From positions 25,394 through 89,393 of the forward strand of contig NZ_JMCB01000003.1 in assembly GCF_000737315.1 (NCBI RefSeq): 64,000 nucleotides of DNA, given 5' to 3'. This DNA comes from Hyalangium minutum (lineage in GTDB: Bacteria > Myxococcota > Myxococcia > Myxococcales > Myxococcaceae). The position numbers and the translations under genes are program-made. The notes beneath the pieces were generated by a model that did no database searches, was not told the origin of the DNA, and saw nothing but the letters and a program-made list of their open reading frames with translations. Of this stretch, positions 1-64,000 are shown piece after piece. Positions within the stretch are counted from its first letter, which is position 1. Every line of letters starts with the position of its first letter.

Positions 1-807
1 CGCTGGCTCCAGAGCAACTTCATCTTCAATCCCGCCGAGTGTGTCTTCTACTCGGTGGCCCGGGAGATCACCGAGCAGAAGCAGCTGGAGAGCGAGCACC
101 GCCGCGTGGAGCAGCTGAAGGACGAGTTCGTTTCCACGGTGAGCCACGAGCTGCGCACGCCGTTGACGTCCATCCGCGGGGCGCTGGGGCTGCTGAAGGG
201 CGGCATCGCGGGTCCACTGCCCGCGGAGGCCGAGGAGCTCATCTGGATCGCCCAGGACAACAGCGATCGGCTGCTGCGCCTCATCAACGACATCCTGGAT
301 CTGGAGGGGCTGGAGACGGGCCAGCTCTCCTTCAAGCGGGAGCCGCTGCCCTTGGGCGAGCTGGTCACCCAGGCCGTCGTCGCGCAGCGGGGCTACGCGG
401 CGCAGTACGGCGTGAAGCTGGTGGTGGCACTGGACTCCGAGGCGCGGGCCTTGGTGGATGCGGACCGCTTCCTCCAGGTCATGGCCAACCTGTTGTCCAA
501 CGCCATCAAGTTCTCTCCCCAGGGCGAGACGGTGCAGGTCCGCCTGGCGCGGCTGCCGGGCGGCCTGCGCGTCAGCGTGGAGGATCACGGGCCGGGCATC
601 CCCGAGTCCTTCCGCTCGCGCATCTTCCATAAGTTCGCCCAGGCGGACGGCTCGGACACCCGCCGCAAGGGGGGCACGGGGCTGGGGCTGTCCATCACCC
701 AGGCGCTCGTGGCGCGGATGGAGGGCACCCTGAGCTTCGTCTCCGAGGAAGGGGAGGGCAGCACCTTCTTCGTGGTGCTGCCCGAGTGGACGCCGCCGGA
801 GCCTTGA
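1..807 (+). CDS. Sensor histidine kinase, C-terminal part (HisKA + HATPase_c); the 5' end lies outside the window
   Basis: The frame is open from nt 1. An H-box 'VSHELRTPLTSIRGAL' is present, and a HATPase motif is present ('HGPGIPE...GGTGLGLSI'). Confidence 0.85.
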   Translation, partial: RWLQSNFIFNPAECVFYSVAREITEQKQLESEHRRVEQLKDEFVSTVSHELRTPLTSIRGALGLLKGGIAGPLPAEAEELIWIAQDNSDRLLRLINDILDLEGLETGQLSFKREPLPLGELVTQAVVAQRGYAAQYGVKLVVALDSEARALVDADRFLQVMANLLSNAIKFSPQGETVQVRLARLPGGLRVSVEDHGPGIPESFRSRIFHKFAQADGSDTRRKGGTGLGLSITQALVARMEGTLSFVSEEGEGSTFFVVLPEWTPPEP

Positions 808-813
808 GTGTGG

Positions 814-1380
814 CTACGGGCCTCGCACCGCGCTCCAGAGCGACACCGCGCCGAACAGGAAGAAGAGCGAGGCGGCGACCCACCGCAGCCACTTCATCTG
901 CACCTTGCCCGCGAGCTTGTCGCCCAGGAACACCGCCAGCCCGTCCGAGAAGAGCATCCCCAGCGTCGTGCCCGCCGTCACCAGGAGCACGGACTGGTAG
1001 CGCGCGGCCAAGGCCACGGTGGCCAGCTGCGTCTTGTCTCCCATCTCCGCCAGGAAGAAGAGGATCGCCGTGGTGAGGAAGGCGCCAAAGCGCGGCGGCT
1101 TCTCGGATTCCTCGAGCGTGTCCGGCTTGAGCGTCCACAGCCCGAAGCCGATGAAGGTGGCCGCCAGCACCGCCGCCATGATCCGCGGGGAGACGTGCGA
1201 GGACACCCACGTGCCCACGCTGGAGGCCAGCGCGTGGTTGGCCAGGGTGGCCGCGAGGATTCCGGCCATCACCACCCACGGCTTGCGGAACCGGGAGGCC
1301 AGCGAGAACGCGAGCAGCTGGGTTTTGTCGCCCATCTCACTGGCGGCGACGAGGAGGAAAGAACTCACCACGGCTTCCAT
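814..1380 (-). CDS. GDT1/UPF0016 family membrane protein (TMEM165-like cation/H+ exchanger)
   Basis: Two 'E-M-G-D-K-T-Q-L' motifs sit in a hydrophobic protein. The start is placed at the internal ATG (complement 1378-1380), because the upstream extension is R/P-rich. Confidence 0.75.
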   Translation of the reverse strand: MEAVVSSFLLVAASEMGDKTQLLAFSLASRFRKPWVVMAGILAATLANHALASSVGTWVSSHVSPRIMAAVLAATFIGFGLWTLKPDTLEESEKPPRFGAFLTTAILFFLAEMGDKTQLATVALAARYQSVLLVTAGTTLGMLFSDGLAVFLGDKLAGKVQMKWLRWVAASLFFLFGAVSLWSAVRGP

Positions 1381-1613
1381 CACGACACTCCCTTGTCGAG
1401 GCCGAGGTGTCGTGGGAGCACTGCGCGCGCACGAGCCTCGGCCAGGTTTCCCTGTCCGAAGGTCTCGTTCGCCTCGCACAGCGAGGTGAGGGCCCGGGCT
1501 GTTACCAGCCAGTGTGTCGAGCTCCCCGGCGCCGATGGTTTCCGGCGCGAACTACTCCCCTTACTGGAGTGCTGGATACCAGCCTCCGTGCCGCCTGCCA
1601 ACAGGCAATGCGG

Positions 1614-2105
1614 CTAGCGCTTGCGCGAGAACCAGCCCATGAGGCTCTCGAGCTCCCGCTTGTCCACGTCGTCGAACGTGGCCTTGTGCTCGGAGTCGAT
1701 GTCCAGCACCGCCATCAGCTCGCGGTTGGGCCCGAACACCGGCACAACGATCTCCGACACCGAGCGCCCATCGCAGGTGATGTGGCCCGGGAAGGCGTGT
1801 ACGTCCGGTACCACCACCGTCTCGCGCGTGGCCGCCGAGGCGCCACACACGCCCTTGCCGAAGGTGATCTCCAGGCACCCCAGCGTGCCCTGGTAGGGGC
1901 CGACGCGCAGCAGCTTGCCCGGCTGGACCACCCGGTAGAACCCGGTCCACAGGTGACCGAACGCGTGGTGCAGCAGGCAGCTCATCGTCGCCATGGCGGT
2001 GATGTCGTCGTCAACGCCCTCCAGCACCGCCTCCACGTGCTGCTTGAGCTCCGCATACGCTTCCGCCTTCGGCCGGTCGCGCAGATCCAGGGTGACTTCA
2101 GCCAT
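1614..2105 (-). CDS. Free methionine-(R)-sulfoxide reductase (GAF-domain protein of the fRMsr/YebR type)
   Basis: Strong similarity to fRMsr, including 'GKGVCG' and the catalytic-Cys region 'GHITCD...SEIVVPV'. Confidence 0.8.
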   Translation of the reverse strand: MAEVTLDLRDRPKAEAYAELKQHVEAVLEGVDDDITAMATMSCLLHHAFGHLWTGFYRVVQPGKLLRVGPYQGTLGCLEITFGKGVCGASAATRETVVVPDVHAFPGHITCDGRSVSEIVVPVFGPNRELMAVLDIDSEHKATFDDVDKRELESLMGWFSRKR

Positions 2106-2250
2106 CGGTGAGTCCTCAAGAGATGGATGCCGGCCGCGTCACCGCGCCAGCGGGCCCCTTTTACATGGAATCGCACCCCGCGCGAGAGGAGGCACGCAGG
2201 ACCCAGGGGAGGGACACTCCCCGGGTGGGCTGCACGCTTGCCATGCCGCG

Positions 2251-3342
2251 TCAACCCGTGGCGTTCGCGGGGGGAGCCGCCGTGGGCTCGGACTTCTGGG
2301 AAGGCTCGGCCTTCGGGGCTGCGGCGGCCTTCTCCGAGGCGGAGGCCTTCTCCGGCTTGGACAGCATCCCGTAGCGCTTCGCTGCGGACTCCAGGATGCG
2401 CCCCACGAGTTGGAGGTAGGACATGCCCTTCTCCCGGGCGCCCATGGCCAGCTCGCTCTTGTCCTCCAGGTAGGGGTTCGGGTTCACCTCGAGGACGTAG
2501 GGGTCCCCCTCCTTCGAGATGCGGAGGTCGATGCGCGCGTAGTCCTGGAGCTTGAGCCCCCGGTAGGCGAGCAGCGCCGCCCGCTCCACCCGCTGGCGCA
2601 GCTCCGGCGAGATGTTCTGGGCGATGACGAGCTTGGGCGAGCCCTCCGTCTCCGGGCCGAACTTCACCTCCCGGTCCGAGATGGTGGGCTTGTTCTTGTC
2701 CCAGTTGCCGAAGTCCAGCTCCACGATGGGGAGGATCTCCGGCATCTCCTTGGGGCCAATCACCCCCACATACACTTCGCGCCCCTCGATGAACTCCTCC
2801 GCGAGCGCCTCGTCCTGCAGCTCCTTGCGGATCTCCTGCACCCGGCGCGTCAGGTCCTCCCAGTTGTGCACCAGCGACTTCTTGCCGATGCCAATGGAGG
2901 CGTCGCTCCGGGAGGGCTTCACGATGAGCGGGAACTCCAAGTCTCCGTGGGTCTCCACGGTGACGCCGTCGAAGGTGGCGAAGTCCGCGGTGGGGATCTC
3001 GTGGTACTCGAGCAGCTGCTTGGTGAGGATCTTGTCCTGCGCCAGCAGCAGCCCCGCCGTCCCCGAGCCGGTGAACTTCACCCGCGCCATCTCCATCAGC
3101 GCCGCGACGTTCACCTCCATCCGGTAGTCCTCGGCGAACGTCTCGCAGAGGTTGAACACCAGGTCGCACTTCGACCGGGCGATCGATTGGAGGATGTCCG
3201 ACACGCCGTCGCTCACGGCGATCAGCGAGGCCTCATGGCCCAGCTGCCGCAGCGACTCGGCCACCTGGGTCACGACGGGGTCCACGGGCTCCCCGTCCGG
3301 CTGGTAGTGAAGCACGGCGATCTTCAAGGGCGGAACGGGCAT
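2251..3342 (-). CDS. ATP-grasp ligase, D-Ala-D-Ala ligase family
   Basis: N-terminal Rossmann-like region 'KIAVLHY', ATP-grasp core 'PLIVKPSRSDASIGI', and 'EEFIEGREVYVGVIG...VLEVNPNP'. The C-terminal tail is low complexity. Confidence 0.8.
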   Translation of the reverse strand: MPVPPLKIAVLHYQPDGEPVDPVVTQVAESLRQLGHEASLIAVSDGVSDILQSIARSKCDLVFNLCETFAEDYRMEVNVAALMEMARVKFTGSGTAGLLLAQDKILTKQLLEYHEIPTADFATFDGVTVETHGDLEFPLIVKPSRSDASIGIGKKSLVHNWEDLTRRVQEIRKELQDEALAEEFIEGREVYVGVIGPKEMPEILPIVELDFGNWDKNKPTISDREVKFGPETEGSPKLVIAQNISPELRQRVERAALLAYRGLKLQDYARIDLRISKEGDPYVLEVNPNPYLEDKSELAMGAREKGMSYLQLVGRILESAAKRYGMLSKPEKASASEKAAAAPKAEPSQKSEPTAAPPANATG

Positions 3343-3420
3343 GGCCCTTCAAGTGTAAGGCGTCACCGCGCGCCGTGCACCCAGGCACGCGAACGGCTCC
3401 GTACTTTTGCCCGGCGGTGA

Positions 3421-4488
3421 TCAGTCCACCTCGAAGAAGCGGTCCGTGTAGAGGTAGTTCATCGCCAGCGCTGTCGCCAGCGAGGTGAGCTTGGTGAGGT
3501 ACTCGCGCGTCTTGTCCAGGTGGATGCTCAGCCGCAGCGCCGTGGTGCGCTCGATGAGGTGCTCCACCAGCGCCAGCACCACCGGACGGCCCACGCCGCT
3601 GTACTGGGTGACCGCCTGGATGAGCGACTGGCGCTCGGCACGCACGAGCGTCTCCGCGCTGGCCGGCGCCGTGTCGGGCGGCTCGAACAGGCCGAGCAGA
3701 TCCTGATCCAGGTGCTCGCGCAGCGACAGCTCCACGCGCTCCTCGAGCTGGCGCTGGCGGTAGTGATCGAGGACCGTCTCCTCCATGTCCTCCACGTCCA
3801 GATCACGCTCGGCCAGCTGCACCAGCGGCGAGGTGCGTCCCACGCGCTGAATGACCTTCTCCATGTACTCGAGCTTCTTGAGCGCGGCCCAGCCCGCGTA
3901 TCGCTTGCGCCAGTCCAGGCCGGGCGTCAGGAAGACCGCGAACGTCTCGGCGAAGTCCTCGTCCGGATGCTTCTGCGCGTACCAGCCGGAGATGTGCACC
4001 ACGTACTTCCGGCTGAACGGGCGCGGCTTGTACGTCTCGTCGTAGGGCTTGGAGTAGTCCCCGAAAATCTTCCGCCACTCGTCCGTGTCGTAGAGGCGAT
4101 AGGCGTAGTTGAAGGCGTGCCCGGCCTCGTGGCGCAGGTACATGAGGATCTCGCGCTCCGTCTCCGCGTCGCCGCTCAGCTCCGCCTCGATGGAGTGCAG
4201 GCGAGGGTCCGCCAGGTAGAACGGCAGCCCGATGACAGGCACGCCGGACGGGCAGCCCCACTGATCCGACAGGTAGCACTCCGGCCGGAACGAGATGGCC
4301 TTGCTCTCCAGCTCGCTGTAGAGCTGCTGGATGTAGCGCTCGAGGGCCGTGCCCTTCAGGTGGAGCCTCAGGTCCTTGATGCGGGCCTGGAGCAGTGCCT
4401 CGCGCTCGGGACGGCGCGGGGAGTCGGCCGCCTCGTGCGGGTCGGCCAGGGTCTTTTCTCGGAAGGTGATCTGGGAAGGTTGGAGCAT
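3421..4488 (-). CDS. Putative zinc-binding HExxH metallopeptidase family protein
   Basis: 'HEAGHAF' (HExxH) is followed by 'DEDFAETFAVF'. It lies immediately downstream of the ATP-grasp gene on the same strand. Confidence 0.7.
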   Translation of the reverse strand: MLQPSQITFREKTLADPHEAADSPRRPEREALLQARIKDLRLHLKGTALERYIQQLYSELESKAISFRPECYLSDQWGCPSGVPVIGLPFYLADPRLHSIEAELSGDAETEREILMYLRHEAGHAFNYAYRLYDTDEWRKIFGDYSKPYDETYKPRPFSRKYVVHISGWYAQKHPDEDFAETFAVFLTPGLDWRKRYAGWAALKKLEYMEKVIQRVGRTSPLVQLAERDLDVEDMEETVLDHYRQRQLEERVELSLREHLDQDLLGLFEPPDTAPASAETLVRAERQSLIQAVTQYSGVGRPVVLALVEHLIERTTALRLSIHLDKTREYLTKLTSLATALAMNYLYTDRFFEVD

Positions 4489-4655
4489 CGGGTCCCCAAG
4501 GGGCCCCGAAGTCTAATGGCGAGCCCTGGGGGGTAAATTGGCTTGCCCCCAGCTACATGCAAAGGGTTGAAAAGACTGAATAATATGGGCACAAACCAGC
4601 TTGCCGGGCCGGTGGGAGACCGGCCCAGCGAGGGGTGCCCAGGTAGGCAGGAGGG

Positions 4656-6368
<1,713 letters not shown>

Positions 6369-6490
6369 TGGCCGCGGAGTATAGGCAAGCCGTGGCTAGG
6401 GTCCCAAGGGGGTAGAGCGGCGGTTGGGGGGCAAGCAGGCAATCATCCTGTTCCCGGCGGCGCTCCGGGCTGTTACATCCCCCAGCCGCC

Positions 6491-8464
6491 ATGAGCCTCC
6501 TCATCGCCCAGGATGTCTGCCTCTCCTACGGGAAGAAGGTCCTCTTCGACGACGCCAGCTTCACGATCGGCCCCCGGGATCGGGTAGGCCTGGTGGGAGC
6601 GAACGGGACGGGCAAGAGCTCGTTGATGAAGATCATCGCGGGCGCGCAGCACGCGGACTCGGGAACGCTGACGTTCGCCCGAGGGACGCGCATCGGCTAC
6701 CTGCCGCAGGAACTGGCGGGGCTTCCCTCCGGGACGGTGGTGGAGGCGGTGCTGAGCACCGTGCCGGGCCGCGACTCGCTGGAGGCCCGGCTGAAGAGCA
6801 CCGAGAAGGCGCTCGCTGAGGCCCCGGACGAGGAGACCCAGCTGGAGCTGTCCCAGGAACTGGCGGACCTGCACGCGGAGCTGGATCACTTCGAGGACCA
6901 CTACGGCCGGCACCACGCCGAGCGGATCCTCAAGGGCCTGGGCTTCCGGGACGCGGACTTGGCCAAGCCCACGGGGGCGCTGTCGGGCGGGTGGCGGATG
7001 CGCGCGGCGCTGGCGGGGTTGCTGCTCCAGGATCCGGACCTGCTGCTGCTGGACGAGCCCACCAACCACCTGGATGTGCCCACGCTGACGTGGTTCGACG
7101 GCTTCCTGAAGCGGTCGAACAAGGCGCTGATCCTCATTTCGCACGATCGGGACTTCCTGAATCGGCAGGTGGGGAGGGTGCTGGCGCTGGAGATCGAGGG
7201 CCTGCGCACGTACGTGGGCAACTACGACGCCTACAAGCGCCAGCGGGCCGAGGAGATGGAGCTGCTGCGGGCTCGGGCGGCGAAGGTGGAGGCTCGGCGG
7301 GCGGAGCTGCAGGCGTTCATCGATCGGTTCGGCGCGAAGGCGAGCAAGGCCACGCAGGCGCAGAGCCGCGCGAAGATGCTGGCGAAGCTGGAGGAGGTGC
7401 ACCTGCTGGAGGAGCGCGACACGGTGCACTTCCGGTTCCCGGAGGTGGAGCGCTCGGGGCGGGACGTGGCGATGCTGGAGGGGATCCAGAAGAGCTACGG
7501 CAGCCACGTGGTGTACTCGGGGCTGGACGCGCGGGTGGAGCGGGGGCAGCGGATCGCGGTGATTGGCGCGAACGGCGCCGGTAAGACGACGCTGCTGAAG
7601 ATCATGGCGGGGGAGCTGGTGCCGGACGGGGGCCAGGTGAAGCTGGGACACAACGTGGTGATGGGGTACTACGCGCAGCACCACGCGGACACGCTGGACA
7701 AGCGGAACACCATCATTGAAGAGGTGCGGCCGCTGGCGGCGGACAAGCCGGAGAGCTTCGTGCGCGGGGTCCTGGGAGCGTTCCTGTTCTCGGGCGATGA
7801 CGTGGACAAGCCGATTGGCGTGCTGTCCGGAGGCGAGCGGGCGCGCGTGGCGCTGGCGAAGCTGTTGCTGCGGCCGTCGAACTTCCTGCTGATGGACGAG
7901 CCGACGAACCACCTGGACCTGGACTCGACGGAGATGCTGATCGATGCGCTGTCGAAGTACGGGGGGACGCTGGTGTTCGTGTCGCACAACCGGGCGTTCG
8001 TGAACCGGCTGGCGAGCCAGGTGTGGGACGTGGTGGAGGGGAAGGTGGTGCCGCACACGGGGAACCTGGACGAGTACCTGTACCACCAGGAGCAGGTGCG
8101 GCTGGCGGCGGAGGCTGCGGCGGAGGCCGGGGAGAAGGGGAAGGGGACGGAGAAGGCGGCTCCGGTGGCGCTGACGGAGAAGGACCGCAAGCGGATGGAG
8201 GCGGAGGCGCGCCAGCGCCGGAGCGTGGTGGAGGGGCCGATCAAGAAGGAGATCGCCCGGATCGAGGAGCGGATCTCGAAGCTGGAGGCGGAGCAGAAGG
8301 AGCGCGAGGCGCAGCTGGCGGATCCGGCGCTCTACAACGACTTCGCGCGGGCCAAGCCGCTGATGGACACCCACCGGGCGGGCAAGGAGGCGCTGGAGAC
8401 GCTCTATATGGAGTGGGAGGTGGCGCAGGAGAAGCTGGCCGCGGCCTCCGCGTCCCTGGGATGA
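6491..8464 (+). CDS. ABC-F family ATPase (two ABC domains plus a C-terminal coiled coil; Uup/EttA-like)
   Basis: Two Walker A motifs ('GANGTGKSS', 'GANGAGKTT'), two 'LSGG' signature motifs, and a charged coiled-coil tail. Confidence 0.9.
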   Translation: MSLLIAQDVCLSYGKKVLFDDASFTIGPRDRVGLVGANGTGKSSLMKIIAGAQHADSGTLTFARGTRIGYLPQELAGLPSGTVVEAVLSTVPGRDSLEARLKSTEKALAEAPDEETQLELSQELADLHAELDHFEDHYGRHHAERILKGLGFRDADLAKPTGALSGGWRMRAALAGLLLQDPDLLLLDEPTNHLDVPTLTWFDGFLKRSNKALILISHDRDFLNRQVGRVLALEIEGLRTYVGNYDAYKRQRAEEMELLRARAAKVEARRAELQAFIDRFGAKASKATQAQSRAKMLAKLEEVHLLEERDTVHFRFPEVERSGRDVAMLEGIQKSYGSHVVYSGLDARVERGQRIAVIGANGAGKTTLLKIMAGELVPDGGQVKLGHNVVMGYYAQHHADTLDKRNTIIEEVRPLAADKPESFVRGVLGAFLFSGDDVDKPIGVLSGGERARVALAKLLLRPSNFLLMDEPTNHLDLDSTEMLIDALSKYGGTLVFVSHNRAFVNRLASQVWDVVEGKVVPHTGNLDEYLYHQEQVRLAAEAAAEAGEKGKGTEKAAPVALTEKDRKRMEAEARQRRSVVEGPIKKEIARIEERISKLEAEQKEREAQLADPALYNDFARAKPLMDTHRAGKEALETLYMEWEVAQEKLAAASASLG

Positions 8465-8485
8465 AGTGCTGACAGGCCCGCGCCC

Positions 8486-8968
8486 ATGAGCCTTCCTCCC
8501 GCAGCCGTCCCCGTCTCTGTCTCCAAGCGGATGGCCGTCGAGTTCATTGGGACGGCGCTGCTGCTGGCGACGATCGTGGGGTCCCGCCTCGTGGGGGAGC
8601 GGCTCTCGGGCGGCATGGTGGGCATCACGTACCTGGTGAACACCCTGGCGACCGCCTCGGTGATCGGCATGCCCGTCTTCTCCTGGCCCAACCCACCGAG
8701 AGCCACGCTCACGGAGATCACCGGTGAACTCCTGGAACGGCATGCCGTCGTTCCGCTCCCAGAGGCGCTGGACGATGCCGATCTGTTCATCACGCTGGGC
8801 TCTGCGCGCGACTGGCAGGCGCTGGTTGACGTCGTCCATGTCCATTGGGAGCTCCCGGCGTTGGCGGGGCTTGAGTCGGCGCGGTCTCATCAGGTGGTGG
8901 AGGAAGTCCGGGTGCGCGTGAAGCAGTTGCTGAGGGAGCTGGGGGTGGAGCGGCTGCGCGGCGTATAG
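8486..8968 (+). pseudogene. Possible remnant of an aquaglyceroporin-ArsC fusion gene (MIP-like N-terminal fragment plus LMW-PTP ArsC-like C-terminal fragment)
   Basis: 'AVEFIGTALLLATIVGS' resembles the first MIP-channel helix. 'DDADLFITLGSARD...HVHWELP' resembles the C-terminus of LMW-PTP arsenate reductase. Both intervening domains are missing. Confidence 0.3.
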
Positions 8969-9039
8969 AGGCGTACACGCAGTCCGCGAACGGGGGTGGC
9001 CCCATTGAGCGAGCCGCCAATCGGTGCGATAGCAAGCGG

Positions 9040-9720
9040 ATGCTCTCGCACTTCGAGATGTTGGGACGGATCGCGGCGGGTGCGCTCCTGGGAGGCGCCA
9101 TCGGGTATGAGCGGGACCGGCATCGGCGGCCGGTAGGGCTGCGCACGCACCTGCTCGTGTCGATGACCTCGGCGACCTTCATGGTCGTCTCCTCCCAGTT
9201 CGCTTATTTCCAGGGCTTCGAGCCTGGAGGCGGGGTGGAGGTTGACGCGTCCCGCATCGCGGCCTCGGTGGTGTCGGGCATCGGCTTCCTGGCGGGAGGT
9301 GCCATCCTGCGCACGGGGGCGACGGTGCAGGGGCTGACCACGGCTGCGGGATTGTGGCTGGTGACGGCGATCGGGCTGTCGGCGGGCTCGGGGATGTACT
9401 GGGAGGCCAGCTTCGTGACGGTGCTGGGGCTGATCGCGCTCACGTTCCTTCGCCGCTTCGAGGACAAGGACGATGCCCTGGTGCGGCGTCGGCTTGCCCT
9501 GGTGGTCTCGCCAGGGACGGGGATCCATCAAGTCACGGCGCTACTTCAGGGCCTCGATGTGCGCGTGTTGGACATCGAGTACGAGCGCCATTTCTCGGGG
9601 GAGCGGCACACCACGGTGACTCTGGACGCGCAGATTCCGGCCTCGGTCACACCGGACAAGCTGGTCGAGGGGCTGGAGCAGGCCGAGGGCATCATCTCCA
9701 TTCATGTCCGCGGTGCGTGA
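9040..9720 (+). CDS. MgtC/SapB family membrane protein
   Basis: 'GALLGGAIGYERDRHRRPVGLRTH' and 'TTAAGLWLVTAIGLSAG' are typical of MgtC. The C-terminal domain resembles an ACT-like fold. Confidence 0.85.
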   Translation: MLSHFEMLGRIAAGALLGGAIGYERDRHRRPVGLRTHLLVSMTSATFMVVSSQFAYFQGFEPGGGVEVDASRIAASVVSGIGFLAGGAILRTGATVQGLTTAAGLWLVTAIGLSAGSGMYWEASFVTVLGLIALTFLRRFEDKDDALVRRRLALVVSPGTGIHQVTALLQGLDVRVLDIEYERHFSGERHTTVTLDAQIPASVTPDKLVEGLEQAEGIISIHVRGA

Positions 9721-9756
9721 CGGACAGGCTCACAAGTCCCCGGATAGCAGCCTCAC

Positions 9757-10515
9757 TCAGCCCGGAGTCACGCGCCCGCCAATCTCCGGGAAGCGCTCAT
9801 ACGCGCGCAAGAGCGCCTCCAGGTGCGCGGGGTTGTCGAGGTCGAGCGGCGTCTCCGTAAGCCGAACGACCCACCCGCCCGTTGCAGTGCGCCGCGCCCG
9901 AGAGAGCAAATCCGCATCGCGGGCAGGGTCGGGGAACCCGATGGCTTGTGCAGCGGCTGCCGACCAGTAGTTCAGCCACCCGAGGTGATGAGGAATCGCT
10001 GGCAAGCGAATGTGCTGGGGGAGGTTGAGCGCTGGGAGCCTCCGGGGCGGGACATGCGGCTGATCCATCGAGTGGCGAATTTGTTTCGCCATCTCCGGCG
10101 CCACGCCGTCCGGCAACATGCGCCCCCAGAACGCGCGTGCGCCTTCCGCCACGCCTTCCAGCACATCCGCCGCCGCTGCGATGCTGGCCGCATCCAGCGG
10201 CAGCTCTGCGTGGACTTCAAATTGGGACTGGCCGCCCGCGCTGAGGCGCGCAGGTCTTCCCCACCCCGTCACCGTCACGGGGTAGCTCTCGTCGCCGTTG
10301 CACAGCAGAGGGAGCTTCCCGCGCGCGCTCGCCTCAGCGAGCCACCCATCGCGTTGCGGCAACGCGATGGGTCGCCCCGCCTTTGACAGCTCCCATTCCA
10401 AGCGCACACCGGGGAGCGCCCGTTCGATTCCGTGGACGACTGCGAGCGTGCGACCGTCGTCGCCCACAAGCGCAGGCGCGTAGACGATGAGGATCAGGGT
10501 TCTCTGCTGGGTCAT
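9757..10515 (-). CDS. Hypothetical protein; candidate immunity protein for the upstream lipoprotein
   Basis: A coding-like ORF whose start overlaps the stop of the upstream gene in an ATGA arrangement. No motif was recognised. Confidence 0.55.
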   Translation of the reverse strand: MTQQRTLILIVYAPALVGDDGRTLAVVHGIERALPGVRLEWELSKAGRPIALPQRDGWLAEASARGKLPLLCNGDESYPVTVTGWGRPARLSAGGQSQFEVHAELPLDAASIAAAADVLEGVAEGARAFWGRMLPDGVAPEMAKQIRHSMDQPHVPPRRLPALNLPQHIRLPAIPHHLGWLNYWSAAAAQAIGFPDPARDADLLSRARRTATGGWVVRLTETPLDLDNPAHLEALLRAYERFPEIGGRVTPG

Positions 10516-11225
10516 CGCTTGCACCCCGTGACGACAATGTTGAGGGTGAAATCCCGCTCGAGCAACGCGTTCTTGTGCTCTTGGGTGCTCACCCCAACGA
10601 CAAAGCCATAGCCACATGCCTCCGCTTTGTCTCGCTCTTCCTGCAACAACGGCACTTGCTCCAGAATCGTCTGCCGCCGGATGAAGGCGTTGTACGTGTC
10701 AAATCGATGGGTCTTGATCTCCCACAGCACACGCACGCCGACTTGCAGCGCATCAAAGCGCTTGCCGTCAACGAGTACGTCATTGCCGGGGTAGCGGTTC
10801 GGCGGGAACTGATCGGCGCACTGGTTATGCGGGTCATCTTCGCCCGCGTGCGGCACTGGGATGGGCTCGCACTCTGGGCGGCGGCGCTCCGCCGTCACCG
10901 GGGCAGGCGGGTCCCTCCTGTTCGCACTGGACCTCTTTGGTGTGGCGTTCGCCTCCGGTTCCTGCGAGGCCCGAGGCGCGTCTCCGGCCCAAAGTCCCGG
11001 CTCCCGGGTGGGCGGCAACACGCGTTTGTGCGGGCTCGGTGGCAGGGGCTGGGGGCGAACCTGCCCTGGCTGCCCGGGGGTGGGCAGGCCCGTGCCGGGC
11101 ACGGCGGGTGGGCGCACAGGCGCCCAAGCGTAGGTCTCAGGCGCCTCTTGAGAGGTGGCGCACCCAGCGACGACGACGGCAACGGCAATGGCTTGGCGGA
11201 GTGGGCTGCAAGTTCGGAAGCTCAT
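10512..11225 (-). CDS. Lipoprotein with a C-terminal PD-(D/E)xK-like (restriction-endonuclease-fold) domain; putative polymorphic toxin
   Basis: Signal peptide plus lipobox 'AVAVVVAGC', a Pro-rich linker, then 'GKRFDALQVGVRVLWEIKT', which fits a D...E-x-K nuclease motif. Confidence 0.6.
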   Translation of the reverse strand: MSFRTCSPLRQAIAVAVVVAGCATSQEAPETYAWAPVRPPAVPGTGLPTPGQPGQVRPQPLPPSPHKRVLPPTREPGLWAGDAPRASQEPEANATPKRSSANRRDPPAPVTAERRRPECEPIPVPHAGEDDPHNQCADQFPPNRYPGNDVLVDGKRFDALQVGVRVLWEIKTHRFDTYNAFIRRQTILEQVPLLQEERDKAEACGYGFVVGVSTQEHKNALLERDFTLNIVVTGCKR

Positions 11226-11266
11226 TCCACGTTCTTTTATCGAAGAGGGGCGGTGCGGGAACGAGG

Positions 11267-12736
11267 TCAGGGTTCTCCGGACGTGGGTGAACGTGGCGCA
11301 TCGAACGTCGCGCGGATGCACTTGCCGTCGTACTCGTAAGCACCCGCACCGCAGGGCGGGTCCTTCTTCGAGATGAACCAGCAGGCCCCCAGGGCCTCGA
11401 GTTCATAGTCAGTATCGCAGGGCGGCTTCTTCTGCCCCGGCTGCGGAGCTTTGGGCATCGGAAGCCCCACCACGGAAGTCGCAGAAAGCACTGGAGGCGC
11501 TTGCACCACCGACAAGAGGGCCTCCTCCCCCACGCCCGCGTCCGGTGCATCCATCGGCGGCACGTGATGCTCCTCCGTAATGGGAAGAGGCACAGGCTCC
11601 GGTGAGTTTCCGCCATGCCGGAACTCCGTCACTGCGAACACCAAGAGCCCGCCTGCCACGCTCGCAGTGGCCCATGAGAGCCAGAGCGGAAAGGTGTTGC
11701 GGAGGGCAGGGCGTTCGCGCTCCGTCGAGGGCCGTGCACTGCCCCTCTTTCTGGAGTGATTCGAAGGCGTGAGCTTGCGAGGAACCTCGTGCTCCGTGGG
11801 GACGGCTGCCGAAGTCTGGACAATGAGGGCATCCACCCGCCGGTCTGTTTGGTTTGCGGCCCGTTCCAGCGCCCGGACGATCTGCGCAGTGGTGCCGCGG
11901 TCCCGCGGATCCTCCGCCAGCAGGCGGAGAATGGTGCCCTCCAACTCCGGCGCGACTGCCGCGAACTCGCTGGGGCGCAGCAGCTTGCGTGGCTCCTCGG
12001 CGCGAGTCTCGGAGACAGGAGGAGGATAGCTTCCGGTCACCAGCCGGTACGCCGTCACCCCCAAGGCATACAGGTCATCTGAAGGGCGCGCTTCCCACCG
12101 GGCCTCGAGATCCTTGCGGTACTTCCACATGAAGCGCAGCAGTTCAGGCGCGCGGTAGGGCGTGGTGCCCGGCGGCACGAGGGTGTCGGTGAGGGCCCGA
12201 GCCTCCGGGAACCACGCTGCGCCGAAGTCAAGCAGCACCGCCCGCCCCTCTGGGGTGACGCGGATGTTGTCGCCTTTGACATCCCGGTGGATCACCCCTC
12301 GGGCATGCAGGGCCTCCAGGGCGCGGGCCACCGGCGCCAGCACCCGCAGCACCTCCCGGTTGGAGCGCGGCTTCTGGCGGAACCACTCGTAGAGGGTGGT
12401 GCCATCCACCCACTCCATCACGATAAACGGGTAGCTATGGCCATCCGGTGAGGTCCAGCTCCCGAGCTCGTAGAAGCGCGGAACACTGGGGTGCTGAATC
12501 AGCTGGAGGATGTGCGCCTCTCGCTCGAAGCGCGGGTCGTCTGCCTGTTTGGCCACCTTCAGGGCCACGGGAGGAGCCGAGGGATCATCGGCTCGCCGGG
12601 CCCGGAACACCACGCCATAGCTCCCGGAGTCGACGCGCTGCAGGAGGAGCCACGGGCCCAGGGTCGAACCCGCCGCCAGCACCTGGGACTTCACGAGGCC
12701 CACCACGTCATCACTCAAGAGAACTCCTCCAGCCAA
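11267..12736 (-). CDS. Ser/Thr protein kinase (TM segment and Cys-containing C-terminal domain)
   Basis: 'GSYGVVFRA', 'HRDVKGDNI', 'DFGAAW' and 'GTTPYRAPE' are present. A TM segment 'WLSWATASVAGGLLVFAV' and a C-terminal CxxC region follow. Confidence 0.8.
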   Translation of the reverse strand: MAGGVLLSDDVVGLVKSQVLAAGSTLGPWLLLQRVDSGSYGVVFRARRADDPSAPPVALKVAKQADDPRFEREAHILQLIQHPSVPRFYELGSWTSPDGHSYPFIVMEWVDGTTLYEWFRQKPRSNREVLRVLAPVARALEALHARGVIHRDVKGDNIRVTPEGRAVLLDFGAAWFPEARALTDTLVPPGTTPYRAPELLRFMWKYRKDLEARWEARPSDDLYALGVTAYRLVTGSYPPPVSETRAEEPRKLLRPSEFAAVAPELEGTILRLLAEDPRDRGTTAQIVRALERAANQTDRRVDALIVQTSAAVPTEHEVPRKLTPSNHSRKRGSARPSTERERPALRNTFPLWLSWATASVAGGLLVFAVTEFRHGGNSPEPVPLPITEEHHVPPMDAPDAGVGEEALLSVVQAPPVLSATSVVGLPMPKAPQPGQKKPPCDTDYELEALGACWFISKKDPPCGAGAYEYDGKCIRATFDAPRSPTSGEP

Positions 12737-12873
12737 GGCAGAGCGCCGGAAGGAAACCTACCGCATGGGTCTTATGACATAAACCCACTCTGTTGGGTTG
12801 AGGCAGGAGGAGGACTCCGTCGGTCCTTCACTCCGGTGAAGGCGCCTCGCAGGGCTGGTAGGCTGGGGCCGAC

Positions 12874-13230
12874 ATGTCCACGGACTCCGCCACCCAGCCT
12901 GCCGAGCTCACCCCCCGCCAGACGTTCGCCGGCGTCGTTCAACACTCCGCCAGCTTCGTGGCCATCATCGGCATCAGCGTGCTCTTCCTCCCGTGGTTCT
13001 CGGGAGTCTGGGCCCTCGGCGCGAGGATCGGCTTCTGGGGGTCGGTGGCCCTCACCGTGCTCGAATGCATCCACGTCGGCGTGTCAGCCCTCGCGACCGT
13101 TACGCTCAACGCCGCCGGCAAGCCGCGGCCGGGCGAGAGATGGATGGTGGCCTCCAACGCCGTGCAGATCGCAGGAGCGGCCGCAGGCATCGCCCTGGTC
13201 CTCTTCCTGCGCTCCAAGCTCTGGAGCTGA
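12874..13230 (+). CDS. Small hypothetical membrane protein
   Basis: Three hydrophobic segments. No motif. Confidence 0.4.
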   Translation: MSTDSATQPAELTPRQTFAGVVQHSASFVAIIGISVLFLPWFSGVWALGARIGFWGSVALTVLECIHVGVSALATVTLNAAGKPRPGERWMVASNAVQIAGAAAGIALVLFLRSKLWS

Positions 13231-13238
13231 GAGCGCCC

Positions 13239-13535
13239 TCAACCCGTTTTGCGATGAGAGGCGCTCCGCAGGGGAGGGGACTCCGCCGCCGCCCGGGGCT
13301 CTGGCGGCTCCCGGCGCACCGGGGGCTGAGGCTCCGGCGCCGCCACCACCGACAGCGCCGGTTCCTGCGGCGGGTGGAGGAAGAAGCGCACCACGCGATC
13401 GAGGTACTCCTCGACGGAGAGCCCTAGCTTCTTGGCGAGCTCGACGGTGTTGCCATCCACGAGCACTTTGCGCGACGGCGTCCCGGGTTTCGGGGCGGCC
13501 TGCGGAGCTTGAGGCTTCTGGGATTGCATGGGCAT
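13239..13535 (-). CDS. Small hypothetical protein with a Pro-rich tail
   Basis: 'VLVDGNTVELAKKLGLSVEEYLDRVV' looks protein-like. Its position is operonic, downstream of the cheB-like genes. Confidence 0.4.
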   Translation of the reverse strand: MPMQSQKPQAPQAAPKPGTPSRKVLVDGNTVELAKKLGLSVEEYLDRVVRFFLHPPQEPALSVVAAPEPQPPVRREPPEPRAAAESPPLRSASHRKTG

Positions 13536-13627
13536 TCCTCTGTCAGGTGATTGACATAGGAATGCAGCAAGCCATGAAGATGGGCTGTACTACTTTCGGG
13601 GTACGACTCTGCGGCCGCCTGCTCCTT

Positions 13628-14677
13628 TCAGCTTCGATGCACGGGCAGCGTAGGAGGTATCGCCCCCGAGAGCGCTCGCATCGCCGAGGCCAGGGCTTCC
13701 ACCGTGACCGTGGACTCCGCGGCGCCCAGGCGCAGCGCCGCCTGGGGCATGTGAGGGGCGACGCAGCTCTCCGGGGGCTGCACGAACGTGAGCCCGCCCG
13801 CCCGGCGGATGGCCAGCAGCCCCGCCGCTCCATCCGAGCCCGTGCCCGTCAGCACCGCCCCCGCCGCCCGGTTGCCATGCGCCCGCGCCAGCGAGGTCAG
13901 CAGTGCGTCTCCCATCGCCAACTGCCGCCCGTGGATCAGCTCCACCTGCAGCTCCCCCGTCGGGAGCACCTGCAGCTGGTGCCCGTCCGGTGGCAGGTAG
14001 ACGTGGCCCGCCTCGGGCTTCGTGCCCGTGCGCGCCACTTGCAGCTCCAGCGCCGAAGCCGCGCTCAGCCACTGGCGCAGCCCCGAGGTGAAGCCCACCG
14101 ACACGTGCTGGGCGATGAAGAGCGGGTAGGGGAGGCTCGGCGGCAGCAGGGACAGCAACATCGCCAGCGCCGGAGGCCCTCCCGTGGAGGCCACCAGCCC
14201 AAAGCCGTGCACCCGCCCGCTGCGCAGCACCGGCGGCGGTGTGGGGTGGCTCAGCCGCGGCTTGCGGCTCCCCAAGGGAACCTCCGCCATGGTCCGGATC
14301 GTGTGGATCAACTGCTGGCCGAAGCTCGTCAGGCCCTCCCGGCCCGGCGTGGGCTTGGGCATCACCTCCAGGGCTCCGGCCTGCAGCGCCTTGAAGGACA
14401 GCTCCGCGTCCACCGCCCCGGAGATGACGAGGATGCGGCTGGGCGACTCGGCCATGATGCGCTCGGTGGCGTTGATGCCATCCATCCGCGGCATCCGGAC
14501 ATCCAGCGTGACGACGTCTGGGCGGAGCGCCTGCGCCATCGCCACGGCTTCCTTCCCATCGTTCGCGGTGCCCACCACTCGGATGTCCGGGGCCGCCGCC
14601 AGCAGTCCGGTGAACATCCGCAGGATCGTGGGCGAGTCGTCCGCGATGAGAACCTGGACTGGCCTATTCATGAGCAC
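13628..14677 (-). CDS. CheB-like protein-glutamate methylesterase/deamidase response regulator (paralog 1)
   Basis: Receiver domain 'LIADDSP...LDVRMPRMDG...EVMPKP'. Methylesterase motifs 'ASTGGP', 'AQHVSVGFT' and 'GTGSDG' are present, so the Ser/His/Asp triad is intact. Confidence 0.85.
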   Translation of the reverse strand: MLMNRPVQVLIADDSPTILRMFTGLLAAAPDIRVVGTANDGKEAVAMAQALRPDVVTLDVRMPRMDGINATERIMAESPSRILVISGAVDAELSFKALQAGALEVMPKPTPGREGLTSFGQQLIHTIRTMAEVPLGSRKPRLSHPTPPPVLRSGRVHGFGLVASTGGPPALAMLLSLLPPSLPYPLFIAQHVSVGFTSGLRQWLSAASALELQVARTGTKPEAGHVYLPPDGHQLQVLPTGELQVELIHGRQLAMGDALLTSLARAHGNRAAGAVLTGTGSDGAAGLLAIRRAGGLTFVQPPESCVAPHMPQAALRLGAAESTVTVEALASAMRALSGAIPPTLPVHRS

Positions 14678-14841
14678 CTCGGAGGGCCGTCGAGAGCGCT
14701 GCGGAGGGTGAATGAATAGCCTGGATCCACATGGGCGTCCCCCCTACCCAAGTAGAACGATGATCAGGGTCTGGCCGTCGTGACTTCCGTGGCGAAGTGT
14801 GAACCGACCACCACTTGAGCGAGGGCACCTGCCGCCGTGTT

Positions 14842-15894
14842 TCAGTTCCGAACCGCCGGAGTCACGGGCGCCGCGCCCGTGAACGAGCGCATGGCCGCGG
14901 CCAGGGCTTCGAGCGACAGCATCTGATCCGTGGCGCCGCTGCGCAGCGCGGCCTCGGGCATTCCCGGGACGACACAGCTCTCGGGGCTCTGCGCGAAGGT
15001 CCTCCCGCCCGCCTTGCGGATGGCCAGCAGCCCTGCCGCCCCATCCGAGCCCATGCCCGTGAGCACTGCCCCCGCCGCCCGGTCCCCATAGGCCAACGCC
15101 AGCGAGGACAACAGCGTGTCTCCGAGTGAGGCCTTGCCAACGGGGATCGGCTCGACCTGCAGATCCCCCGCGAGTGTGACTTCGAATTGGTGCCCGTCCG
15201 GCGGCAGGTACACGTAGCCGGGCTGAGGCCGCACGCCCGTCTGCGCCACCTCGAGCTGCAGCGAGGACGCCGCGCCCAGCCACTGGCACAGGCCCGCGGT
15301 GAAGCCCACCGACACGTGCTGGGCAATGAAGATCGGATACGGCAGCTGCGGAGGCAGCAGCGACAGCAGGTGGCAGAGCGCCGGAGGTCCTCCCGTGGAG
15401 GCCACCAGCCCAAACCCTGTCACCCGCCCGCCCTGGGGCGCGGGGGCCACCGGGCTCGGAGCCTGCGCGGGGGCCAGCGCCACCTGCCGCTGGCTCACCG
15501 GCAGCTCGGCCATGGTCCGGATGATGTGGATCAGCTTCACCCCGAAGTTGGCCAGCCCTTCCAGGTTGGGGCGCGGCTTGGGCATGACCTCCAGCGCCCC
15601 GGCCTGCAGCGCCTTGAAGGACATCTCCGCATCCACCGCCCCCGAGATGACGAGGATGCGGCTGGGGGCCTCGGTCATGATGCGCGAGCTGGCCTCGATG
15701 CCATCCATCCGCGGCATCCGCACGTCCAGGGTGATGACGTCCGGCTGCAGCGTGCGTGCCAGCTCCAGGGCCTCGGCCCCATCCTTCGCCGTGCCCACCA
15801 CTTGGATGTCGGCCGCTGACGACAGCAGCGCCGCGTACATCTTCAACATGGTGGGCGAGTCGTCAGCGATGAGGACCCGGATGGTGGAGCTCAT
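14842..15894 (-). CDS. CheB-like methylesterase response regulator (paralog 2)
   Basis: Receiver domain plus 'ASTGGP', 'AQHVSVGFT' and 'GMGSDG'. Confidence 0.85.
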   Translation of the reverse strand: MSSTIRVLIADDSPTMLKMYAALLSSAADIQVVGTAKDGAEALELARTLQPDVITLDVRMPRMDGIEASSRIMTEAPSRILVISGAVDAEMSFKALQAGALEVMPKPRPNLEGLANFGVKLIHIIRTMAELPVSQRQVALAPAQAPSPVAPAPQGGRVTGFGLVASTGGPPALCHLLSLLPPQLPYPIFIAQHVSVGFTAGLCQWLGAASSLQLEVAQTGVRPQPGYVYLPPDGHQFEVTLAGDLQVEPIPVGKASLGDTLLSSLALAYGDRAAGAVLTGMGSDGAAGLLAIRKAGGRTFAQSPESCVVPGMPEAALRSGATDQMLSLEALAAAMRSFTGAAPVTPAVRN

Positions 15895-15971
15895 GTGTGC
15901 ACCTCGGAGGCAGGGGCGAGACTGCCCCAGAAACCGGATTCACGCCATGCACAGGTGAGCCCCGAAGCCCG

Positions 15972-16997
15972 TCAAGCGCCCGAGGACGACATTCCCTCCA
16001 GCTGGCGGATGATGGTGGCCAGCGCCTCTGGGGACACCTTCGTCTCCGTGGACTTGTTGCGCAGCGCGGCCTCCGGCATCGACGGCACCAGGCACGTCTC
16101 CGGATCCTGGGCGAAGGTGAGCCCGCCCGCGCGCTTGATGGCCATCAGGCCCACCGCGCCCTCCTCGCCCATGCCGCTGAGCACCGCGCCCGCGGCGTGC
16201 TGGCCATAGGCTCGGGACAGGGACGCCAGCAGCAGATCCCCCGAGGGGAACGTGGTGCCCGAGGCCTTCTCGATGACGATCTCGCCCTGGAGCCCCACGC
16301 GCAGGTGGTGGCCATCCGGGGCCAGGTACACGGTGCCCGGCCGAGGCTGCTCCGAGGCGCGAGCAATCTCCACCGGCAGCGGAGACAGCGAGGACAGCCA
16401 GCGGTGCAGGCCCACGGTGAAGCCCGGGGTGATGTGCTGAGCGATGAAGACGGGGTAGGGCAGGCTGCGCGGCAGCAGCCACAGCAGCGAGGCCAGCGCC
16501 GTGGGCCCGCCGATGGACGAGAACAGCCCAAAGCCACCGATGCGCCGGCCCGCGGGCAGCGGCGGCGGGTTGGCGTGGCCCTCACGGCGCTTGGTCACCA
16601 GCGGCACCTCCGCCAGCAACCGGATGGCCGACAGCAGGCGTACACCAAAGCGCGCCACATCCTCGGGAGAGCCCTGCGGCTTGGCGATCACCTCCAGCGC
16701 TCCGGCCTGGAGCGCGCGGAAGGACAGATCCGTGTCCGGGGCGCCGGACACCATGAGGATGCGGCAGGGCGTCTCGGCCATGATGCGCTCGGTGGCGCCC
16801 AGGCCATCCATGCCCGGCATCTGCACGTCCAGGGTGATGACGTCCGGCTTGAGGGAGCGCGCCAGGGCCACGGCCTCCTCGCCGTCGCGCGCAGTCCCCA
16901 CCACGGTCACGTCGGGCTGTGCCGACAGCAGCCGGGTGAGGACCTGGAGCATGGTGGGGGAATCGTCGGTGAGGAGGACTTGGATGGGCTTGCTCAT
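15972..16997 (-). CDS. CheB-like methylesterase response regulator (paralog 3, with the catalytic Asp position replaced by Glu)
   Basis: Receiver domain plus 'FSSIGGP' and 'AQHITPGFT'. The triad Asp motif reads 'GMGEEG' instead of the usual 'GMGxDG'. Confidence 0.8.
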   Translation of the reverse strand: MSKPIQVLLTDDSPTMLQVLTRLLSAQPDVTVVGTARDGEEAVALARSLKPDVITLDVQMPGMDGLGATERIMAETPCRILMVSGAPDTDLSFRALQAGALEVIAKPQGSPEDVARFGVRLLSAIRLLAEVPLVTKRREGHANPPPLPAGRRIGGFGLFSSIGGPTALASLLWLLPRSLPYPVFIAQHITPGFTVGLHRWLSSLSPLPVEIARASEQPRPGTVYLAPDGHHLRVGLQGEIVIEKASGTTFPSGDLLLASLSRAYGQHAAGAVLSGMGEEGAVGLMAIKRAGGLTFAQDPETCLVPSMPEAALRNKSTETKVSPEALATIIRQLEGMSSSGA

Positions 16998-17090
16998 GCG
17001 GTTCTCCGGAACTCTTTTCGGGGGAGGAATCTACCCCATGGGTGGGGTCCTCGCCTACGACCTACCATGTAACAGTGTAACCAACATGTA

Positions 17091-19304
17091 TCACCCGGCC
17101 TTGCGTTTCTTTTCACGCCGGGGACTGGCCTCAGGGGAAGGTGGCGAAGGGGGCAGGGCCGGCCGAGTCGAGGGGAAGGGCGTACCATCCGTGGGGCCGG
17201 TTTCTACCCCCGGTACTTCCGCCGGGAGAGCGGGCAGGCGGATGACGAAGGTGCACCCCTCGCCGGGTTTGCTGTGCACGGCGATGCTCCCCCCGTGATT
17301 CTTGACGATGCGCTGGCAGATGGCCAGCCCCAACCCTGTACCCTTTTCCTTCGTGGTGAAGAAGGGCACGAAGATGTGCTGTTGCTGGTCCAACGGAATC
17401 CCTGGCCCGGTGTCCGAGACGTGAACCTCGACGAACTCGTTGACGGTGCCGCCGCGGAAGTCTCCGAAGCGGTCCTGCTTCACGGTGCCCACGGTGATGC
17501 GCCCGCCCGGAGTCCCAATGGCCTGCACCGCGTTCTGGACCAGGTTGATGAGCACCTGCTTGAGCTGCTCTGCATCTCCGTCCACGCGCGGCGCCGTGAG
17601 GTCCAACTGGACGGCCAGCTCGATCTGCTTGGGCACATCGTTCTGGATGAGGCGCATGGTGCGGGTCACCACCTCATTGAGGTCCGTCTGGCCAAAGTTT
17701 TGCTTCAGCGGCCGAGCGTAGTCCAGGAACGCCGTCACCACGCCATTGAGGCGGTTGACCTCTTCGACGATGACGCCCAGGAACTCGCCGTCCTCGCCCG
17801 GGAGCCGCTTCGGATCCAGGCACTGCGCCGCGCCCTTGATCGCCCCCAGGGGGTTGCGGATCTCGTGCGCCAGGCCCGCCGCCATCTCGCCCAGGGCCGC
17901 CAGGCGGTCGCGCTCGCGGATCTTTTCATACAGCTTGGAGTTCTCCAGCACCGTTGCCAGGCGCTCGGCCACCGTGAGGATGAGGGCGATCTCGTCCGAG
18001 GCGTAGGCCTCCGGCACGCGCTCGTCCCACAGGTTCAGGAAGCCGATCACCCGATCGTTGCCCACCAGCGGCACGGAGATGCCGGACTTCATCTGCAGCA
18101 GCGCGGCGCGCGTGTCCTGCAGGCGCTTGAGCTCGTCCCGGAAGCGCTTGCCCTCGGCCGCGTGCATTCGCAGCGCCGCCAGCCGCGTGTCCACGTTCTC
18201 CAGCAGCACCGCCTTCTGCCCCGAGGCCGCCGCCAGCAGCAGGCCGCGCGCCGCCGCCGTGTCCAGGAAGCCCTCGGGCGGAGGGCCGCGTGAGTCCAGC
18301 AGCCGGTAGCCCGGACGATCCTCCGCCATCATGTACACGGAGGTATGGGTGACGCGGCCCGTCTCGTGGAGCGCGTCCAGCACCATCCGCGTCACCTCGG
18401 AGATGTCGATCACCGTGGCCATGCGCGCCCGGAGGTTCCCGAGCACTCGCAGCAACTCGAAGCGCTCGCGGAAGAAGATGGCCACCACCTGCTCGTCCAC
18501 CTTCACGCGCAGGGGCTCCATCAGGATGATGGTGACGAAGGCGGCCACCACCGTGTTGAAGACGAAGAGGCTCGCGTTCTCCTTCACCCACACGGTCAAC
18601 ACCGTGAAGACGGCGGCCAGGATGAAGGCCAGCACCGTCTGCGAGGCGATCTTCCCCAGCAGCTCGTGCAGGTCCATCAGCCGCAGCCGCAGCAGCGTCT
18701 GGGAGAGGAAGAACAGGTACATCGTGGAGAAGATGGGCCCCAGCGGCGGCAGGGGAATGTCGTAGCGCCGGCCCACGAGGTCCACGGCCGCGAGGACGAT
18801 GGTGACGCCTGCGCCCAGGGCCAGGTACATCAGCCGCAGCCGCTCGATGCGCGATTGCTGGCTGCGCACCTGGTTGAGCAGCAAGCTCACCGAAGTCAGC
18901 AGGGTACCGAGCACCCAGACGCTCACCGCCACGCGCGCCCAGTTCTGCTGCGCCAGCGGCGTCACCGCCACCGCCAGCCCGAACACGCCTGAGAGCAGGG
19001 CGAGCCGCCGGCCCTGCATATGGGCCTCTTTGCTGACGCCCAGGAACTCCAGGAAGAAAGAGACGGCTGACAGGGGGACAAGCGAGGCGAACAGGATGGT
19101 GGCGCCCACCGCCGTTCTGGACACCCAGCCGGGCTCGGGGAAGATGCCCGCGAAGAACAGCGCCAGGTAGTACCCCGCCACCGTGAGGGCGAAGACGGAA
19201 TACAGTGTCACCACCCGAGGGCGGCCCGGCCGCAAGAGCATGGCGAGCCCGAGCGCCAGGCCGACGAGGGATGCAAGCAGGGCGCTCTGAGTGCGGATGT
19301 CCAT
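17091..19304 (-). CDS. Membrane sensor histidine kinase (about six N-terminal TM helices, GAF, HisKA, HATPase_c)
   Basis: Multiple N-terminal hydrophobic helices. A GAF-like region is followed by 'LAHEIRNPLGAI' (H-box), then 'DTGPGIP' and 'GTGLGL'. Confidence 0.85.
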   Translation of the reverse strand: MDIRTQSALLASLVGLALGLAMLLRPGRPRVVTLYSVFALTVAGYYLALFFAGIFPEPGWVSRTAVGATILFASLVPLSAVSFFLEFLGVSKEAHMQGRRLALLSGVFGLAVAVTPLAQQNWARVAVSVWVLGTLLTSVSLLLNQVRSQQSRIERLRLMYLALGAGVTIVLAAVDLVGRRYDIPLPPLGPIFSTMYLFFLSQTLLRLRLMDLHELLGKIASQTVLAFILAAVFTVLTVWVKENASLFVFNTVVAAFVTIILMEPLRVKVDEQVVAIFFRERFELLRVLGNLRARMATVIDISEVTRMVLDALHETGRVTHTSVYMMAEDRPGYRLLDSRGPPPEGFLDTAAARGLLLAAASGQKAVLLENVDTRLAALRMHAAEGKRFRDELKRLQDTRAALLQMKSGISVPLVGNDRVIGFLNLWDERVPEAYASDEIALILTVAERLATVLENSKLYEKIRERDRLAALGEMAAGLAHEIRNPLGAIKGAAQCLDPKRLPGEDGEFLGVIVEEVNRLNGVVTAFLDYARPLKQNFGQTDLNEVVTRTMRLIQNDVPKQIELAVQLDLTAPRVDGDAEQLKQVLINLVQNAVQAIGTPGGRITVGTVKQDRFGDFRGGTVNEFVEVHVSDTGPGIPLDQQQHIFVPFFTTKEKGTGLGLAICQRIVKNHGGSIAVHSKPGEGCTFVIRLPALPAEVPGVETGPTDGTPFPSTRPALPPSPPSPEASPRREKKRKAG

Positions 19305-19412
19305 GTTCGGGAGAACAGTCTAACCTGTGTCCACGTCCGGAAATTTTTTGAGTGGTCCCAGTTGTCCTCGGGCGTGCCCGAGCACATCCACCAGGGCTCA
19401 GTGTCCGCCCCC

Positions 19413-21833
19413 ATGAAATCCGCCCTTTCGCTGATTGCCCTCGTTTCTTTCGCGCAGCTGGCCTCGGCCCAGCCGGTGGCCGATGCCCCGGCCACGGCTC
19501 CGCAGCCGCGCACTGACGGCGCGCCGCCCGAGGCGCAGCTGCGTCCCCTCCCGGACACGGAGACGGCACCGCTGCCCCCCGGCTACGTGGAGATCTTCAA
19601 CCCCGCGTTCCCGCTGCCCGTGGTGATGGCGCCTCCCGCCAAGAAGGAGGAGGCCAAGGCAGAGGTTCCGCGCGGCAAGGCCTACGGGCTGGACGAGCTG
19701 ACGCCGTACTTCGCCGCGGGCAAGAAGAAGGAGGCCAAGGCCGCCTTCGACAAGGGCTTCTACCTGAAGGCCCGGGAGCTGCTGCAGGACGAGGGCAACT
19801 CGGCGCCGGTGCGTTACCTGCGGGCGCTGAGCGCGGTGCGCGCGGGAGATGATGTCCGCGCGGCCAGCGAGATGGCCTCCCTGGCGGAGGACTACCCGGC
19901 GCTGCGGGATCGCTGCCTCACGCACGCGGGCATGGCGCTCGAGGATCTGAGCCGCTTCGACGAGGCGGCGAAGCTGCTCGACCAGGTGTCGCAGGACTCG
20001 AAGCTGTACGTGGATGCGCGGCTGGCGCTCGGGCGCGTGCTGCGCAAGAAGAAGGACTACGACGGGGCCATGGCCGCGCTCACGCCGCTGGCGGATCGGC
20101 CCGCGCCGCTGTTCGGCCGCAACGTGGGTGCCGAGGCGCTCATGGCCATCGCCGACATCGCGGTGGAGAAGAAGGATCGCAAGCGCGAGCAGGAGGCGCT
20201 GTGGCGGCTGTGGTCCCTGTACCCGCTCTCGCCGCTGACCAAGCAGGCCGATCGTCGGCTCAAGGGCATCAAGCCCCCGGTGGACGCCCAGGTGGCGCGC
20301 GCCGAGCAGCTCATCGAGCTGCACCGCAACAAGCAGGGCCTCACGGTGCTGGAGCCGCTGCTGACTGCGCTGGCGCTGCCGGATCCGCTCGCCTGCCGCG
20401 CGCACTTCGCCTACGGCAAGGGCCAGCGCAAGGAGCGCAACCACACGAAGGCCATCTCCGTGCTCACGCCGGTGGTGGACAAGTGCCAGGATGCGGATCT
20501 GCTGCCGCGCGCCATGTACGTGCTGGGCTCCTCGCGCTCCATCGTGGACCAGAAGCGTGGCCCGGAGACGTACGAGCGGCTCGCGCGCGAGTTCCCCGGC
20601 CACTCCTTCGCGGACGACGCGCTGTTCTACGCCGCTGACCTGTACGTGAAGACGGATCGGCCGGGGCAGGCCCTGGAGCGGCTCCAGGAGCTGGAGAAGA
20701 ACTATCCGCAGGGCGACTTCCTGGGCGAGGCGCTCTTCAAGGCGTACTGGATTGCACGCACCTCGAAGGTGCCGGACGGCGGGCTGCCCATCCTGGAGCG
20801 CATCGAGAAGCGCTTCGCTGACGCGGACGAGACGTACGACGTGGAGCGGGCCCAGTACTGGCGGGCGCGGACATTCCTGGAGCGCGGCAACAGCAAGGAC
20901 GCCGTGGCCCTCTTCGAGCGGCTCGCGCTGGAGCACCCGGCCACGTACTACGGGCTGATGGCCCGTGCGCAGCTGGGCGAGATGGACAAGGAGCGCTTGG
21001 AGAGCATCGGTCCGCAGCTGGTGTTCACCGCGGAGCGTGCCAGCCCGTGGCCTCTGCACACCGGTCCCGCCATGGAGAAGGATCCGCACTTCCTGGCGGC
21101 CGTGGAGCTGCTGCGCCTGGGCTTCCCCGAGGCCGTGTCCTCCGAGCTGCTCGCCGTCAACCGCAACGGCCTGCCCACCGAGCCCGTGCGGCTCATCGTT
21201 CATCTGCTCTCGATGGCGGGGGACCAGCGCGCGGCGCACGCCGTGGCGCGCGTGTCCCTGCGCAGGGATCTCAGCGGCCGCATCACTCCGGAGACGCGGC
21301 CGGTCTGGGAGATCGCCTATCCGAATGCGTACCGCGAGCTGATCGAGAAGCACACGAAGGAGGCCGGGGTGGAGCCGGATCTCCTGCAGGCGCTAATGCG
21401 CGAGGAGAGCGCGCTGGACCCCAAGGCCCTGTCGTGGGCGGGAGCGCTGGGGCTCACCCAGCTGATGCCCACCACGGCGAAGGCGGTCGCGCAACAGTTG
21501 AAGATCAAGCGCTTCCGCGTGGAGTCCCTGCTGGATCCGGACATGAACATCCGCATCGGCGCGCACCACCTGGGCGAGCTGGTGAAGAAGTTCGGCGGCA
21601 ACGCGCCGTTCGCGGTGGGCAGCTACAACGCCGGCGCCGGAGCGGTGAACCGCTGGCGCTCCGAGCGCAGGGGCATGCCGCTGGATGCGTGGGTGGAAGA
21701 GGTGCCGATCGCGGAGACGCGCGGCTACATCAAGCGCGTGCTGCGCTCCTACAACACCTACCAGCTCCTCTATGGCCGTCCGGCCAAGGCCTCTGCGGTG
21801 AAGTCCGCGGGCCTAGTACCGGGGGCTCGCTAG
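19413..21833 (+). CDS. Soluble lytic murein transglycosylase (Slt70-like; superhelical N-domain plus C-terminal SLT domain)
   Basis: Signal peptide 'MKSALSLIALVSFAQLASA'. The SLT catalytic region reads 'EESALDPKALSWAGALGLTQLMPTTA'. Confidence 0.85.
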   Translation: MKSALSLIALVSFAQLASAQPVADAPATAPQPRTDGAPPEAQLRPLPDTETAPLPPGYVEIFNPAFPLPVVMAPPAKKEEAKAEVPRGKAYGLDELTPYFAAGKKKEAKAAFDKGFYLKARELLQDEGNSAPVRYLRALSAVRAGDDVRAASEMASLAEDYPALRDRCLTHAGMALEDLSRFDEAAKLLDQVSQDSKLYVDARLALGRVLRKKKDYDGAMAALTPLADRPAPLFGRNVGAEALMAIADIAVEKKDRKREQEALWRLWSLYPLSPLTKQADRRLKGIKPPVDAQVARAEQLIELHRNKQGLTVLEPLLTALALPDPLACRAHFAYGKGQRKERNHTKAISVLTPVVDKCQDADLLPRAMYVLGSSRSIVDQKRGPETYERLAREFPGHSFADDALFYAADLYVKTDRPGQALERLQELEKNYPQGDFLGEALFKAYWIARTSKVPDGGLPILERIEKRFADADETYDVERAQYWRARTFLERGNSKDAVALFERLALEHPATYYGLMARAQLGEMDKERLESIGPQLVFTAERASPWPLHTGPAMEKDPHFLAAVELLRLGFPEAVSSELLAVNRNGLPTEPVRLIVHLLSMAGDQRAAHAVARVSLRRDLSGRITPETRPVWEIAYPNAYRELIEKHTKEAGVEPDLLQALMREESALDPKALSWAGALGLTQLMPTTAKAVAQQLKIKRFRVESLLDPDMNIRIGAHHLGELVKKFGGNAPFAVGSYNAGAGAVNRWRSERRGMPLDAWVEEVPIAETRGYIKRVLRSYNTYQLLYGRPAKASAVKSAGLVPGAR

Positions 21834-21866
21834 CGCGCGTGGCCCAGGTCTTCTAGACTCGGGCCC

Positions 21867-23257
<1,391 letters not shown>

Positions 23258-23261
<4 letters not shown>

Positions 23262-23851
23262 TCGAAAGTGCCGTCCTGGTTCTGAACCGGAACTACCAGC
23301 CTGTCCACGTCACTTCCGTCAAGCGCGCCTTCTCCTTGCTGTACCAGGGCGTGGCCAAGGCCATTGACGACCAGTACCGGCTCTACGAGTTCGCCGACTG
23401 GGCCGCGCTGAGCGCCACCACCGACTGCATCACCACGGTGAACCGCTCCATCCGCGTGCCCCGCGTGCTGGTGCTCTCTGTCTACGAGTACCTCCCCAAG
23501 GGCCGGGTGCGCTTCTCACGTCTCAACATCTACGCGCGCGATCACGACACCTGCCAGTACTGCGGGCGCACCCTGCCTCGCTCGGAGCTGAACCTGGATC
23601 ACGTGCGGCCTCGCTGTGACGGAGGCAAGACGACGTGGGAGAACGTTGTCTGCTCGTGCGTGCCCTGCAACCTGAGGAAGGGCGGGCGCACCCCGGAGCA
23701 AGCAGGGATGAAGCTGCTGCGGAGACCTTTCCGCCCGAAGTGGACGCCGCTGTTCCGCGGAGCCATCCGGCGTGTCACCTACCGTGAGTGGTTGCCCTTC
23801 CTGAGGGTAGAGGACGCCTCTTACTGGAACGTGGAGCTGCTGGACGAGTAG
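23258..23851 (+). CDS. HNH endonuclease
   Basis: 'CQYCG...LDHVRPRCDGGKTTWENVVCSCVPCN' is an HNH zinc-finger motif. The start overlaps the selA stop (ATGA). Confidence 0.8.
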
Positions 23852-23993
23852 CGCGGCCCCGGTCCTCTGGGGCCGAGTGTGGCCGATTTTTCTCCGAGTG
23901 GGTCCCCGAGGGGCACGGATGCGTCCGTGCTCCAGACATCCGGGCCGAGGCTCGCCCCCCATGGCGAGCCCTGCGGCAGGGAAGGGGACACAC

Positions 23994-25646
23994 GTGAAAC
24001 AGAATCGGTTGCTGATGCTGGGCGCGCTCGCGATCGTCTTCAGCCTCGTGGGCTGTGACTGCGGCGGCGGAGATTCGAAGCCTCCCATCGAGGAGCCGGA
24101 CGGCGGTACCACTCCCTCGGATGGGGGAACGGACATCCCCGACGGAGGCCCCGGCTCGGTGTGCCTGGCGCAGGGGGCGGCGTGCAGCCGGACCTCGGGG
24201 GCCCAGTGCTGTAACGGCGTGTGCGGCGCGGACAATGTGTGTCCGGCGCCCAATGAGCTCTGCAAGAGCCCCAACGAGGTCTGCCAGACGGGCGGCGAGT
24301 GCTGCACCAATATCTGCTCGAACGGCAAGTGTGCCTCCAACCTGTGCAAGGACGTGGGCCAGGCCTGCGCCACCGCCGAGGACTGCTGCACCAAGACATG
24401 CACCGGCGGCACGTGTGCGAACGTCCCCGGCAACGTCTCCAGCTGCAAGGTGCTGGGCCAGGCTTGCGCCTCGGGCGCGGAGTGCTGCTCCACCAACTGC
24501 CAGGGCGGCGTGTGCACCCGCGCCTATACCTGCAAGGCCTACGGGGACGTGTGCCTCACGGACGCGGAGTGCTGCGGCCAGTCGTGCTCCTCGCCGGACG
24601 GTGTCACGGCGGGCCGCTGCGAGTTCATCACCGGCGGTGGTGGCGGTGGCTGTCGGCAGGACGGCAACCCGTGCTCGGGTGGCTCCGGGTGCTGCTCGCG
24701 CACCTGCGTGGATCTGGGCTACGGCGCCACGGTCTGCCAGCCCGTGGGGGGCTGCAAGCTCACGGGTAACGCCTGCAACGCGGCCAATGACTGCTGCGGC
24801 GGCGGGACCAACCCCAACGGCTCGGTGACGTGCGCGGGGGGACGGTGCGACAACGGCCAGAGCTGCAACGGCGTGGGCAACATCTGCGGCTCCGGCAAGC
24901 TGCCGGATGGTGGCACCACGGACATCAACGCCTCGCAGAACTGCTGCGACGGCCGCAAGAACGTCTGCAAGGTGGACTCCTCGGGCGTGCCCCGCTGCTT
25001 CGGCGGCGGCAGTACCCAGTGCCCTACGGGCTACACGGGCACCGCGCCGTGCTGCATCAACGATGGCCAGAACTGCCAGTTCTCCGACCAGTGCTGCGGT
25101 GACGCCCTCTGCCTGCCCAACGGCAGCGGCGGGCTGAGCTGCCAGCGGCCCACGTGCTCGCCGGTGGGGGCTCCCTGCACCTCCGAGGCTGGCGGCACCT
25201 CGGCCTGCTGCGCGGGCTCCAGCTGCTTGCCGGTGGACGAGCTCAACTTCGCCTGCCAGGCCCCCCGGCCGCCCACCAGCGGCACGGATGGCGGCACCGG
25301 CGGGACTCCGGACGCGGGGCCGGCGTGTAAGGCCAACGAGACGGCCTGCACCTCGCCCTCGCAGTGCTGCTCGGGCATCTGCACGGGCGGTCTGTGCAAG
25401 CCGCCCGCCCTGTGCCAGCCGCAGAACGGGGCCTGCACCTCGGGGGCGGACTGTTGCCAGGGGCTGCGGTGCGACGTGCCGTCCGGCTCCACGACGGGCA
25501 CCTGCCAGCCGGGCGCCGCATGCTCGGCCAGCGGCCAGGCGTGCTCGCCCTCGGTGGGCTGCTGCTCCGGCCTCAGCTGCGAGACGGCCTCCGGGACCGC
25601 CTGCGACGGCACCTCGGCGTGCCTCTGCATGGTGATCCTCAACTAG
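23994..25646 (+). CDS. Lipoprotein composed of about 15 myxococcal Cys-rich repeats
   Basis: Lipobox 'FSLVGC'. The ~30-aa unit 'C..G..CC...C.GG.C' recurs throughout. The GTG start at 23994 has a 'GGAAGGGGA' SD sequence upstream. Confidence 0.75.
   Translation: MKQNRLLMLGALAIVFSLVGCDCGGGDSKPPIEEPDGGTTPSDGGTDIPDGGPGSVCLAQGAACSRTSGAQCCNGVCGADNVCPAPNELCKSPNEVCQTGGECCTNICSNGKCASNLCKDVGQACATAEDCCTKTCTGGTCANVPGNVSSCKVLGQACASGAECCSTNCQGGVCTRAYTCKAYGDVCLTDAECCGQSCSSPDGVTAGRCEFITGGGGGGCRQDGNPCSGGSGCCSRTCVDLGYGATVCQPVGGCKLTGNACNAANDCCGGGTNPNGSVTCAGGRCDNGQSCNGVGNICGSGKLPDGGTTDINASQNCCDGRKNVCKVDSSGVPRCFGGGSTQCPTGYTGTAPCCINDGQNCQFSDQCCGDALCLPNGSGGLSCQRPTCSPVGAPCTSEAGGTSACCAGSSCLPVDELNFACQAPRPPTSGTDGGTGGTPDAGPACKANETACTSPSQCCSGICTGGLCKPPALCQPQNGACTSGADCCQGLRCDVPSGSTTGTCQPGAACSASGQACSPSVGCCSGLSCETASGTACDGTSACLCMVILN
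24050..25620 (+). repeat. Tandem in-frame repeats encoding Cys-rich modules
   Basis: Periodic 'TGC TGC' / 'GGC GGC' codon patterns recur about every 90 nt. Confidence 0.6.
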
Positions 25647-25688
25647 TCGTGCCGAGGAGTCGACGCGGAGGGCGGGACGGGTTTTGAT

Positions 25689-26705
25689 GTGGGCGCTTTG
25701 AAGCCCGCACCTGTTCCCTCCGCGTCGGTCTCTCCCACTCCTTCACCCATCCCCGGTCCGCCGGGGCTCTCCAAGCGCGCGCGCCCTCGGCGGGTCATCG
25801 CCGTGGGCGGCGGCAAGGGGGGCATCGGCAAGACGCTCGTGTCGGCCAACTTGGGCATTGCCCTGGCGCAGGCGGGCATGCGCGTGCTGCTGGTGGACGT
25901 CGACCTGGGCGGCGCCAACCTCCACACCTGTCTCGGGGTGGGCCAACCGAACGCGACGCTGTCGGACTTCGTCCGCAGCAGCAAGGTCCAGATCGAGGAC
26001 ATCATCATCCCCACCGGTGTGCCCCAGCTGTCGCTGATCGCGGGCGCCCAGGACGCGCTGGACGCGGCCAACCTCAAGTACGCCCAGAAGCAGAAGCTGC
26101 AGCGCGCGCTCATGGCCCAGCAGGTGGACTACCTGCTGCTGGATCTGGGGGCGGGCACCAGCTTCAACACCCTGGATTTCTTCCTGATGGCGGACCACGG
26201 CGTGCTGGTGGTGCTGCCCGAGCCCACCGCCGTGGAGAACGCCTACCGCTTCGTCAAGGCGGCCTTCTTCCGCCGGCTGCAACAGGTGGAGGCGCAGTAC
26301 GGCATCGAAGACCTGGTGGAGAGCGCTCTCACCACGCGCGAGGGGGCCCTGCGCACGCCGCATGACTTCATCGCTCAGGTGCGCCAGCATGATCCCAACG
26401 CGGGCGCCCGGCTGGAGCGGGATCTGCAGTCGTTCCGCATCCGCCTGGTGGTGAACCAGGCCCGCACGGACGCGGACATGAACGTGGGCACCGCGGTGGT
26501 GTCCGCTTGGAAGAAGTTCTTCGGCCTGGAGATGGATGAGCTGGGAGCCATCCGGTACGACGACGAGGCCTGGCGCGCGGTGCGCAAGCGCAGGCCCATC
26601 CTCCTCGAGCGTCCCGACTCGGCCGCCGCCCAGGGACTTCAGCGCATCGCTGCGCGTATCCTGACCCTCGATAGCCCCGGAAGCGCCGGGTTTTCCACGC
26701 CATGA
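25689..26705 (+). CDS. MinD/ParA-family P-loop ATPase with an N-terminal Pro-rich extension
   Basis: Deviant Walker A 'GGGKGGIGKT', then 'LLVDVDLGGANL'. Confidence 0.8.
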   Translation: MGALKPAPVPSASVSPTPSPIPGPPGLSKRARPRRVIAVGGGKGGIGKTLVSANLGIALAQAGMRVLLVDVDLGGANLHTCLGVGQPNATLSDFVRSSKVQIEDIIIPTGVPQLSLIAGAQDALDAANLKYAQKQKLQRALMAQQVDYLLLDLGAGTSFNTLDFFLMADHGVLVVLPEPTAVENAYRFVKAAFFRRLQQVEAQYGIEDLVESALTTREGALRTPHDFIAQVRQHDPNAGARLERDLQSFRIRLVVNQARTDADMNVGTAVVSAWKKFFGLEMDELGAIRYDDEAWRAVRKRRPILLERPDSAAAQGLQRIAARILTLDSPGSAGFSTP

Positions 26706-28279
26706 AGCCTTTCGAGCAGCAGACCTATTACGAGCTCCTCGAGATCCCCGTCTCCGCGCCGGACGAGGAGATCCGCGCCGCTTACACCCGGGCCCTCGAG
26801 ACGTACGCGCCTGACTCCGTCGCGGTGTACGCCCTGGTGGATCCTGGCCAGGTCGATGCTTTGCGCGCCCGGCTCACCGAGGCGATGGAGATCCTCACCG
26901 AGCCGGACCTCCGCGCCGAGTATGACCGGATGATCGGCGTGAGCCGCGCCGACTCGAGTGCCGTGAAGGCCCTGACCCCCGCGCTGGCCGCGGCTGCTCA
27001 GTCCGTCCCGTCCCAGGAGACTTCCCAGCCTCCCGCCGCTCCAGCGCCCGAGGCCGCTCCTGCGGCGCAGACGCCCGCTTCCGCGGTGGTGGCGGCTCCC
27101 TCCGCGCCTGAGCCCGCCCCGGCGGCTGCTGCTTCGGCTGCTTCGGCTCCCACTCCCACCGCTTCGTCTGCCCCGGCCTCCACGCCTCCCCAGGCTGAGC
27201 CTGTCGCAGCCCCTGCGCCCGCTGCGCCTGCGGTTGCCGCACCCACGCTTGCCGTGCCCGAGGCTCCGTTGGGGATGCCGGGGATCGTCACGCCGAGCCA
27301 GGTCCATGCGGCGTTCCGCAGCTATGCCATTTCGTATGTGCCCGTGCTGGTGCCCGCGCCCGCGCTGATCAGCACCGCGGTCGCCTCGCCGTTCGTGGCC
27401 TCGGGGCAGGCAGAGGCGGCACCTCCCGCACCGGAGGCACCGGCTGCCGCGCCCGCGGCTCCGGCTCCCGAGGCTGTCGCGGCCCGGGCCGTCGAGCCGG
27501 TACCTCCCGCAGCTGCTCCTGCGAGCACGGCCAGCGCAGCACCTCAGAGTGCAACGAGCACTCCCGCCGCCACGTCCGTTGCATCCTCTGAGCCTGCCGC
27601 TGTTTCCACACCCGCCCCCGCGCCGGTGGCTGCCTCGCCAGCGCCTGCCCAGGTGCGGGTGAACGACGAGGACGAGGTCTCCGGAGTCCGGGCCCCGCTG
27701 CCCGAGCGGAAGGAGACGCCTGCCGCGGCCTCGCAGCCCACAGCCACGCCTCCCGCGCCGCCCGAGCGCCTCACGCGGCCTGTTCCCACGCCGCCGCCGC
27801 TGCCTCCCGGAGGCCGCCGCCCCGCGCGCCCGGCCGGCCCACCGACGCCCGTTCCCAGGGCTGACGCAGGGAAGGGGAGCGCGCGTCCGGGCTCGGGTCC
27901 GGGCATGGACCTCGAGGAGGCTCAGCAGATCGCCCAGGAGACCGCCATCGCCACGGCGGAGGCGGCGCTCGCCCAGGTGGCCGCCAAGGCGCGTGAGCCG
28001 AGGCCCAAGCCCATCGAGCTGCCCCCCAACACCGAGTTCAACGGCGAGGTGCTCCGGCAGGTCCGCGAGAGCCGGGGCCTGTCGCTCTCGCAGCTCGCCG
28101 AGCGCACGCGCATCTCCAGCAAGCACCTGGAGAATGTCGAGGCGGACCGCTACACCGCGCTCCCCGCCACCGTGTACCTGCGCGGCATCCTCATGAACAT
28201 CGCCCGCGAGCTCGGGTTGGATCCGCTCAAGGTCTCCCGGAGCTATCTGACTCTGGCCGCAGGGCCGAAGAAGAAGTAG
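26702..28279 (+). CDS. J-domain protein with a long Pro/Ala-rich linker and a C-terminal RodZ-like helix-turn-helix
   Basis: 'YYELLEIPVSAPDEEIRAAY' is J-domain-like. 'LRQVRESRGLSLSQLAERTRISSKHLENVEADRYTALPATVYLRGIL' is an HTH_25/RodZ-type HTH. Overlaps the upstream ATPase gene (ATGA). Confidence 0.7.
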   Translation: MKPFEQQTYYELLEIPVSAPDEEIRAAYTRALETYAPDSVAVYALVDPGQVDALRARLTEAMEILTEPDLRAEYDRMIGVSRADSSAVKALTPALAAAAQSVPSQETSQPPAAPAPEAAPAAQTPASAVVAAPSAPEPAPAAAASAASAPTPTASSAPASTPPQAEPVAAPAPAAPAVAAPTLAVPEAPLGMPGIVTPSQVHAAFRSYAISYVPVLVPAPALISTAVASPFVASGQAEAAPPAPEAPAAAPAAPAPEAVAARAVEPVPPAAAPASTASAAPQSATSTPAATSVASSEPAAVSTPAPAPVAASPAPAQVRVNDEDEVSGVRAPLPERKETPAAASQPTATPPAPPERLTRPVPTPPPLPPGGRRPARPAGPPTPVPRADAGKGSARPGSGPGMDLEEAQQIAQETAIATAEAALAQVAAKAREPRPKPIELPPNTEFNGEVLRQVRESRGLSLSQLAERTRISSKHLENVEADRYTALPATVYLRGILMNIARELGLDPLKVSRSYLTLAAGPKKK

Positions 28280-28358
28280 TCGGCGCACAACGGCAGGCGT
28301 GGTAGGACTTGCCGTTAAAGTTGACTGGCCGCATTTCCGTCCCTATGAAAGAAGCGCA

Positions 28359-28622
28359 ATGACAGAGGAAGAAAAGGTCAAAGCGATGCGGCTCGCCCGC
28401 GCCATTGCCTCGGACATCTCGCTCTACAACGAGCAGAAGATCATCAAGGGCATTGAGCAGGACAACCTCTTCGAGGTCCTCAAGGACGAGCTCGACGAGG
28501 GGCGTGAGCTCTACAAGAGCCGCGTGAGCGCCGAGATCTTCACGAAGACGAACTTCTTCGAGCGGGCCATCAACGACATCGTCCTGCGCTCCAAGGCGCA
28601 CGTGAAGTCGAAGATTTGGTAG
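28359..28622 (+). CDS. Small conserved hypothetical protein
   Basis: Coding-like 87-aa ORF whose stop overlaps the TTG start of the rluD-like gene. Confidence 0.5.
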   Translation: MTEEEKVKAMRLARAIASDISLYNEQKIIKGIEQDNLFEVLKDELDEGRELYKSRVSAEIFTKTNFFERAINDIVLRSKAHVKSKIW

Positions 28623-29557
28623 CTCCCGAAGCGCGCGAGCACCAGGCCCCGCCCGAGGCCCGTGGCGAGCGGCTGGATCAGCACCTCGCGCGCGCCCATC
28701 CCGATCTCACCCGGTCCCGTCTCCAGGGGCTCATCGAGGCGGGCCACGTCCAGGTGGACGGCCGGCCCGCGAAGGCCTCGCTGCGGCTGCGCGGCGGTGA
28801 GCGGCTCTCCCTCCACATCCCCGCGCCCGTGGCGGCCGTGCCGGTGGCCGAAGCGCTGCCGATCGACGTGCTCCACGAGGATCGGGATCTCGTCGTGGTG
28901 AACAAGGCGGCGGGCATGGTGGTGCACCCGGGGGCGGGGCACGCCTCGGGGACGCTGGTCAACGCGCTGCTGCACCGGGTGAAGGATCTGGCCGGAGTGG
29001 GCGGCGAGCTGCGGCCGGGCATCGTCCACCGGCTCGACAAGGACACCACGGGGTGCCTCGTGGTGGCGAAGAACGAGCGGACGCTCGTGGCGCTGCAGAA
29101 GGCCTTCAAGACGCGCGCGGTGGAGAAGACGTACCTGGCGCTGGTACACGGCCACCCCAAGCCCGAGGGCCGCATCGAGACGCTGTACGGGCGCCACCCG
29201 GTGCACCGGCAGAAGTTCACCGGCAAAGTCAAAGAGGGCAAGCCCGCGATCACGGTGTACCGGACGCGCGAGCTCTTCGAGGGCGCCGCGCTCGTCGAGG
29301 TGGACCTGCTGACGGGCCGCACGCACCAGATCCGCGTGCACCTGGCCGAGGCGGCGCATCCGCTCTTGTGCGATGCGTTGTACGGCGCCGGGCGCAAGGC
29401 GAAGGGGCCAGTGCTCGAGGCCCAGGAGGCGCTGGGGCGCCAGGCGCTGCACGCGTGGCGGCTCGCGTTCACGCACCCGCGGACGGGCAAGGCGCTGAAG
29501 CTGGAGGCGCCGCTGCCCGCGGACTTCGAAGCAGCAATCGCGCGTCTCCGCAATTGA
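28616..29557 (+). CDS. rluD: RluA-family 23S rRNA pseudouridine synthase (RluD-like, with N-terminal S4 domain)
   Basis: S4-like region 'RLDQHLARAHPDLTRSRLQ', and the catalytic motif 'HRLDKDTTGCLVVAKN'. Confidence 0.8.
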   Translation: MVAPEAREHQAPPEARGERLDQHLARAHPDLTRSRLQGLIEAGHVQVDGRPAKASLRLRGGERLSLHIPAPVAAVPVAEALPIDVLHEDRDLVVVNKAAGMVVHPGAGHASGTLVNALLHRVKDLAGVGGELRPGIVHRLDKDTTGCLVVAKNERTLVALQKAFKTRAVEKTYLALVHGHPKPEGRIETLYGRHPVHRQKFTGKVKEGKPAITVYRTRELFEGAALVEVDLLTGRTHQIRVHLAEAAHPLLCDALYGAGRKAKGPVLEAQEALGRQALHAWRLAFTHPRTGKALKLEAPLPADFEAAIARLRN

Positions 29558-29707
29558 ACTCCAGGGCAGGGTGCGTGCTCGCGCGGCGCGTCACTCACCC
29601 CGGGGGAGGAAGGGAGCGTCTCCCCCCAACTATCGGGTCCACATTCACTCCTCGTAAGATTCGCGTGGGCTTCGGAGCTGACGTCGGGCGCCCAGAGATC
29701 TCAAGAC

Positions 29708-30691
29708 ATGTCGCTCAAGACGCGATGGCTTGCGAGCATGTGGGGGGTGATTTTGGGAGGGATCGTCATCACGACGATCGCGAGCTCCAGCCTCAGCATC
29801 ATCGGCCTTGGGCTGCTGTTGCTGCCGCTGCTGGGGTTCATCGTCTGGAGGCTCGTCAATGACATGGTGCGTGAGCTGACGGAGACTCAGCGGCGGCTCG
29901 CCTATTCGGAGAAGATGGCCGCGGTCAGCCAGCTCGCCGCGGGCGTGGGACACGAGATCAACAACCCCATCACCTATGTCTCCGCCAATCTCGGCTTCGC
30001 CACGGAGATCCTCGCCGAGCTGAGCGGTACCTCCCGGACTGCGGACTCCCCGCCGCTGCCTCCCGAGGTGGCCGAGCAGCTCCGCGAAGTCTCCGAGGCC
30101 CTGCGGGAGGCGCAGGATGGGGCCCAGCGCGTGGCCCGCATCGTGAGGGATCTGCGCACCTTCGCTCAGCCCGGCAATGCGGCGGGGCAGCTGGTGGAGA
30201 TCCGCTCCATCATCGAGTCCGCGCTGAAGCTCGCCTCCAACCCCCTCCTGCTCCGGGCGCGTGTCTTCTGTGACTTCCAGGTGGAGATCCGGGTGAGGGC
30301 CCCCGAGGCGCGGTTGGTCCAGGTCTTCATGAACCTGCTCGTCAATGCGGCACAGGCCATTCCTCCTGGGCACGTCGAGGAGAACGAGGTCCGCGTCACC
30401 ACGTCCCTGGGGACCGAGGGCTTCATCGTGGTGGAGGTGAGTGACACGGGGCAGGGCATGCCTCCCGAGGTGCTCAAGCGGTTGTTCGAGCCCTTCTTCA
30501 CCACCAAGCCGGTGGGGCAGGGCACGGGCCTGGGGCTGTCCATCTGCCGGAACGTCATCGAGGGGATGGGGGGCACCCTGACGGTGCGTAGCACCGTGGG
30601 GAAGGGCAGCGCCTTCCGGATCACCTTGCCCGAGGCGGGGCCTCTGGGCGCGCAGTTCCCTCAGGACGCGGGGGCGGCTCTGCGCGGGTGA
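29708..30691 (+). CDS. Sensor histidine kinase (two TM helices, HisKA, HATPase_c)
   Basis: H-box 'GVGHEINNPITYV', then 'DTGQGMP' and 'GTGLGLSI'. Confidence 0.85.
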   Translation: MSLKTRWLASMWGVILGGIVITTIASSSLSIIGLGLLLLPLLGFIVWRLVNDMVRELTETQRRLAYSEKMAAVSQLAAGVGHEINNPITYVSANLGFATEILAELSGTSRTADSPPLPPEVAEQLREVSEALREAQDGAQRVARIVRDLRTFAQPGNAAGQLVEIRSIIESALKLASNPLLLRARVFCDFQVEIRVRAPEARLVQVFMNLLVNAAQAIPPGHVEENEVRVTTSLGTEGFIVVEVSDTGQGMPPEVLKRLFEPFFTTKPVGQGTGLGLSICRNVIEGMGGTLTVRSTVGKGSAFRITLPEAGPLGAQFPQDAGAALRG

Positions 30692-30804
30692 GCAGGGGCC
30701 GTGCGTTCCATGTTGGTGCACCTCGCCTCAATCTGGAGCGAGCAGGAGATCCAAACTGGACGGGAATTCCCTCGGTTCCGAGCGGCTCCCGTCTGAAACG
30801 GTGC

Positions 30805-30820
30805 AGGCACGCGGCTCGCA
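30805..30820 (+). promoter_or_regulatory. Possible sigma54 (-24/-12) promoter upstream of the MVP-like gene
   Basis: 'AGGCACGcggcTCGCA' against consensus TGGCACG-N4-TTGCA. If used, the coding start would be the GTG at 30857. Confidence 0.25.
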
Positions 30821-30823
30821 TGG

Positions 30824-41064: not shown

Positions 41065-41080
41065 GCAACCGCAGTGCCAG
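41065..41080 (-). promoter_or_regulatory. Sigma54-type promoter upstream of the sigma-factor gene
   Basis: The reverse complement reads 'CTGGCACtgcggTTGCT', which is TGGCAC-N5-TTGC. It sits about 85 nt upstream of the start codon. Confidence 0.45.
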
Positions 41081-41350
41081 CCCCCGTTGACAAAAAATCC
41101 CCTGAGACTGCGCGGGGTTGACTCGGATCCCCTCGGAAGGGGGGACCCGCGGGTGGAAAGCGTTACAGACCGGCGCCGGAAACCTCCGTTCCCACGGTCT
41201 GTAGAAGTTGCGCGACTGTGTTTCAGTCACCTCCGAGCCCAAGGGGAAGAAATGGGACGAGTCTCCCTGCTTTCAAACCCTCTAACGGGGCGCGAGGTTG
41301 TCGTCCGAAGGGCAGACACGCTCGAACCCTCGGAGGGCGAGCGAGGTGGC

Positions 41351-43348
41351 TCAGGCGGCGCGGCGGGTCTCGAGGTAGCGGCGCAGCGGGGCGAGCAGGC
41401 GCTCTGCCTCTCCGGCCGCGAGGGGGCGCTGGCCGAAGCGGGCTTCCAGGTAGCGCCGGGTGATGGGGGCCAAGGGCTCGGCCAGGGAGTGCTGCTCGCG
41501 GACGAGGCGCGTGGTGAGCTCCTCCAGCGACTCATCCGAGCGAGGGCGCAGGCCTGCTTCGCGCAGCAGGCCCTCCACGGAATCGATCAGCTGCGTGGCG
41601 GCGTGCGGGCGGGGCGCGGACAGACGGCCTGAGAGGATGCGCCACGTGCCGTAGGTGAGCAGGCCCACCAGCAGCGCCAGGCCCCAGATGCGGGCCGGGG
41701 GGAGGCGGGAGGACGTGCGGCCGGGCTCGCGCGGCGGACGGATGAGCTTCTGGGCCGCGTCCAGCTGATCTCTCAGCGAGTAGTCGATAACGGAGGTGCG
41801 CCAGCGGGCCTCGATCGCCTCGTAGAGGCCGGTGAGGAACTCGAGCGCGGGCAGGGACTGGCTGGCCCGGTTGCTCGGAGGCGTCGCGTCGATCGTGACA
41901 AAGCCTCGCTCGGGAACGAGCACGTGCGTCCAGGCGTGCGCATCTCCGGCGCGGAGGATGTAATCCTCGGTGGAGCGCTCGCCGCCGAAGAAGCCCGTGG
42001 ACAGCCGCGCGGAGATTCCCTGGGTGCGCAGCATGATCGTCAGTGCGGTGGCGAAGTGCTCGCAATGGCCCGCTTTGCGCTCGAAGAGGAAGTCCGCGAG
42101 GGGATCCTCCACGTCCCCGCTGAGCTCCAGCGTGTATGCGTACTCGCGCTGCAGCCAGGCGGACAGCTTCTGGGCGGCCTTCAGGGGATCCGTCTCTCCG
42201 TCGAGCACCTTGCGCGCCAGCGCCTCCACGCGCGGATCCAGCCGGTCCGGCAGCGCCAGGAGCTGGCCGCGCTCGACCTCGGTGAGCGAGGTGGAGGCAT
42301 CCTCCTCGGGAGGGACGCTGGTGGCCTCGTAGGCGTAGGCGAGGGCGTTCTCGGTGAAGCGCACCTCACCGCCACCGAGCTCCATGAGAGAGGTGCGGCG
42401 GGTGCCGCTCGCCTGATGGGCCACCGCGTTGCCCAGGCGCGTGGGCGTCTCGAGCGCCACCAGGGTTCGGGCGCCATACGCGGGCAGCAGTTCGATGCGC
42501 TGGTGGATGGACTGCTCGCCGCCGGGGCGCAGTGTCACCCGTGGGCGCGAGCGCTTGGGGTTGTTGCCCACGCTCGTCCACTCCTGCCCATCGAAGATGT
42601 CATAGGTTCGGGCCACCCAGTAGGCGCCCAGGTGCTCCACGCCGGGATCGGGCGTGATGTGGGCGCGCAGCACCACGCGAGGGTTGCTCTTGAGCGTCCC
42701 CGCGCCGCCCAGGCGCACCGTGTCCGCCAGGCCAGTGGTGGCGCCCAGGCCCGGTCCGGTCCTTCGGCCGGCCATGCTCCAGTTGAGGCGAGGGAAGAGG
42801 ACGAAGAAGGCCAGCGCGCCCAGCAGCGCGAAGCACAGGCCCAGGGAGAGCGGACGCACCACCTCGCGCACGGGCAGGGGCTCGCCCTCGGGGACGGCGG
42901 CCTCCACCACGGTCAGTCCCATGGACAGGCTGGCGAAGACTGCGTAGGCCACCAGGAACAGGGCAAACGTCAGCTCACCGGAGAGCGCCGCGCCGCCAGC
43001 CACCATCAGCAGGCCGGTCAGCTGCACCTGCCCATCCGTGCGTGAGTCCGGCGTGGACAGGAGCCGGTGGGCGGCGATGAGGCCCGCGAAGGCGCACGCG
43101 GCCACCACGAGATCGAGCTGCCCGACGTACACGGAGAGCCCGAGCATCGCGGCCAGCACCAGCAGCAGCACGGAGGTGCTCTTCGCTCGCTGGGCGAACA
43201 GGCGCTTGCCGAGGAGCGCGCACACGAGCGCCACGCCGAAGAGGCCGATCGCCCATGCGGGCAGCTGGCCGGACACGGCCATGGAGCCGAACGCCGCTCC
43301 GGCGCCCAGATCGCGCAGCCTCAGCCGGAGCCGGGAGGGAGAGCTCAT
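41351..43348 (-). CDS. Transglutaminase-like membrane protein (TgpA-like: N-terminal TM helices plus transglutaminase core)
   Basis: Multiple N-terminal TM helices. Catalytic region 'ERKAGHCEHFATALTIMLR'. Confidence 0.85.
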   Translation of the reverse strand: MSSPSRLRLRLRDLGAGAAFGSMAVSGQLPAWAIGLFGVALVCALLGKRLFAQRAKSTSVLLLVLAAMLGLSVYVGQLDLVVAACAFAGLIAAHRLLSTPDSRTDGQVQLTGLLMVAGGAALSGELTFALFLVAYAVFASLSMGLTVVEAAVPEGEPLPVREVVRPLSLGLCFALLGALAFFVLFPRLNWSMAGRRTGPGLGATTGLADTVRLGGAGTLKSNPRVVLRAHITPDPGVEHLGAYWVARTYDIFDGQEWTSVGNNPKRSRPRVTLRPGGEQSIHQRIELLPAYGARTLVALETPTRLGNAVAHQASGTRRTSLMELGGGEVRFTENALAYAYEATSVPPEEDASTSLTEVERGQLLALPDRLDPRVEALARKVLDGETDPLKAAQKLSAWLQREYAYTLELSGDVEDPLADFLFERKAGHCEHFATALTIMLRTQGISARLSTGFFGGERSTEDYILRAGDAHAWTHVLVPERGFVTIDATPPSNRASQSLPALEFLTGLYEAIEARWRTSVIDYSLRDQLDAAQKLIRPPREPGRTSSRLPPARIWGLALLVGLLTYGTWRILSGRLSAPRPHAATQLIDSVEGLLREAGLRPRSDESLEELTTRLVREQHSLAEPLAPITRRYLEARFGQRPLAAGEAERLLAPLRRYLETRRAA

Positions 43349-44316
43349 GCCGCCTGCTCCTCCTTCTCCCGCTGATCCTCGAAGCCCACCCAGGCCAGGG
43401 CCCGGAGGATGCGCCGCTCTTGGGCACTGCCCGCTGCGGGGCGCAGACGCTCGCCGGGCGTCTCCAGGCCCACCTCATTGCCGGCCTCGATCAGATCGTG
43501 GGTGAGCGCCGCCACCTCCTCGCAGCGCCGATCGAGGGCCTCCCCTTGGAGCCCTCCCTCCACGGTGAGTACATAGGTGCGGCGCTCCTCGCGCTCGCGC
43601 TCCACCTTGAGGAGCTTCCCCACGGAGGCGCTCTTGCGCCAGTGCACGCGGCGCGCATCCTCGGTGGGCCCCAGCTCGCGCAGGCCCGCCACGTCGCCGG
43701 TGCCATCATTGCTGCGAGGGGTGCTCGCGTCGCCGTACGCGCCCTGCAGCGCCCGGCCCGGCAGCTGGCACGCGTAGCCTCGGCGCGGGTACACCAGCAG
43801 GGTGCCGTCCAGCTCGAACACGCGTGTCTTGGCGAAGAGGCCCAGCGGCCATGTCGTGGTGAGCCGGACGCCGCTCAGCCGCAGGGGCCCTCGGCGGGGT
43901 GCGGTCAGGTCCGCGCGGACGACGTGCTCCACACGCGTGCGCAGGTAGCCCACGCGGCCCTCGCCAGTGAGCGGGCTGTCCACCTCGCTCAGCGTGAGAG
44001 CGAAGGAGTTGCCCAGGCGGCGGGTGAGGGCCCAGCGGAAGGCGAAGGGCTCGCCCGCGAAGGCGGACTCGGTGCCCAAGCGGCGGATCGTGAGGTAGCG
44101 CAGGCAGCGCTCGGAGAGCACGCCGGAGGCCACCACCATGGCCAGCAGCAAGCCGAGCACGAGGTAGAGCAGGTTGTTGCCGGTGTTCAGCGCGCCCAGG
44201 CCCACGCCGAACGTCACCACGAGGTACGTGCGCCCCACGCGCGTCACCTTCAAGGTGCGCGGAGGGCGCAGCAGGGCGCGCAGCCGCGCCCACTTCGCCT
44301 GGAGCCACGTCTTCAC
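43345..44316 (-). CDS. DUF58-domain protein (MoxR/transglutaminase operon partner)
   Basis: TM segment 'YLVLGLLLAMVVASGVL'. The DUF58-like core has a GTG start overlapping the moxR stop (GTGA). Its stop overlaps the tgpA-like start. Confidence 0.7.
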   Translation of the reverse strand: MKTWLQAKWARLRALLRPPRTLKVTRVGRTYLVVTFGVGLGALNTGNNLLYLVLGLLLAMVVASGVLSERCLRYLTIRRLGTESAFAGEPFAFRWALTRRLGNSFALTLSEVDSPLTGEGRVGYLRTRVEHVVRADLTAPRRGPLRLSGVRLTTTWPLGLFAKTRVFELDGTLLVYPRRGYACQLPGRALQGAYGDASTPRSNDGTGDVAGLRELGPTEDARRVHWRKSASVGKLLKVEREREERRTYVLTVEGGLQGEALDRRCEEVAALTHDLIEAGNEVGLETPGERLRPAAGSAQERRILRALAWVGFEDQREKEEQAA

Positions 44317-45293
44317 CGAGGTGCTGCCACCTTTCGGGAGATCTCCTCGACCAGGTGCGCCGCCTCGTCCCGGGCCGCCGCGCCCTGCACGTTGCTGCGC
44401 AGCAGGAGCCGGTGCGCCAGGCACGGTACCAGCACCGCGCGGATGTCCCCCGGCGTCACGAAGTCACGCCCCTCCCACAGGGCATGCGCCCGGGCCGCCG
44501 AGCCCACCGCCAGCACCGCGCGGGTGGAAGCACCGCGCTCGATGTCGCCGTGCTCGCGCGTGGCCCGGGCCAGCCGGACGACGTACTCCGCCACGGCCTC
44601 GTCGATGCGCATCTCCGCGGCGAGCGCCCGCAGGCCGCTCAGCTCCTCCGGCCCGGTGACGGGCTCCAGTGCATCCACCGGAGGCGTCCGCCCGCGCGTG
44701 GTGAGCAGCCGCGCTTCGACTTCGGGGGCCGGGTGCCCCAGCGACAGCCGCATGAGGAAGCGATCCAGCTGCGAGTCCGGAAGCGGATAGGTACCCGTGA
44801 GATCCAGCGGGTTCTGCGTGGCCACCACCGTGAAGGGGGAGGGCAGGGGATAGGTGTTCCCATCCATCGACACCTGTCCCTGCGCCATGCCCTCGAGAAG
44901 GGCGGATTGGGTGCGCGGGGGCGCGCGGTTGAGCTCATCGGCCAGCACGAGCTGCCGGAAGATGGGCCCCTGGCGGAAGGAGAAGGTGGCGTTGGTGGCG
45001 TTGAACACCTGCGCGCCCAGGATGTCCGCGGGCATCAGGTCCGCGGTGAACTGGATGCGCGAGAAGCTCAGCCCACAGGAGCGCGCCAGCGCCTCGGCCA
45101 GCGTCGTCTTGCCCACGCCGGGCACGTCCTCCAAGAGGAGGTGGCCTCCAGCGATGAGACAGGTGACGGTGAGGCGGGCTTGGGCCTCCTTTCCCTGCAC
45201 CACGCTCGACAGGTGAGCGGAGATCCGCTCCATGACCGAGCGCGCGGAATCAACAGGGGGGGCGGAGGCGATGGCGCGGGCAGGTTGGTTCAT
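44313..45293 (-). CDS. MoxR-family AAA+ ATPase
   Basis: Walker A 'GVGKTTLAEALA'. MoxR motifs 'FSRIQFTADLMPADILG' and 'VLADELNRAPPRTQSALLE'. Confidence 0.9.
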   Translation of the reverse strand: MNQPARAIASAPPVDSARSVMERISAHLSSVVQGKEAQARLTVTCLIAGGHLLLEDVPGVGKTTLAEALARSCGLSFSRIQFTADLMPADILGAQVFNATNATFSFRQGPIFRQLVLADELNRAPPRTQSALLEGMAQGQVSMDGNTYPLPSPFTVVATQNPLDLTGTYPLPDSQLDRFLMRLSLGHPAPEVEARLLTTRGRTPPVDALEPVTGPEELSGLRALAAEMRIDEAVAEYVVRLARATREHGDIERGASTRAVLAVGSAARAHALWEGRDFVTPGDIRAVLVPCLAHRLLLRSNVQGAAARDEAAHLVEEISRKVAAPR

Positions 45294-45357
45294 CTGTCCG
45301 CGCAGTCTACCCGAGGCGTCTCGGGGGAGGGACTGCTCGCTGCCTAAGCAACCAACT

Positions 45358-45678
45358 TCAGGCGAGGATCTCTTCCGGCGTGTAGTAGGCCCGGGGCTCC
45401 GAGCCCGTGCTCACCCCGAAATAGCGGAACATCCGCTCGTGGTGCCCGGCCAGCCCGCGCAGCTCCACCTTGTTGTGCGCGCCCAGATCCTTGGTCAGCA
45501 CCACCACCGCTGTGTCCTTGAACTCGCGCAGGTGCGCGAAGTCCAGCACCACCTCGCGGGAGCCCAGAGCCTCCAGCGAGTGACGCAGCTGCGCCGCCGT
45601 GCGCCAGTCCAGCGTCCCCTCGAGCCGAAGGGTGATGCGCCCTGCGAGCTCTTCCTGGTGGATTTGCAGCCCCGACAT
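45358..45678 (-). CDS. STAS-domain protein (anti-sigma-factor-antagonist-like)
   Basis: About 106 aa with a SpoIIAA-like pattern: 'LRLEGTLDW..AAQLR..L' then 'VVLDFAHLREFKDTAVVVL'. Confidence 0.6.
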   Translation of the reverse strand: MSGLQIHQEELAGRITLRLEGTLDWRTAAQLRHSLEALGSREVVLDFAHLREFKDTAVVVLTKDLGAHNKVELRGLAGHHERMFRYFGVSTGSEPRAYYTPEEILA

Positions 45679-45825
45679 GATGGTCGTCTCCCTAAATATT
45701 GGAAATTCCGAGGGGTGTTCCTGTGTGGAGGGCACAATTCGCGCAAACCCCGGGCTTTTGCATCCCCCCCCGGCATTTATTGCGCGAAATGTTCTGCACC
45801 CACCGGAATGGGTGTTGCACAGCGG

Positions 45826-46563
45826 TCAGCTCTTGCCGGCTTCCGTCGGCTGCTGAGCACGCAAGGTCAGCTCGCGTTCCTGCTGAGCCTTCAGCTTGCG
45901 GAACTCCTTCACGACCTTGGTCGGGTAGCCGGCGATGAACTTCTTCCGGGACTCGCGCTTGGCGAGGATCTTCTTCGCCAGCCCCGGGCCCGCGTTGTAC
46001 GCGACGAGCGCGTGCTCCACGTTGCCGAAGCGCTGGATGAGGTTGGCCAGGTACGCGGTGCCCAGCTCGATGTTCGTCTCCGCGTCGAACAGGTTGGTGG
46101 AGCGCCCCAGCCGGAAGCCCGCCTTGTCCGCCAGGTAGGTGCCCGTGTCCGGCATCACCTGCATCAGGCCCATGGCCCCCACGCCGGACACCGCGTAGTT
46201 GTTGAACGAGCTCTCGCAGCGGATGAGCGCAATCACCAGCATCGGGTCGATGTCGTTGCGCTGGGCCTCGCGGACGATGGCCACCGCCACCCGCCGCTGC
46301 TGCCGGAGCGGCAGGCCCGAGGCCCTCACCGCCTCCGCCACCCCCAGGCGCATCGCCTCCTGGAAGTGGACCTCATCCTCGTACGCCTGCAGGCGGGCCT
46401 GCGCCTCCCGAAGCGCTGCCTCGCGCTCGGCCAGCTTCGCTTTCAGCTCCTCCACCTGAGGCGCCTCCACCACCGTCCTGTCGGGGACCAGCAAGGGATA
46501 GCTGGGAATGGCCGCCCCCGTCATCACCGCCGCCGCCGCCGCCGCCACCGTCCAACGCCGCAT
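45826..46563 (-). CDS. Lytic transglycosylase (SLT domain) with an N-terminal coiled coil
   Basis: 'ESSFNNYAVSGVGAMGLMQVMPDTG' is an SLT catalytic motif. A signal peptide is present. Confidence 0.85.
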   Translation of the reverse strand: MRRWTVAAAAAAVMTGAAIPSYPLLVPDRTVVEAPQVEELKAKLAEREAALREAQARLQAYEDEVHFQEAMRLGVAEAVRASGLPLRQQRRVAVAIVREAQRNDIDPMLVIALIRCESSFNNYAVSGVGAMGLMQVMPDTGTYLADKAGFRLGRSTNLFDAETNIELGTAYLANLIQRFGNVEHALVAYNAGPGLAKKILAKRESRKKFIAGYPTKVVKEFRKLKAQQERELTLRAQQPTEAGKS

Positions 46564-46772
46564 GTCCTACCTCCCCCATCCACCCAAACTGCCACCGGCC
46601 ACACCTGCCTTTCCGCTAAGCACCCGCCGTGCCAGCGTCCGAGTCTCAGTTCTAGATCATTAAGATCCCTAGGAAACAGAAGCGGGTGCGTGGACGAAGG
46701 TCGGGGAGTGAAGGTCGGTAGAAATGCCCGGATGGGGAAATGCTTTACCCACAACGAGGCTGTTGAAAGCTC

Positions 46773-46787
46773 TGGCACGGTGATCGC
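46773..46787 (+). promoter_or_regulatory. Possible sigma54 promoter upstream of the small membrane-protein gene
   Basis: 'TGGCACggtgaTCGC', with one mismatch in the -12 element. Confidence 0.25.
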
Positions 46788-46873
46788 GAGCCCTTGCCGG
46801 GGCAAAGGGGGCTCCCTAGCTTCGCCCACATTGACGGGTGTGTGGCCAGGAGGGCGGCGGCGTGTATTGGACA

Positions 46874-47017
46874 ATGAGCATCATCCTGTTCGTGCTGTGG
46901 ATGTTGGGGCTGATCACCGGCTCCACCGAGGGCTACTGGGTCTATCTCCTGTTGCTCTTCTCGATGGTGTCGCTGGTGCTGGCGGTGTCGAACCGTGGGA
47001 AGCGGTTGGTGGCATGA
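46874..47017 (+). CDS. lmo0937-family small membrane protein (47 aa); not in the ORF track
   Basis: 'MSIILFVLWMLGLITGSTEGYWVYLLLLFSMVSLVLAVSNRGKRLVA'. Its stop overlaps the downstream ATG (ATGA). Confidence 0.6.
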   Translation: MSIILFVLWMLGLITGSTEGYWVYLLLLFSMVSLVLAVSNRGKRLVA

Positions 47018-47571
47018 GCGCGCCGCAGGGGCTGGAGATCGAGCTGCCTCGGGATGCCTCCGGCTTCGTGCGGCGGCAGTGCCCGAGCTGCCTGCGCATC
47101 TTCAAGACGCGCCCGAGCCGGTTCGATGCGCGGAGCCTGCAGCGCCGGCTCCTGGTGATGTTCCCCTTCGAGAATCCGCACGAGGGCTATGAGCCGGTGC
47201 CCACGTGGACGTGCTTCTACTGTGGACACCAGGCCGACGCGGACGAGTGGCTGGTCCGGGACCACGTGGCGTACCTGGAGTCGCTGGCGAGGGGGCTCGC
47301 CAACCACGTGCGCTACGAGCAGCTCGCCCATGTGACGCGCACGCTGTCGCTGAACCCGCGGCCCACCTTCGTGGCCGTGCCGCCCGAGGCGCTGCCTCAG
47401 GGCATGCCGGACGAGCCGGAGGATCTGCGCCCCCTCTATCTGGTGTGCTGCGCGGATGATGTGAAGGCGCTCTGGGACTGGGACGGCCCGTTCTACTGCC
47501 CTCGGTGCGGCGCGCACCACGGGGGCCTGGCTGGCCGCCAGCAGGTCCACCTGGAGTTCATCCAGGAGTAG
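47014..47571 (+). CDS. Zinc-ribbon hypothetical protein (three CxxC pairs)
   Basis: 'CPSC', 'CFYC', 'CPRC'. This is the only protein-like part of the long artefactual 45232-47571 ORF. Confidence 0.55.
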   Translation: MSAPQGLEIELPRDASGFVRRQCPSCLRIFKTRPSRFDARSLQRRLLVMFPFENPHEGYEPVPTWTCFYCGHQADADEWLVRDHVAYLESLARGLANHVRYEQLAHVTRTLSLNPRPTFVAVPPEALPQGMPDEPEDLRPLYLVCCADDVKALWDWDGPFYCPRCGAHHGGLAGRQQVHLEFIQE

Positions 47572-47607
47572 ACGCCACCCGCTCGGCCAGAGCAGGCTGT
47601 CGGGCCC

Positions 47608-48675
47608 ATGCGGATGGCACGAGTCGCGGTGCCGCTGATCTTGCTGCTCGGAGCAGGGGCGGCCCGCGCGCACGACGCGGACATCATCTATACGCAGGTT
47701 CGGCGCACCGATCCTGGGAGCGCCGAGGTTCGCGTGCGGCTGACGCTCACCGGGAGCACGCTGAGCCTGCTGGTGCCCACGGATGCGGAGGGTGATGGGG
47801 CGGTCTCGCAGGCGGATCTGGAGGCGCGCCGCCCGGCCCTCGAGGTAGGGATCTGGGATGCGCTGCCGCTCACCGCTGGAGGGCAGCCCTGCACGCGCCA
47901 GGCGCACGTCGCCAAGCGGGTCGAGTCGTACGTGGAGCTGACCGCCACCTTCCAATGTCCGCCTGGCCCCCTGCGGCAGACGTACACGGTGCTCTCGGTG
48001 CTGCCGGCCAACTACCGGGTGGTGCTGGGCTCCTATGGAGGGGAGGGGGGCCAGCTCTTCGCGGACGCCGTGCGGCCCAGCCTGGACATCCCCGAGCGAG
48101 GCGGCTCGGCCCGGAGCACCTTCGCTCCGGGCTTCGTGGGCTGGGTCCAACTGGGGATGAAGCACATCTTCGAGGGCATCGACCACCTCGCCTTCCTGAT
48201 CGCGCTGCTGCTGGTGGGGGGCAGCCTCAAGCGGGTGCTGGGGATGGTGACGGCCTTCACGGTGGCGCACTCGCTCACCCTGGGAGCCACGGCGCTGGGC
48301 TTCATTCTCCTGGACACGGCGCGGACGCGCTGGGTGGAGGCGGCCATTGCTGTCTCCATCATCTATGTGGCGGCGGAGAACCTGTTGTTGCGTGAACACC
48401 GCCACCGGGCGCTGCTGACGTTCCTCTTCGGACTGGTGCACGGCTTTGGCTTCGCCAGCGTGCTGAGCGCCTACGGGCTGGGGGAGCAGGTGGCGTCCGG
48501 CCTGTTCGGCTTCAACCTCGGGGTGGAGCTGGGGCAGGCGGTGATCGTCACGGCTTTGCTGCCCCTCATGCGGCTGATTCAGCGCCGGCCCAGAGTGAAC
48601 CTGTGGACGGTGCGAGCGCTCTCCTCCGTCATCCTCTGCGCGGGAGCGTGGTGGTTGTATTCGCGCATCGGTTGA
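47608..48675 (+). CDS. HupE/UreJ-family (Ni/Co transporter-like) membrane protein with an N-terminal periplasmic domain
   Basis: Signal peptide, 'HIFEGIDHLAFLIALLLVGG', and repeated 'H..G' TM motifs. Confidence 0.75.
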   Translation: MRMARVAVPLILLLGAGAARAHDADIIYTQVRRTDPGSAEVRVRLTLTGSTLSLLVPTDAEGDGAVSQADLEARRPALEVGIWDALPLTAGGQPCTRQAHVAKRVESYVELTATFQCPPGPLRQTYTVLSVLPANYRVVLGSYGGEGGQLFADAVRPSLDIPERGGSARSTFAPGFVGWVQLGMKHIFEGIDHLAFLIALLLVGGSLKRVLGMVTAFTVAHSLTLGATALGFILLDTARTRWVEAAIAVSIIYVAAENLLLREHRHRALLTFLFGLVHGFGFASVLSAYGLGEQVASGLFGFNLGVELGQAVIVTALLPLMRLIQRRPRVNLWTVRALSSVILCAGAWWLYSRIG

Positions 48676-48737
48676 AGTCTCGCGACCCCATCCCTAACTT
48701 GCCGCGGAAGGTCACGGTAGGGAGAAGGGGGACGCAG

Positions 48738-49208
48738 ATGGGAGCGAGGCATACTCGCTTGGCGGCGGCGCTCGCCGCTGCTTGGGAAGCCGAAGTGGTC
48801 TCGGCGCGCCGCATGACGGCTCTGGCCGAGCGCGTCGGAGATCCGCGAGCACGGGCGCGCTTGATGGTGCTGGCCGCCTTCTGCCGGGCCCATGCGTCCC
48901 GATTGCTGGCCCGCCTGGCGGCGCTCGGCCGAGGCCCTCTGCCCGTGCCCTCCGAGGACATCGACGTCAGCGCGGACCTGGCCCTGGAGCTGCGGAGGGA
49001 GGGAGCGTTCGCCCGCACTGCCGCCTCGCGTTATGAGTCCACGGCGGAGATGGCGCGCCAGCACGCGGATCTGTCGTCCGCGTGGGTCTGCGAGCTCAAC
49101 CGTACGGAAGAGCAGGATCGGTCCCGGGAGCTGCTCTCCCTGGCCGAGGGCGTGCTGCCTCCGGTGGGGCTCGAGGACTCGGCGGCTGCGGCTCCGGCCG
49201 ATTCCTAG
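48738..49208 (+). CDS. Hypothetical alpha-helical protein
   Basis: SD sequence 'GGAGAAGGGGG' lies upstream of the ATG at 48738. Confidence 0.45.
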   Translation: MGARHTRLAAALAAAWEAEVVSARRMTALAERVGDPRARARLMVLAAFCRAHASRLLARLAALGRGPLPVPSEDIDVSADLALELRREGAFARTAASRYESTAEMARQHADLSSAWVCELNRTEEQDRSRELLSLAEGVLPPVGLEDSAAAAPADS

Positions 49209-49258
49209 GCCGCCCGGGGCGCACTCCTGCTGACAGCCGCTGGGGCTTGGGCGTATGA

Positions 49259-50041
49259 ATGCGTCCCATGGCGAAGGCGGAGAGCTACAACGATCTCATC
49301 TTCCAGCTCGGCGATCTGGCGCGGGACCGTCTGCCCGGTAAGCCGAACTGCCCGCGGACCATGGACCGCGTCTACCGCGCCGAGGAGGGGCTGGTGGCGC
49401 GGCGCGATGAGCTGGGGGCGCTCGAGCAGGAGATGAACGAAGAGGATGCGTCCTGGCAGGACTTCCAGGCGCAGCAGGCTCAGGAGAAGGCAGGGCTCCA
49501 GGTCACCATCAAGAAGTTCAAGAAGGCCGTGGACGCCATCGAGGGCAAGGTGCGCGAGATGCGCAAGGCGCTCTCCTCCAAGAAGGCCGAGCTGCGCTAC
49601 GGCTTGGACGGCCTGAAGAAGCTCGAGGCGAAGATCCACGACATGGAGATGACGCGCAAAGACCCCCTCGAGGTGGCGACCGCGCGCGAGAACCTGAAGA
49701 AGAACCGGCTGAAGATGATGCGCATGCAGCGCGACATCGAACAGATTCAGGACGATCTGGATCAGGCGCTCACGCCGGTTCCGGGCCAGCCTGGGGCGCC
49801 GGGCATCCTGGCGCACAAGCGCATGCTCGAGATCCAGGACGAGGCGGAGGAGCGCAAGGACGCCTTCGAGCAGCGGATGGCGGAGCTGGACGAGGCCATC
49901 GGCCAGAAGGAGCAGGAGATCCAGGCGGCGGAAGACTATTTGGATCAGGCGTTGTTCCTGCTCGGCGAAGACGTCTATAAGCAGCGGATCGCCGATGCCC
50001 AGCTGGCGCCGTTCTACCCGAGACTCGATCGCGCCCAGTGA
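49259..50041 (+). CDS. Coiled-coil hypothetical protein
   Basis: Heptad-rich charged sequence. No motif recognised. Confidence 0.5.
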   Translation: MRPMAKAESYNDLIFQLGDLARDRLPGKPNCPRTMDRVYRAEEGLVARRDELGALEQEMNEEDASWQDFQAQQAQEKAGLQVTIKKFKKAVDAIEGKVREMRKALSSKKAELRYGLDGLKKLEAKIHDMEMTRKDPLEVATARENLKKNRLKMMRMQRDIEQIQDDLDQALTPVPGQPGAPGILAHKRMLEIQDEAEERKDAFEQRMAELDEAIGQKEQEIQAAEDYLDQALFLLGEDVYKQRIADAQLAPFYPRLDRAQ

Positions 50042-50174
50042 GGGCGGATCCGCTATCGGTGCTTGACGGCAGGGGTGCGTCTGCTAGATTGCGCCGCTTC
50101 CTGCAGCCCGGAAGGGCTAGGCAGCGGATTTCATTGAGTTTTTCTGCGCCACGCGCGCTCGCAGTGAGGATGAC

Positions 50175-50843
50175 TTGAAGGGTCTCATTGGCAAGAAGAT
50201 CGGAATGACCCAGGTGTTCAACGACGAGGGCAACCTCGTGCCGGTCACCGTGATCGACGTGAACACCTGCCAGGTGGTGGGTAAGCGGACGCCCGAGAAG
50301 GATCAGTACTCGGCCGTGACTCTGGGCTACGGGGAGATCCGCGAGAAGGTCCTGACGCAGGCGCAGAAGGGCTTCTTCAAGAAGAACAACGCGACTGCGC
50401 GCCGGCACCTGAAGGAGTTCCGGGTGACGACGGAGGAGGCCGCGAAGTTCAACGTGGGCGACGCGGTGAAGGCGGACCTGTTCACCAAGGGCCAGTTGGT
50501 GGACGTCACCGGCACCACGAAGGGCCGTGGCTTCCAGGGCGTCATGCGCCGGTGGAGCTTCAAGGGCTCGCAGACGAAGACGCACGGTACGCACGAGTAT
50601 CAGCGTCACCCGGGCGCCATCGGTCAGCGTAAGACGCCGGGCCGTACCTACCCGAACAAGAAGATGCCGGGTCACTACGGCGTGGAGCAGGTGACCACGC
50701 AGAACCTGACGATCGTCGACGTGGACACGGAGAAGGGCCTGCTGCTGATCAAGGGCGCCGTCCCCGGCCACAACGAGGCGATTGTCTACGTGAAGCCGGC
50801 CATCAAGCTGGCGATGCGCGAGCAGCACAAGGCCGCCCGCTAG
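50175..50843 (+). CDS. rplC: 50S ribosomal protein L3
   Basis: 'MKGLIGKKIGMTQVF...VTVIDV' and 'GKGFQGVMRRW...GSIGQ' are canonical L3. Confidence 0.9.
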   Translation: MKGLIGKKIGMTQVFNDEGNLVPVTVIDVNTCQVVGKRTPEKDQYSAVTLGYGEIREKVLTQAQKGFFKKNNATARRHLKEFRVTTEEAAKFNVGDAVKADLFTKGQLVDVTGTTKGRGFQGVMRRWSFKGSQTKTHGTHEYQRHPGAIGQRKTPGRTYPNKKMPGHYGVEQVTTQNLTIVDVDTEKGLLLIKGAVPGHNEAIVYVKPAIKLAMREQHKAAR

Positions 50844-50865
50844 TTTCTCGCGGCGGAGCTTGAGA

Positions 50866-50918
50866 CTGACGCCCCGTACTGGAGCCCTCGAGGGTTCCGG
50901 GCGGGGCGTTCGTTTTTG
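50866..50918 (+). terminator. Intrinsic terminator downstream of rplC, placed between convergent genes
   Basis: GC stem 'GACGCCCCG...CGGGGCGTT', internal palindrome 'CCCTCGAGGG', then 'TCGTTTTTG'. Confidence 0.5.
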
Positions 50919-50931
50919 TAGGGAGGGAGCT

Positions 50932-51480
50932 TCAGGGCTCCATGGCTTCAGGTGGGAGGAGGCCAGTGCTCCCGGCCGCTTGGCGTGCGTCGGAGACGGC
51001 TCCCATGATGCGCCCCGACTGGGGGAAGAGCTGCTCTGCCCTCGCGCTGAGTTCCAGCGCTTGAGGGAGTTGCTTCTCCATCTCCAAGTGACGGATGAGC
51101 CCAGCCCAGGCGTCCTCAAGGCTCGAAAGTGCCTTGGCGGCGCCCTCTTCCAGGAGTTTGCGCGCCTGGGCGGGTTCATGGCGGTGCGTGTCCAGGAAGT
51201 AGCCGAGCTCAATGAGTGCGTCGGCACTCCGATCCGAGGCTTGAACGGCTCGCTCCAGCAGCCGGTGGACCTCGGTGAGCATGGCTTCAGCCTCCGTGCC
51301 CGGCTCATCAACGAGCCGTAGCAAGCGCGCAAGGCGAAGGAGGTTGGGCGTGAACGCGGGGCATGCCTCGGCGAGCTCCCGGTAGGACCTCAGCTGATCA
51401 AGACCACTATGCGAAGCATCCCCTGCGGCGTTGGCGGCCTGGAACTTCGCGAGCAACTCTTCGAGGGGAAGGTGGGCCAT
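50932..51480 (-). CDS. Hypothetical alpha-helical protein
   Basis: Coding-like ORF convergent with rplC. Confidence 0.5.
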   Translation of the reverse strand: MAHLPLEELLAKFQAANAAGDASHSGLDQLRSYRELAEACPAFTPNLLRLARLLRLVDEPGTEAEAMLTEVHRLLERAVQASDRSADALIELGYFLDTHRHEPAQARKLLEEGAAKALSSLEDAWAGLIRHLEMEKQLPQALELSARAEQLFPQSGRIMGAVSDARQAAGSTGLLPPEAMEP

Positions 51481-51485
51481 GGCGC

Positions 51486-51932
51486 TTACTTCTCCATCAG
51501 ACGGGATTGTTCCTCGATGAGCTTCCGTGCCGTCTGCAGCTGAGCTTGGGTGGCGAGGCTGAAGTCGTTCTTGTCCAGCATGGTCTTGATCTCGAACAGG
51601 GTGAAGTCCTTCAACTGGGAGGGGAAGTCCTTGACCCGCCGGAGTCGCGCGGGGCTCTCGCCCAACTTCGTGGAGAGCACGGAGATGCGCTGGAGCATTC
51701 GCGCAGCCACCTCCTTGCCGATGAGCCCAGAGGCTGAGCCTTCAGCGATCAAAGCCTGAGCCTCGGTGAATTGTCCCTTGGCAATCAGTGCCCAGATGCG
51801 CGCACTCGCTGAGCCGCCCTTAAGCCGGATACCTTCCTCTGGCTCAGCTTCTGGGAGGACGTGGCTGTCCACGTGACTGCACCCATGGAGGCAGAACACG
51901 ATCAAACCGATGATCAGCATGTGACAGCGCAT
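51486..51932 (-). CDS. Hypothetical lipoprotein
   Basis: 'MLIIGLIVFCLHGCS' is a signal peptide with a lipobox. Confidence 0.55.
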   Translation of the reverse strand: MRCHMLIIGLIVFCLHGCSHVDSHVLPEAEPEEGIRLKGGSASARIWALIAKGQFTEAQALIAEGSASGLIGKEVAARMLQRISVLSTKLGESPARLRRVKDFPSQLKDFTLFEIKTMLDKNDFSLATQAQLQTARKLIEEQSRLMEK

Positions 51933-52212
51933 GACGCCCCCCTTTGCTGACTCCTCGATTCTACCTGCTGTGGCTGCCCGCAGACTGGACTCGTCAGCCT
52001 GGCCTTCCGTAGGAGCCCATTCGTCACAAGGGCTGCGGCCGCTCCACCCCCGAAGAGGAGCACTCCGGTCCCAAGCCCGAGGGCAAAGGCGGCACCGGTC
52101 AGCCCGCCGCCTTCCCGCCGCGCAACTGATCCTGATCCACGCGGCACCCGCGGTTCACGGGGTAGGTGGGTGTAGGCTCTGACGCCTTCCGCCTGGGTTC
52201 TCCACGAGTCCC

Positions 52213-52261
52213 GGCGCCCCGTCCTGGAGCCAACACTGGCCCGGGCGGGGCGTTCGTTTTT
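52213..52261 (+). terminator. Second copy of the terminator-like element, lying in a divergent intergenic region
   Basis: 'CGCCCCGTCCTGGAGCC...CCGGGCGGGGCGTTCGTTTTT'. The 3' 21 nt are identical to 50898-50918. Confidence 0.35.
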
Positions 52262-52503
52262 CCAGCCGGATTCTTACTCCCTGGGGCGGATTGGGCGCTG
52301 AAACGTCGGCCATCGTGCGCTCCTGCTGATGGCCGTGAAAAAAGTGCACGGTCCGGGGTACAGCGCACCTTGCCCCTTGGGCATCGGATGTGCACTTGGA
52401 TGCGCCAACGCGGAGCCAAGCGTCGCTGGGACGCTCGGTCTCCTTGGGAGTGCTGATCCTCAGCTTCATCGCGGCTCGCCCCACGGGCCGCACCCGAGTC
52501 TCT

Positions 52504-53325
52504 ATGTTGACCGTCCGTTCACTACGCGTGCTCGCCTCGATGATCCTGGCCCTGACGGCCCTGAGCGCCGCCGGGCAGCAGGAGCAGACCCTGGAGGGCG
52601 TGGTCGTCCGCAACCGACTCTATCGGCCCGCGGGCAACCTCGAGTTCTCCCCGAGTGTGGGCGTCTCCATGCTCACCTATCTCACGGCCCACTACACAGT
52701 GGACCTCGGGGTGGCCTACAACCTCTTCGACACCTTCGCCGTGGAAGGCCGCGCAGGCTACGCGTTCAGCCGGCAGACGGGCCTGGCCCGCTCCATCTCT
52801 GAGAGCTTCCTCAACCGCGACGACAAGAAGATCACCGACGAGCTCGAGGATCTCTGGCGGATGAACTTCCACGCCGTCGGCGGCCTGCGCTGGGCGCCCG
52901 TGTACGGGAAGCTCTCGCTCATGGCCGAGGTGCCCACCCACTTCCAGGCCTACCTCTGGGCCGGCGGCGGGGTGGCCTCGTTCAAGCGCCAGTCCCTGAT
53001 CCAGTGCTCCCAGGTGGTGAACCGCGAGTTCGGCGTCTGCGACAACCGCTCGGATCCGCTGGATCGCTCCTCCGCTACCGAGAACTTCTGGGTGAAGGAG
53101 ACGCGCGTGTCCCCCGTGGTAAGCGCCGCCGTGGGTCTGCGCTTCTTCGCCTTCGAGCGGCACGGCGTGAAGTTCGAGCTCCGGGACTGGGTGTTCCGCG
53201 ACGCCTACCGCGTGGCGCTGAACCGGGATGACTGGGAGGCGGGCCAGGAAACGGGAACGGTCGCGCCCAGCCCGGGCCTCACGCACCTCGTTCAATTCGA
53301 CATTGGCTACACCTTCATCTTCTAG
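52504..53325 (+). CDS. Outer-membrane beta-barrel protein, NfsA/GltA-like
   Basis: Signal peptide. Ends in 'IGYTFIF'. First of a seven-gene syntenic cluster. Confidence 0.65.
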   Translation: MLTVRSLRVLASMILALTALSAAGQQEQTLEGVVVRNRLYRPAGNLEFSPSVGVSMLTYLTAHYTVDLGVAYNLFDTFAVEGRAGYAFSRQTGLARSISESFLNRDDKKITDELEDLWRMNFHAVGGLRWAPVYGKLSLMAEVPTHFQAYLWAGGGVASFKRQSLIQCSQVVNREFGVCDNRSDPLDRSSATENFWVKETRVSPVVSAAVGLRFFAFERHGVKFELRDWVFRDAYRVALNRDDWEAGQETGTVAPSPGLTHLVQFDIGYTFIF

Positions 53326-53330
53326 ACACC

Positions 53331-54551
53331 ATGCGAACGATCCTGTCCTTCGCGGTTCTTCTGTCGACGGTCGCTGGGGCTGATCCGGCCCTCGCTCAGG
53401 CCGCACCCACGGTGCCCGCTCCGGGCGCCGAGTCTTCCATCCCTCCCGACATGGCCCCCGTGGCGGCGCCTCAGTCGGCTCAGCACGAGATGGGCTCTTC
53501 CGTGCCGGACGAGCAGCCCGTGGCCACGCCGCGTGCGCGTCCTCAGCGTGTAGGGGAGGACGCTGCCGAGGAGACTCCCGCTTCCGAGGAGGCTCCGGCT
53601 CCAGCCGAGGCTGCTGCCCCTGCTGCGAACCCGCCTGCCGCGGATGCGCCCCTGGCAGTGGCGGACGTGGACACCGAGCTGCGCACCACGACGCCCGAGC
53701 AGCAGCGGCTGGTGCACGGCGCGCCGCTCTACAACCCGAACGTCTCCGTCCACATCGTCCAGAAGAAGCGCTTCGCGGACGAGGGCAAGCACGAGTTCGC
53801 GCTCTACCCGCTGGCGGTCCAGGTGAACGGCAAGTTCACCAACCACGCGGGCAGCGCGCTCCACTACACGTACCACGTGCAGGAGAACTTCGCGCTCCAG
53901 GTCTCCGGCATCTACAACTGGCACTCCAACGAGAGCCGCTTCAACCTGGAGCTGATCGACAAGGTCCGCGAGCAGGCCCAGGCGGCCTCCTCGCTGCTGC
54001 TCCAGTGGGGCGCTCAGGCCGGCGTCGAGGTGACGCCGCTGTACGGCAAGTTCGCCTTCTATGACGACCAGCTCGCTCAGTTCAGCCTGATCATCAACGG
54101 CGGTGCGGGCTTCGGCGGCACGCGGCACCTGATCCGCCCGGAGGTCGCCAACCAGGTGGAGGGACAGACCTTCACCGTCCCCGCGCGCTTCGGAGACGCG
54201 GGCACCCGGTTCGTCGGCTCCGTGGGCGGCGGCTTCCGCGTCCAGTTCGGTGACTCCTATGCGGTGCGGCTCGAGGTGAGGGATCTCGTCTACACCGCCC
54301 GCGTCGATCGCGTGGACGGCTGCAACCTCTCCGACTTCGAGAAGCTCGAGGCAGCGCGCTCGGCCAACCAGCCCTTCGCCAACCTGGACCTCAGCGGCGG
54401 CTGCAAGTTCCAGAAGTTCGACGGCGTGGACCCGGACACGAAGAAGAACTACCGCGAGGACATCATCCTCGGGAGGGATCTGGTGGCTGAGCCCTCCTCG
54501 GACGTCCTCAACAACGTGAGCTTCTACGCCGGCTTCTCGATCCTCTTCTGA
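53331..54551 (+). CDS. Outer-membrane beta-barrel protein, NfsB/GltB-like
   Basis: Signal peptide, Pro/Ala-rich N-terminus, C-terminal 'YAGFSILF'. Confidence 0.65.
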   Translation: MRTILSFAVLLSTVAGADPALAQAAPTVPAPGAESSIPPDMAPVAAPQSAQHEMGSSVPDEQPVATPRARPQRVGEDAAEETPASEEAPAPAEAAAPAANPPAADAPLAVADVDTELRTTTPEQQRLVHGAPLYNPNVSVHIVQKKRFADEGKHEFALYPLAVQVNGKFTNHAGSALHYTYHVQENFALQVSGIYNWHSNESRFNLELIDKVREQAQAASSLLLQWGAQAGVEVTPLYGKFAFYDDQLAQFSLIINGGAGFGGTRHLIRPEVANQVEGQTFTVPARFGDAGTRFVGSVGGGFRVQFGDSYAVRLEVRDLVYTARVDRVDGCNLSDFEKLEAARSANQPFANLDLSGGCKFQKFDGVDPDTKKNYREDIILGRDLVAEPSSDVLNNVSFYAGFSILF

Positions 54552-56128
54552 TGGGAACCCCTGCCATGTCCCGACTGCTCGCACTCTTCGCCGTCGCCCT
54601 GGCTCCGCTCGCGGTGTCCGCGCAGGACCTCACGGCGTACAACCGCGCGCTCGCCGCCTTCAACGCGGGCGATCTCGACACCGCCGCGCCGCTCTTCTTC
54701 GAGACCTCCGAGCGCGCCACCGATCCCGAGACGAAGGGCAAGGCCGAGTACTACCTGGCGCAGACCTTCCAGAAGAAGGGTCTCCCGGTCAGCGCCTTCG
54801 TCACCTACGCCGCCATCCTCAAGGCCGGCCCCAAGCACCCCTCGTACCTCAAGGCCGTCGAGGGGCTCGTGGACATTCAGCAGCAGCTCGATGAGCAGAA
54901 CCTGATCCCCAGCCTCCTCAACCAGGCCTATACGGACGAGGTGCGCGATCAGTGGGTCACGCTGCCCCGAGAGGTGCTGGCGCGCATCAACTACCTGGTG
55001 GGCACCATCAGCCACCGCCGCGGGCAGTTCGAGGAGGCCCGCTCCCTGCTCGAGGCCGTGCCGCCCGAGAGCCGCGTCTATGCCAAGGCGCAGTATCTGC
55101 TGGGCATCGTCCTGGCCGATCCGCGCTTCCCGGGCCGCCCGGGTGAGGCCCACACGCTCGACAAGGCCGCACTCAATGCCTTCCAGATGGTGCTGAAGCA
55201 GAAGGGCGAGCGGCAGCTCGAGCTCAAGGAGACCCGTGAGCTGGCCATGCTGGGGCTCGGGCGTCTGCACTACGGCCGCGGGGAGTACAAGGAGTCGAGC
55301 GCCGCCTACGAGAGCGTGCCGCGCTACTCGCGCTACTGGGACCAGGCCCTCTTCGAGAACGGCTTCTCCCGCTTCCAGAACGAGGACTTCGGCGGGGCGC
55401 TCGGGAGTCTCCAGGCGCTGCATGCGCCCCAGTTCGCCGGCGCTTTCCAGCCCGAGTCCTGGATCCTCAAGGCGACCGTCTACTACTACAGCTGCCTCTT
55501 CGACGAGGTGAAGACCACGCTCGCCGCCTACGACGAGGTGTACGGGCCCATGGCCAAGCAGCTCGAGCCCTTCACCGGCGAGGACATGGGGCTGATCCCC
55601 GCGTTCAACCTCGTCTCCGCCTCGGAGAACCGGAAGCTGCCGCGTCCCGTGTACCTGTGGATCCGCAACAACGAGCGCATCCGCGAGGTGATGCGCGGCC
55701 TGGACACCGTGGACAGCGAGAAGCGGGCCCTCGTCAACTCGGGTGCCTGGAAGGGGAGCGCGCTCGCGACGCAGACCGTGGCCTCCCTGGAGGATGTGCG
55801 CAACACGCTGCTTCAGGTGGGCGGCACGCTGGCTCGGAGCCGCCTGCGCGAGGCCGCGGACAACCTGCGCACCTTCTCGGACCAGGCGGAGATCATCCGC
55901 GTCCAGACGGCGCTCGATCAGAAGGACTTGCTGCAGGCCGGCGTGGATCAGAAGGCCGTGCTCTCCCGCCAGTCGCTCTACCGGCCCGCCATGCCCGGGG
56001 CCGCCTGGAACTACTGGAAGTTCCAGGGCGAGTTCTGGATCGACGAGATCGGCTACTATCAGTACACGCTCAAGCGCGGCTGTCTGGCGAAGCCGGGCGA
56101 AGAGCGGACCGAGGCGGGCTCGCAGTAA
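54551..56128 (+). CDS. Periplasmic TPR-repeat protein, NfsC/GltC-like
   Basis: Signal peptide. TPR-like helices. Confidence 0.6.
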   Translation: MGTPAMSRLLALFAVALAPLAVSAQDLTAYNRALAAFNAGDLDTAAPLFFETSERATDPETKGKAEYYLAQTFQKKGLPVSAFVTYAAILKAGPKHPSYLKAVEGLVDIQQQLDEQNLIPSLLNQAYTDEVRDQWVTLPREVLARINYLVGTISHRRGQFEEARSLLEAVPPESRVYAKAQYLLGIVLADPRFPGRPGEAHTLDKAALNAFQMVLKQKGERQLELKETRELAMLGLGRLHYGRGEYKESSAAYESVPRYSRYWDQALFENGFSRFQNEDFGGALGSLQALHAPQFAGAFQPESWILKATVYYYSCLFDEVKTTLAAYDEVYGPMAKQLEPFTGEDMGLIPAFNLVSASENRKLPRPVYLWIRNNERIREVMRGLDTVDSEKRALVNSGAWKGSALATQTVASLEDVRNTLLQVGGTLARSRLREAADNLRTFSDQAEIIRVQTALDQKDLLQAGVDQKAVLSRQSLYRPAMPGAAWNYWKFQGEFWIDEIGYYQYTLKRGCLAKPGEERTEAGSQ

Positions 56129-56257
56129 GCCTGTCGGTGACGGACGCAGTTCGGAGGAACGGGGTGGGCCGAGGCGTTGGTGCACGCGCCGGGGCCGCCC
56201 CGTTTGCCTGTTCAGCCCCTGAAACCGACAGTGCCCTGTAGGGCGCATTCGTGCGTG

Positions 56258-56273
56258 TTGGCACGGTTGCAGC
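56258..56273 (+). promoter_or_regulatory. Possible internal sigma54-like promoter upstream of the nfsD/gltD-like gene
   Basis: 'TTGGCACGgttgCAGC', with a weak -12 element. Confidence 0.2.
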
Positions 56274-56333
56274 ACTTCTCATTCCAGGAGTGCGCGTCTA
56301 CCTTCGGTCGTCCCTTCGATGGCAGGAGTTCGC

Positions 56334-59300
56334 ATGAAGGCGTTCCTTCGGTTTGGTGCGCTGGCTGTGGGCGTGGCGCTCACCGCCAGCGGGGTGGGCG
56401 AGGCGGCACCGCCTAAAAAGGCGGTGGGGAAGAAGCCTGCGGCGGCGGCCAAGGCGGCTCCTGTCGGAAAGAAGACGGTGGAGAAGGCCTCCAAGGAGAA
56501 GGCGCCGTCCGCGGTGCCGGGTGCTCCCGAGGAGAAGCGCCGCAACGGTCCGGCCCGGGTGGCCCCCGCCAATGCCAAGTTCGCGGAGCTGCCGCGCATC
56601 GCCGACAGCAAGAAGGACGCGCTGGCGGACAAGAAGCGCGACGAGGCCATCGAGGGCTTCAAACGCCTGATCCCGAAGATCCAGGACGGCACCTCGCGCA
56701 AGGCGGACCTGCTGTACCGCTTGTCCGAGCTCTACTGGGAGAAGTCCAAGTACCTCTACCGGCTGGAGATGGACCGGTACCTGGAGGCGGAGAAGAAGTA
56801 CGACGCGGCCGTGGCTCGCGGCGAGAAGCTGGAGGCCCCGAAGGAGGACCACCGCGACAGCGAGCGCTACCGCGCCGAGGTGATGAGCCTCTACGAGGAC
56901 ATCCTCCGCGACTATCCGCAGTACGAGATCCGCGACGAGGTCCTCTTCTCGCAGGCTTACAACCTGTACGAGCTCGGCCGCCAGCCCGAGGCCGTGAAGC
57001 GCTACGAGGAGCTGATCCGGGACTTCCCCAAGTCGCAGTTCGTGCCGGACGCGTACATCCAGCTCGGCAATCACTACTTCGACAACAACAAGCTGATGCC
57101 CGCGAAGCAGAACTACGAGAAGGCGCGGGACACCGGCGTTCCGAAGATCTACGCCTACGCCATCTACAAGCTGGCCTGGTGTGACTTCAACGCGGGCGAC
57201 TATGAGGCCGGCCTCAAGAAGCTCCAGGAGGCGGTGGAGTACGCGGAGACCCGTGGCGAGGAGCTGGGCGACCTGAAGACCGAGGCGCTCAATGACTTGA
57301 CCGTCTTCTATGTGCAGCTGGATCTGCCCAAGGATGCCATCGCCTACTTCAAGGCGAAGGCGCCCGAGAAGCGTCAGGCGCGGCTCATCGCGAAGACGGC
57401 GGTGGGGCTGGCGGACGCGGGCCACTTCGACAGCGGCATCTACATGTTCCGCTGGCTCATCGACGACAAGCCGATGGGCCCCAGCGCCCCCGAGTTCCAG
57501 CAGGCCATCGTCCGCTCGTATGAGGGCCTGCGTCAGCGCACCCAGGTCCGCGCCGAGATGAAGAAGATGGTGGACCTGTACCGGCCGGGTGGCACGTGGT
57601 GGGAGGCCAACACGGGCAACAAGTCCGTGCTGCGCAACGCCTTCAACGTCACCGAAGAGGCCATGCGCGTGATGGTGACCGAGTACCACCAGGAGGCCCA
57701 GAAGACGCGCGAGGTGGCCACGTACCAGCTCGCTCGCGACATCTATAAGGAGTACGTGGACGCGTTCGCCTCCAGCTCGGATCCGGACTTCGTCTCGGAC
57801 TCGGCCTTCAACCTGCGCTTCTTCTACGCGGAGATTCTGTGGGCCCTCGAAGAGTGGGAGGCCGCCGCCGCCCAGTATGACGCCGTGGTGGCTTTCAAGA
57901 TCCCGGACCGTGACTCGGCCCGCGAGGTCTCCAACGAGACCTACCGCAAGAGCGCCTCGTTCGCCGCGGTGCTCGCGTACGACAAGCTCGTGAAGATCGA
58001 GCGCGGCCAGCTCGCCAAGAGCGATCTCAAGGCCGGCCAGAAGGTCGACGAGAACAAGTACAAGGGTGACGTCGAGAAGAAGCGCATCATCAAGAAGAAC
58101 GCGAAGGAGCAGCCCGAGCAGCAACTCACTCGCTTCGAGGAGCGCCTCGTCGCCGCCTGCGACACGTACAACTCGCTCTATCCGAACAACCAGGACGAGG
58201 TGGACCTGCGCTACCAGGCCGCCGTCATCCTCTATGACCGCAACCACTTCGTGGACGCGGCCCGGCGCTTCGGCGAGATCATCGTGAAGTTCCCCGAGGA
58301 GCGGCGCTCGCGCGACGCGGCGGACCTGACGATGTTCGTGCTGGAGAGCCGCGAGGAGTGGTTCGAGCTGAACAAGCTGGCGCGCCAGTTCCTGGGCAAC
58401 AAGAAGCTGACCAAGCCCGGCACGGAGTTCGCCGCTCGCGTGGCCAAGGTCGTCGAGGGCAGCCAGTACAAGTGGGTGGACGAAGTCGTCTATCGCCAGG
58501 AGAAGAACCCGAAGAAGGCCGCCGAGCTGTTCCTCGAGTTCGTCACCGAGTTCCCCAAGTCGGAGAACGCGGACCGCGCGCTCACCTACGCGATGATCAT
58601 CTTCCAGGAGGCCGCCGAGCTGGATCGCGGCGTCGAGGCCGGCGAGCGCGTCCTCCAAGAGTACCCGGACAGCGTGTTCGACCTGAAGGTCCGCTACACG
58701 CTCGCGGGCTTCTACGAGAAGATGGCCGAGTTCAAGAAGGCCGCCGAGGCGTACGAGGCCTTCGTGGCCGCCTACGACGAGGCCGCCGGGACGGCGAAGA
58801 AGAAGAAGACCGCGAAGGGCGGGGCGTCGAAGGTGGCGCAGGGCTCCGCCGAGCGTGAGCAGATCCTCAAGGACGCCGAGGGCTGGGTGGCCGACGCGCT
58901 CTTCAACGCGGGCGTCTGGTGGGAGGGCGTGGGCAATTCGCCGAAGGCCATCGCCGCCTATCAGTCGTACATCTCGCGCTTCCGCGACCGCAAGGATGTG
59001 CCGCAGATCGCCTTCAACATCGCGCTCGTCCACGAGAAGGACGGCAAGTGGGCGGAGGCCGCCAAGGCGTTCGCCTCGTTCTCGGAGACGTACAGCCGGG
59101 ATGCTCGCACCAACCCGGGGCAGCTCTACCTGGCGAAGTACCGCGAGCTGATGGCGCAGCGGCAGCTCAAGAGCTGGAAGGACATGGAGCGCCTGCAGAG
59201 CGAGCTGGTGCGCGGCTGGGCCAAGCTGCCCGACGAGAGCAAGCAGAACGTCAGCCTCGTCGACGCCTACGCCCACGCCCGCTTCATGGGGCTGGAGGCG

Positions 59301-59909
59301 CTGTGGAAGCACTACTCGGACATCAAGTTCACCCGCGTGTCCACCATCCGCCGCGATCTCGCCGCCAAGCAGCGCGAGATCCAGCGCGTGGAGAAGGAGT
59401 ACGCGGCGGTGCTGGCCATCGGCTCGGGCGAGTGGGGTATCGCCGCGCTCACCCGCATCGGTCTGGCGTACGCGGACTTCGCTCGCAACATCATCGAGTC
59501 GCCGGATCCCAAGGGCCTGGATGAGGAGCAGACCACCATGTACCGCGGCGAGTTGGAGAACCTCGCGCTTCCGCTCGAGGACAAGTCCACCGAGGCCCTG
59601 GAGAAGGCGCTCGACAAGGCCTACGAGCTGTCCATCTACAACGAGTTCACGCTCGCCGCGCAGGATCAGGTGAACCGCTACCGTCCGGGTGCCTACGCCC
59701 AGGTCCGCCAGGTGCCGTTCCGTGGCAGCGAGTTCTTCGCCACCTCGGATGTCGCCAAGGATCCAGGCATGTCGGCGGCCGCCACCGCGGGCTCCACGCC
59801 CACTGCGCCGAGTAAGCCCACGCAGGCTCCGAGCGCTCCGCAGGCGCAGCCTCAGGCTCCGCAGGCCTCGCCCGCGCCCGCCGCCACGGTGGGGGAGGCC
59901 CGGCCGTGA
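56334..59909 (+). CDS. Large TPR-repeat protein, NfsD/GltD(AgmU)-like
   Basis: About 1190 aa. Signal/anchor 'MKAFLRFGALAVGVALTASG', many TPR-like repeats, and an 'AGGAG' SD sequence. Confidence 0.65.
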   Translation: MKAFLRFGALAVGVALTASGVGEAAPPKKAVGKKPAAAAKAAPVGKKTVEKASKEKAPSAVPGAPEEKRRNGPARVAPANAKFAELPRIADSKKDALADKKRDEAIEGFKRLIPKIQDGTSRKADLLYRLSELYWEKSKYLYRLEMDRYLEAEKKYDAAVARGEKLEAPKEDHRDSERYRAEVMSLYEDILRDYPQYEIRDEVLFSQAYNLYELGRQPEAVKRYEELIRDFPKSQFVPDAYIQLGNHYFDNNKLMPAKQNYEKARDTGVPKIYAYAIYKLAWCDFNAGDYEAGLKKLQEAVEYAETRGEELGDLKTEALNDLTVFYVQLDLPKDAIAYFKAKAPEKRQARLIAKTAVGLADAGHFDSGIYMFRWLIDDKPMGPSAPEFQQAIVRSYEGLRQRTQVRAEMKKMVDLYRPGGTWWEANTGNKSVLRNAFNVTEEAMRVMVTEYHQEAQKTREVATYQLARDIYKEYVDAFASSSDPDFVSDSAFNLRFFYAEILWALEEWEAAAAQYDAVVAFKIPDRDSAREVSNETYRKSASFAAVLAYDKLVKIERGQLAKSDLKAGQKVDENKYKGDVEKKRIIKKNAKEQPEQQLTRFEERLVAACDTYNSLYPNNQDEVDLRYQAAVILYDRNHFVDAARRFGEIIVKFPEERRSRDAADLTMFVLESREEWFELNKLARQFLGNKKLTKPGTEFAARVAKVVEGSQYKWVDEVVYRQEKNPKKAAELFLEFVTEFPKSENADRALTYAMIIFQEAAELDRGVEAGERVLQEYPDSVFDLKVRYTLAGFYEKMAEFKKAAEAYEAFVAAYDEAAGTAKKKKTAKGGASKVAQGSAEREQILKDAEGWVADALFNAGVWWEGVGNSPKAIAAYQSYISRFRDRKDVPQIAFNIALVHEKDGKWAEAAKAFASFSETYSRDARTNPGQLYLAKYRELMAQRQLKSWKDMERLQSELVRGWAKLPDESKQNVSLVDAYAHARFMGLEALWKHYSDIKFTRVSTIRRDLAAKQREIQRVEKEYAAVLAIGSGEWGIAALTRIGLAYADFARNIIESPDPKGLDEEQTTMYRGELENLALPLEDKSTEALEKALDKAYELSIYNEFTLAAQDQVNRYRPGAYAQVRQVPFRGSEFFATSDVAKDPGMSAAATAGSTPTAPSKPTQAPSAPQAQPQAPQASPAPAATVGEARP

Positions 59910-59947
59910 TTCTCACTGACTTCAAGGCAGCTCCAGGGAAGACGACC

Positions 59948-61378
59948 ATGAAGATCGCCCGCACGCTTGCCGCCGCCGCGCTCGCCTTCACGACCGCGTG
60001 CGCCACGGCTCCTCAGGTCAAGCCCACGCCCGTCACCGAGACGGCGCCCCAGGCTCCTCATGCACAGGTGGCGGGTCAGCCCAGCAAGCCGGTCCCGGCG
60101 CCCACGCCGCCCTCGGCGGATGCCGGCCCGCACGAGCTGTTCATGTCGGCGCTCGCGTCCTTCGACGCCGGAGACTACGAGGCCGCGCGCAAGGGCTTCG
60201 AGCAGGTGGTGGCCAAGGCGCCGCAGAGCCTCAACGCGCAGTTCAACGTGGGGCTCATCGCCGAGCGTCAGGCGAAGCCCGCCGAGGCCCAGGCCGCCTA
60301 CGAGAAGGTCCTCTCGGTGGACCCGAACCACCAGCCCTCGCTGCTGAACCTCGGCCGGCTGTACCGGCTGCAGGACCGGTTCGAGGACGCCATCGGCCTC
60401 TACGAGAAGGCGCTCAAGACGCCCGGCCACGAGCATGATGTGGCGCTGCTCAACAACCTCACCGTGGCGTACCGGCTCGCGGGCAAGTTCGAGCTCGCCG
60501 AGGCCACTGCCCGCCGCGTCCTGGCCCGCAGCAAGGACAACCCCGACGCGTACAAGAACCTGGCGCTCATCTACTACGACCAGGGGCAGTACCGGCTCGC
60601 CGAAGTGGTGAGCGCCAACGCGCGCAAGCTCGCGGAGAACGATCCGGGCGTCTACAACAACCTGGGGATGATCTACTTGAAGCAGAACGATCGGTCCCGC
60701 GCGCTGGCCCAGTTCCAGAAGGCCGTGTCGCTCGATCCGAAGTTCGCTCCGGGCTACCTCAACATCGGCGCCATGTCGCTGGCCTACCGCGACTACACGG
60801 GCGCCGAGCGCGCCTTCTCCAAGGCGGTGGAGCTCGATCCCGCCTCCTACGAGGGCCACCTTTATTACGCCTACGCGCTCGACGGGCAGAAGGGCCGCGA
60901 TCCGAAGAAGGGGCTCACCGCGGGCGAGGCCTTCGAGAAGGTCCTCACCCTCCGCCCCGATCAGCCGGATGCCATCTGCGGGGCGGGCTGGGCCTACGCG
61001 GCGGAGCGGGCTGGCTGGGACAAGGCGCTGGGCTTCTTCGAGCGCTGCAAGTCTCTCGCGAGCACCTCGCCGCAGGATCAGCAGATGATCGCCGCCAAGG
61101 TGCAGGGCATCCAGGCCATGAAGAAGAGCGGCCAGCCGGACCCCGCCGCCGAGCACAAGAAGGAGGCCACCACGGCTCCGGGCGCCAACGGTTCGCTGCT
61201 CGACAAGGTGTCCGAGGAGGCGGCGCGTCAGGAGGGCCCGCTGCCCGAGGAGACGGCTCCGGCGGGGGATGCGGCCTCGGGTGAGACCGCGCCTTCCTCG
61301 GAGGCTCCCGCCGCTGCGGACTCCGCGGCTCCGGCGGCTCCGGAAGGCAGCTCGCCTGCTCCCTCTCCGGTGCCGTGA
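59948..61378 (+). CDS. TPR-repeat lipoprotein, NfsE/GltE-like
   Basis: Lipobox 'AFTTAC'. TPR repeats. Confidence 0.65.
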   Translation: MKIARTLAAAALAFTTACATAPQVKPTPVTETAPQAPHAQVAGQPSKPVPAPTPPSADAGPHELFMSALASFDAGDYEAARKGFEQVVAKAPQSLNAQFNVGLIAERQAKPAEAQAAYEKVLSVDPNHQPSLLNLGRLYRLQDRFEDAIGLYEKALKTPGHEHDVALLNNLTVAYRLAGKFELAEATARRVLARSKDNPDAYKNLALIYYDQGQYRLAEVVSANARKLAENDPGVYNNLGMIYLKQNDRSRALAQFQKAVSLDPKFAPGYLNIGAMSLAYRDYTGAERAFSKAVELDPASYEGHLYYAYALDGQKGRDPKKGLTAGEAFEKVLTLRPDQPDAICGAGWAYAAERAGWDKALGFFERCKSLASTSPQDQQMIAAKVQGIQAMKKSGQPDPAAEHKKEATTAPGANGSLLDKVSEEAARQEGPLPEETAPAGDAASGETAPSSEAPAAADSAAPAAPEGSSPAPSPVP

Positions 61379-61559
61379 CAGGACAAACTACCGGAACGGA
61401 TGGGTACTTTTTTCCACTCCTCGGGCGGGCAGGGTGGCGGGCTCCGGGCAAGTTCCCTACGATCCGAGGCGTTGGGCTTGGACCAACTCCTGCAAGAACC
61501 CACCAGGAACCTCTTCGTGGGTCCGCTGTCTCAACCGATGAAGTGAATGGAGGCTGCAG

Positions 61560-61835
61560 ATGAAGCGACTGGCATCGGCGGTGGTGGCGGCGGCGTTGTG
61601 GGCGGGCCCGGTGGCGGCCCAGGAGAAGGAGGAAGTGAAGATCATCCAGGAGGAAGACAAGACGGTCTACCGGAAGAAGACCGTGATCGACTTCACGGAT
61701 GTGACGGTGGAGGGCGAGCTCACCAAGCCGGAGGGCTCCTACGTCCTCAACCGGAAGAAGACGGACTTTCAGAGCCTCATCAAGGTCCGCGACAACTTCA
61801 ACCCCGAGCTGCAGAAGTCGGTGGACAACCTCTAG
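61560..61835 (+). CDS. Small secreted protein, NfsF/GltF-like
   Basis: 91 aa with signal peptide 'MKRLASAVVAAALWAGPVAAQ'. Confidence 0.55.
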   Translation: MKRLASAVVAAALWAGPVAAQEKEEVKIIQEEDKTVYRKKTVIDFTDVTVEGELTKPEGSYVLNRKKTDFQSLIKVRDNFNPELQKSVDNL

Positions 61836-61892
61836 CGCCTGAAAGGGGCGCTTCGTTTTCTTGGGTGCGGAAGGGCGGAAGGAACGATCCTC

Positions 61893-63854
61893 ATGGCGGC
61901 GGGAAAGAATAACGGACTGAGGTTGCGCATCACGGGGCCTGACGGGGCCACGATGGAGACCATCGCGGACGCCGAGAGCGTCATCGTGGGCTCCGGTGCG
62001 CAGGCGGCGGTGAAGATTCAGGACCCCAGTGTCTCCAACCTCCACGTGATGTTGAAGGTGGACAAGGAGGGTGGAGTCACAGCGATCGATCTCGGCAGTG
62101 AGTCCGGGACCCAGGTCGGCGGGCAGCGGCTGATGGTGCCCAAGATGCTGGAGCCTGGAGATGTGCTCACAGTGGGGGCGTGCCGGGTGGAGGTGGTGTT
62201 CGGCGAGGTGGAGCCTCCGGCGCCCAAGGTGCCCGCGGGCGCGCAGGTGAGCGGGACGGGCTTCCAAGGCTCGGTGACACAGAAGGCCGCGGTGGCGCCT
62301 CCTGTGAACCCGGCCAAGGCTGCGGCACCCGAGGTGGTGGTGCCGACCTCGAGCCGCACGCTGACGCCTCCGGGCCTCAAGGCGAAGGTGCCGACGCCGG
62401 TGCCGTTGCCCAAGGCTCCGGTTCCGGTGGCGGCGAAGAAGCCCGAGACGCCGGTCCACTTGCAGGAGCCACTGCCTCCGAGCGCCATGCCGACGTCCGA
62501 GGCGAAGGTGCTCCAGGTGGCGATGCTCTGGGGCGACCAGATCCTCGAGGTACAGCACTTCCGTGAGGGGGTGCCGGTCACCATCGGCGAGGGCAAGAAG
62601 AACTTCTTCCACGTCTTCGTGCCCGAGGTGGGCGCTCGCCACGTGCTGGCGGTGAGCCAGGGCGACAAGGTGGAGCTGCGCGTGCCCGCGGGCGGCGGAG
62701 TCTTCGTGACCTCGCAGGGGGATGTGCGGACGAAGGACGCGCTGCGCGCCTCCGGCCAGCTGGCGTCCTCGGTGGCGGCCAAGGGCCAGGTGTTCACGCT
62801 GGGGCTGCACGACCGGGCGGAGGTGGCGCTCGGGACGATCGCCTTCGTGGTGCGCTACGTGAAGCCCTCGCCGGCCATCCAGGCGAGGGCAGTGGACGAG
62901 GCGGACTTCACCTACTTCAAGATCACCTGCATCACGATCCTCGCGGCGGCGGCGGTGGTGGCGGCGATGCTGCTGACGCCTCGGCAGCAGACGGCCTCGG
63001 CGGACGACATCCTCCAGGATCAGCAGCGGGTGGCGAAGTTCCTGATCAAGCCCGAGAAGAAGATCGAGATCAAAAAGCTGAAGCTCGCCGGAGTCGAGGA
63101 GGGCGCCAAGGCCAAGGACGAGGAGGGCAAGTTCGGCAAGGAGGAGGCGAAGAAGCAGGAGGCTGATCCCTCCAAGCCGGGCACTCCGGTGGTGGACAAG
63201 ACCAAGCGCGAGAAGGACCGGCAGGTGGTGGGCAGCGTGGGCCTGCTGGGCGCCTTCAAGGGCCTCAAGGGCGGCGCCTCGGACGTGTTCGGTCCGGGCG
63301 GTCTGGGCACCGGCATCAACAACTCGCTCGGCGGCCTGAAGTCGGGCGCGGGGCTGGGGGATGCGCAGGGCGTGGGCGGGCTCGGCACACGCGGTAACGG
63401 CACGGGCGGTGGCGGCACGGCGCTGGGCATCGGCGGCCTGGGCACCAAGGGTGACGGCCGCGGCACCGGTGGCCACGGCGGCATCGATCTGGGCGGCAAG
63501 GGCAAGGCGACCACGCGCATCGTCCCGGGTAAGACGACGGTGGTGGGCGGCCTGGACAAGGACGTGATCGCCAAGATCATCCGGCAGCACCAGAACGAGA
63601 TCAAATACTGCTACGAGTCCGAGCTGAACAAGAACCCGAGCCTGGCGGGCAAGGTCGCGGTGGCCTTCACCATCGACCCGACGGGCGCGGTGGCTGATGC
63701 CAACGTGACGGAGACGACGCTCAACAGCTCCACGGCGGAGAACTGCATGTTGGCGCGCATCCGCCGCTGGAAGTTCCCCGAGCCCAAGGGCGGCGGCGTG
63801 GTGGCCGTCACCTACCCGTGGCTCTTCTCGCCCGCGGGTTCCGAGGGCGAGTAA
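61893..63854 (+). CDS. FHA-domain inner-membrane protein with a Gly-rich region and a C-terminal AgmX/PglI TonB-C-like domain (NfsG/GltG-like)
   Basis: N-terminal FHA-like domain, TM 'ITCITILAAAAVVAAMLL', 'GGLGTxGxG' repeats, and a C-terminal TonB-C-like domain. Confidence 0.65.
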   Translation: MAAGKNNGLRLRITGPDGATMETIADAESVIVGSGAQAAVKIQDPSVSNLHVMLKVDKEGGVTAIDLGSESGTQVGGQRLMVPKMLEPGDVLTVGACRVEVVFGEVEPPAPKVPAGAQVSGTGFQGSVTQKAAVAPPVNPAKAAAPEVVVPTSSRTLTPPGLKAKVPTPVPLPKAPVPVAAKKPETPVHLQEPLPPSAMPTSEAKVLQVAMLWGDQILEVQHFREGVPVTIGEGKKNFFHVFVPEVGARHVLAVSQGDKVELRVPAGGGVFVTSQGDVRTKDALRASGQLASSVAAKGQVFTLGLHDRAEVALGTIAFVVRYVKPSPAIQARAVDEADFTYFKITCITILAAAAVVAAMLLTPRQQTASADDILQDQQRVAKFLIKPEKKIEIKKLKLAGVEEGAKAKDEEGKFGKEEAKKQEADPSKPGTPVVDKTKREKDRQVVGSVGLLGAFKGLKGGASDVFGPGGLGTGINNSLGGLKSGAGLGDAQGVGGLGTRGNGTGGGGTALGIGGLGTKGDGRGTGGHGGIDLGGKGKATTRIVPGKTTVVGGLDKDVIAKIIRQHQNEIKYCYESELNKNPSLAGKVAVAFTIDPTGAVADANVTETTLNSSTAENCMLARIRRWKFPEPKGGGVVAVTYPWLFSPAGSEGE

Positions 63855-64000
63855 GGCAGAGCCTCTCGGTTCGGAGCTGAAGTGACAGAGCCCCCGGTGC
63901 ACCTTTGGGTGCCCGGGGGTTCGTGTCTGCGGGGGCGTGCGCCGTGGGATGGACGACGTTCGCCCTGAAGAGTTTTCACGCCGGACGTTGCCGCTCGGCG

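Follow-up and report, generated by a model that had tools for sequence, protein, structure and literature searches.

A lineage-restricted triplet of CheB-like genes downstream of a classical membrane histidine kinase in Hyalangium minutum

The window (the whole 64-kb stretch of Hyalangium minutum DNA analysed here) contains a minus-strand run of a multi-TM GAF histidine kinase gene (HK) followed by three genes, CheB-a, CheB-b, and CheB-c, each predicted by Pfam to encode a receiver (REC) and a CheB_methylest domain (Table 1). The gene order, first reported in a preliminary description of this DNA, is real. The gaps between HK and CheB-a, CheB-a and CheB-b, and CheB-b and CheB-c are 93, 77, and ~170 nt, and no terminator-like site was found on this strand in the run. 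Across the aligned genomes HK and CheB-a are adjacent and co-oriented, with gaps of 67-93 nt. The conserved block between HK and CheB-a may be a candidate internal promoter for CheB-a; the intergenic region has no Rfam match. The tandem triplication is visible as DNA repeats with a spacing of 1.1-1.2 kb and 65-81% identity.

Table 1. Features of the HK-CheB locus (coordinates are those of the window)
Feature	Coordinates	Strand	Details
Membrane sensor histidine kinase (HK)	19304..17091	-	737 aa; GAF 300-455, HisKA 471-531, HATPase_c 576-692 (Pfam)
CheB-a, REC + CheB_methylest	16997..15972	-	341 aa (Pfam)
CheB-b, REC + CheB_methylest	15894..14842	-	350 aa (Pfam)
CheB-c, REC + CheB_methylest	14671..13628	-	347 aa; alternative GTG start at 14677 (Pfam)
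HK/CheB-a intergenic region	16998..17090	-	block conserved in six genomes; GGAG ribosome-binding site (six-genome alignment)
TPR-SLT lytic transglycosylase	19362..21833	+	divergent from HK (Pfam)
98-aa ORF	13535..13239	-	unsupported as module member

The locus had been extended to 13239, a boundary that we do not uphold. This position is the end of a 98-aa ORF that has no Pfam or NCBIfam match and no homologue in any related locus, so the supported unit ends at 13628. We rejected the ORF as a remnant of the zinc-ribbon gene that lies 3′ of the CheBs in Stigmatella and H. rubrum.

The kinase encodes HisKA and HATPase_c domains with the His box HEIRNPL. It is a classical membrane HK and the operon contains no other kinase gene, as previously described. 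The N-terminal membrane region is predicted to form 8-9 helices (hydropathy and an AF2 model) rather than the six proposed earlier, and this transmembrane domain has no fold match in the PDB. The HK core is nearest to AtoS/ZraS/NtrB in NCBIfam, yet falls under every cutoff. Orthologues with 63-94% identity were found in ~85 Myxococcaceae/Archangiaceae loci, and by this comparison the HK is an orphan-type kinase conserved throughout these families. Every locus that extends far enough has a lytic transglycosylase gene upstream of the HK, on the opposite strand (in the window, its best NCBIfam match is a BB0259-type lytic transglycosylase, with 219 bits vs a cutoff of 234). This divergent pairing is what is really conserved around the HK.

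The CheB genes have a much narrower distribution. They occur behind the HK only in Stigmatella (one gene, type a) and in Hyalangium-like genomes (three genes: H. minutum, H. rubrum, and four Hyalangium-like metagenome or MAG loci). Conservation of synteny across Myxococcales, a check proposed in the preliminary description, is not seen, given that 63 informative loci of the ~85 HK loci have no CheB or other response regulator gene at this position. Within the Stigmatella/Hyalangium lineage the arrangement is conserved in at least seven genomes (seven loci plus the H. minutum locus), and it persists between genomes whose HKs share only 76% identity. A zinc-ribbon gene lies on the same strand downstream of the HK, usually at ~0.1-2 kb, in 18 loci (Myxococcus, Corallococcus, Pyxidicoccus, and others), and in Stigmatella and H. 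rubrum this gene lies after the CheB(s).

The three CheB types group as a single small clade with the topology (a,(b,c)), nested beside che-cluster CheBs of ~50% identity, and the clade probably derives from such myxobacterial che-cluster CheBs. As reconstructed from gene order and this tree, a type-a CheB was inserted between the HK and the zinc-ribbon gene in an ancestor shared by Stigmatella and Hyalangium. Type a is the ancestral copy and the sole one in Stigmatella; two further tandem duplications in Hyalangium gave b and c. The triplet is thus a young, lineage-restricted insertion.

The window lacks the partners of a chemotaxis system. No Hpt, CheW, CheR, or MCPsignal domain was detected by Pfam in the ~57 ORFs that cover it. 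A frame-independent tblastn search of the window, with CheA, CheW, CheR, MCP, and CheY from a Hyalangium versicolor che cluster as queries, matched only the three CheB genes and generic REC/HATPase similarities. The two methods agree with the earlier statement that CheA, CheW, CheR, and MCP are absent from the 64 kb, and the CheB-like genes indeed lie outside any che cluster there; the stretches of 13 kb and 45 kb that flank the module are free of che genes. None were found within 10 kb either side of the CheBs in Stigmatella, H. rubrum, and one further locus (L090). The window and the syntenic loci also have no CheA-CheW-MCP core of the kind found in Wsp and Che3-type pathways. Complete che clusters, with CheA, CheW, CheR, MCP, and their own CheB, are found elsewhere in Hyalangium genomes, and H. 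minutum protein P0267 is an orthologue of the Hyalangium che-cluster CheB by name and signature. Targets outside chemotaxis, which had been suggested for the three proteins, therefore need not be invoked.

All three proteins are clear members of the CheB family. The CheB_methylest domain (PF01339) scores 157-168 bits against a cutoff of 24 (E 1e-46 to 1e-49) and Response_reg scores 79-82 bits. They share with canonical CheB (Salmonella 1A2O and 6YMZ) the REC-linker-CheB_methylest architecture and the phospho-acceptor pocket, and align to it over their full length (E 1e-47 to 1e-52). The acidic pocket (DD), the phospho-acceptor D56, and K are kept in 70/70 clade members aligned to 1A2O. Of 49 catalytic-domain positions that are at least 95% invariant in che-type relatives, 44-47 are retained in the clade; the losses (S164, T165, P258, T281, D286, and G313) are concentrated around the active site. 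Purifying selection acts on the genes, with dN/dS of 0.01-0.09 for the CheB-a REC, 0.17-0.31 for CheB-b, and 0.11-0.44 for CheB-c. Catalytic-domain values (0.13-0.44) fall in the range obtained for the adjacent HK and for a bona fide che CheB.

The canonical CheB triad is Ser164-His190-Asp286 (PMC3180692). Ser-His-Asp is kept in 148/149 diverse CheB cluster representatives and by every myxobacterial che-type relative (62-63/62-63). Ser164 and His190 are present in all three CheBs of the H. minutum locus, and the complete triad is found in CheB-b and CheB-c and not in CheB-a. CheB-a has Ser-His-Glu, with D286 replaced by E and T165 by I in the alignment to Salmonella CheB 1A2O, and carries the signatures SIGGP and GMGEEG. 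The Asp286 to Glu change occurs in 15/15 a-type members examined, and the CheB-a proteins of Stigmatella and Hyalangium share 86-96% identity. Other hydrolases can be active with a Ser-His-Glu triad.

The other two types vary at the nucleophile. In CheB-b, whose triad was read from the alignment to 6YMZ and 1A2O (and which is a 100% match to H. minutum protein P0121), this residue is Ser in 23/32 sequences and Ala in 9/32, with Ala in deeper orthologues. In CheB-c it is Ala in 23/28 sequences, and the full triad is found in H. minutum and its closest relatives; the codons are GCC (Ala) and TCC (Ser). A 55-nt tract around the CheB-c nucleophile codon is 91% identical to CheB-b vs ~80% elsewhere. 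From these alignments, the esterase or deamidase chemistry assumed in the preliminary description is not conserved, with Asp286 changed in type a and Ser164 replaced by Ala in many b and most c orthologues. A pseudoenzyme reading fits the clade and not demonstrably H. minutum, because its b and c keep complete triads.

Other features also separate the clade from canonical CheB. Unlike the latter, the three genes lie outside a che operon, and the neighbouring kinase is a classical HisKA protein and not CheA. All three score below the NCBIfam cutoffs, both for NF001965 (251.6, 267.2, and 245.7 bits for a, b, and c vs 293) and for NF009206 (260.1, 265.7, and 258.8 vs 342). The receiver alpha-1 helix is PTMLQVLTRLLS and similar in a, b, and c vs a che-type consensus of PTMVNTMATLLS, and the clade shares a 3-residue deletion after beta-4. 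The closest relatives outside the clade are CheBs of myxobacterial che clusters adjacent to sucAB (Corallococcus and Hyalangium versicolor), with 47-53% identity and most invariant positions shared. Unlike a, b, and c, these have an invariable Ser-His-Asp, a different alpha-1 helix, and a complete che cluster around them (RR, RR-CheW, CheR, CheW, CheA-RR, CheB, and MCP).

As in a classical two-component pair, a HisKA kinase lies beside a co-oriented regulator, although the adjacency is not conserved among kinase orthologues. The DHp region (455-545) is ~90-96% identical among all orthologues, with or without CheBs, in a comparison that took in 78 other aligned orthologues, none known to carry CheBs. 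The partner-selecting helix is virtually the same in either case, so the HK apparently did not co-evolve with the CheBs and nothing in the kinase marks a new partner. The DHp is invariant regardless of CheBs and the type-a receiver is nearly invariant, leaving no variation from which to read covariation.

We tentatively favor, at somewhat less than even odds, a lineage-specific, phosphorylation-controlled accessory branch that acts on MCP-like targets and includes partly non-catalytic paralogues. The three CheBs would be phosphorylation-controlled accessory outputs, most probably fed by the adjacent HK, which would also keep an older partner encoded elsewhere. They would dock in trans onto MCP-type receptors of the ordinary che clusters of the genome. 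Type a, and b and c in H. minutum, may still hydrolyze or deamidate. The Ala-nucleophile forms of b and c, found in most sister species, would serve as binders or competitors that lack catalysis and would tune the branch as additional phosphate acceptors. In sum, the signal sensed by the HK would be coupled to receptor modification or occupancy, with no new glutamyl-methyl-ester chemistry. A side branch of known signaling is likelier than new chemistry because the insertion is young and lineage-restricted and the catalytic residues are altered or unstable.

The short gaps, co-orientation, absence of terminators, retention of the arrangement in the lineage, and the reconstructed insertion support this accessory branch. 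The intact receivers, and a fold that appears to be retained under selection while the active site changes, are consistent with it, and the che clusters with CheR and MCP in Hyalangium contain possible targets. We infer MCPs as targets from family membership and fold conservation. Against a branch fed by the HK are the unchanged DHp, the possible promoter of CheB-a, and an orphan a-type CheB in another lineage, which is 72% identical with the same Ser-His-Glu signature and the same receiver alpha-1 helix as the a-type at the locus, and has no kinase nearby.

The position behind the HK may instead be incidental, which we regard as unlikely, though it is the most serious competitor of the accessory branch. 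The proteins would be extra CheBs of ordinary chemosensory systems, phosphorylated by one of the CheA kinases of the genome and acting on its MCPs, after a landing at a permissive site and subsequent amplification. At 63 loci the HK is kept with no CheBs and its DHp is unchanged, the orphan a-type CheB lies far from any kinase, and the nearest relatives are che-cluster CheBs. The orphan regulator EpsW of M. xanthus, encoded elsewhere, is a genuine substrate of the CheA-type DifE (PMC4671073). This explanation does not account well for the clade-specific alpha-1 helix and deletion, the scores of all three CheBs under curated NCBIfam cutoffs, and an HK-CheB adjacency that outlasted the divergence of the HK to 76% identity.

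The preliminary description proposed a signaling module that acts by glutamyl modification outside chemotaxis. In this reading the HK and CheBs would be self-contained, and proteins other than MCPs would be demethylated or deamidated, perhaps the HK itself or proteins of the envelope or of motility. We consider this improbable. The isolation of the module from che genes is in its favor, and the active-site remodelling, unique in the family, could reflect a new substrate. Chemotaxis-type modification is likewise wired to classical kinases in RsbK-RsbM of B. cereus, in which a CheR-type enzyme methylates a non-MCP kinase (PMC4574943), and in Azospirillum hybrid histidine kinases that contain CheB and CheR domains (PMC4618731). 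The Azospirillum domains are fused in one protein, whereas here there are three separate REC-CheB proteins. RsbK/RsbM has a methyltransferase with which no cognate methylesterase pairs (PMC4574943), and the H. minutum window has no linked methyltransferase. A class I SAM methyltransferase gene adjoins the triplet in some Hyalangium-like loci, but none is consistently linked (absent in the 64-kb window, in Stigmatella, and in loci L007 and L008). Most b and c orthologues do without the nucleophile, the retention of nearly all invariant CheB positions argues for the ancestral kind of ligand, and the CheBs are absent from most myxobacteria that share the HK. In a related reading, a long shot in our judgment, a small family of HK-driven effectors derived from CheB, one with a fixed Ser-His-Glu triad and two that alternate between active and nucleophile-dead states on short evolutionary timescales, has left chemotaxis and reads or erases glutamyl modifications on non-MCP proteins; if true, this would be a new eraser or reader layer of two-component signaling.

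It is very unlikely that the three proteins are pure phosphate sinks, with receivers that take phosphate away from the HK or a CheA, sharpening or damping its main pathway, and CheB domains that are carried along and decay. In favor of this, the receivers are intact everywhere while the catalytic nucleophile is repeatedly lost, more copies would give greater sink capacity, and M. xanthus DifD is a precedent (PMC4671073). Against it, no genome has a shortened catalytic domain, purifying selection on these domains is similar to that on functional genes, almost every position invariant in the family persists beyond the active site, and Glu286, fixed in all a-type proteins, looks like a selected change and not decay. 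The nucleophile-less forms of b and c could plausibly act as additional receivers that share a kinase with the main output, as DifD and the extra CheYs of other bacteria do, although known sinks are single-domain CheY-like proteins and a, b, and c keep a CheB-type domain under selection.

To our knowledge, CheB has been regarded as an invariant enzyme devoted to chemotaxis. In the clade described here, which lies behind a classical kinase, one paralogue carries a fixed Asp to Glu change and two show repeated Ser/Ala swaps at the nucleophile, with the fold still under selection. The effect is limited to a single small lineage of myxobacteria, and the data demonstrate no new chemistry. The natural Ser and Ala variants and the one-copy (Stigmatella) and three-copy (Hyalangium) genomes make this a tractable case. 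If the proteins bind receptors under phosphorylation control and partly without catalysis, they would be the first pseudoenzymes known to derive from CheB, and the accessory branch, if true, would provide a concrete route for a two-component signal to reach chemoreceptor arrays.

In the kinase-CheB unit of the window, genes of a divergent CheB subfamily lie in tandem behind a conserved orphan kinase, as the product of a lineage-restricted insertion and amplification. The window has a GC content of 68%, and the genes of the region were resolved by GC3-guided ORF calling (see table). A Pfam scan shows the gene order of the preliminary description, with three receiver and CheB-methylesterase genes (CheB-a, CheB-b, and CheB-c) behind a GAF histidine kinase. 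The spacers are 93 nt (kinase to a), 77 nt (a to b), and ~170 nt (b to c). In the nucleotide sequence, the three genes are direct repeats spaced 1.1-1.2 kb apart, with 65-81% identity. The N-terminal third of the kinase is hydrophobic, and hydropathy and an AF2 model predict 8-9 transmembrane helices instead of the six first proposed. The modeled membrane domain (AF2, pLDDT 73) has only generic helical-bundle (GPCR) matches in a Foldseek search of the PDB (E>0.007, TM about 0.4), which give no sensor assignment.

The left edge originally placed at 13239 is the end of a 98-aa minus-strand ORF (13535..13239). This ORF and a plus-strand one (12874..13230) are unsupported because they have neither family matches nor homologues in related loci, and the long ORF at 12491..14719 (plus strand) is a shadow ORF. 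Scanned for consensus promoters and terminators, the operon shows neither a terminator on the minus strand nor a sigma-70 match, an outcome that is uninformative in a 68% GC myxobacterium. Rfam has no match in window 11-22 kb.

Features of the kinase-CheB locus, its relatives in other genomes, and neighboring genes of the window
Feature	Locus	Coordinates	Strand	Description
Histidine kinase	Window	19304..17091	-	737 aa; GAF 300-455, HisKA 471-531, HATPase_c 576-692 (Pfam)
CheB-a	Window	16997..15972	-	Response_reg + CheB_methylest (Pfam)
CheB-b	Window	15894..14842	-	Response_reg + CheB_methylest (Pfam)
CheB-c	Window	14671..13628	-	Response_reg + CheB_methylest (Pfam)
TPR-SLT lytic transglycosylase	Window	19362-21833	+	
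Zinc-ribbon gene	Stigmatella (L004)	11063-11719		PF13453 (Zn_ribbon_TFIIB), several CxxC pairs
Zinc-ribbon gene	H. rubrum (L006)	12324-12998		PF13453 (Zn_ribbon_TFIIB), several CxxC pairs
Class I SAM-dependent methyltransferase	Hyalangium-like L090/L091	11383-12132	-	249 aa
Class I SAM-dependent methyltransferase	H. rubrum (L006)	16728-17474	-	249 aa
Orphan a-type CheB	Metagenomic myxobacterial contig (L088)	10001-11023		Ser-His-Glu
DUF5953 + DUF6310 gene pair	Window	9757-11402	-	
DUF5953 + DUF6310 gene pair	Stigmatella (L004)	18252-19911		
611-aa ORF	Window	23811-25643	+	GC3 0.90; no Pfam match
Two ORFs overlapping the 611-aa ORF	Window	24719-25642	-	GC3 0.93-0.95
Two overlapping ORFs on opposite strands	Window	28508-29590	+ and -	Near full length; GC3 0.86 and 0.81
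Major Vault Protein homologue	Window	30797-33145	+	782 aa; MVP_shoulder 2e-45; Vault, Vault_2, Vault_3, Vault_4 repeats (Pfam)
Large TPR proteins, then FHA + TonB_C protein	Window	52339-63854	+	

Pfam scans of all credible window ORFs detect no Hpt, CheW, CheR, or MCPsignal domain. A frame-independent tblastn search of the window with CheA, CheW, CheR, MCP, and CheY of one Hyalangium che cluster matches nothing but the three CheB genes and REC or ATPase stretches of generic similarity. Both searches bear out that the window holds no CheA, CheW, CheR, or MCP gene. Myxobacterial CheBs of ~50% identity reside in complete che clusters in Corallococcus and Hyalangium versicolor, with the gene order RR, RR-CheW, CheR, CheW, CheA-RR, CheB, MCP. 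The H. versicolor cluster indicates that Hyalangium encodes MCP-type receptors with CheR elsewhere in the genome. The H. minutum protein P0267 is an orthologue of the che-cluster CheB by name and signature; the che-cluster context for Hyalangium is that of the H. versicolor orthologues.

Kinase orthologues occur throughout the Myxococcaceae and Archangiaceae (63-94% identity). Our synteny survey covered 80 genomic loci with the kinase plus individual contigs, scanned by tblastn. A CheB gene behind the kinase is confined to two groups: Stigmatella aurantiaca has one copy, and Hyalangium-like genomes have three, namely the window, H. rubrum, two MAGs, and two metagenome contigs. There is no CheB in 63 loci with at least 1.2 kb downstream of the kinase, which include Myxococcus, Corallococcus, Pyxidicoccus, Archangium, Cystobacter, and Vitiosangium, so the synteny across Myxococcales that had been proposed as a check is replaced by a lineage-restricted pattern. 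A zinc-ribbon protein (~220 aa, no NCBIfam match) is encoded on the same strand downstream of the kinase in 18 of these 63 loci, usually at a distance of ~0.1-2 kb, and the same gene comes after the CheB gene(s) in Stigmatella and H. rubrum. In Myxococcus, Corallococcus, and Pyxidicoccus it is the ancestral downstream neighbor of the kinase. Because it follows the kinase, or the CheB(s) where present, a CheB gene was inserted between the two; triplication came afterwards. The H. minutum window has lost the zinc-ribbon gene: no PF13453 remnant is found in 12700-13700, even at E<100.

A contig titled ‘Comamonas sp. KCTC 72670’ (L082, BNCN01000021.1) carries a myxobacterial kinase/SLT/zinc-ribbon locus, with a kinase 75% identical to that of the window; mislabelling or contamination of the assembly is the probable cause. 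Wherever a locus extends far enough to show it, the TPR-SLT lytic transglycosylase gene is divergent to the kinase. Its best NCBIfam match is the Borrelia BB0259 ‘flagellar assembly lytic transglycosylase’ (219 bits, cutoff 234), and the host is a non-flagellated myxobacterium. Genes for DUF5953 and DUF6310 are paired close to the locus in the window and also in Stigmatella, which suggests a two-gene cassette. The window also encodes a homologue of the Major Vault Protein of eukaryotes, and a series of large TPR proteins, followed by an FHA and TonB_C protein, that may be similar to the Agl/Glt gliding-motility cluster of Myxococcus. Two further regions have overlapping ORFs. In one, the plus strand encodes an RluA-type pseudouridine synthase and the ORF opposite it is probably a shadow; in the other, either strand may code.

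All three window CheBs score under the curated NCBIfam CheB cutoffs. CheB-b matches a protein of Hyalangium minutum at 100% identity. In an NJ tree of 133 sequences they fall within one 70-sequence clade with the topology (a,(b,c)), separate from the ~50%-identical myxobacterial CheBs, and the Stigmatella copy is an orthologue of CheB-a (86-87% identity). A library clustered at 50% identity holds about 4,500 CheB-like representatives at E<=1e-30; the protein P0167 is the only member of the a/b/c clade among the 150 matches listed.

The CheB triad is Ser164, His190, and Asp286 (PMC3180692), and the window proteins were aligned to Salmonella CheB to locate these positions. In the window CheB-a has Ser-His-Glu with Thr165 replaced by Ile, as do all 15 a-type sequences examined. 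In H. minutum the triad is complete in CheB-b and CheB-c. Among their orthologues, Ala takes the place of the nucleophile in 9 of the 32 sequences of type b and 23 of the 28 of type c (codon GCC, versus TCC for Ser). The nucleophile has switched repeatedly in b and c, because in the tree the basal branches of each carry Ala and Ser is nested near H. minutum, intermixed with Ala among very close relatives. Short gene conversion is one possible route, since b and c share 91% identity over 55 nt around the codon. Ser-His-Asp is kept in all 62-63 che-type myxobacterial relatives and in 148 of 149 diverse CheB representatives. The one other degenerate representative is P0424, an unusually long protein (547 aa) with Ala-Arg-Asp. 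Esterase chemistry is thus not a conserved property of the unit. A fixed Ser-His-Glu and Ser/Ala toggling in an otherwise invariant family are unusual and apparently undescribed; a literature search found nothing specific on orphan or HK-linked CheB in myxobacteria, or on catalytically dead CheB.

Judged by conservation and dN/dS, the three proteins are not decaying. In the receiver, the phospho-acceptor pocket is invariant. In the catalytic domain, 49 positions are at least 95% invariant in che-type relatives; CheB-a retains 44 of these, CheB-b 47, and CheB-c 45, and the losses concentrate at the active site (164, 165, 258, 281, 286, and 313). Pairwise dN/dS for CheB-a is 0.01-0.09 in the receiver and 0.13-0.39 in the catalytic domain, and for b and c it is 0.11-0.44. 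Apart from the CheB-a receiver, these values fall inside the range of the adjoining kinase (0.10-0.49) and of a genuine che CheB (0.28-0.45) in these GC-rich genomes.

The adjacent kinase may phosphorylate the three receivers. In its favor, the genes are co-oriented with short spacers, and the arrangement persists across a divergence where the kinase is only 76% identical. Against a dedicated pair, the partner-choice (DHp) region is essentially identical in all 83 kinase orthologues, whether CheBs are present or absent, and adaptation of the kinase to the CheBs was rejected, with just 5 clade-specific substitutions in 737 residues and none within DHp. Also against a dedicated pair are a conserved block at 16998-17090, upstream of CheB-a, that may be a promoter and an a-type CheB (72% identical) that is a true orphan in another lineage, flanked by a Mut7-C gene and ileS with no kinase nearby. 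The triad signature of this orphan is that of CheB-a, and its alpha-1 helix is nearly the same. A further point against a dedicated pair is that in M. xanthus a CheA-type kinase feeds an orphan regulator encoded at another locus (PMC4671073). The a/b/c clade departs from the che-type consensus in its receiver alpha-1 helix, and its members have a 3-residue deletion after beta-4 in common; both features favor a putative rewiring away from CheA.

The unit had been interpreted as a glutamyl-modification module outside chemotaxis. This interpretation is supported in part: the gene order is confirmed; conservation across Myxococcales and conserved esterase chemistry do not hold. Such a role is possible because CheR/CheB-type parts are likewise wired to classical kinases in RsbK/RsbM (PMC4574943) and in Azospirillum kinases that contain CheB/CheR domains (PMC4618731). 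In L090, L091, and H. rubrum, a gene for a class I SAM-dependent methyltransferase is found beside the CheB triplet, convergent to it or nearby. The window, Stigmatella, L007, and L008 lack it, and it was rejected as a consistent CheB partner; a separate methylation system would have no consistent writer because the gene is present only at some loci.

The near-full retention of family-invariant positions argues for a ligand of the ancestral kind, the MCP adaptation region. As the most likely function we tentatively propose, at slightly under an even chance, that the CheBs form an accessory branch controlled by phosphorylation. This branch would bind MCP-type targets, some forms may modify them, and the nucleophile-less paralogues may act as non-catalytic regulators or sinks.

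Follow-up and report, generated by a model that had tools for sequence, protein, structure and literature searches.

ParA/MinD ATPases organise bacterial cells, and it is the partner protein that defines each known system, as in MinD-MinE, ParA-ParB and PomZ-PomX/PomY, where ATP hydrolysis is stimulated by the partner. FlhG and FleN are MinD-type ATPases that govern flagellar number and placement, FleN being an anti-activator of FleQ; to our knowledge the myxobacteria have no flagella. A further set of described proteins is relevant through the J fold. Canonical J-domains have a basic helix II, and the His of their HPD motif is needed for Hsp70 stimulation. In Pam16/Tim16 and in plastid ARC6 and cyanobacterial Ftn2-ZipN an HPD-less J fold serves as a docking module and not as an Hsp70 activator, with ARC6/Ftn2 acting in the same division-site pathway as MinD, and in the CbpA-CbpM system a DNA-binding J-protein has its J-domain bound by a modulator encoded in the operon. 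In TopJ of Mycoplasma a J-domain is followed by a long acidic stretch rich in Pro and then by a C-terminal domain; the protein belongs to the polar terminal organelle and is needed for gliding.

Myxococcus is known from PomZ to use systems of a ParA/MinD ATPase plus partner, and M. xanthus has five ParA/MinD ATPases, of which two have been characterised and three are uncharacterised (PMC11407121). In the polarity system of the same genus it is still open how RomR/RomX find the poles and how MglA-GTP couples to MreB (PMC7332107, PMC4508894).

The window analysed here, a stretch of 64,000 nucleotides from Hyalangium minutum, carries a MinD-type ATPase gene coupled to a gene whose product joins a J-like domain, a disordered linker and a RodZ-type helix-turn-helix (HTH), referred to below as the J/HTH protein. 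A ParA/MinD partner made of a J fold without the HPD His and a RodZ-type HTH is undescribed in the literature searched. In that literature no functional study of the ATPase-J/HTH pair was found, nor anything relevant on MXAN_1104-1107 or on RomX together with MinD; MXAN_3348, the probable M. xanthus counterpart of the ATPase, is unmentioned, and MXAN_3349, that of the J/HTH protein, appears only in a study of the DnaK interactome (PMC11019930).

The ATPase and its relation to FlhG and FleN

The features of the upstream gene are as follows.

25689 to 26705, + strand: MinD/FlhG-type deviant-Walker-A ATPase gene (open reading frame of 338 aa with a GTG start)
25689 to 25787, + strand: Pro-rich disordered N-terminal extension of the ATPase (30% Pro in the first 33 aa; pLDDT <50 at aa 1-30)
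25815 to 25835, + strand: deviant Walker A KGGIGKT, aa 43-49, with the signature Lys43 (read from the sequence)
26259 to 26429, + strand: helical insertion of ~50 aa, aa ~191-247 (the FleN alignment jumps from query residue 191 to 242)

The deviant Walker A together with a MinD/Soj-type fold makes this protein a member of the ParA/MinD superfamily, and to judge from its sequence it retains all catalytic motifs, with G40-K48, D70 and D72 of switch I and D152 of Walker B invariant in 42 orthologs. Its Pfam matches are ParA/NUBPL PF10609 (67.7 bits), AAA_31 (60.3) and CbiA (51.3). The best PDB sequence match is FleN (5j1j, 100 bits), the PDB matches include FleN in complex with FleQ, and the AF2 model (pLDDT 80.6) has FleN and FlhG as its top fold matches (TM 0.85, target-normalised, 26% identity) in a set where FleN, FlhG, MinD and Soj all occur. 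With FlhG/FleN it shares the deviant Walker A, a DxDLGxAN switch I and a PEPT motif.

FlhG and FleN are thus its nearest homologs by sequence and by fold, even though their flagellar context (flhF/fleQ), N-terminal activator motif and C-terminal membrane-targeting helix were all found wanting in it. The DQAxxLR-type activator motif of FlhG is absent from the ATPase sequence, and in the AF2 model only 10 disordered residues follow the helix at 312-328, with no C-terminal amphipathic membrane-targeting helix. It also differs from FlhG/FleN in an extra helical insertion of ~50 aa and in having a different kind of partner. Nor is it MinD proper, as it scores 93-102 bits with the NCBIfam MinD models against cut-offs of 202-213 (TIGR01968 93.3 bits, cut-off 212.9; TIGR01969 101.9 bits, cut-off 201.75).

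Two parts of the protein stand out. The N-terminal extension closes with a conserved basic GPPGLSxRxRPRR immediately ahead of strand 1, in which R30, R32 and R35 vary little or not at all among the 42 orthologs. The insertion region is modelled as helices at 179-204, 207-215, 217-220, 224-234 and 236-247; the insertion is conserved among orthologs and missing from FleN, FlhG and MinD, and its position is immediately behind the helix with which MinD-type ATPases bind their partners.

Coupling of the gene pair and the J-like domain

The start of the second gene overlaps the stop of the first.

26702 to 26705, + strand: ATGA start/stop overlap of the ATPase gene and the J/HTH gene (read from the sequence)
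26702 to 28279, + strand: gene for the J-like / disordered linker / RodZ-type HTH protein (open reading frame of 525 aa)
26702 to 26941, + strand: J-like domain without the HPD His, aa 1-80 (Pfam DnaJ PF00226, 36.4 bits)
26804 to 26851, + strand: J-like patch, aa 35-50 (YAPDSVAVYALVDPGQ), counterpart of the HPD loop together with the extra helix, a candidate ATPase docking site (covariation)

The initial annotation had placed both reading frames here and had described the deviant-Walker-A ATPase, its Pro-rich N-terminal extension and the ATGA coupling, all of which were confirmed. It had further suggested that the ATPase works with this protein as its partner, a reading that would fall if the pair were not co-conserved. 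A comparison of 162 loci, all from Myxococcaceae-type genomes or similar metagenome contigs, supports the pairing: of the 135 loci that could be judged, 114 have the ATPase gene immediately upstream of the J/HTH gene, and in 97 of those 114 the two overlap by 4 nt. As all the loci come from one family-level clade, the conserved gene order is partly a matter of common descent. In ~10 lineages the J/HTH gene is kept and the ATPase gene is absent, which makes the ATPase an accessory add-on to an invariant core of the J/HTH gene and the downstream romX.

The lineages that lack the ATPase make it possible to see which parts of the J-like domain vary with it. Among 95 distinct sequences from ATPase loci, each of Y35, S39, A41, Y43, L45, D47, Q50 and Q7 reaches 80% conservation or more, and none of them exceeds 35% among the 17 distinct sequences that represent ATPase-less loci. 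The ATPase-less lineages may stem from few independent events, so that the covariation rests on fewer events than sequences. A motif test for the patch was positive in 104 of 114 ATPase loci and in 0 of 21 ATPase-less loci, and the positions of the J fold core are conserved both with and without the ATPase. The patch at aa 35-50 and Q7 are thus, in these alignments, conserved only where the ATPase is present, and the patch corresponds to the HPD loop through which J-domains bind Hsp70. This covariation, with the gene coupling, supports the ATPase and the J/HTH protein being a cognate pair.

The J/HTH protein, which ranges from 252 to 661 aa across loci, is the ortholog of MXAN_3349, which was recognised by the sequence of its J-domain as given in PMC11019930 (Data Set S4); the ATPase is probably the ortholog of MXAN_3348, from its position beside MXAN_3349/3350. 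SgmC (MXAN_1106), a predicted partner of SglK, was considered as the ortholog of the J/HTH protein and rejected, being of 892 aa, with an HPD and a different sequence.

At its N-terminus a conserved peptide, MKPFxQQ, precedes the J-like domain, and K2 of this peptide is present in 212 of 224 relatives. A coupled partner gene and a conserved Lys-bearing N-terminal peptide in the partner are features shared with MinD-MinE, ParA-ParB and PomZ-PomX/PomY; the pair differs from these in having no MinE-, ParB- or PomX-like domain and in scores far below the cut-offs of the NCBIfam MinD and ParA models. The domain itself is modelled by AF2 with pLDDT >90 as four J-type helices and an extra short helix at aa 40-44, and superposes on J-domain folds with TM 0.67-0.85 (target-normalised), 3UCS from the CbpA-CbpM system being among the matches. 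The initial annotation had proposed a J-domain-like N-terminus, to be abandoned if the profile threshold was missed for want of an HPD motif. The profile was in fact matched (PF00226, aa 8-75, 36.4 bits against a gathering cut-off of 27.8) and the HPD is missing all the same: when aligned to E. coli DnaJ the site reads A36-P37-D38, and amongst the 224 relatives the His position is Ser in 95, Ala in 76, Gly in 35, Asp in 12 and His in none. As the site reads APD the domain is J-like, the term used in the initial annotation, and not a canonical J-domain.

The likeness to Pam16/Tim16, ARC6/Ftn2-ZipN and CbpA-CbpM is confined to the J fold, as none of these has a RodZ-type HTH or a MinD-type ATPase gene partner. 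That to TopJ is one of architecture; the TopJ NCBIfam model matches the J/HTH protein weakly via the J-domain (E=0.0017), and TopJ presumably has a functional HPD, no HTH_25 and no ATPase partner.

The fold and the profile score could suggest that the J/HTH protein works with Hsp70 as a specialised co-chaperone of class C or as an adaptor. Its HTH would define the site or client, such as DNA, MreB or RomX/RomR, to which DnaK1 or DnaK2 (SglK) is brought, and the ATPase would be a neighbour or a secondary regulator. MXAN_3349 was indeed co-immunoprecipitated with MxDnaK1 and MxDnaK2 and the interaction confirmed by split luciferase, and its expression drops on heat shock, as does that of DnaK2 (PMC11019930). 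However, a protein with a disordered linker of 323 aa could be a DnaK client in such a pull-down, and in a genome-wide fitness screen only SgmC, and not MXAN_3349, matched the SglK profile (bioRxiv 10.64898/2026.08.28.747804). Furthermore the HPD-loop patch loses its conservation exactly where the ATPase gene is missing, which would be unexpected if the partner were the ubiquitous DnaK. Since the His is absent from all 224 relatives and the domain is acidic (net charge -9), in contrast to the basic helix II of canonical J-domains, a canonical co-chaperone role is unlikely despite the Pfam score, and it would seem unlikely too that the adaptor reading as a whole is correct.

The linker and the RodZ-type HTH

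The remainder of the J/HTH protein is made up of four features.

26942 to 27910, + strand: Ala/Pro-rich intrinsically disordered linker, aa 81-403 (composition; pLDDT mostly <50)
27290 to 27355, + strand: short conserved motif within the linker, aa 197-218, ..SQVHAAFRSYAISYVP.. (alignments)
27911 to 27991, + strand: conserved amphipathic helix ahead of the HTH, aa 404-430, ..AQETAIATAEAALAQV.. (alignments and AF2)
28043 to 28261, + strand: RodZ-type helix-turn-helix (HTH_25), aa 448-520 (Pfam HTH_25, 71.5 bits)

The three-part architecture given by the initial annotation, with a J-like N-terminus, a Pro/Ala linker and a RodZ-like HTH_25 at the C-terminus, stands apart from the length of the linker, which is 323 aa and not ~250. 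It is 29% Ala and 22% Pro, is predicted to be disordered, and between species its length is highly variable, from 100 to more than 450 aa. Within it lies the motif at aa 197-218, seen in three alignments, in which Y212 is near-invariant and a short helix is modelled at aa 198-204. The helix ahead of the HTH is modelled over aa 404-430 with pLDDT 72-87, and its residues A415-A424 are near-invariant.

The HTH matches Pfam HTH_25 (PF13413) over aa 451-508, among PDB sequences it is closest to the cytoplasmic domains of RodZ (4GQM and 3FYM, then 2WUS_R), and its model superposes on the T. maritima RodZ that was solved in complex with MreB (2WUS_S; TM 0.80, rmsd 1.0 Å) and on YmfM (3FYM; TM 0.80). 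The HTH_25 fold and the helix-4 motif Y-x-x-G-hydrophobic are shared with RodZ. In RodZ, however, the HTH is N-terminal and is accompanied by a single transmembrane helix and a periplasmic DUF4115, whereas in the J/HTH protein it is C-terminal, with no domain after aa 520, and neither a transmembrane segment nor DUF4115 (Pfam) was found, so the protein is soluble. The NCBIfam RodZ models score 18-47 bits on it against cut-offs of 208-375. The initial annotation had thought of a positioning or nucleoid-associated system, but the best-known ligand of the RodZ-type HTH is MreB rather than DNA. Van den Ent and colleagues reportedly described in 2010 the MreB contacts in helix 4 of RodZ as two aromatic residues. 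Y492 is invariant in the HTH, and the second of the reportedly aromatic positions is Ile, Phe or Met.

The HTH also matches models of the XRE clan (HTH_19, HTH_31 and HTH_3 in Pfam) and the structures of SinR and ClgR, and its region is basic, with a net charge of +6. Taken with the FleN-FleQ complex amongst the nearest solved relatives of the ATPase, and with the conserved promoter-like box that lies right after the J/HTH gene (see below), this is what would be expected if the two proteins were a transcriptional pair in the manner of FleN-FleQ, the J/HTH protein binding DNA as an XRE-type regulator of, say, romX or the operon, and the ATPase being an ATP-dependent anti-activator that modulates this DNA binding. 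We regard this as rather improbable. The top matches of the HTH, in sequence and in fold, are MreB-binding RodZ cytoplasmic domains, a J-like domain and a disordered linker of such variable length would be odd in a simple repressor, and FleN binds the AAA+ domain of FleQ, a domain that the J/HTH protein does not have.

Linkage to romX and a tentative role in polarity

Three features lie directly downstream of the pair.

28321 to 28349, + strand: promoter-like box TTGACT-17 nt-TATGAA (conserved in distant loci; ends 9 nt before the romX ATG)
28359 to 28622, + strand: romX, RomX subunit of the RomR/RomX exchange factor for MglA, 87 aa (MXAN_3350; PDB 8ZNA)
28616 to 29557, + strand: RluD-type pseudouridine synthase (Pfam PseudoU_synth_2 120 bits, and S4)

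The encoded RomX, known as a regulator of cell polarity in Myxococcus, matches PDB 8ZNA over its full length (residues 1-87; 164 bits, E=3e-48) and has R11, R14 and D19, the residues that bioRxiv 10.1101/2024.02.20.581209 gives as contacts with MglA. The gene is directly downstream of the J/HTH gene in all 122 loci with enough downstream sequence. A search with RomX for distant loci gave only proteins at least 86% identical, the linkage being known within this clade. The coupling is tighter in the most divergent lineages, and where the ATPase is absent the J/HTH gene is separated from romX by 1-3 nt or shares 4 nt with it. There is also a possible in-frame J/HTH::RomX fusion on one metagenome contig. 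The initial annotation missed romX, the most telling part of the context, which is just downstream and accompanies the J/HTH gene at all of the loci examined. A second candidate fusion, at locus L073, was rejected, as the J/HTH frame there crosses romX out of frame.

The promoter-like box emerged from a comparison of the loci and is found in 58 of the 63 distinct romX upstream regions whose spacer measures 50 nt or more; a stricter pattern, written as a regular expression, matched 19 of 128 upstream regions, and a scan with the strict sigma-70 consensus did not report the box. No Shine-Dalgarno sequence is present. Since a conserved promoter-like box precedes romX here and in the majority of Myxococcaceae, the gene could be transcribed separately from the pair.

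The wider neighbourhood has selA, an HNH gene, a Cys-rich lipoprotein gene, the J/HTH gene, romX and rluD, the start of rluD overlapping the romX stop. The rluD gene is downstream in all loci that extend far enough and is as tightly placed as romX, and it is probably unrelated in function to the cassette. That selA, the HNH gene and rluD keep the same order and overlaps across loci just as well, that all 162 loci are of one type, and that romX often has its own box could mean that the ATPase, the J/HTH protein, RomX and RluD are neighbours by descent only, functionally unrelated and in a compact order inherited within one family. We consider this distinctly improbable, as the 4-nt overlap of the pair has been kept whilst the length of the linker has shifted several-fold, the loss of conservation in the J-like domain without the ATPase is limited to one patch, the J/HTH gene and romX are most tightly coupled in the most divergent lineages, and the two may even be fused.

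The explanation that we favour, tentatively and at a little under an even chance, is that of a three-gene cassette of Myxococcaceae-type myxobacteria linked to cell polarity, in which the target of the ATPase would be the J-like domain of a scaffold protein linked to RomX. Its invariant core would be the J/HTH protein as a soluble scaffold encoded beside romX, to which an FlhG/FleN-like MinD-type ATPase would have been added directly upstream in most lineages, translationally coupled to the J/HTH gene. When bound to ATP the ATPase would bind the J-like domain at the surface that in J-domains contacts Hsp70, the HPD-loop region, here without its His and with the extra short helix, and the MKPFxQQ peptide may also take part. 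Nucleotide cycling could then set where, or in which state, the J/HTH protein acts, as is the case for MinD-MinE, ParA-ParB, PomZ-PomX and FleN-FleQ. The C-terminal HTH is predicted to hold the protein on a scaffold, which may be MreB filaments, by analogy with RodZ, or DNA, and the output would bear on the RomR/RomX-MglA module for polarity and motility.

A more specific version of this proposal, and a rather doubtful one, is that the J/HTH protein is a soluble RodZ-like adaptor for MreB that ties RomR/RomX, and so MglA-GTP, to MreB at the poles and focal adhesions, with the FlhG-like ATPase positioning or releasing it by docking on the former Hsp70 surface of the J-like domain. If that were true it would be the first J fold recruited as the partner module of a ParA/MinD ATPase, and it would supply a missing spatial determinant of the front-rear polarity of Myxococcus.

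The pair offers an evolutionary example of an Hsp70-binding surface that has apparently been re-used for another ATPase, and the ATPase and the J/HTH protein are candidate new parts of the Myxococcus cell-polarity system.

Gene arrangement and synteny

The initial annotation had described a MinD/ParA-like ATPase coupled to a partner of three parts, and both ORFs do lie exactly at 25689-28279 with an ATGA overlap, the database holding identical Hyalangium minutum entries for the ATPase (P0121) and for its partner, the J/HTH protein (P0001). What it missed is the neighbouring gene romX, which directly follows the J/HTH gene in all 122 loci with enough downstream sequence. The features are as follows.

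25689..26705, + strand: ATPase gene, ORF of 338 aa
26702..28279, + strand: J/HTH gene, ORF of 525 aa
28321-28349, + strand: promoter-like box of romX, TTGACT-17-TATGAA, conserved and -35/-10-like, ending ~9 nt before the ATG
28359..28622, + strand: romX, separated from the end of the J/HTH gene by 79 nt, matching the RomX crystal structure 8ZNA over its whole length (164 bits)

Synteny was compared across 162 loci, 75 of them from species-representative genomes, 7 from protein look-ups and 80 from metagenomes. In 114 loci the ATPase gene immediately precedes the J/HTH gene (97 of them with the 4-nt overlap); it is absent from 21 loci, representing ~10 distinct sequence lineages, where the HNH or the Cys-rich gene takes the place directly upstream. 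In these ATPase-less lineages only 1-3 nt separate the J/HTH gene from romX, or the two overlap by 4 nt. These counts make J/HTH-romX(-rluD) the invariant core, to which the ATPase has frequently been added.

Two loci depart from this arrangement. In L076 (553-1704, protein P0098, JGI metagenome contig Ga0633541_00497942) the J/HTH protein is fused in frame to a full-length RomX, its stop codon lost by small indels relative to loci L077 and L078; as a single contig this could be a sequencing error. In one genome bin (L073, 5980-7508) the J/HTH frame lacks the usual stop and crosses romX out of frame, which may reflect either a genuine extension or a faulty assembly.

Upstream, at 21867-23851 (+ strand), selA (selenocysteine synthase) has a 4-nt overlap with a 197-aa HNH endonuclease gene, a pair that precedes the cassette in nearly all loci and is followed here by a terminator-like hairpin. 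A 589-aa Cys-rich protein (23877-25646, + strand), which starts with a signal of lipoprotein type (..LVGC) and matches no Pfam or NCBIfam model, is encoded between the HNH and ATPase genes only in some lineages, namely Hyalangium, Archangium and Pyxidicoccus. Further genes of the window include three tandem CheB-type response-regulator methylesterase paralogs of 341-350 aa each (13628-16997, - strand), adjoining a GAF histidine kinase (17091-19304) and a TPR-SLT lytic transglycosylase (19362-21833), and a 773-aa homologue of the eukaryotic major vault protein (30824-33145, + strand; Pfam MVP_shoulder at 154 bits, plus Vault, Vault_2, Vault_3 and Vault_4). The vault protein is 92-93% conserved in the Hyalangium-like loci L001 and L002; in the flanking sequence retrieved for the other loci none was detected.

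The region upstream of romX (28321-28358 in the window) takes one of two forms across the collected loci (L001-L162), a long spacer with a box or a short spacer with a Shine-Dalgarno sequence. Among 63 distinct upstream regions with a spacer of 50 nt or more, 58 contain TTGACN-16..18-TAnnnn, which stops 7-11 nt short of the ATG, and most of these lack a Shine-Dalgarno sequence; where the spacer is below 25 nt and romX is tightly coupled to the J/HTH gene, 39 of 42 regions have a Shine-Dalgarno-like sequence and no box. This pattern suggests a leaderless mRNA where the spacer is long. In H. minutum, romX probably has a promoter of its own that also yields a near-leaderless mRNA, which makes strict co-expression with the ATPase and J/HTH pair less likely. 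A strict scanner run over the region found no promoter, and a single terminator-like hairpin, after the HNH gene (23871-23884).

A J-like domain without the HPD histidine

The three parts claimed for the partner are present, with matches to Pfam DnaJ (36.4 bits, aa 8-75; gathering cut-off 27.8) and HTH_25 (71.5 bits, aa 451-508), but the linker, predicted to be disordered and 29% Ala and 22% Pro, is 323 aa rather than ~250 aa. ORF positions, the ATGA overlap, the Pfam domains and the linker composition together confirm the pair and its domain make-up. An AF2 prediction from 82 homologues gives the following parts of the J/HTH protein.

aa 1-80: J-type helical domain, confident (pLDDT >90)
aa 40-44: extra short helix, following the loop that corresponds to HPD
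aa 81-403: disordered linker, with one short conserved motif at aa 197-218
aa 404-430: conserved helix
aa 448-520: HTH, confident

In Foldseek comparisons many J-domains match the N-terminal part (TM 0.67-0.85), whilst the C-terminal HTH matches the cytoplasmic domains of RodZ proteins, namely S. aureus YmfM (3FYM, TM 0.80) and T. maritima RodZ from its MreB complex (2WUS_S, TM 0.80, rmsd 1.0 A). Sequence searches with the HTH agree with the fold, Chlamydia RodZ (4GQM) and YmfM coming top, then 2WUS_R. Unlike RodZ, the J/HTH protein has its HTH at the C-terminus and has neither a transmembrane segment nor DUF4115. The J-like domain is acidic (net -9) and the HTH region basic (net +6). In a library clustered at 50% identity, a threshold of E<=1e-30 gives 487 representatives of the J/HTH family.

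Whilst the N-terminus passes the DnaJ cut-off, the HPD tripeptide reads APD when aligned to E. coli DnaJ, and none of 224 family members from two database searches has His at this position (S in 95, A in 76, G in 35, D in 12); in one representative, P0380, the letters HPD do occur at some point within the first ~90 residues. On its sequence, the domain is not a canonical J-domain.

When 95 distinct J-like sequences with the ATPase at the locus were compared with 17 distinct sequences without it, a set that may go back to a small number of losses or gains, the fold core was conserved in both (Y10, L13, A19, A27, R30, L54, A61, L65, R71, Y74 and D75), whereas conservation of Q7, Y35, S39, A41, Y43, L45, D47 and Q50 was 80% or higher with the ATPase and no more than 35% without. 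A motif at aa 38-45 was found in 104 of 114 loci with the ATPase and in 0 of 21 without, the 10 exceptions keeping A-x-Y-x-L. The covarying patch is the HPD-loop region, which in real J-domains is the Hsp70-binding face, and the simplest reading is that here it is a candidate ATPase-binding face.

The ATPase

The deviant Walker A motif and Pro-rich N-terminus noticed at the outset are borne out, as KGGIGKT at aa 43-49 and 30% Pro respectively. Pfam matches are ParA/NUBPL, AAA_31 and CbiA; against the NCBIfam MinD models it reaches 93-102 bits, well short of their cut-offs of 202-213, and against the ParA, MipZ and BcsQ models still less. Among proteins of solved structure, FleN and FlhG come nearest in sequence (93-100 bits) and are also the best fold matches (target-normalised TM 0.85, 26% identity) of an AF2 model built from 42 orthologues (pLDDT 80.6), followed by MinD and Soj. 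The enzyme looks active, because Walker A, D70 and D72 of switch I and D152 of Walker B are invariant among orthologues.

It differs from its relatives in a disordered Pro-rich N-terminal extension that closes in a conserved basic GPPGLSxRxRPRR, and the AF2 model has no C-terminal amphipathic helix. It also carries a ~50-aa helical insertion (aa ~191-247) that FleN does not have. In MinD-type ATPases the partner-binding site, as for MinE and MinC on MinD, is formed by a helix at the dimer interface, and the insertion lies directly C-terminal to what we take to be the equivalent helix.

Many database gene calls for the ATPase (P0133 and P0142-P0146 among others) are 300 aa long, with an apparent start at an internal GTG shortly before the Walker A motif. 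These starts are probably mis-called, since a protein begun there would lose strand 1 together with the conserved basic stretch at its N-terminus.

Myxococcus counterparts and RomX

The J/HTH orthologue in M. xanthus DK1622 is MXAN_3349, identified through the J-domain sequence in Data Set S4 of PMC11019930. That DnaK study, the only mention of MXAN_3349 in the literature searched, reports that it co-immunoprecipitates with both DnaK1 and DnaK2, with split-luciferase in agreement, and that its expression falls upon heat shock (PMC11019930). No mention of MXAN_3348, the ATPase counterpart inferred from position, was found in the literature searched; M. xanthus has five ParA/MinD ATPases, two of them characterised (2024 review, PMC11407121).

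MXAN_3350 is RomX. With RomR it serves the polarity GTPase MglA both as exchange factor and as the factor that recruits it to the pole (PMC7332107). The residues R11, R14 and D19, through which RomX contacts MglA (bioRxiv 10.1101/2024.02.20.581209), are all kept in the RomX of the window, and MglA-GTP binds MreB at focal adhesions (PMC4508894). What the pair does is something we infer, and the system is best seen as a variation on the ParA/MinD-plus-partner theme, set apart by a partner architecture without precedent in the literature searched and by a hitherto unnoticed, invariant link to romX.
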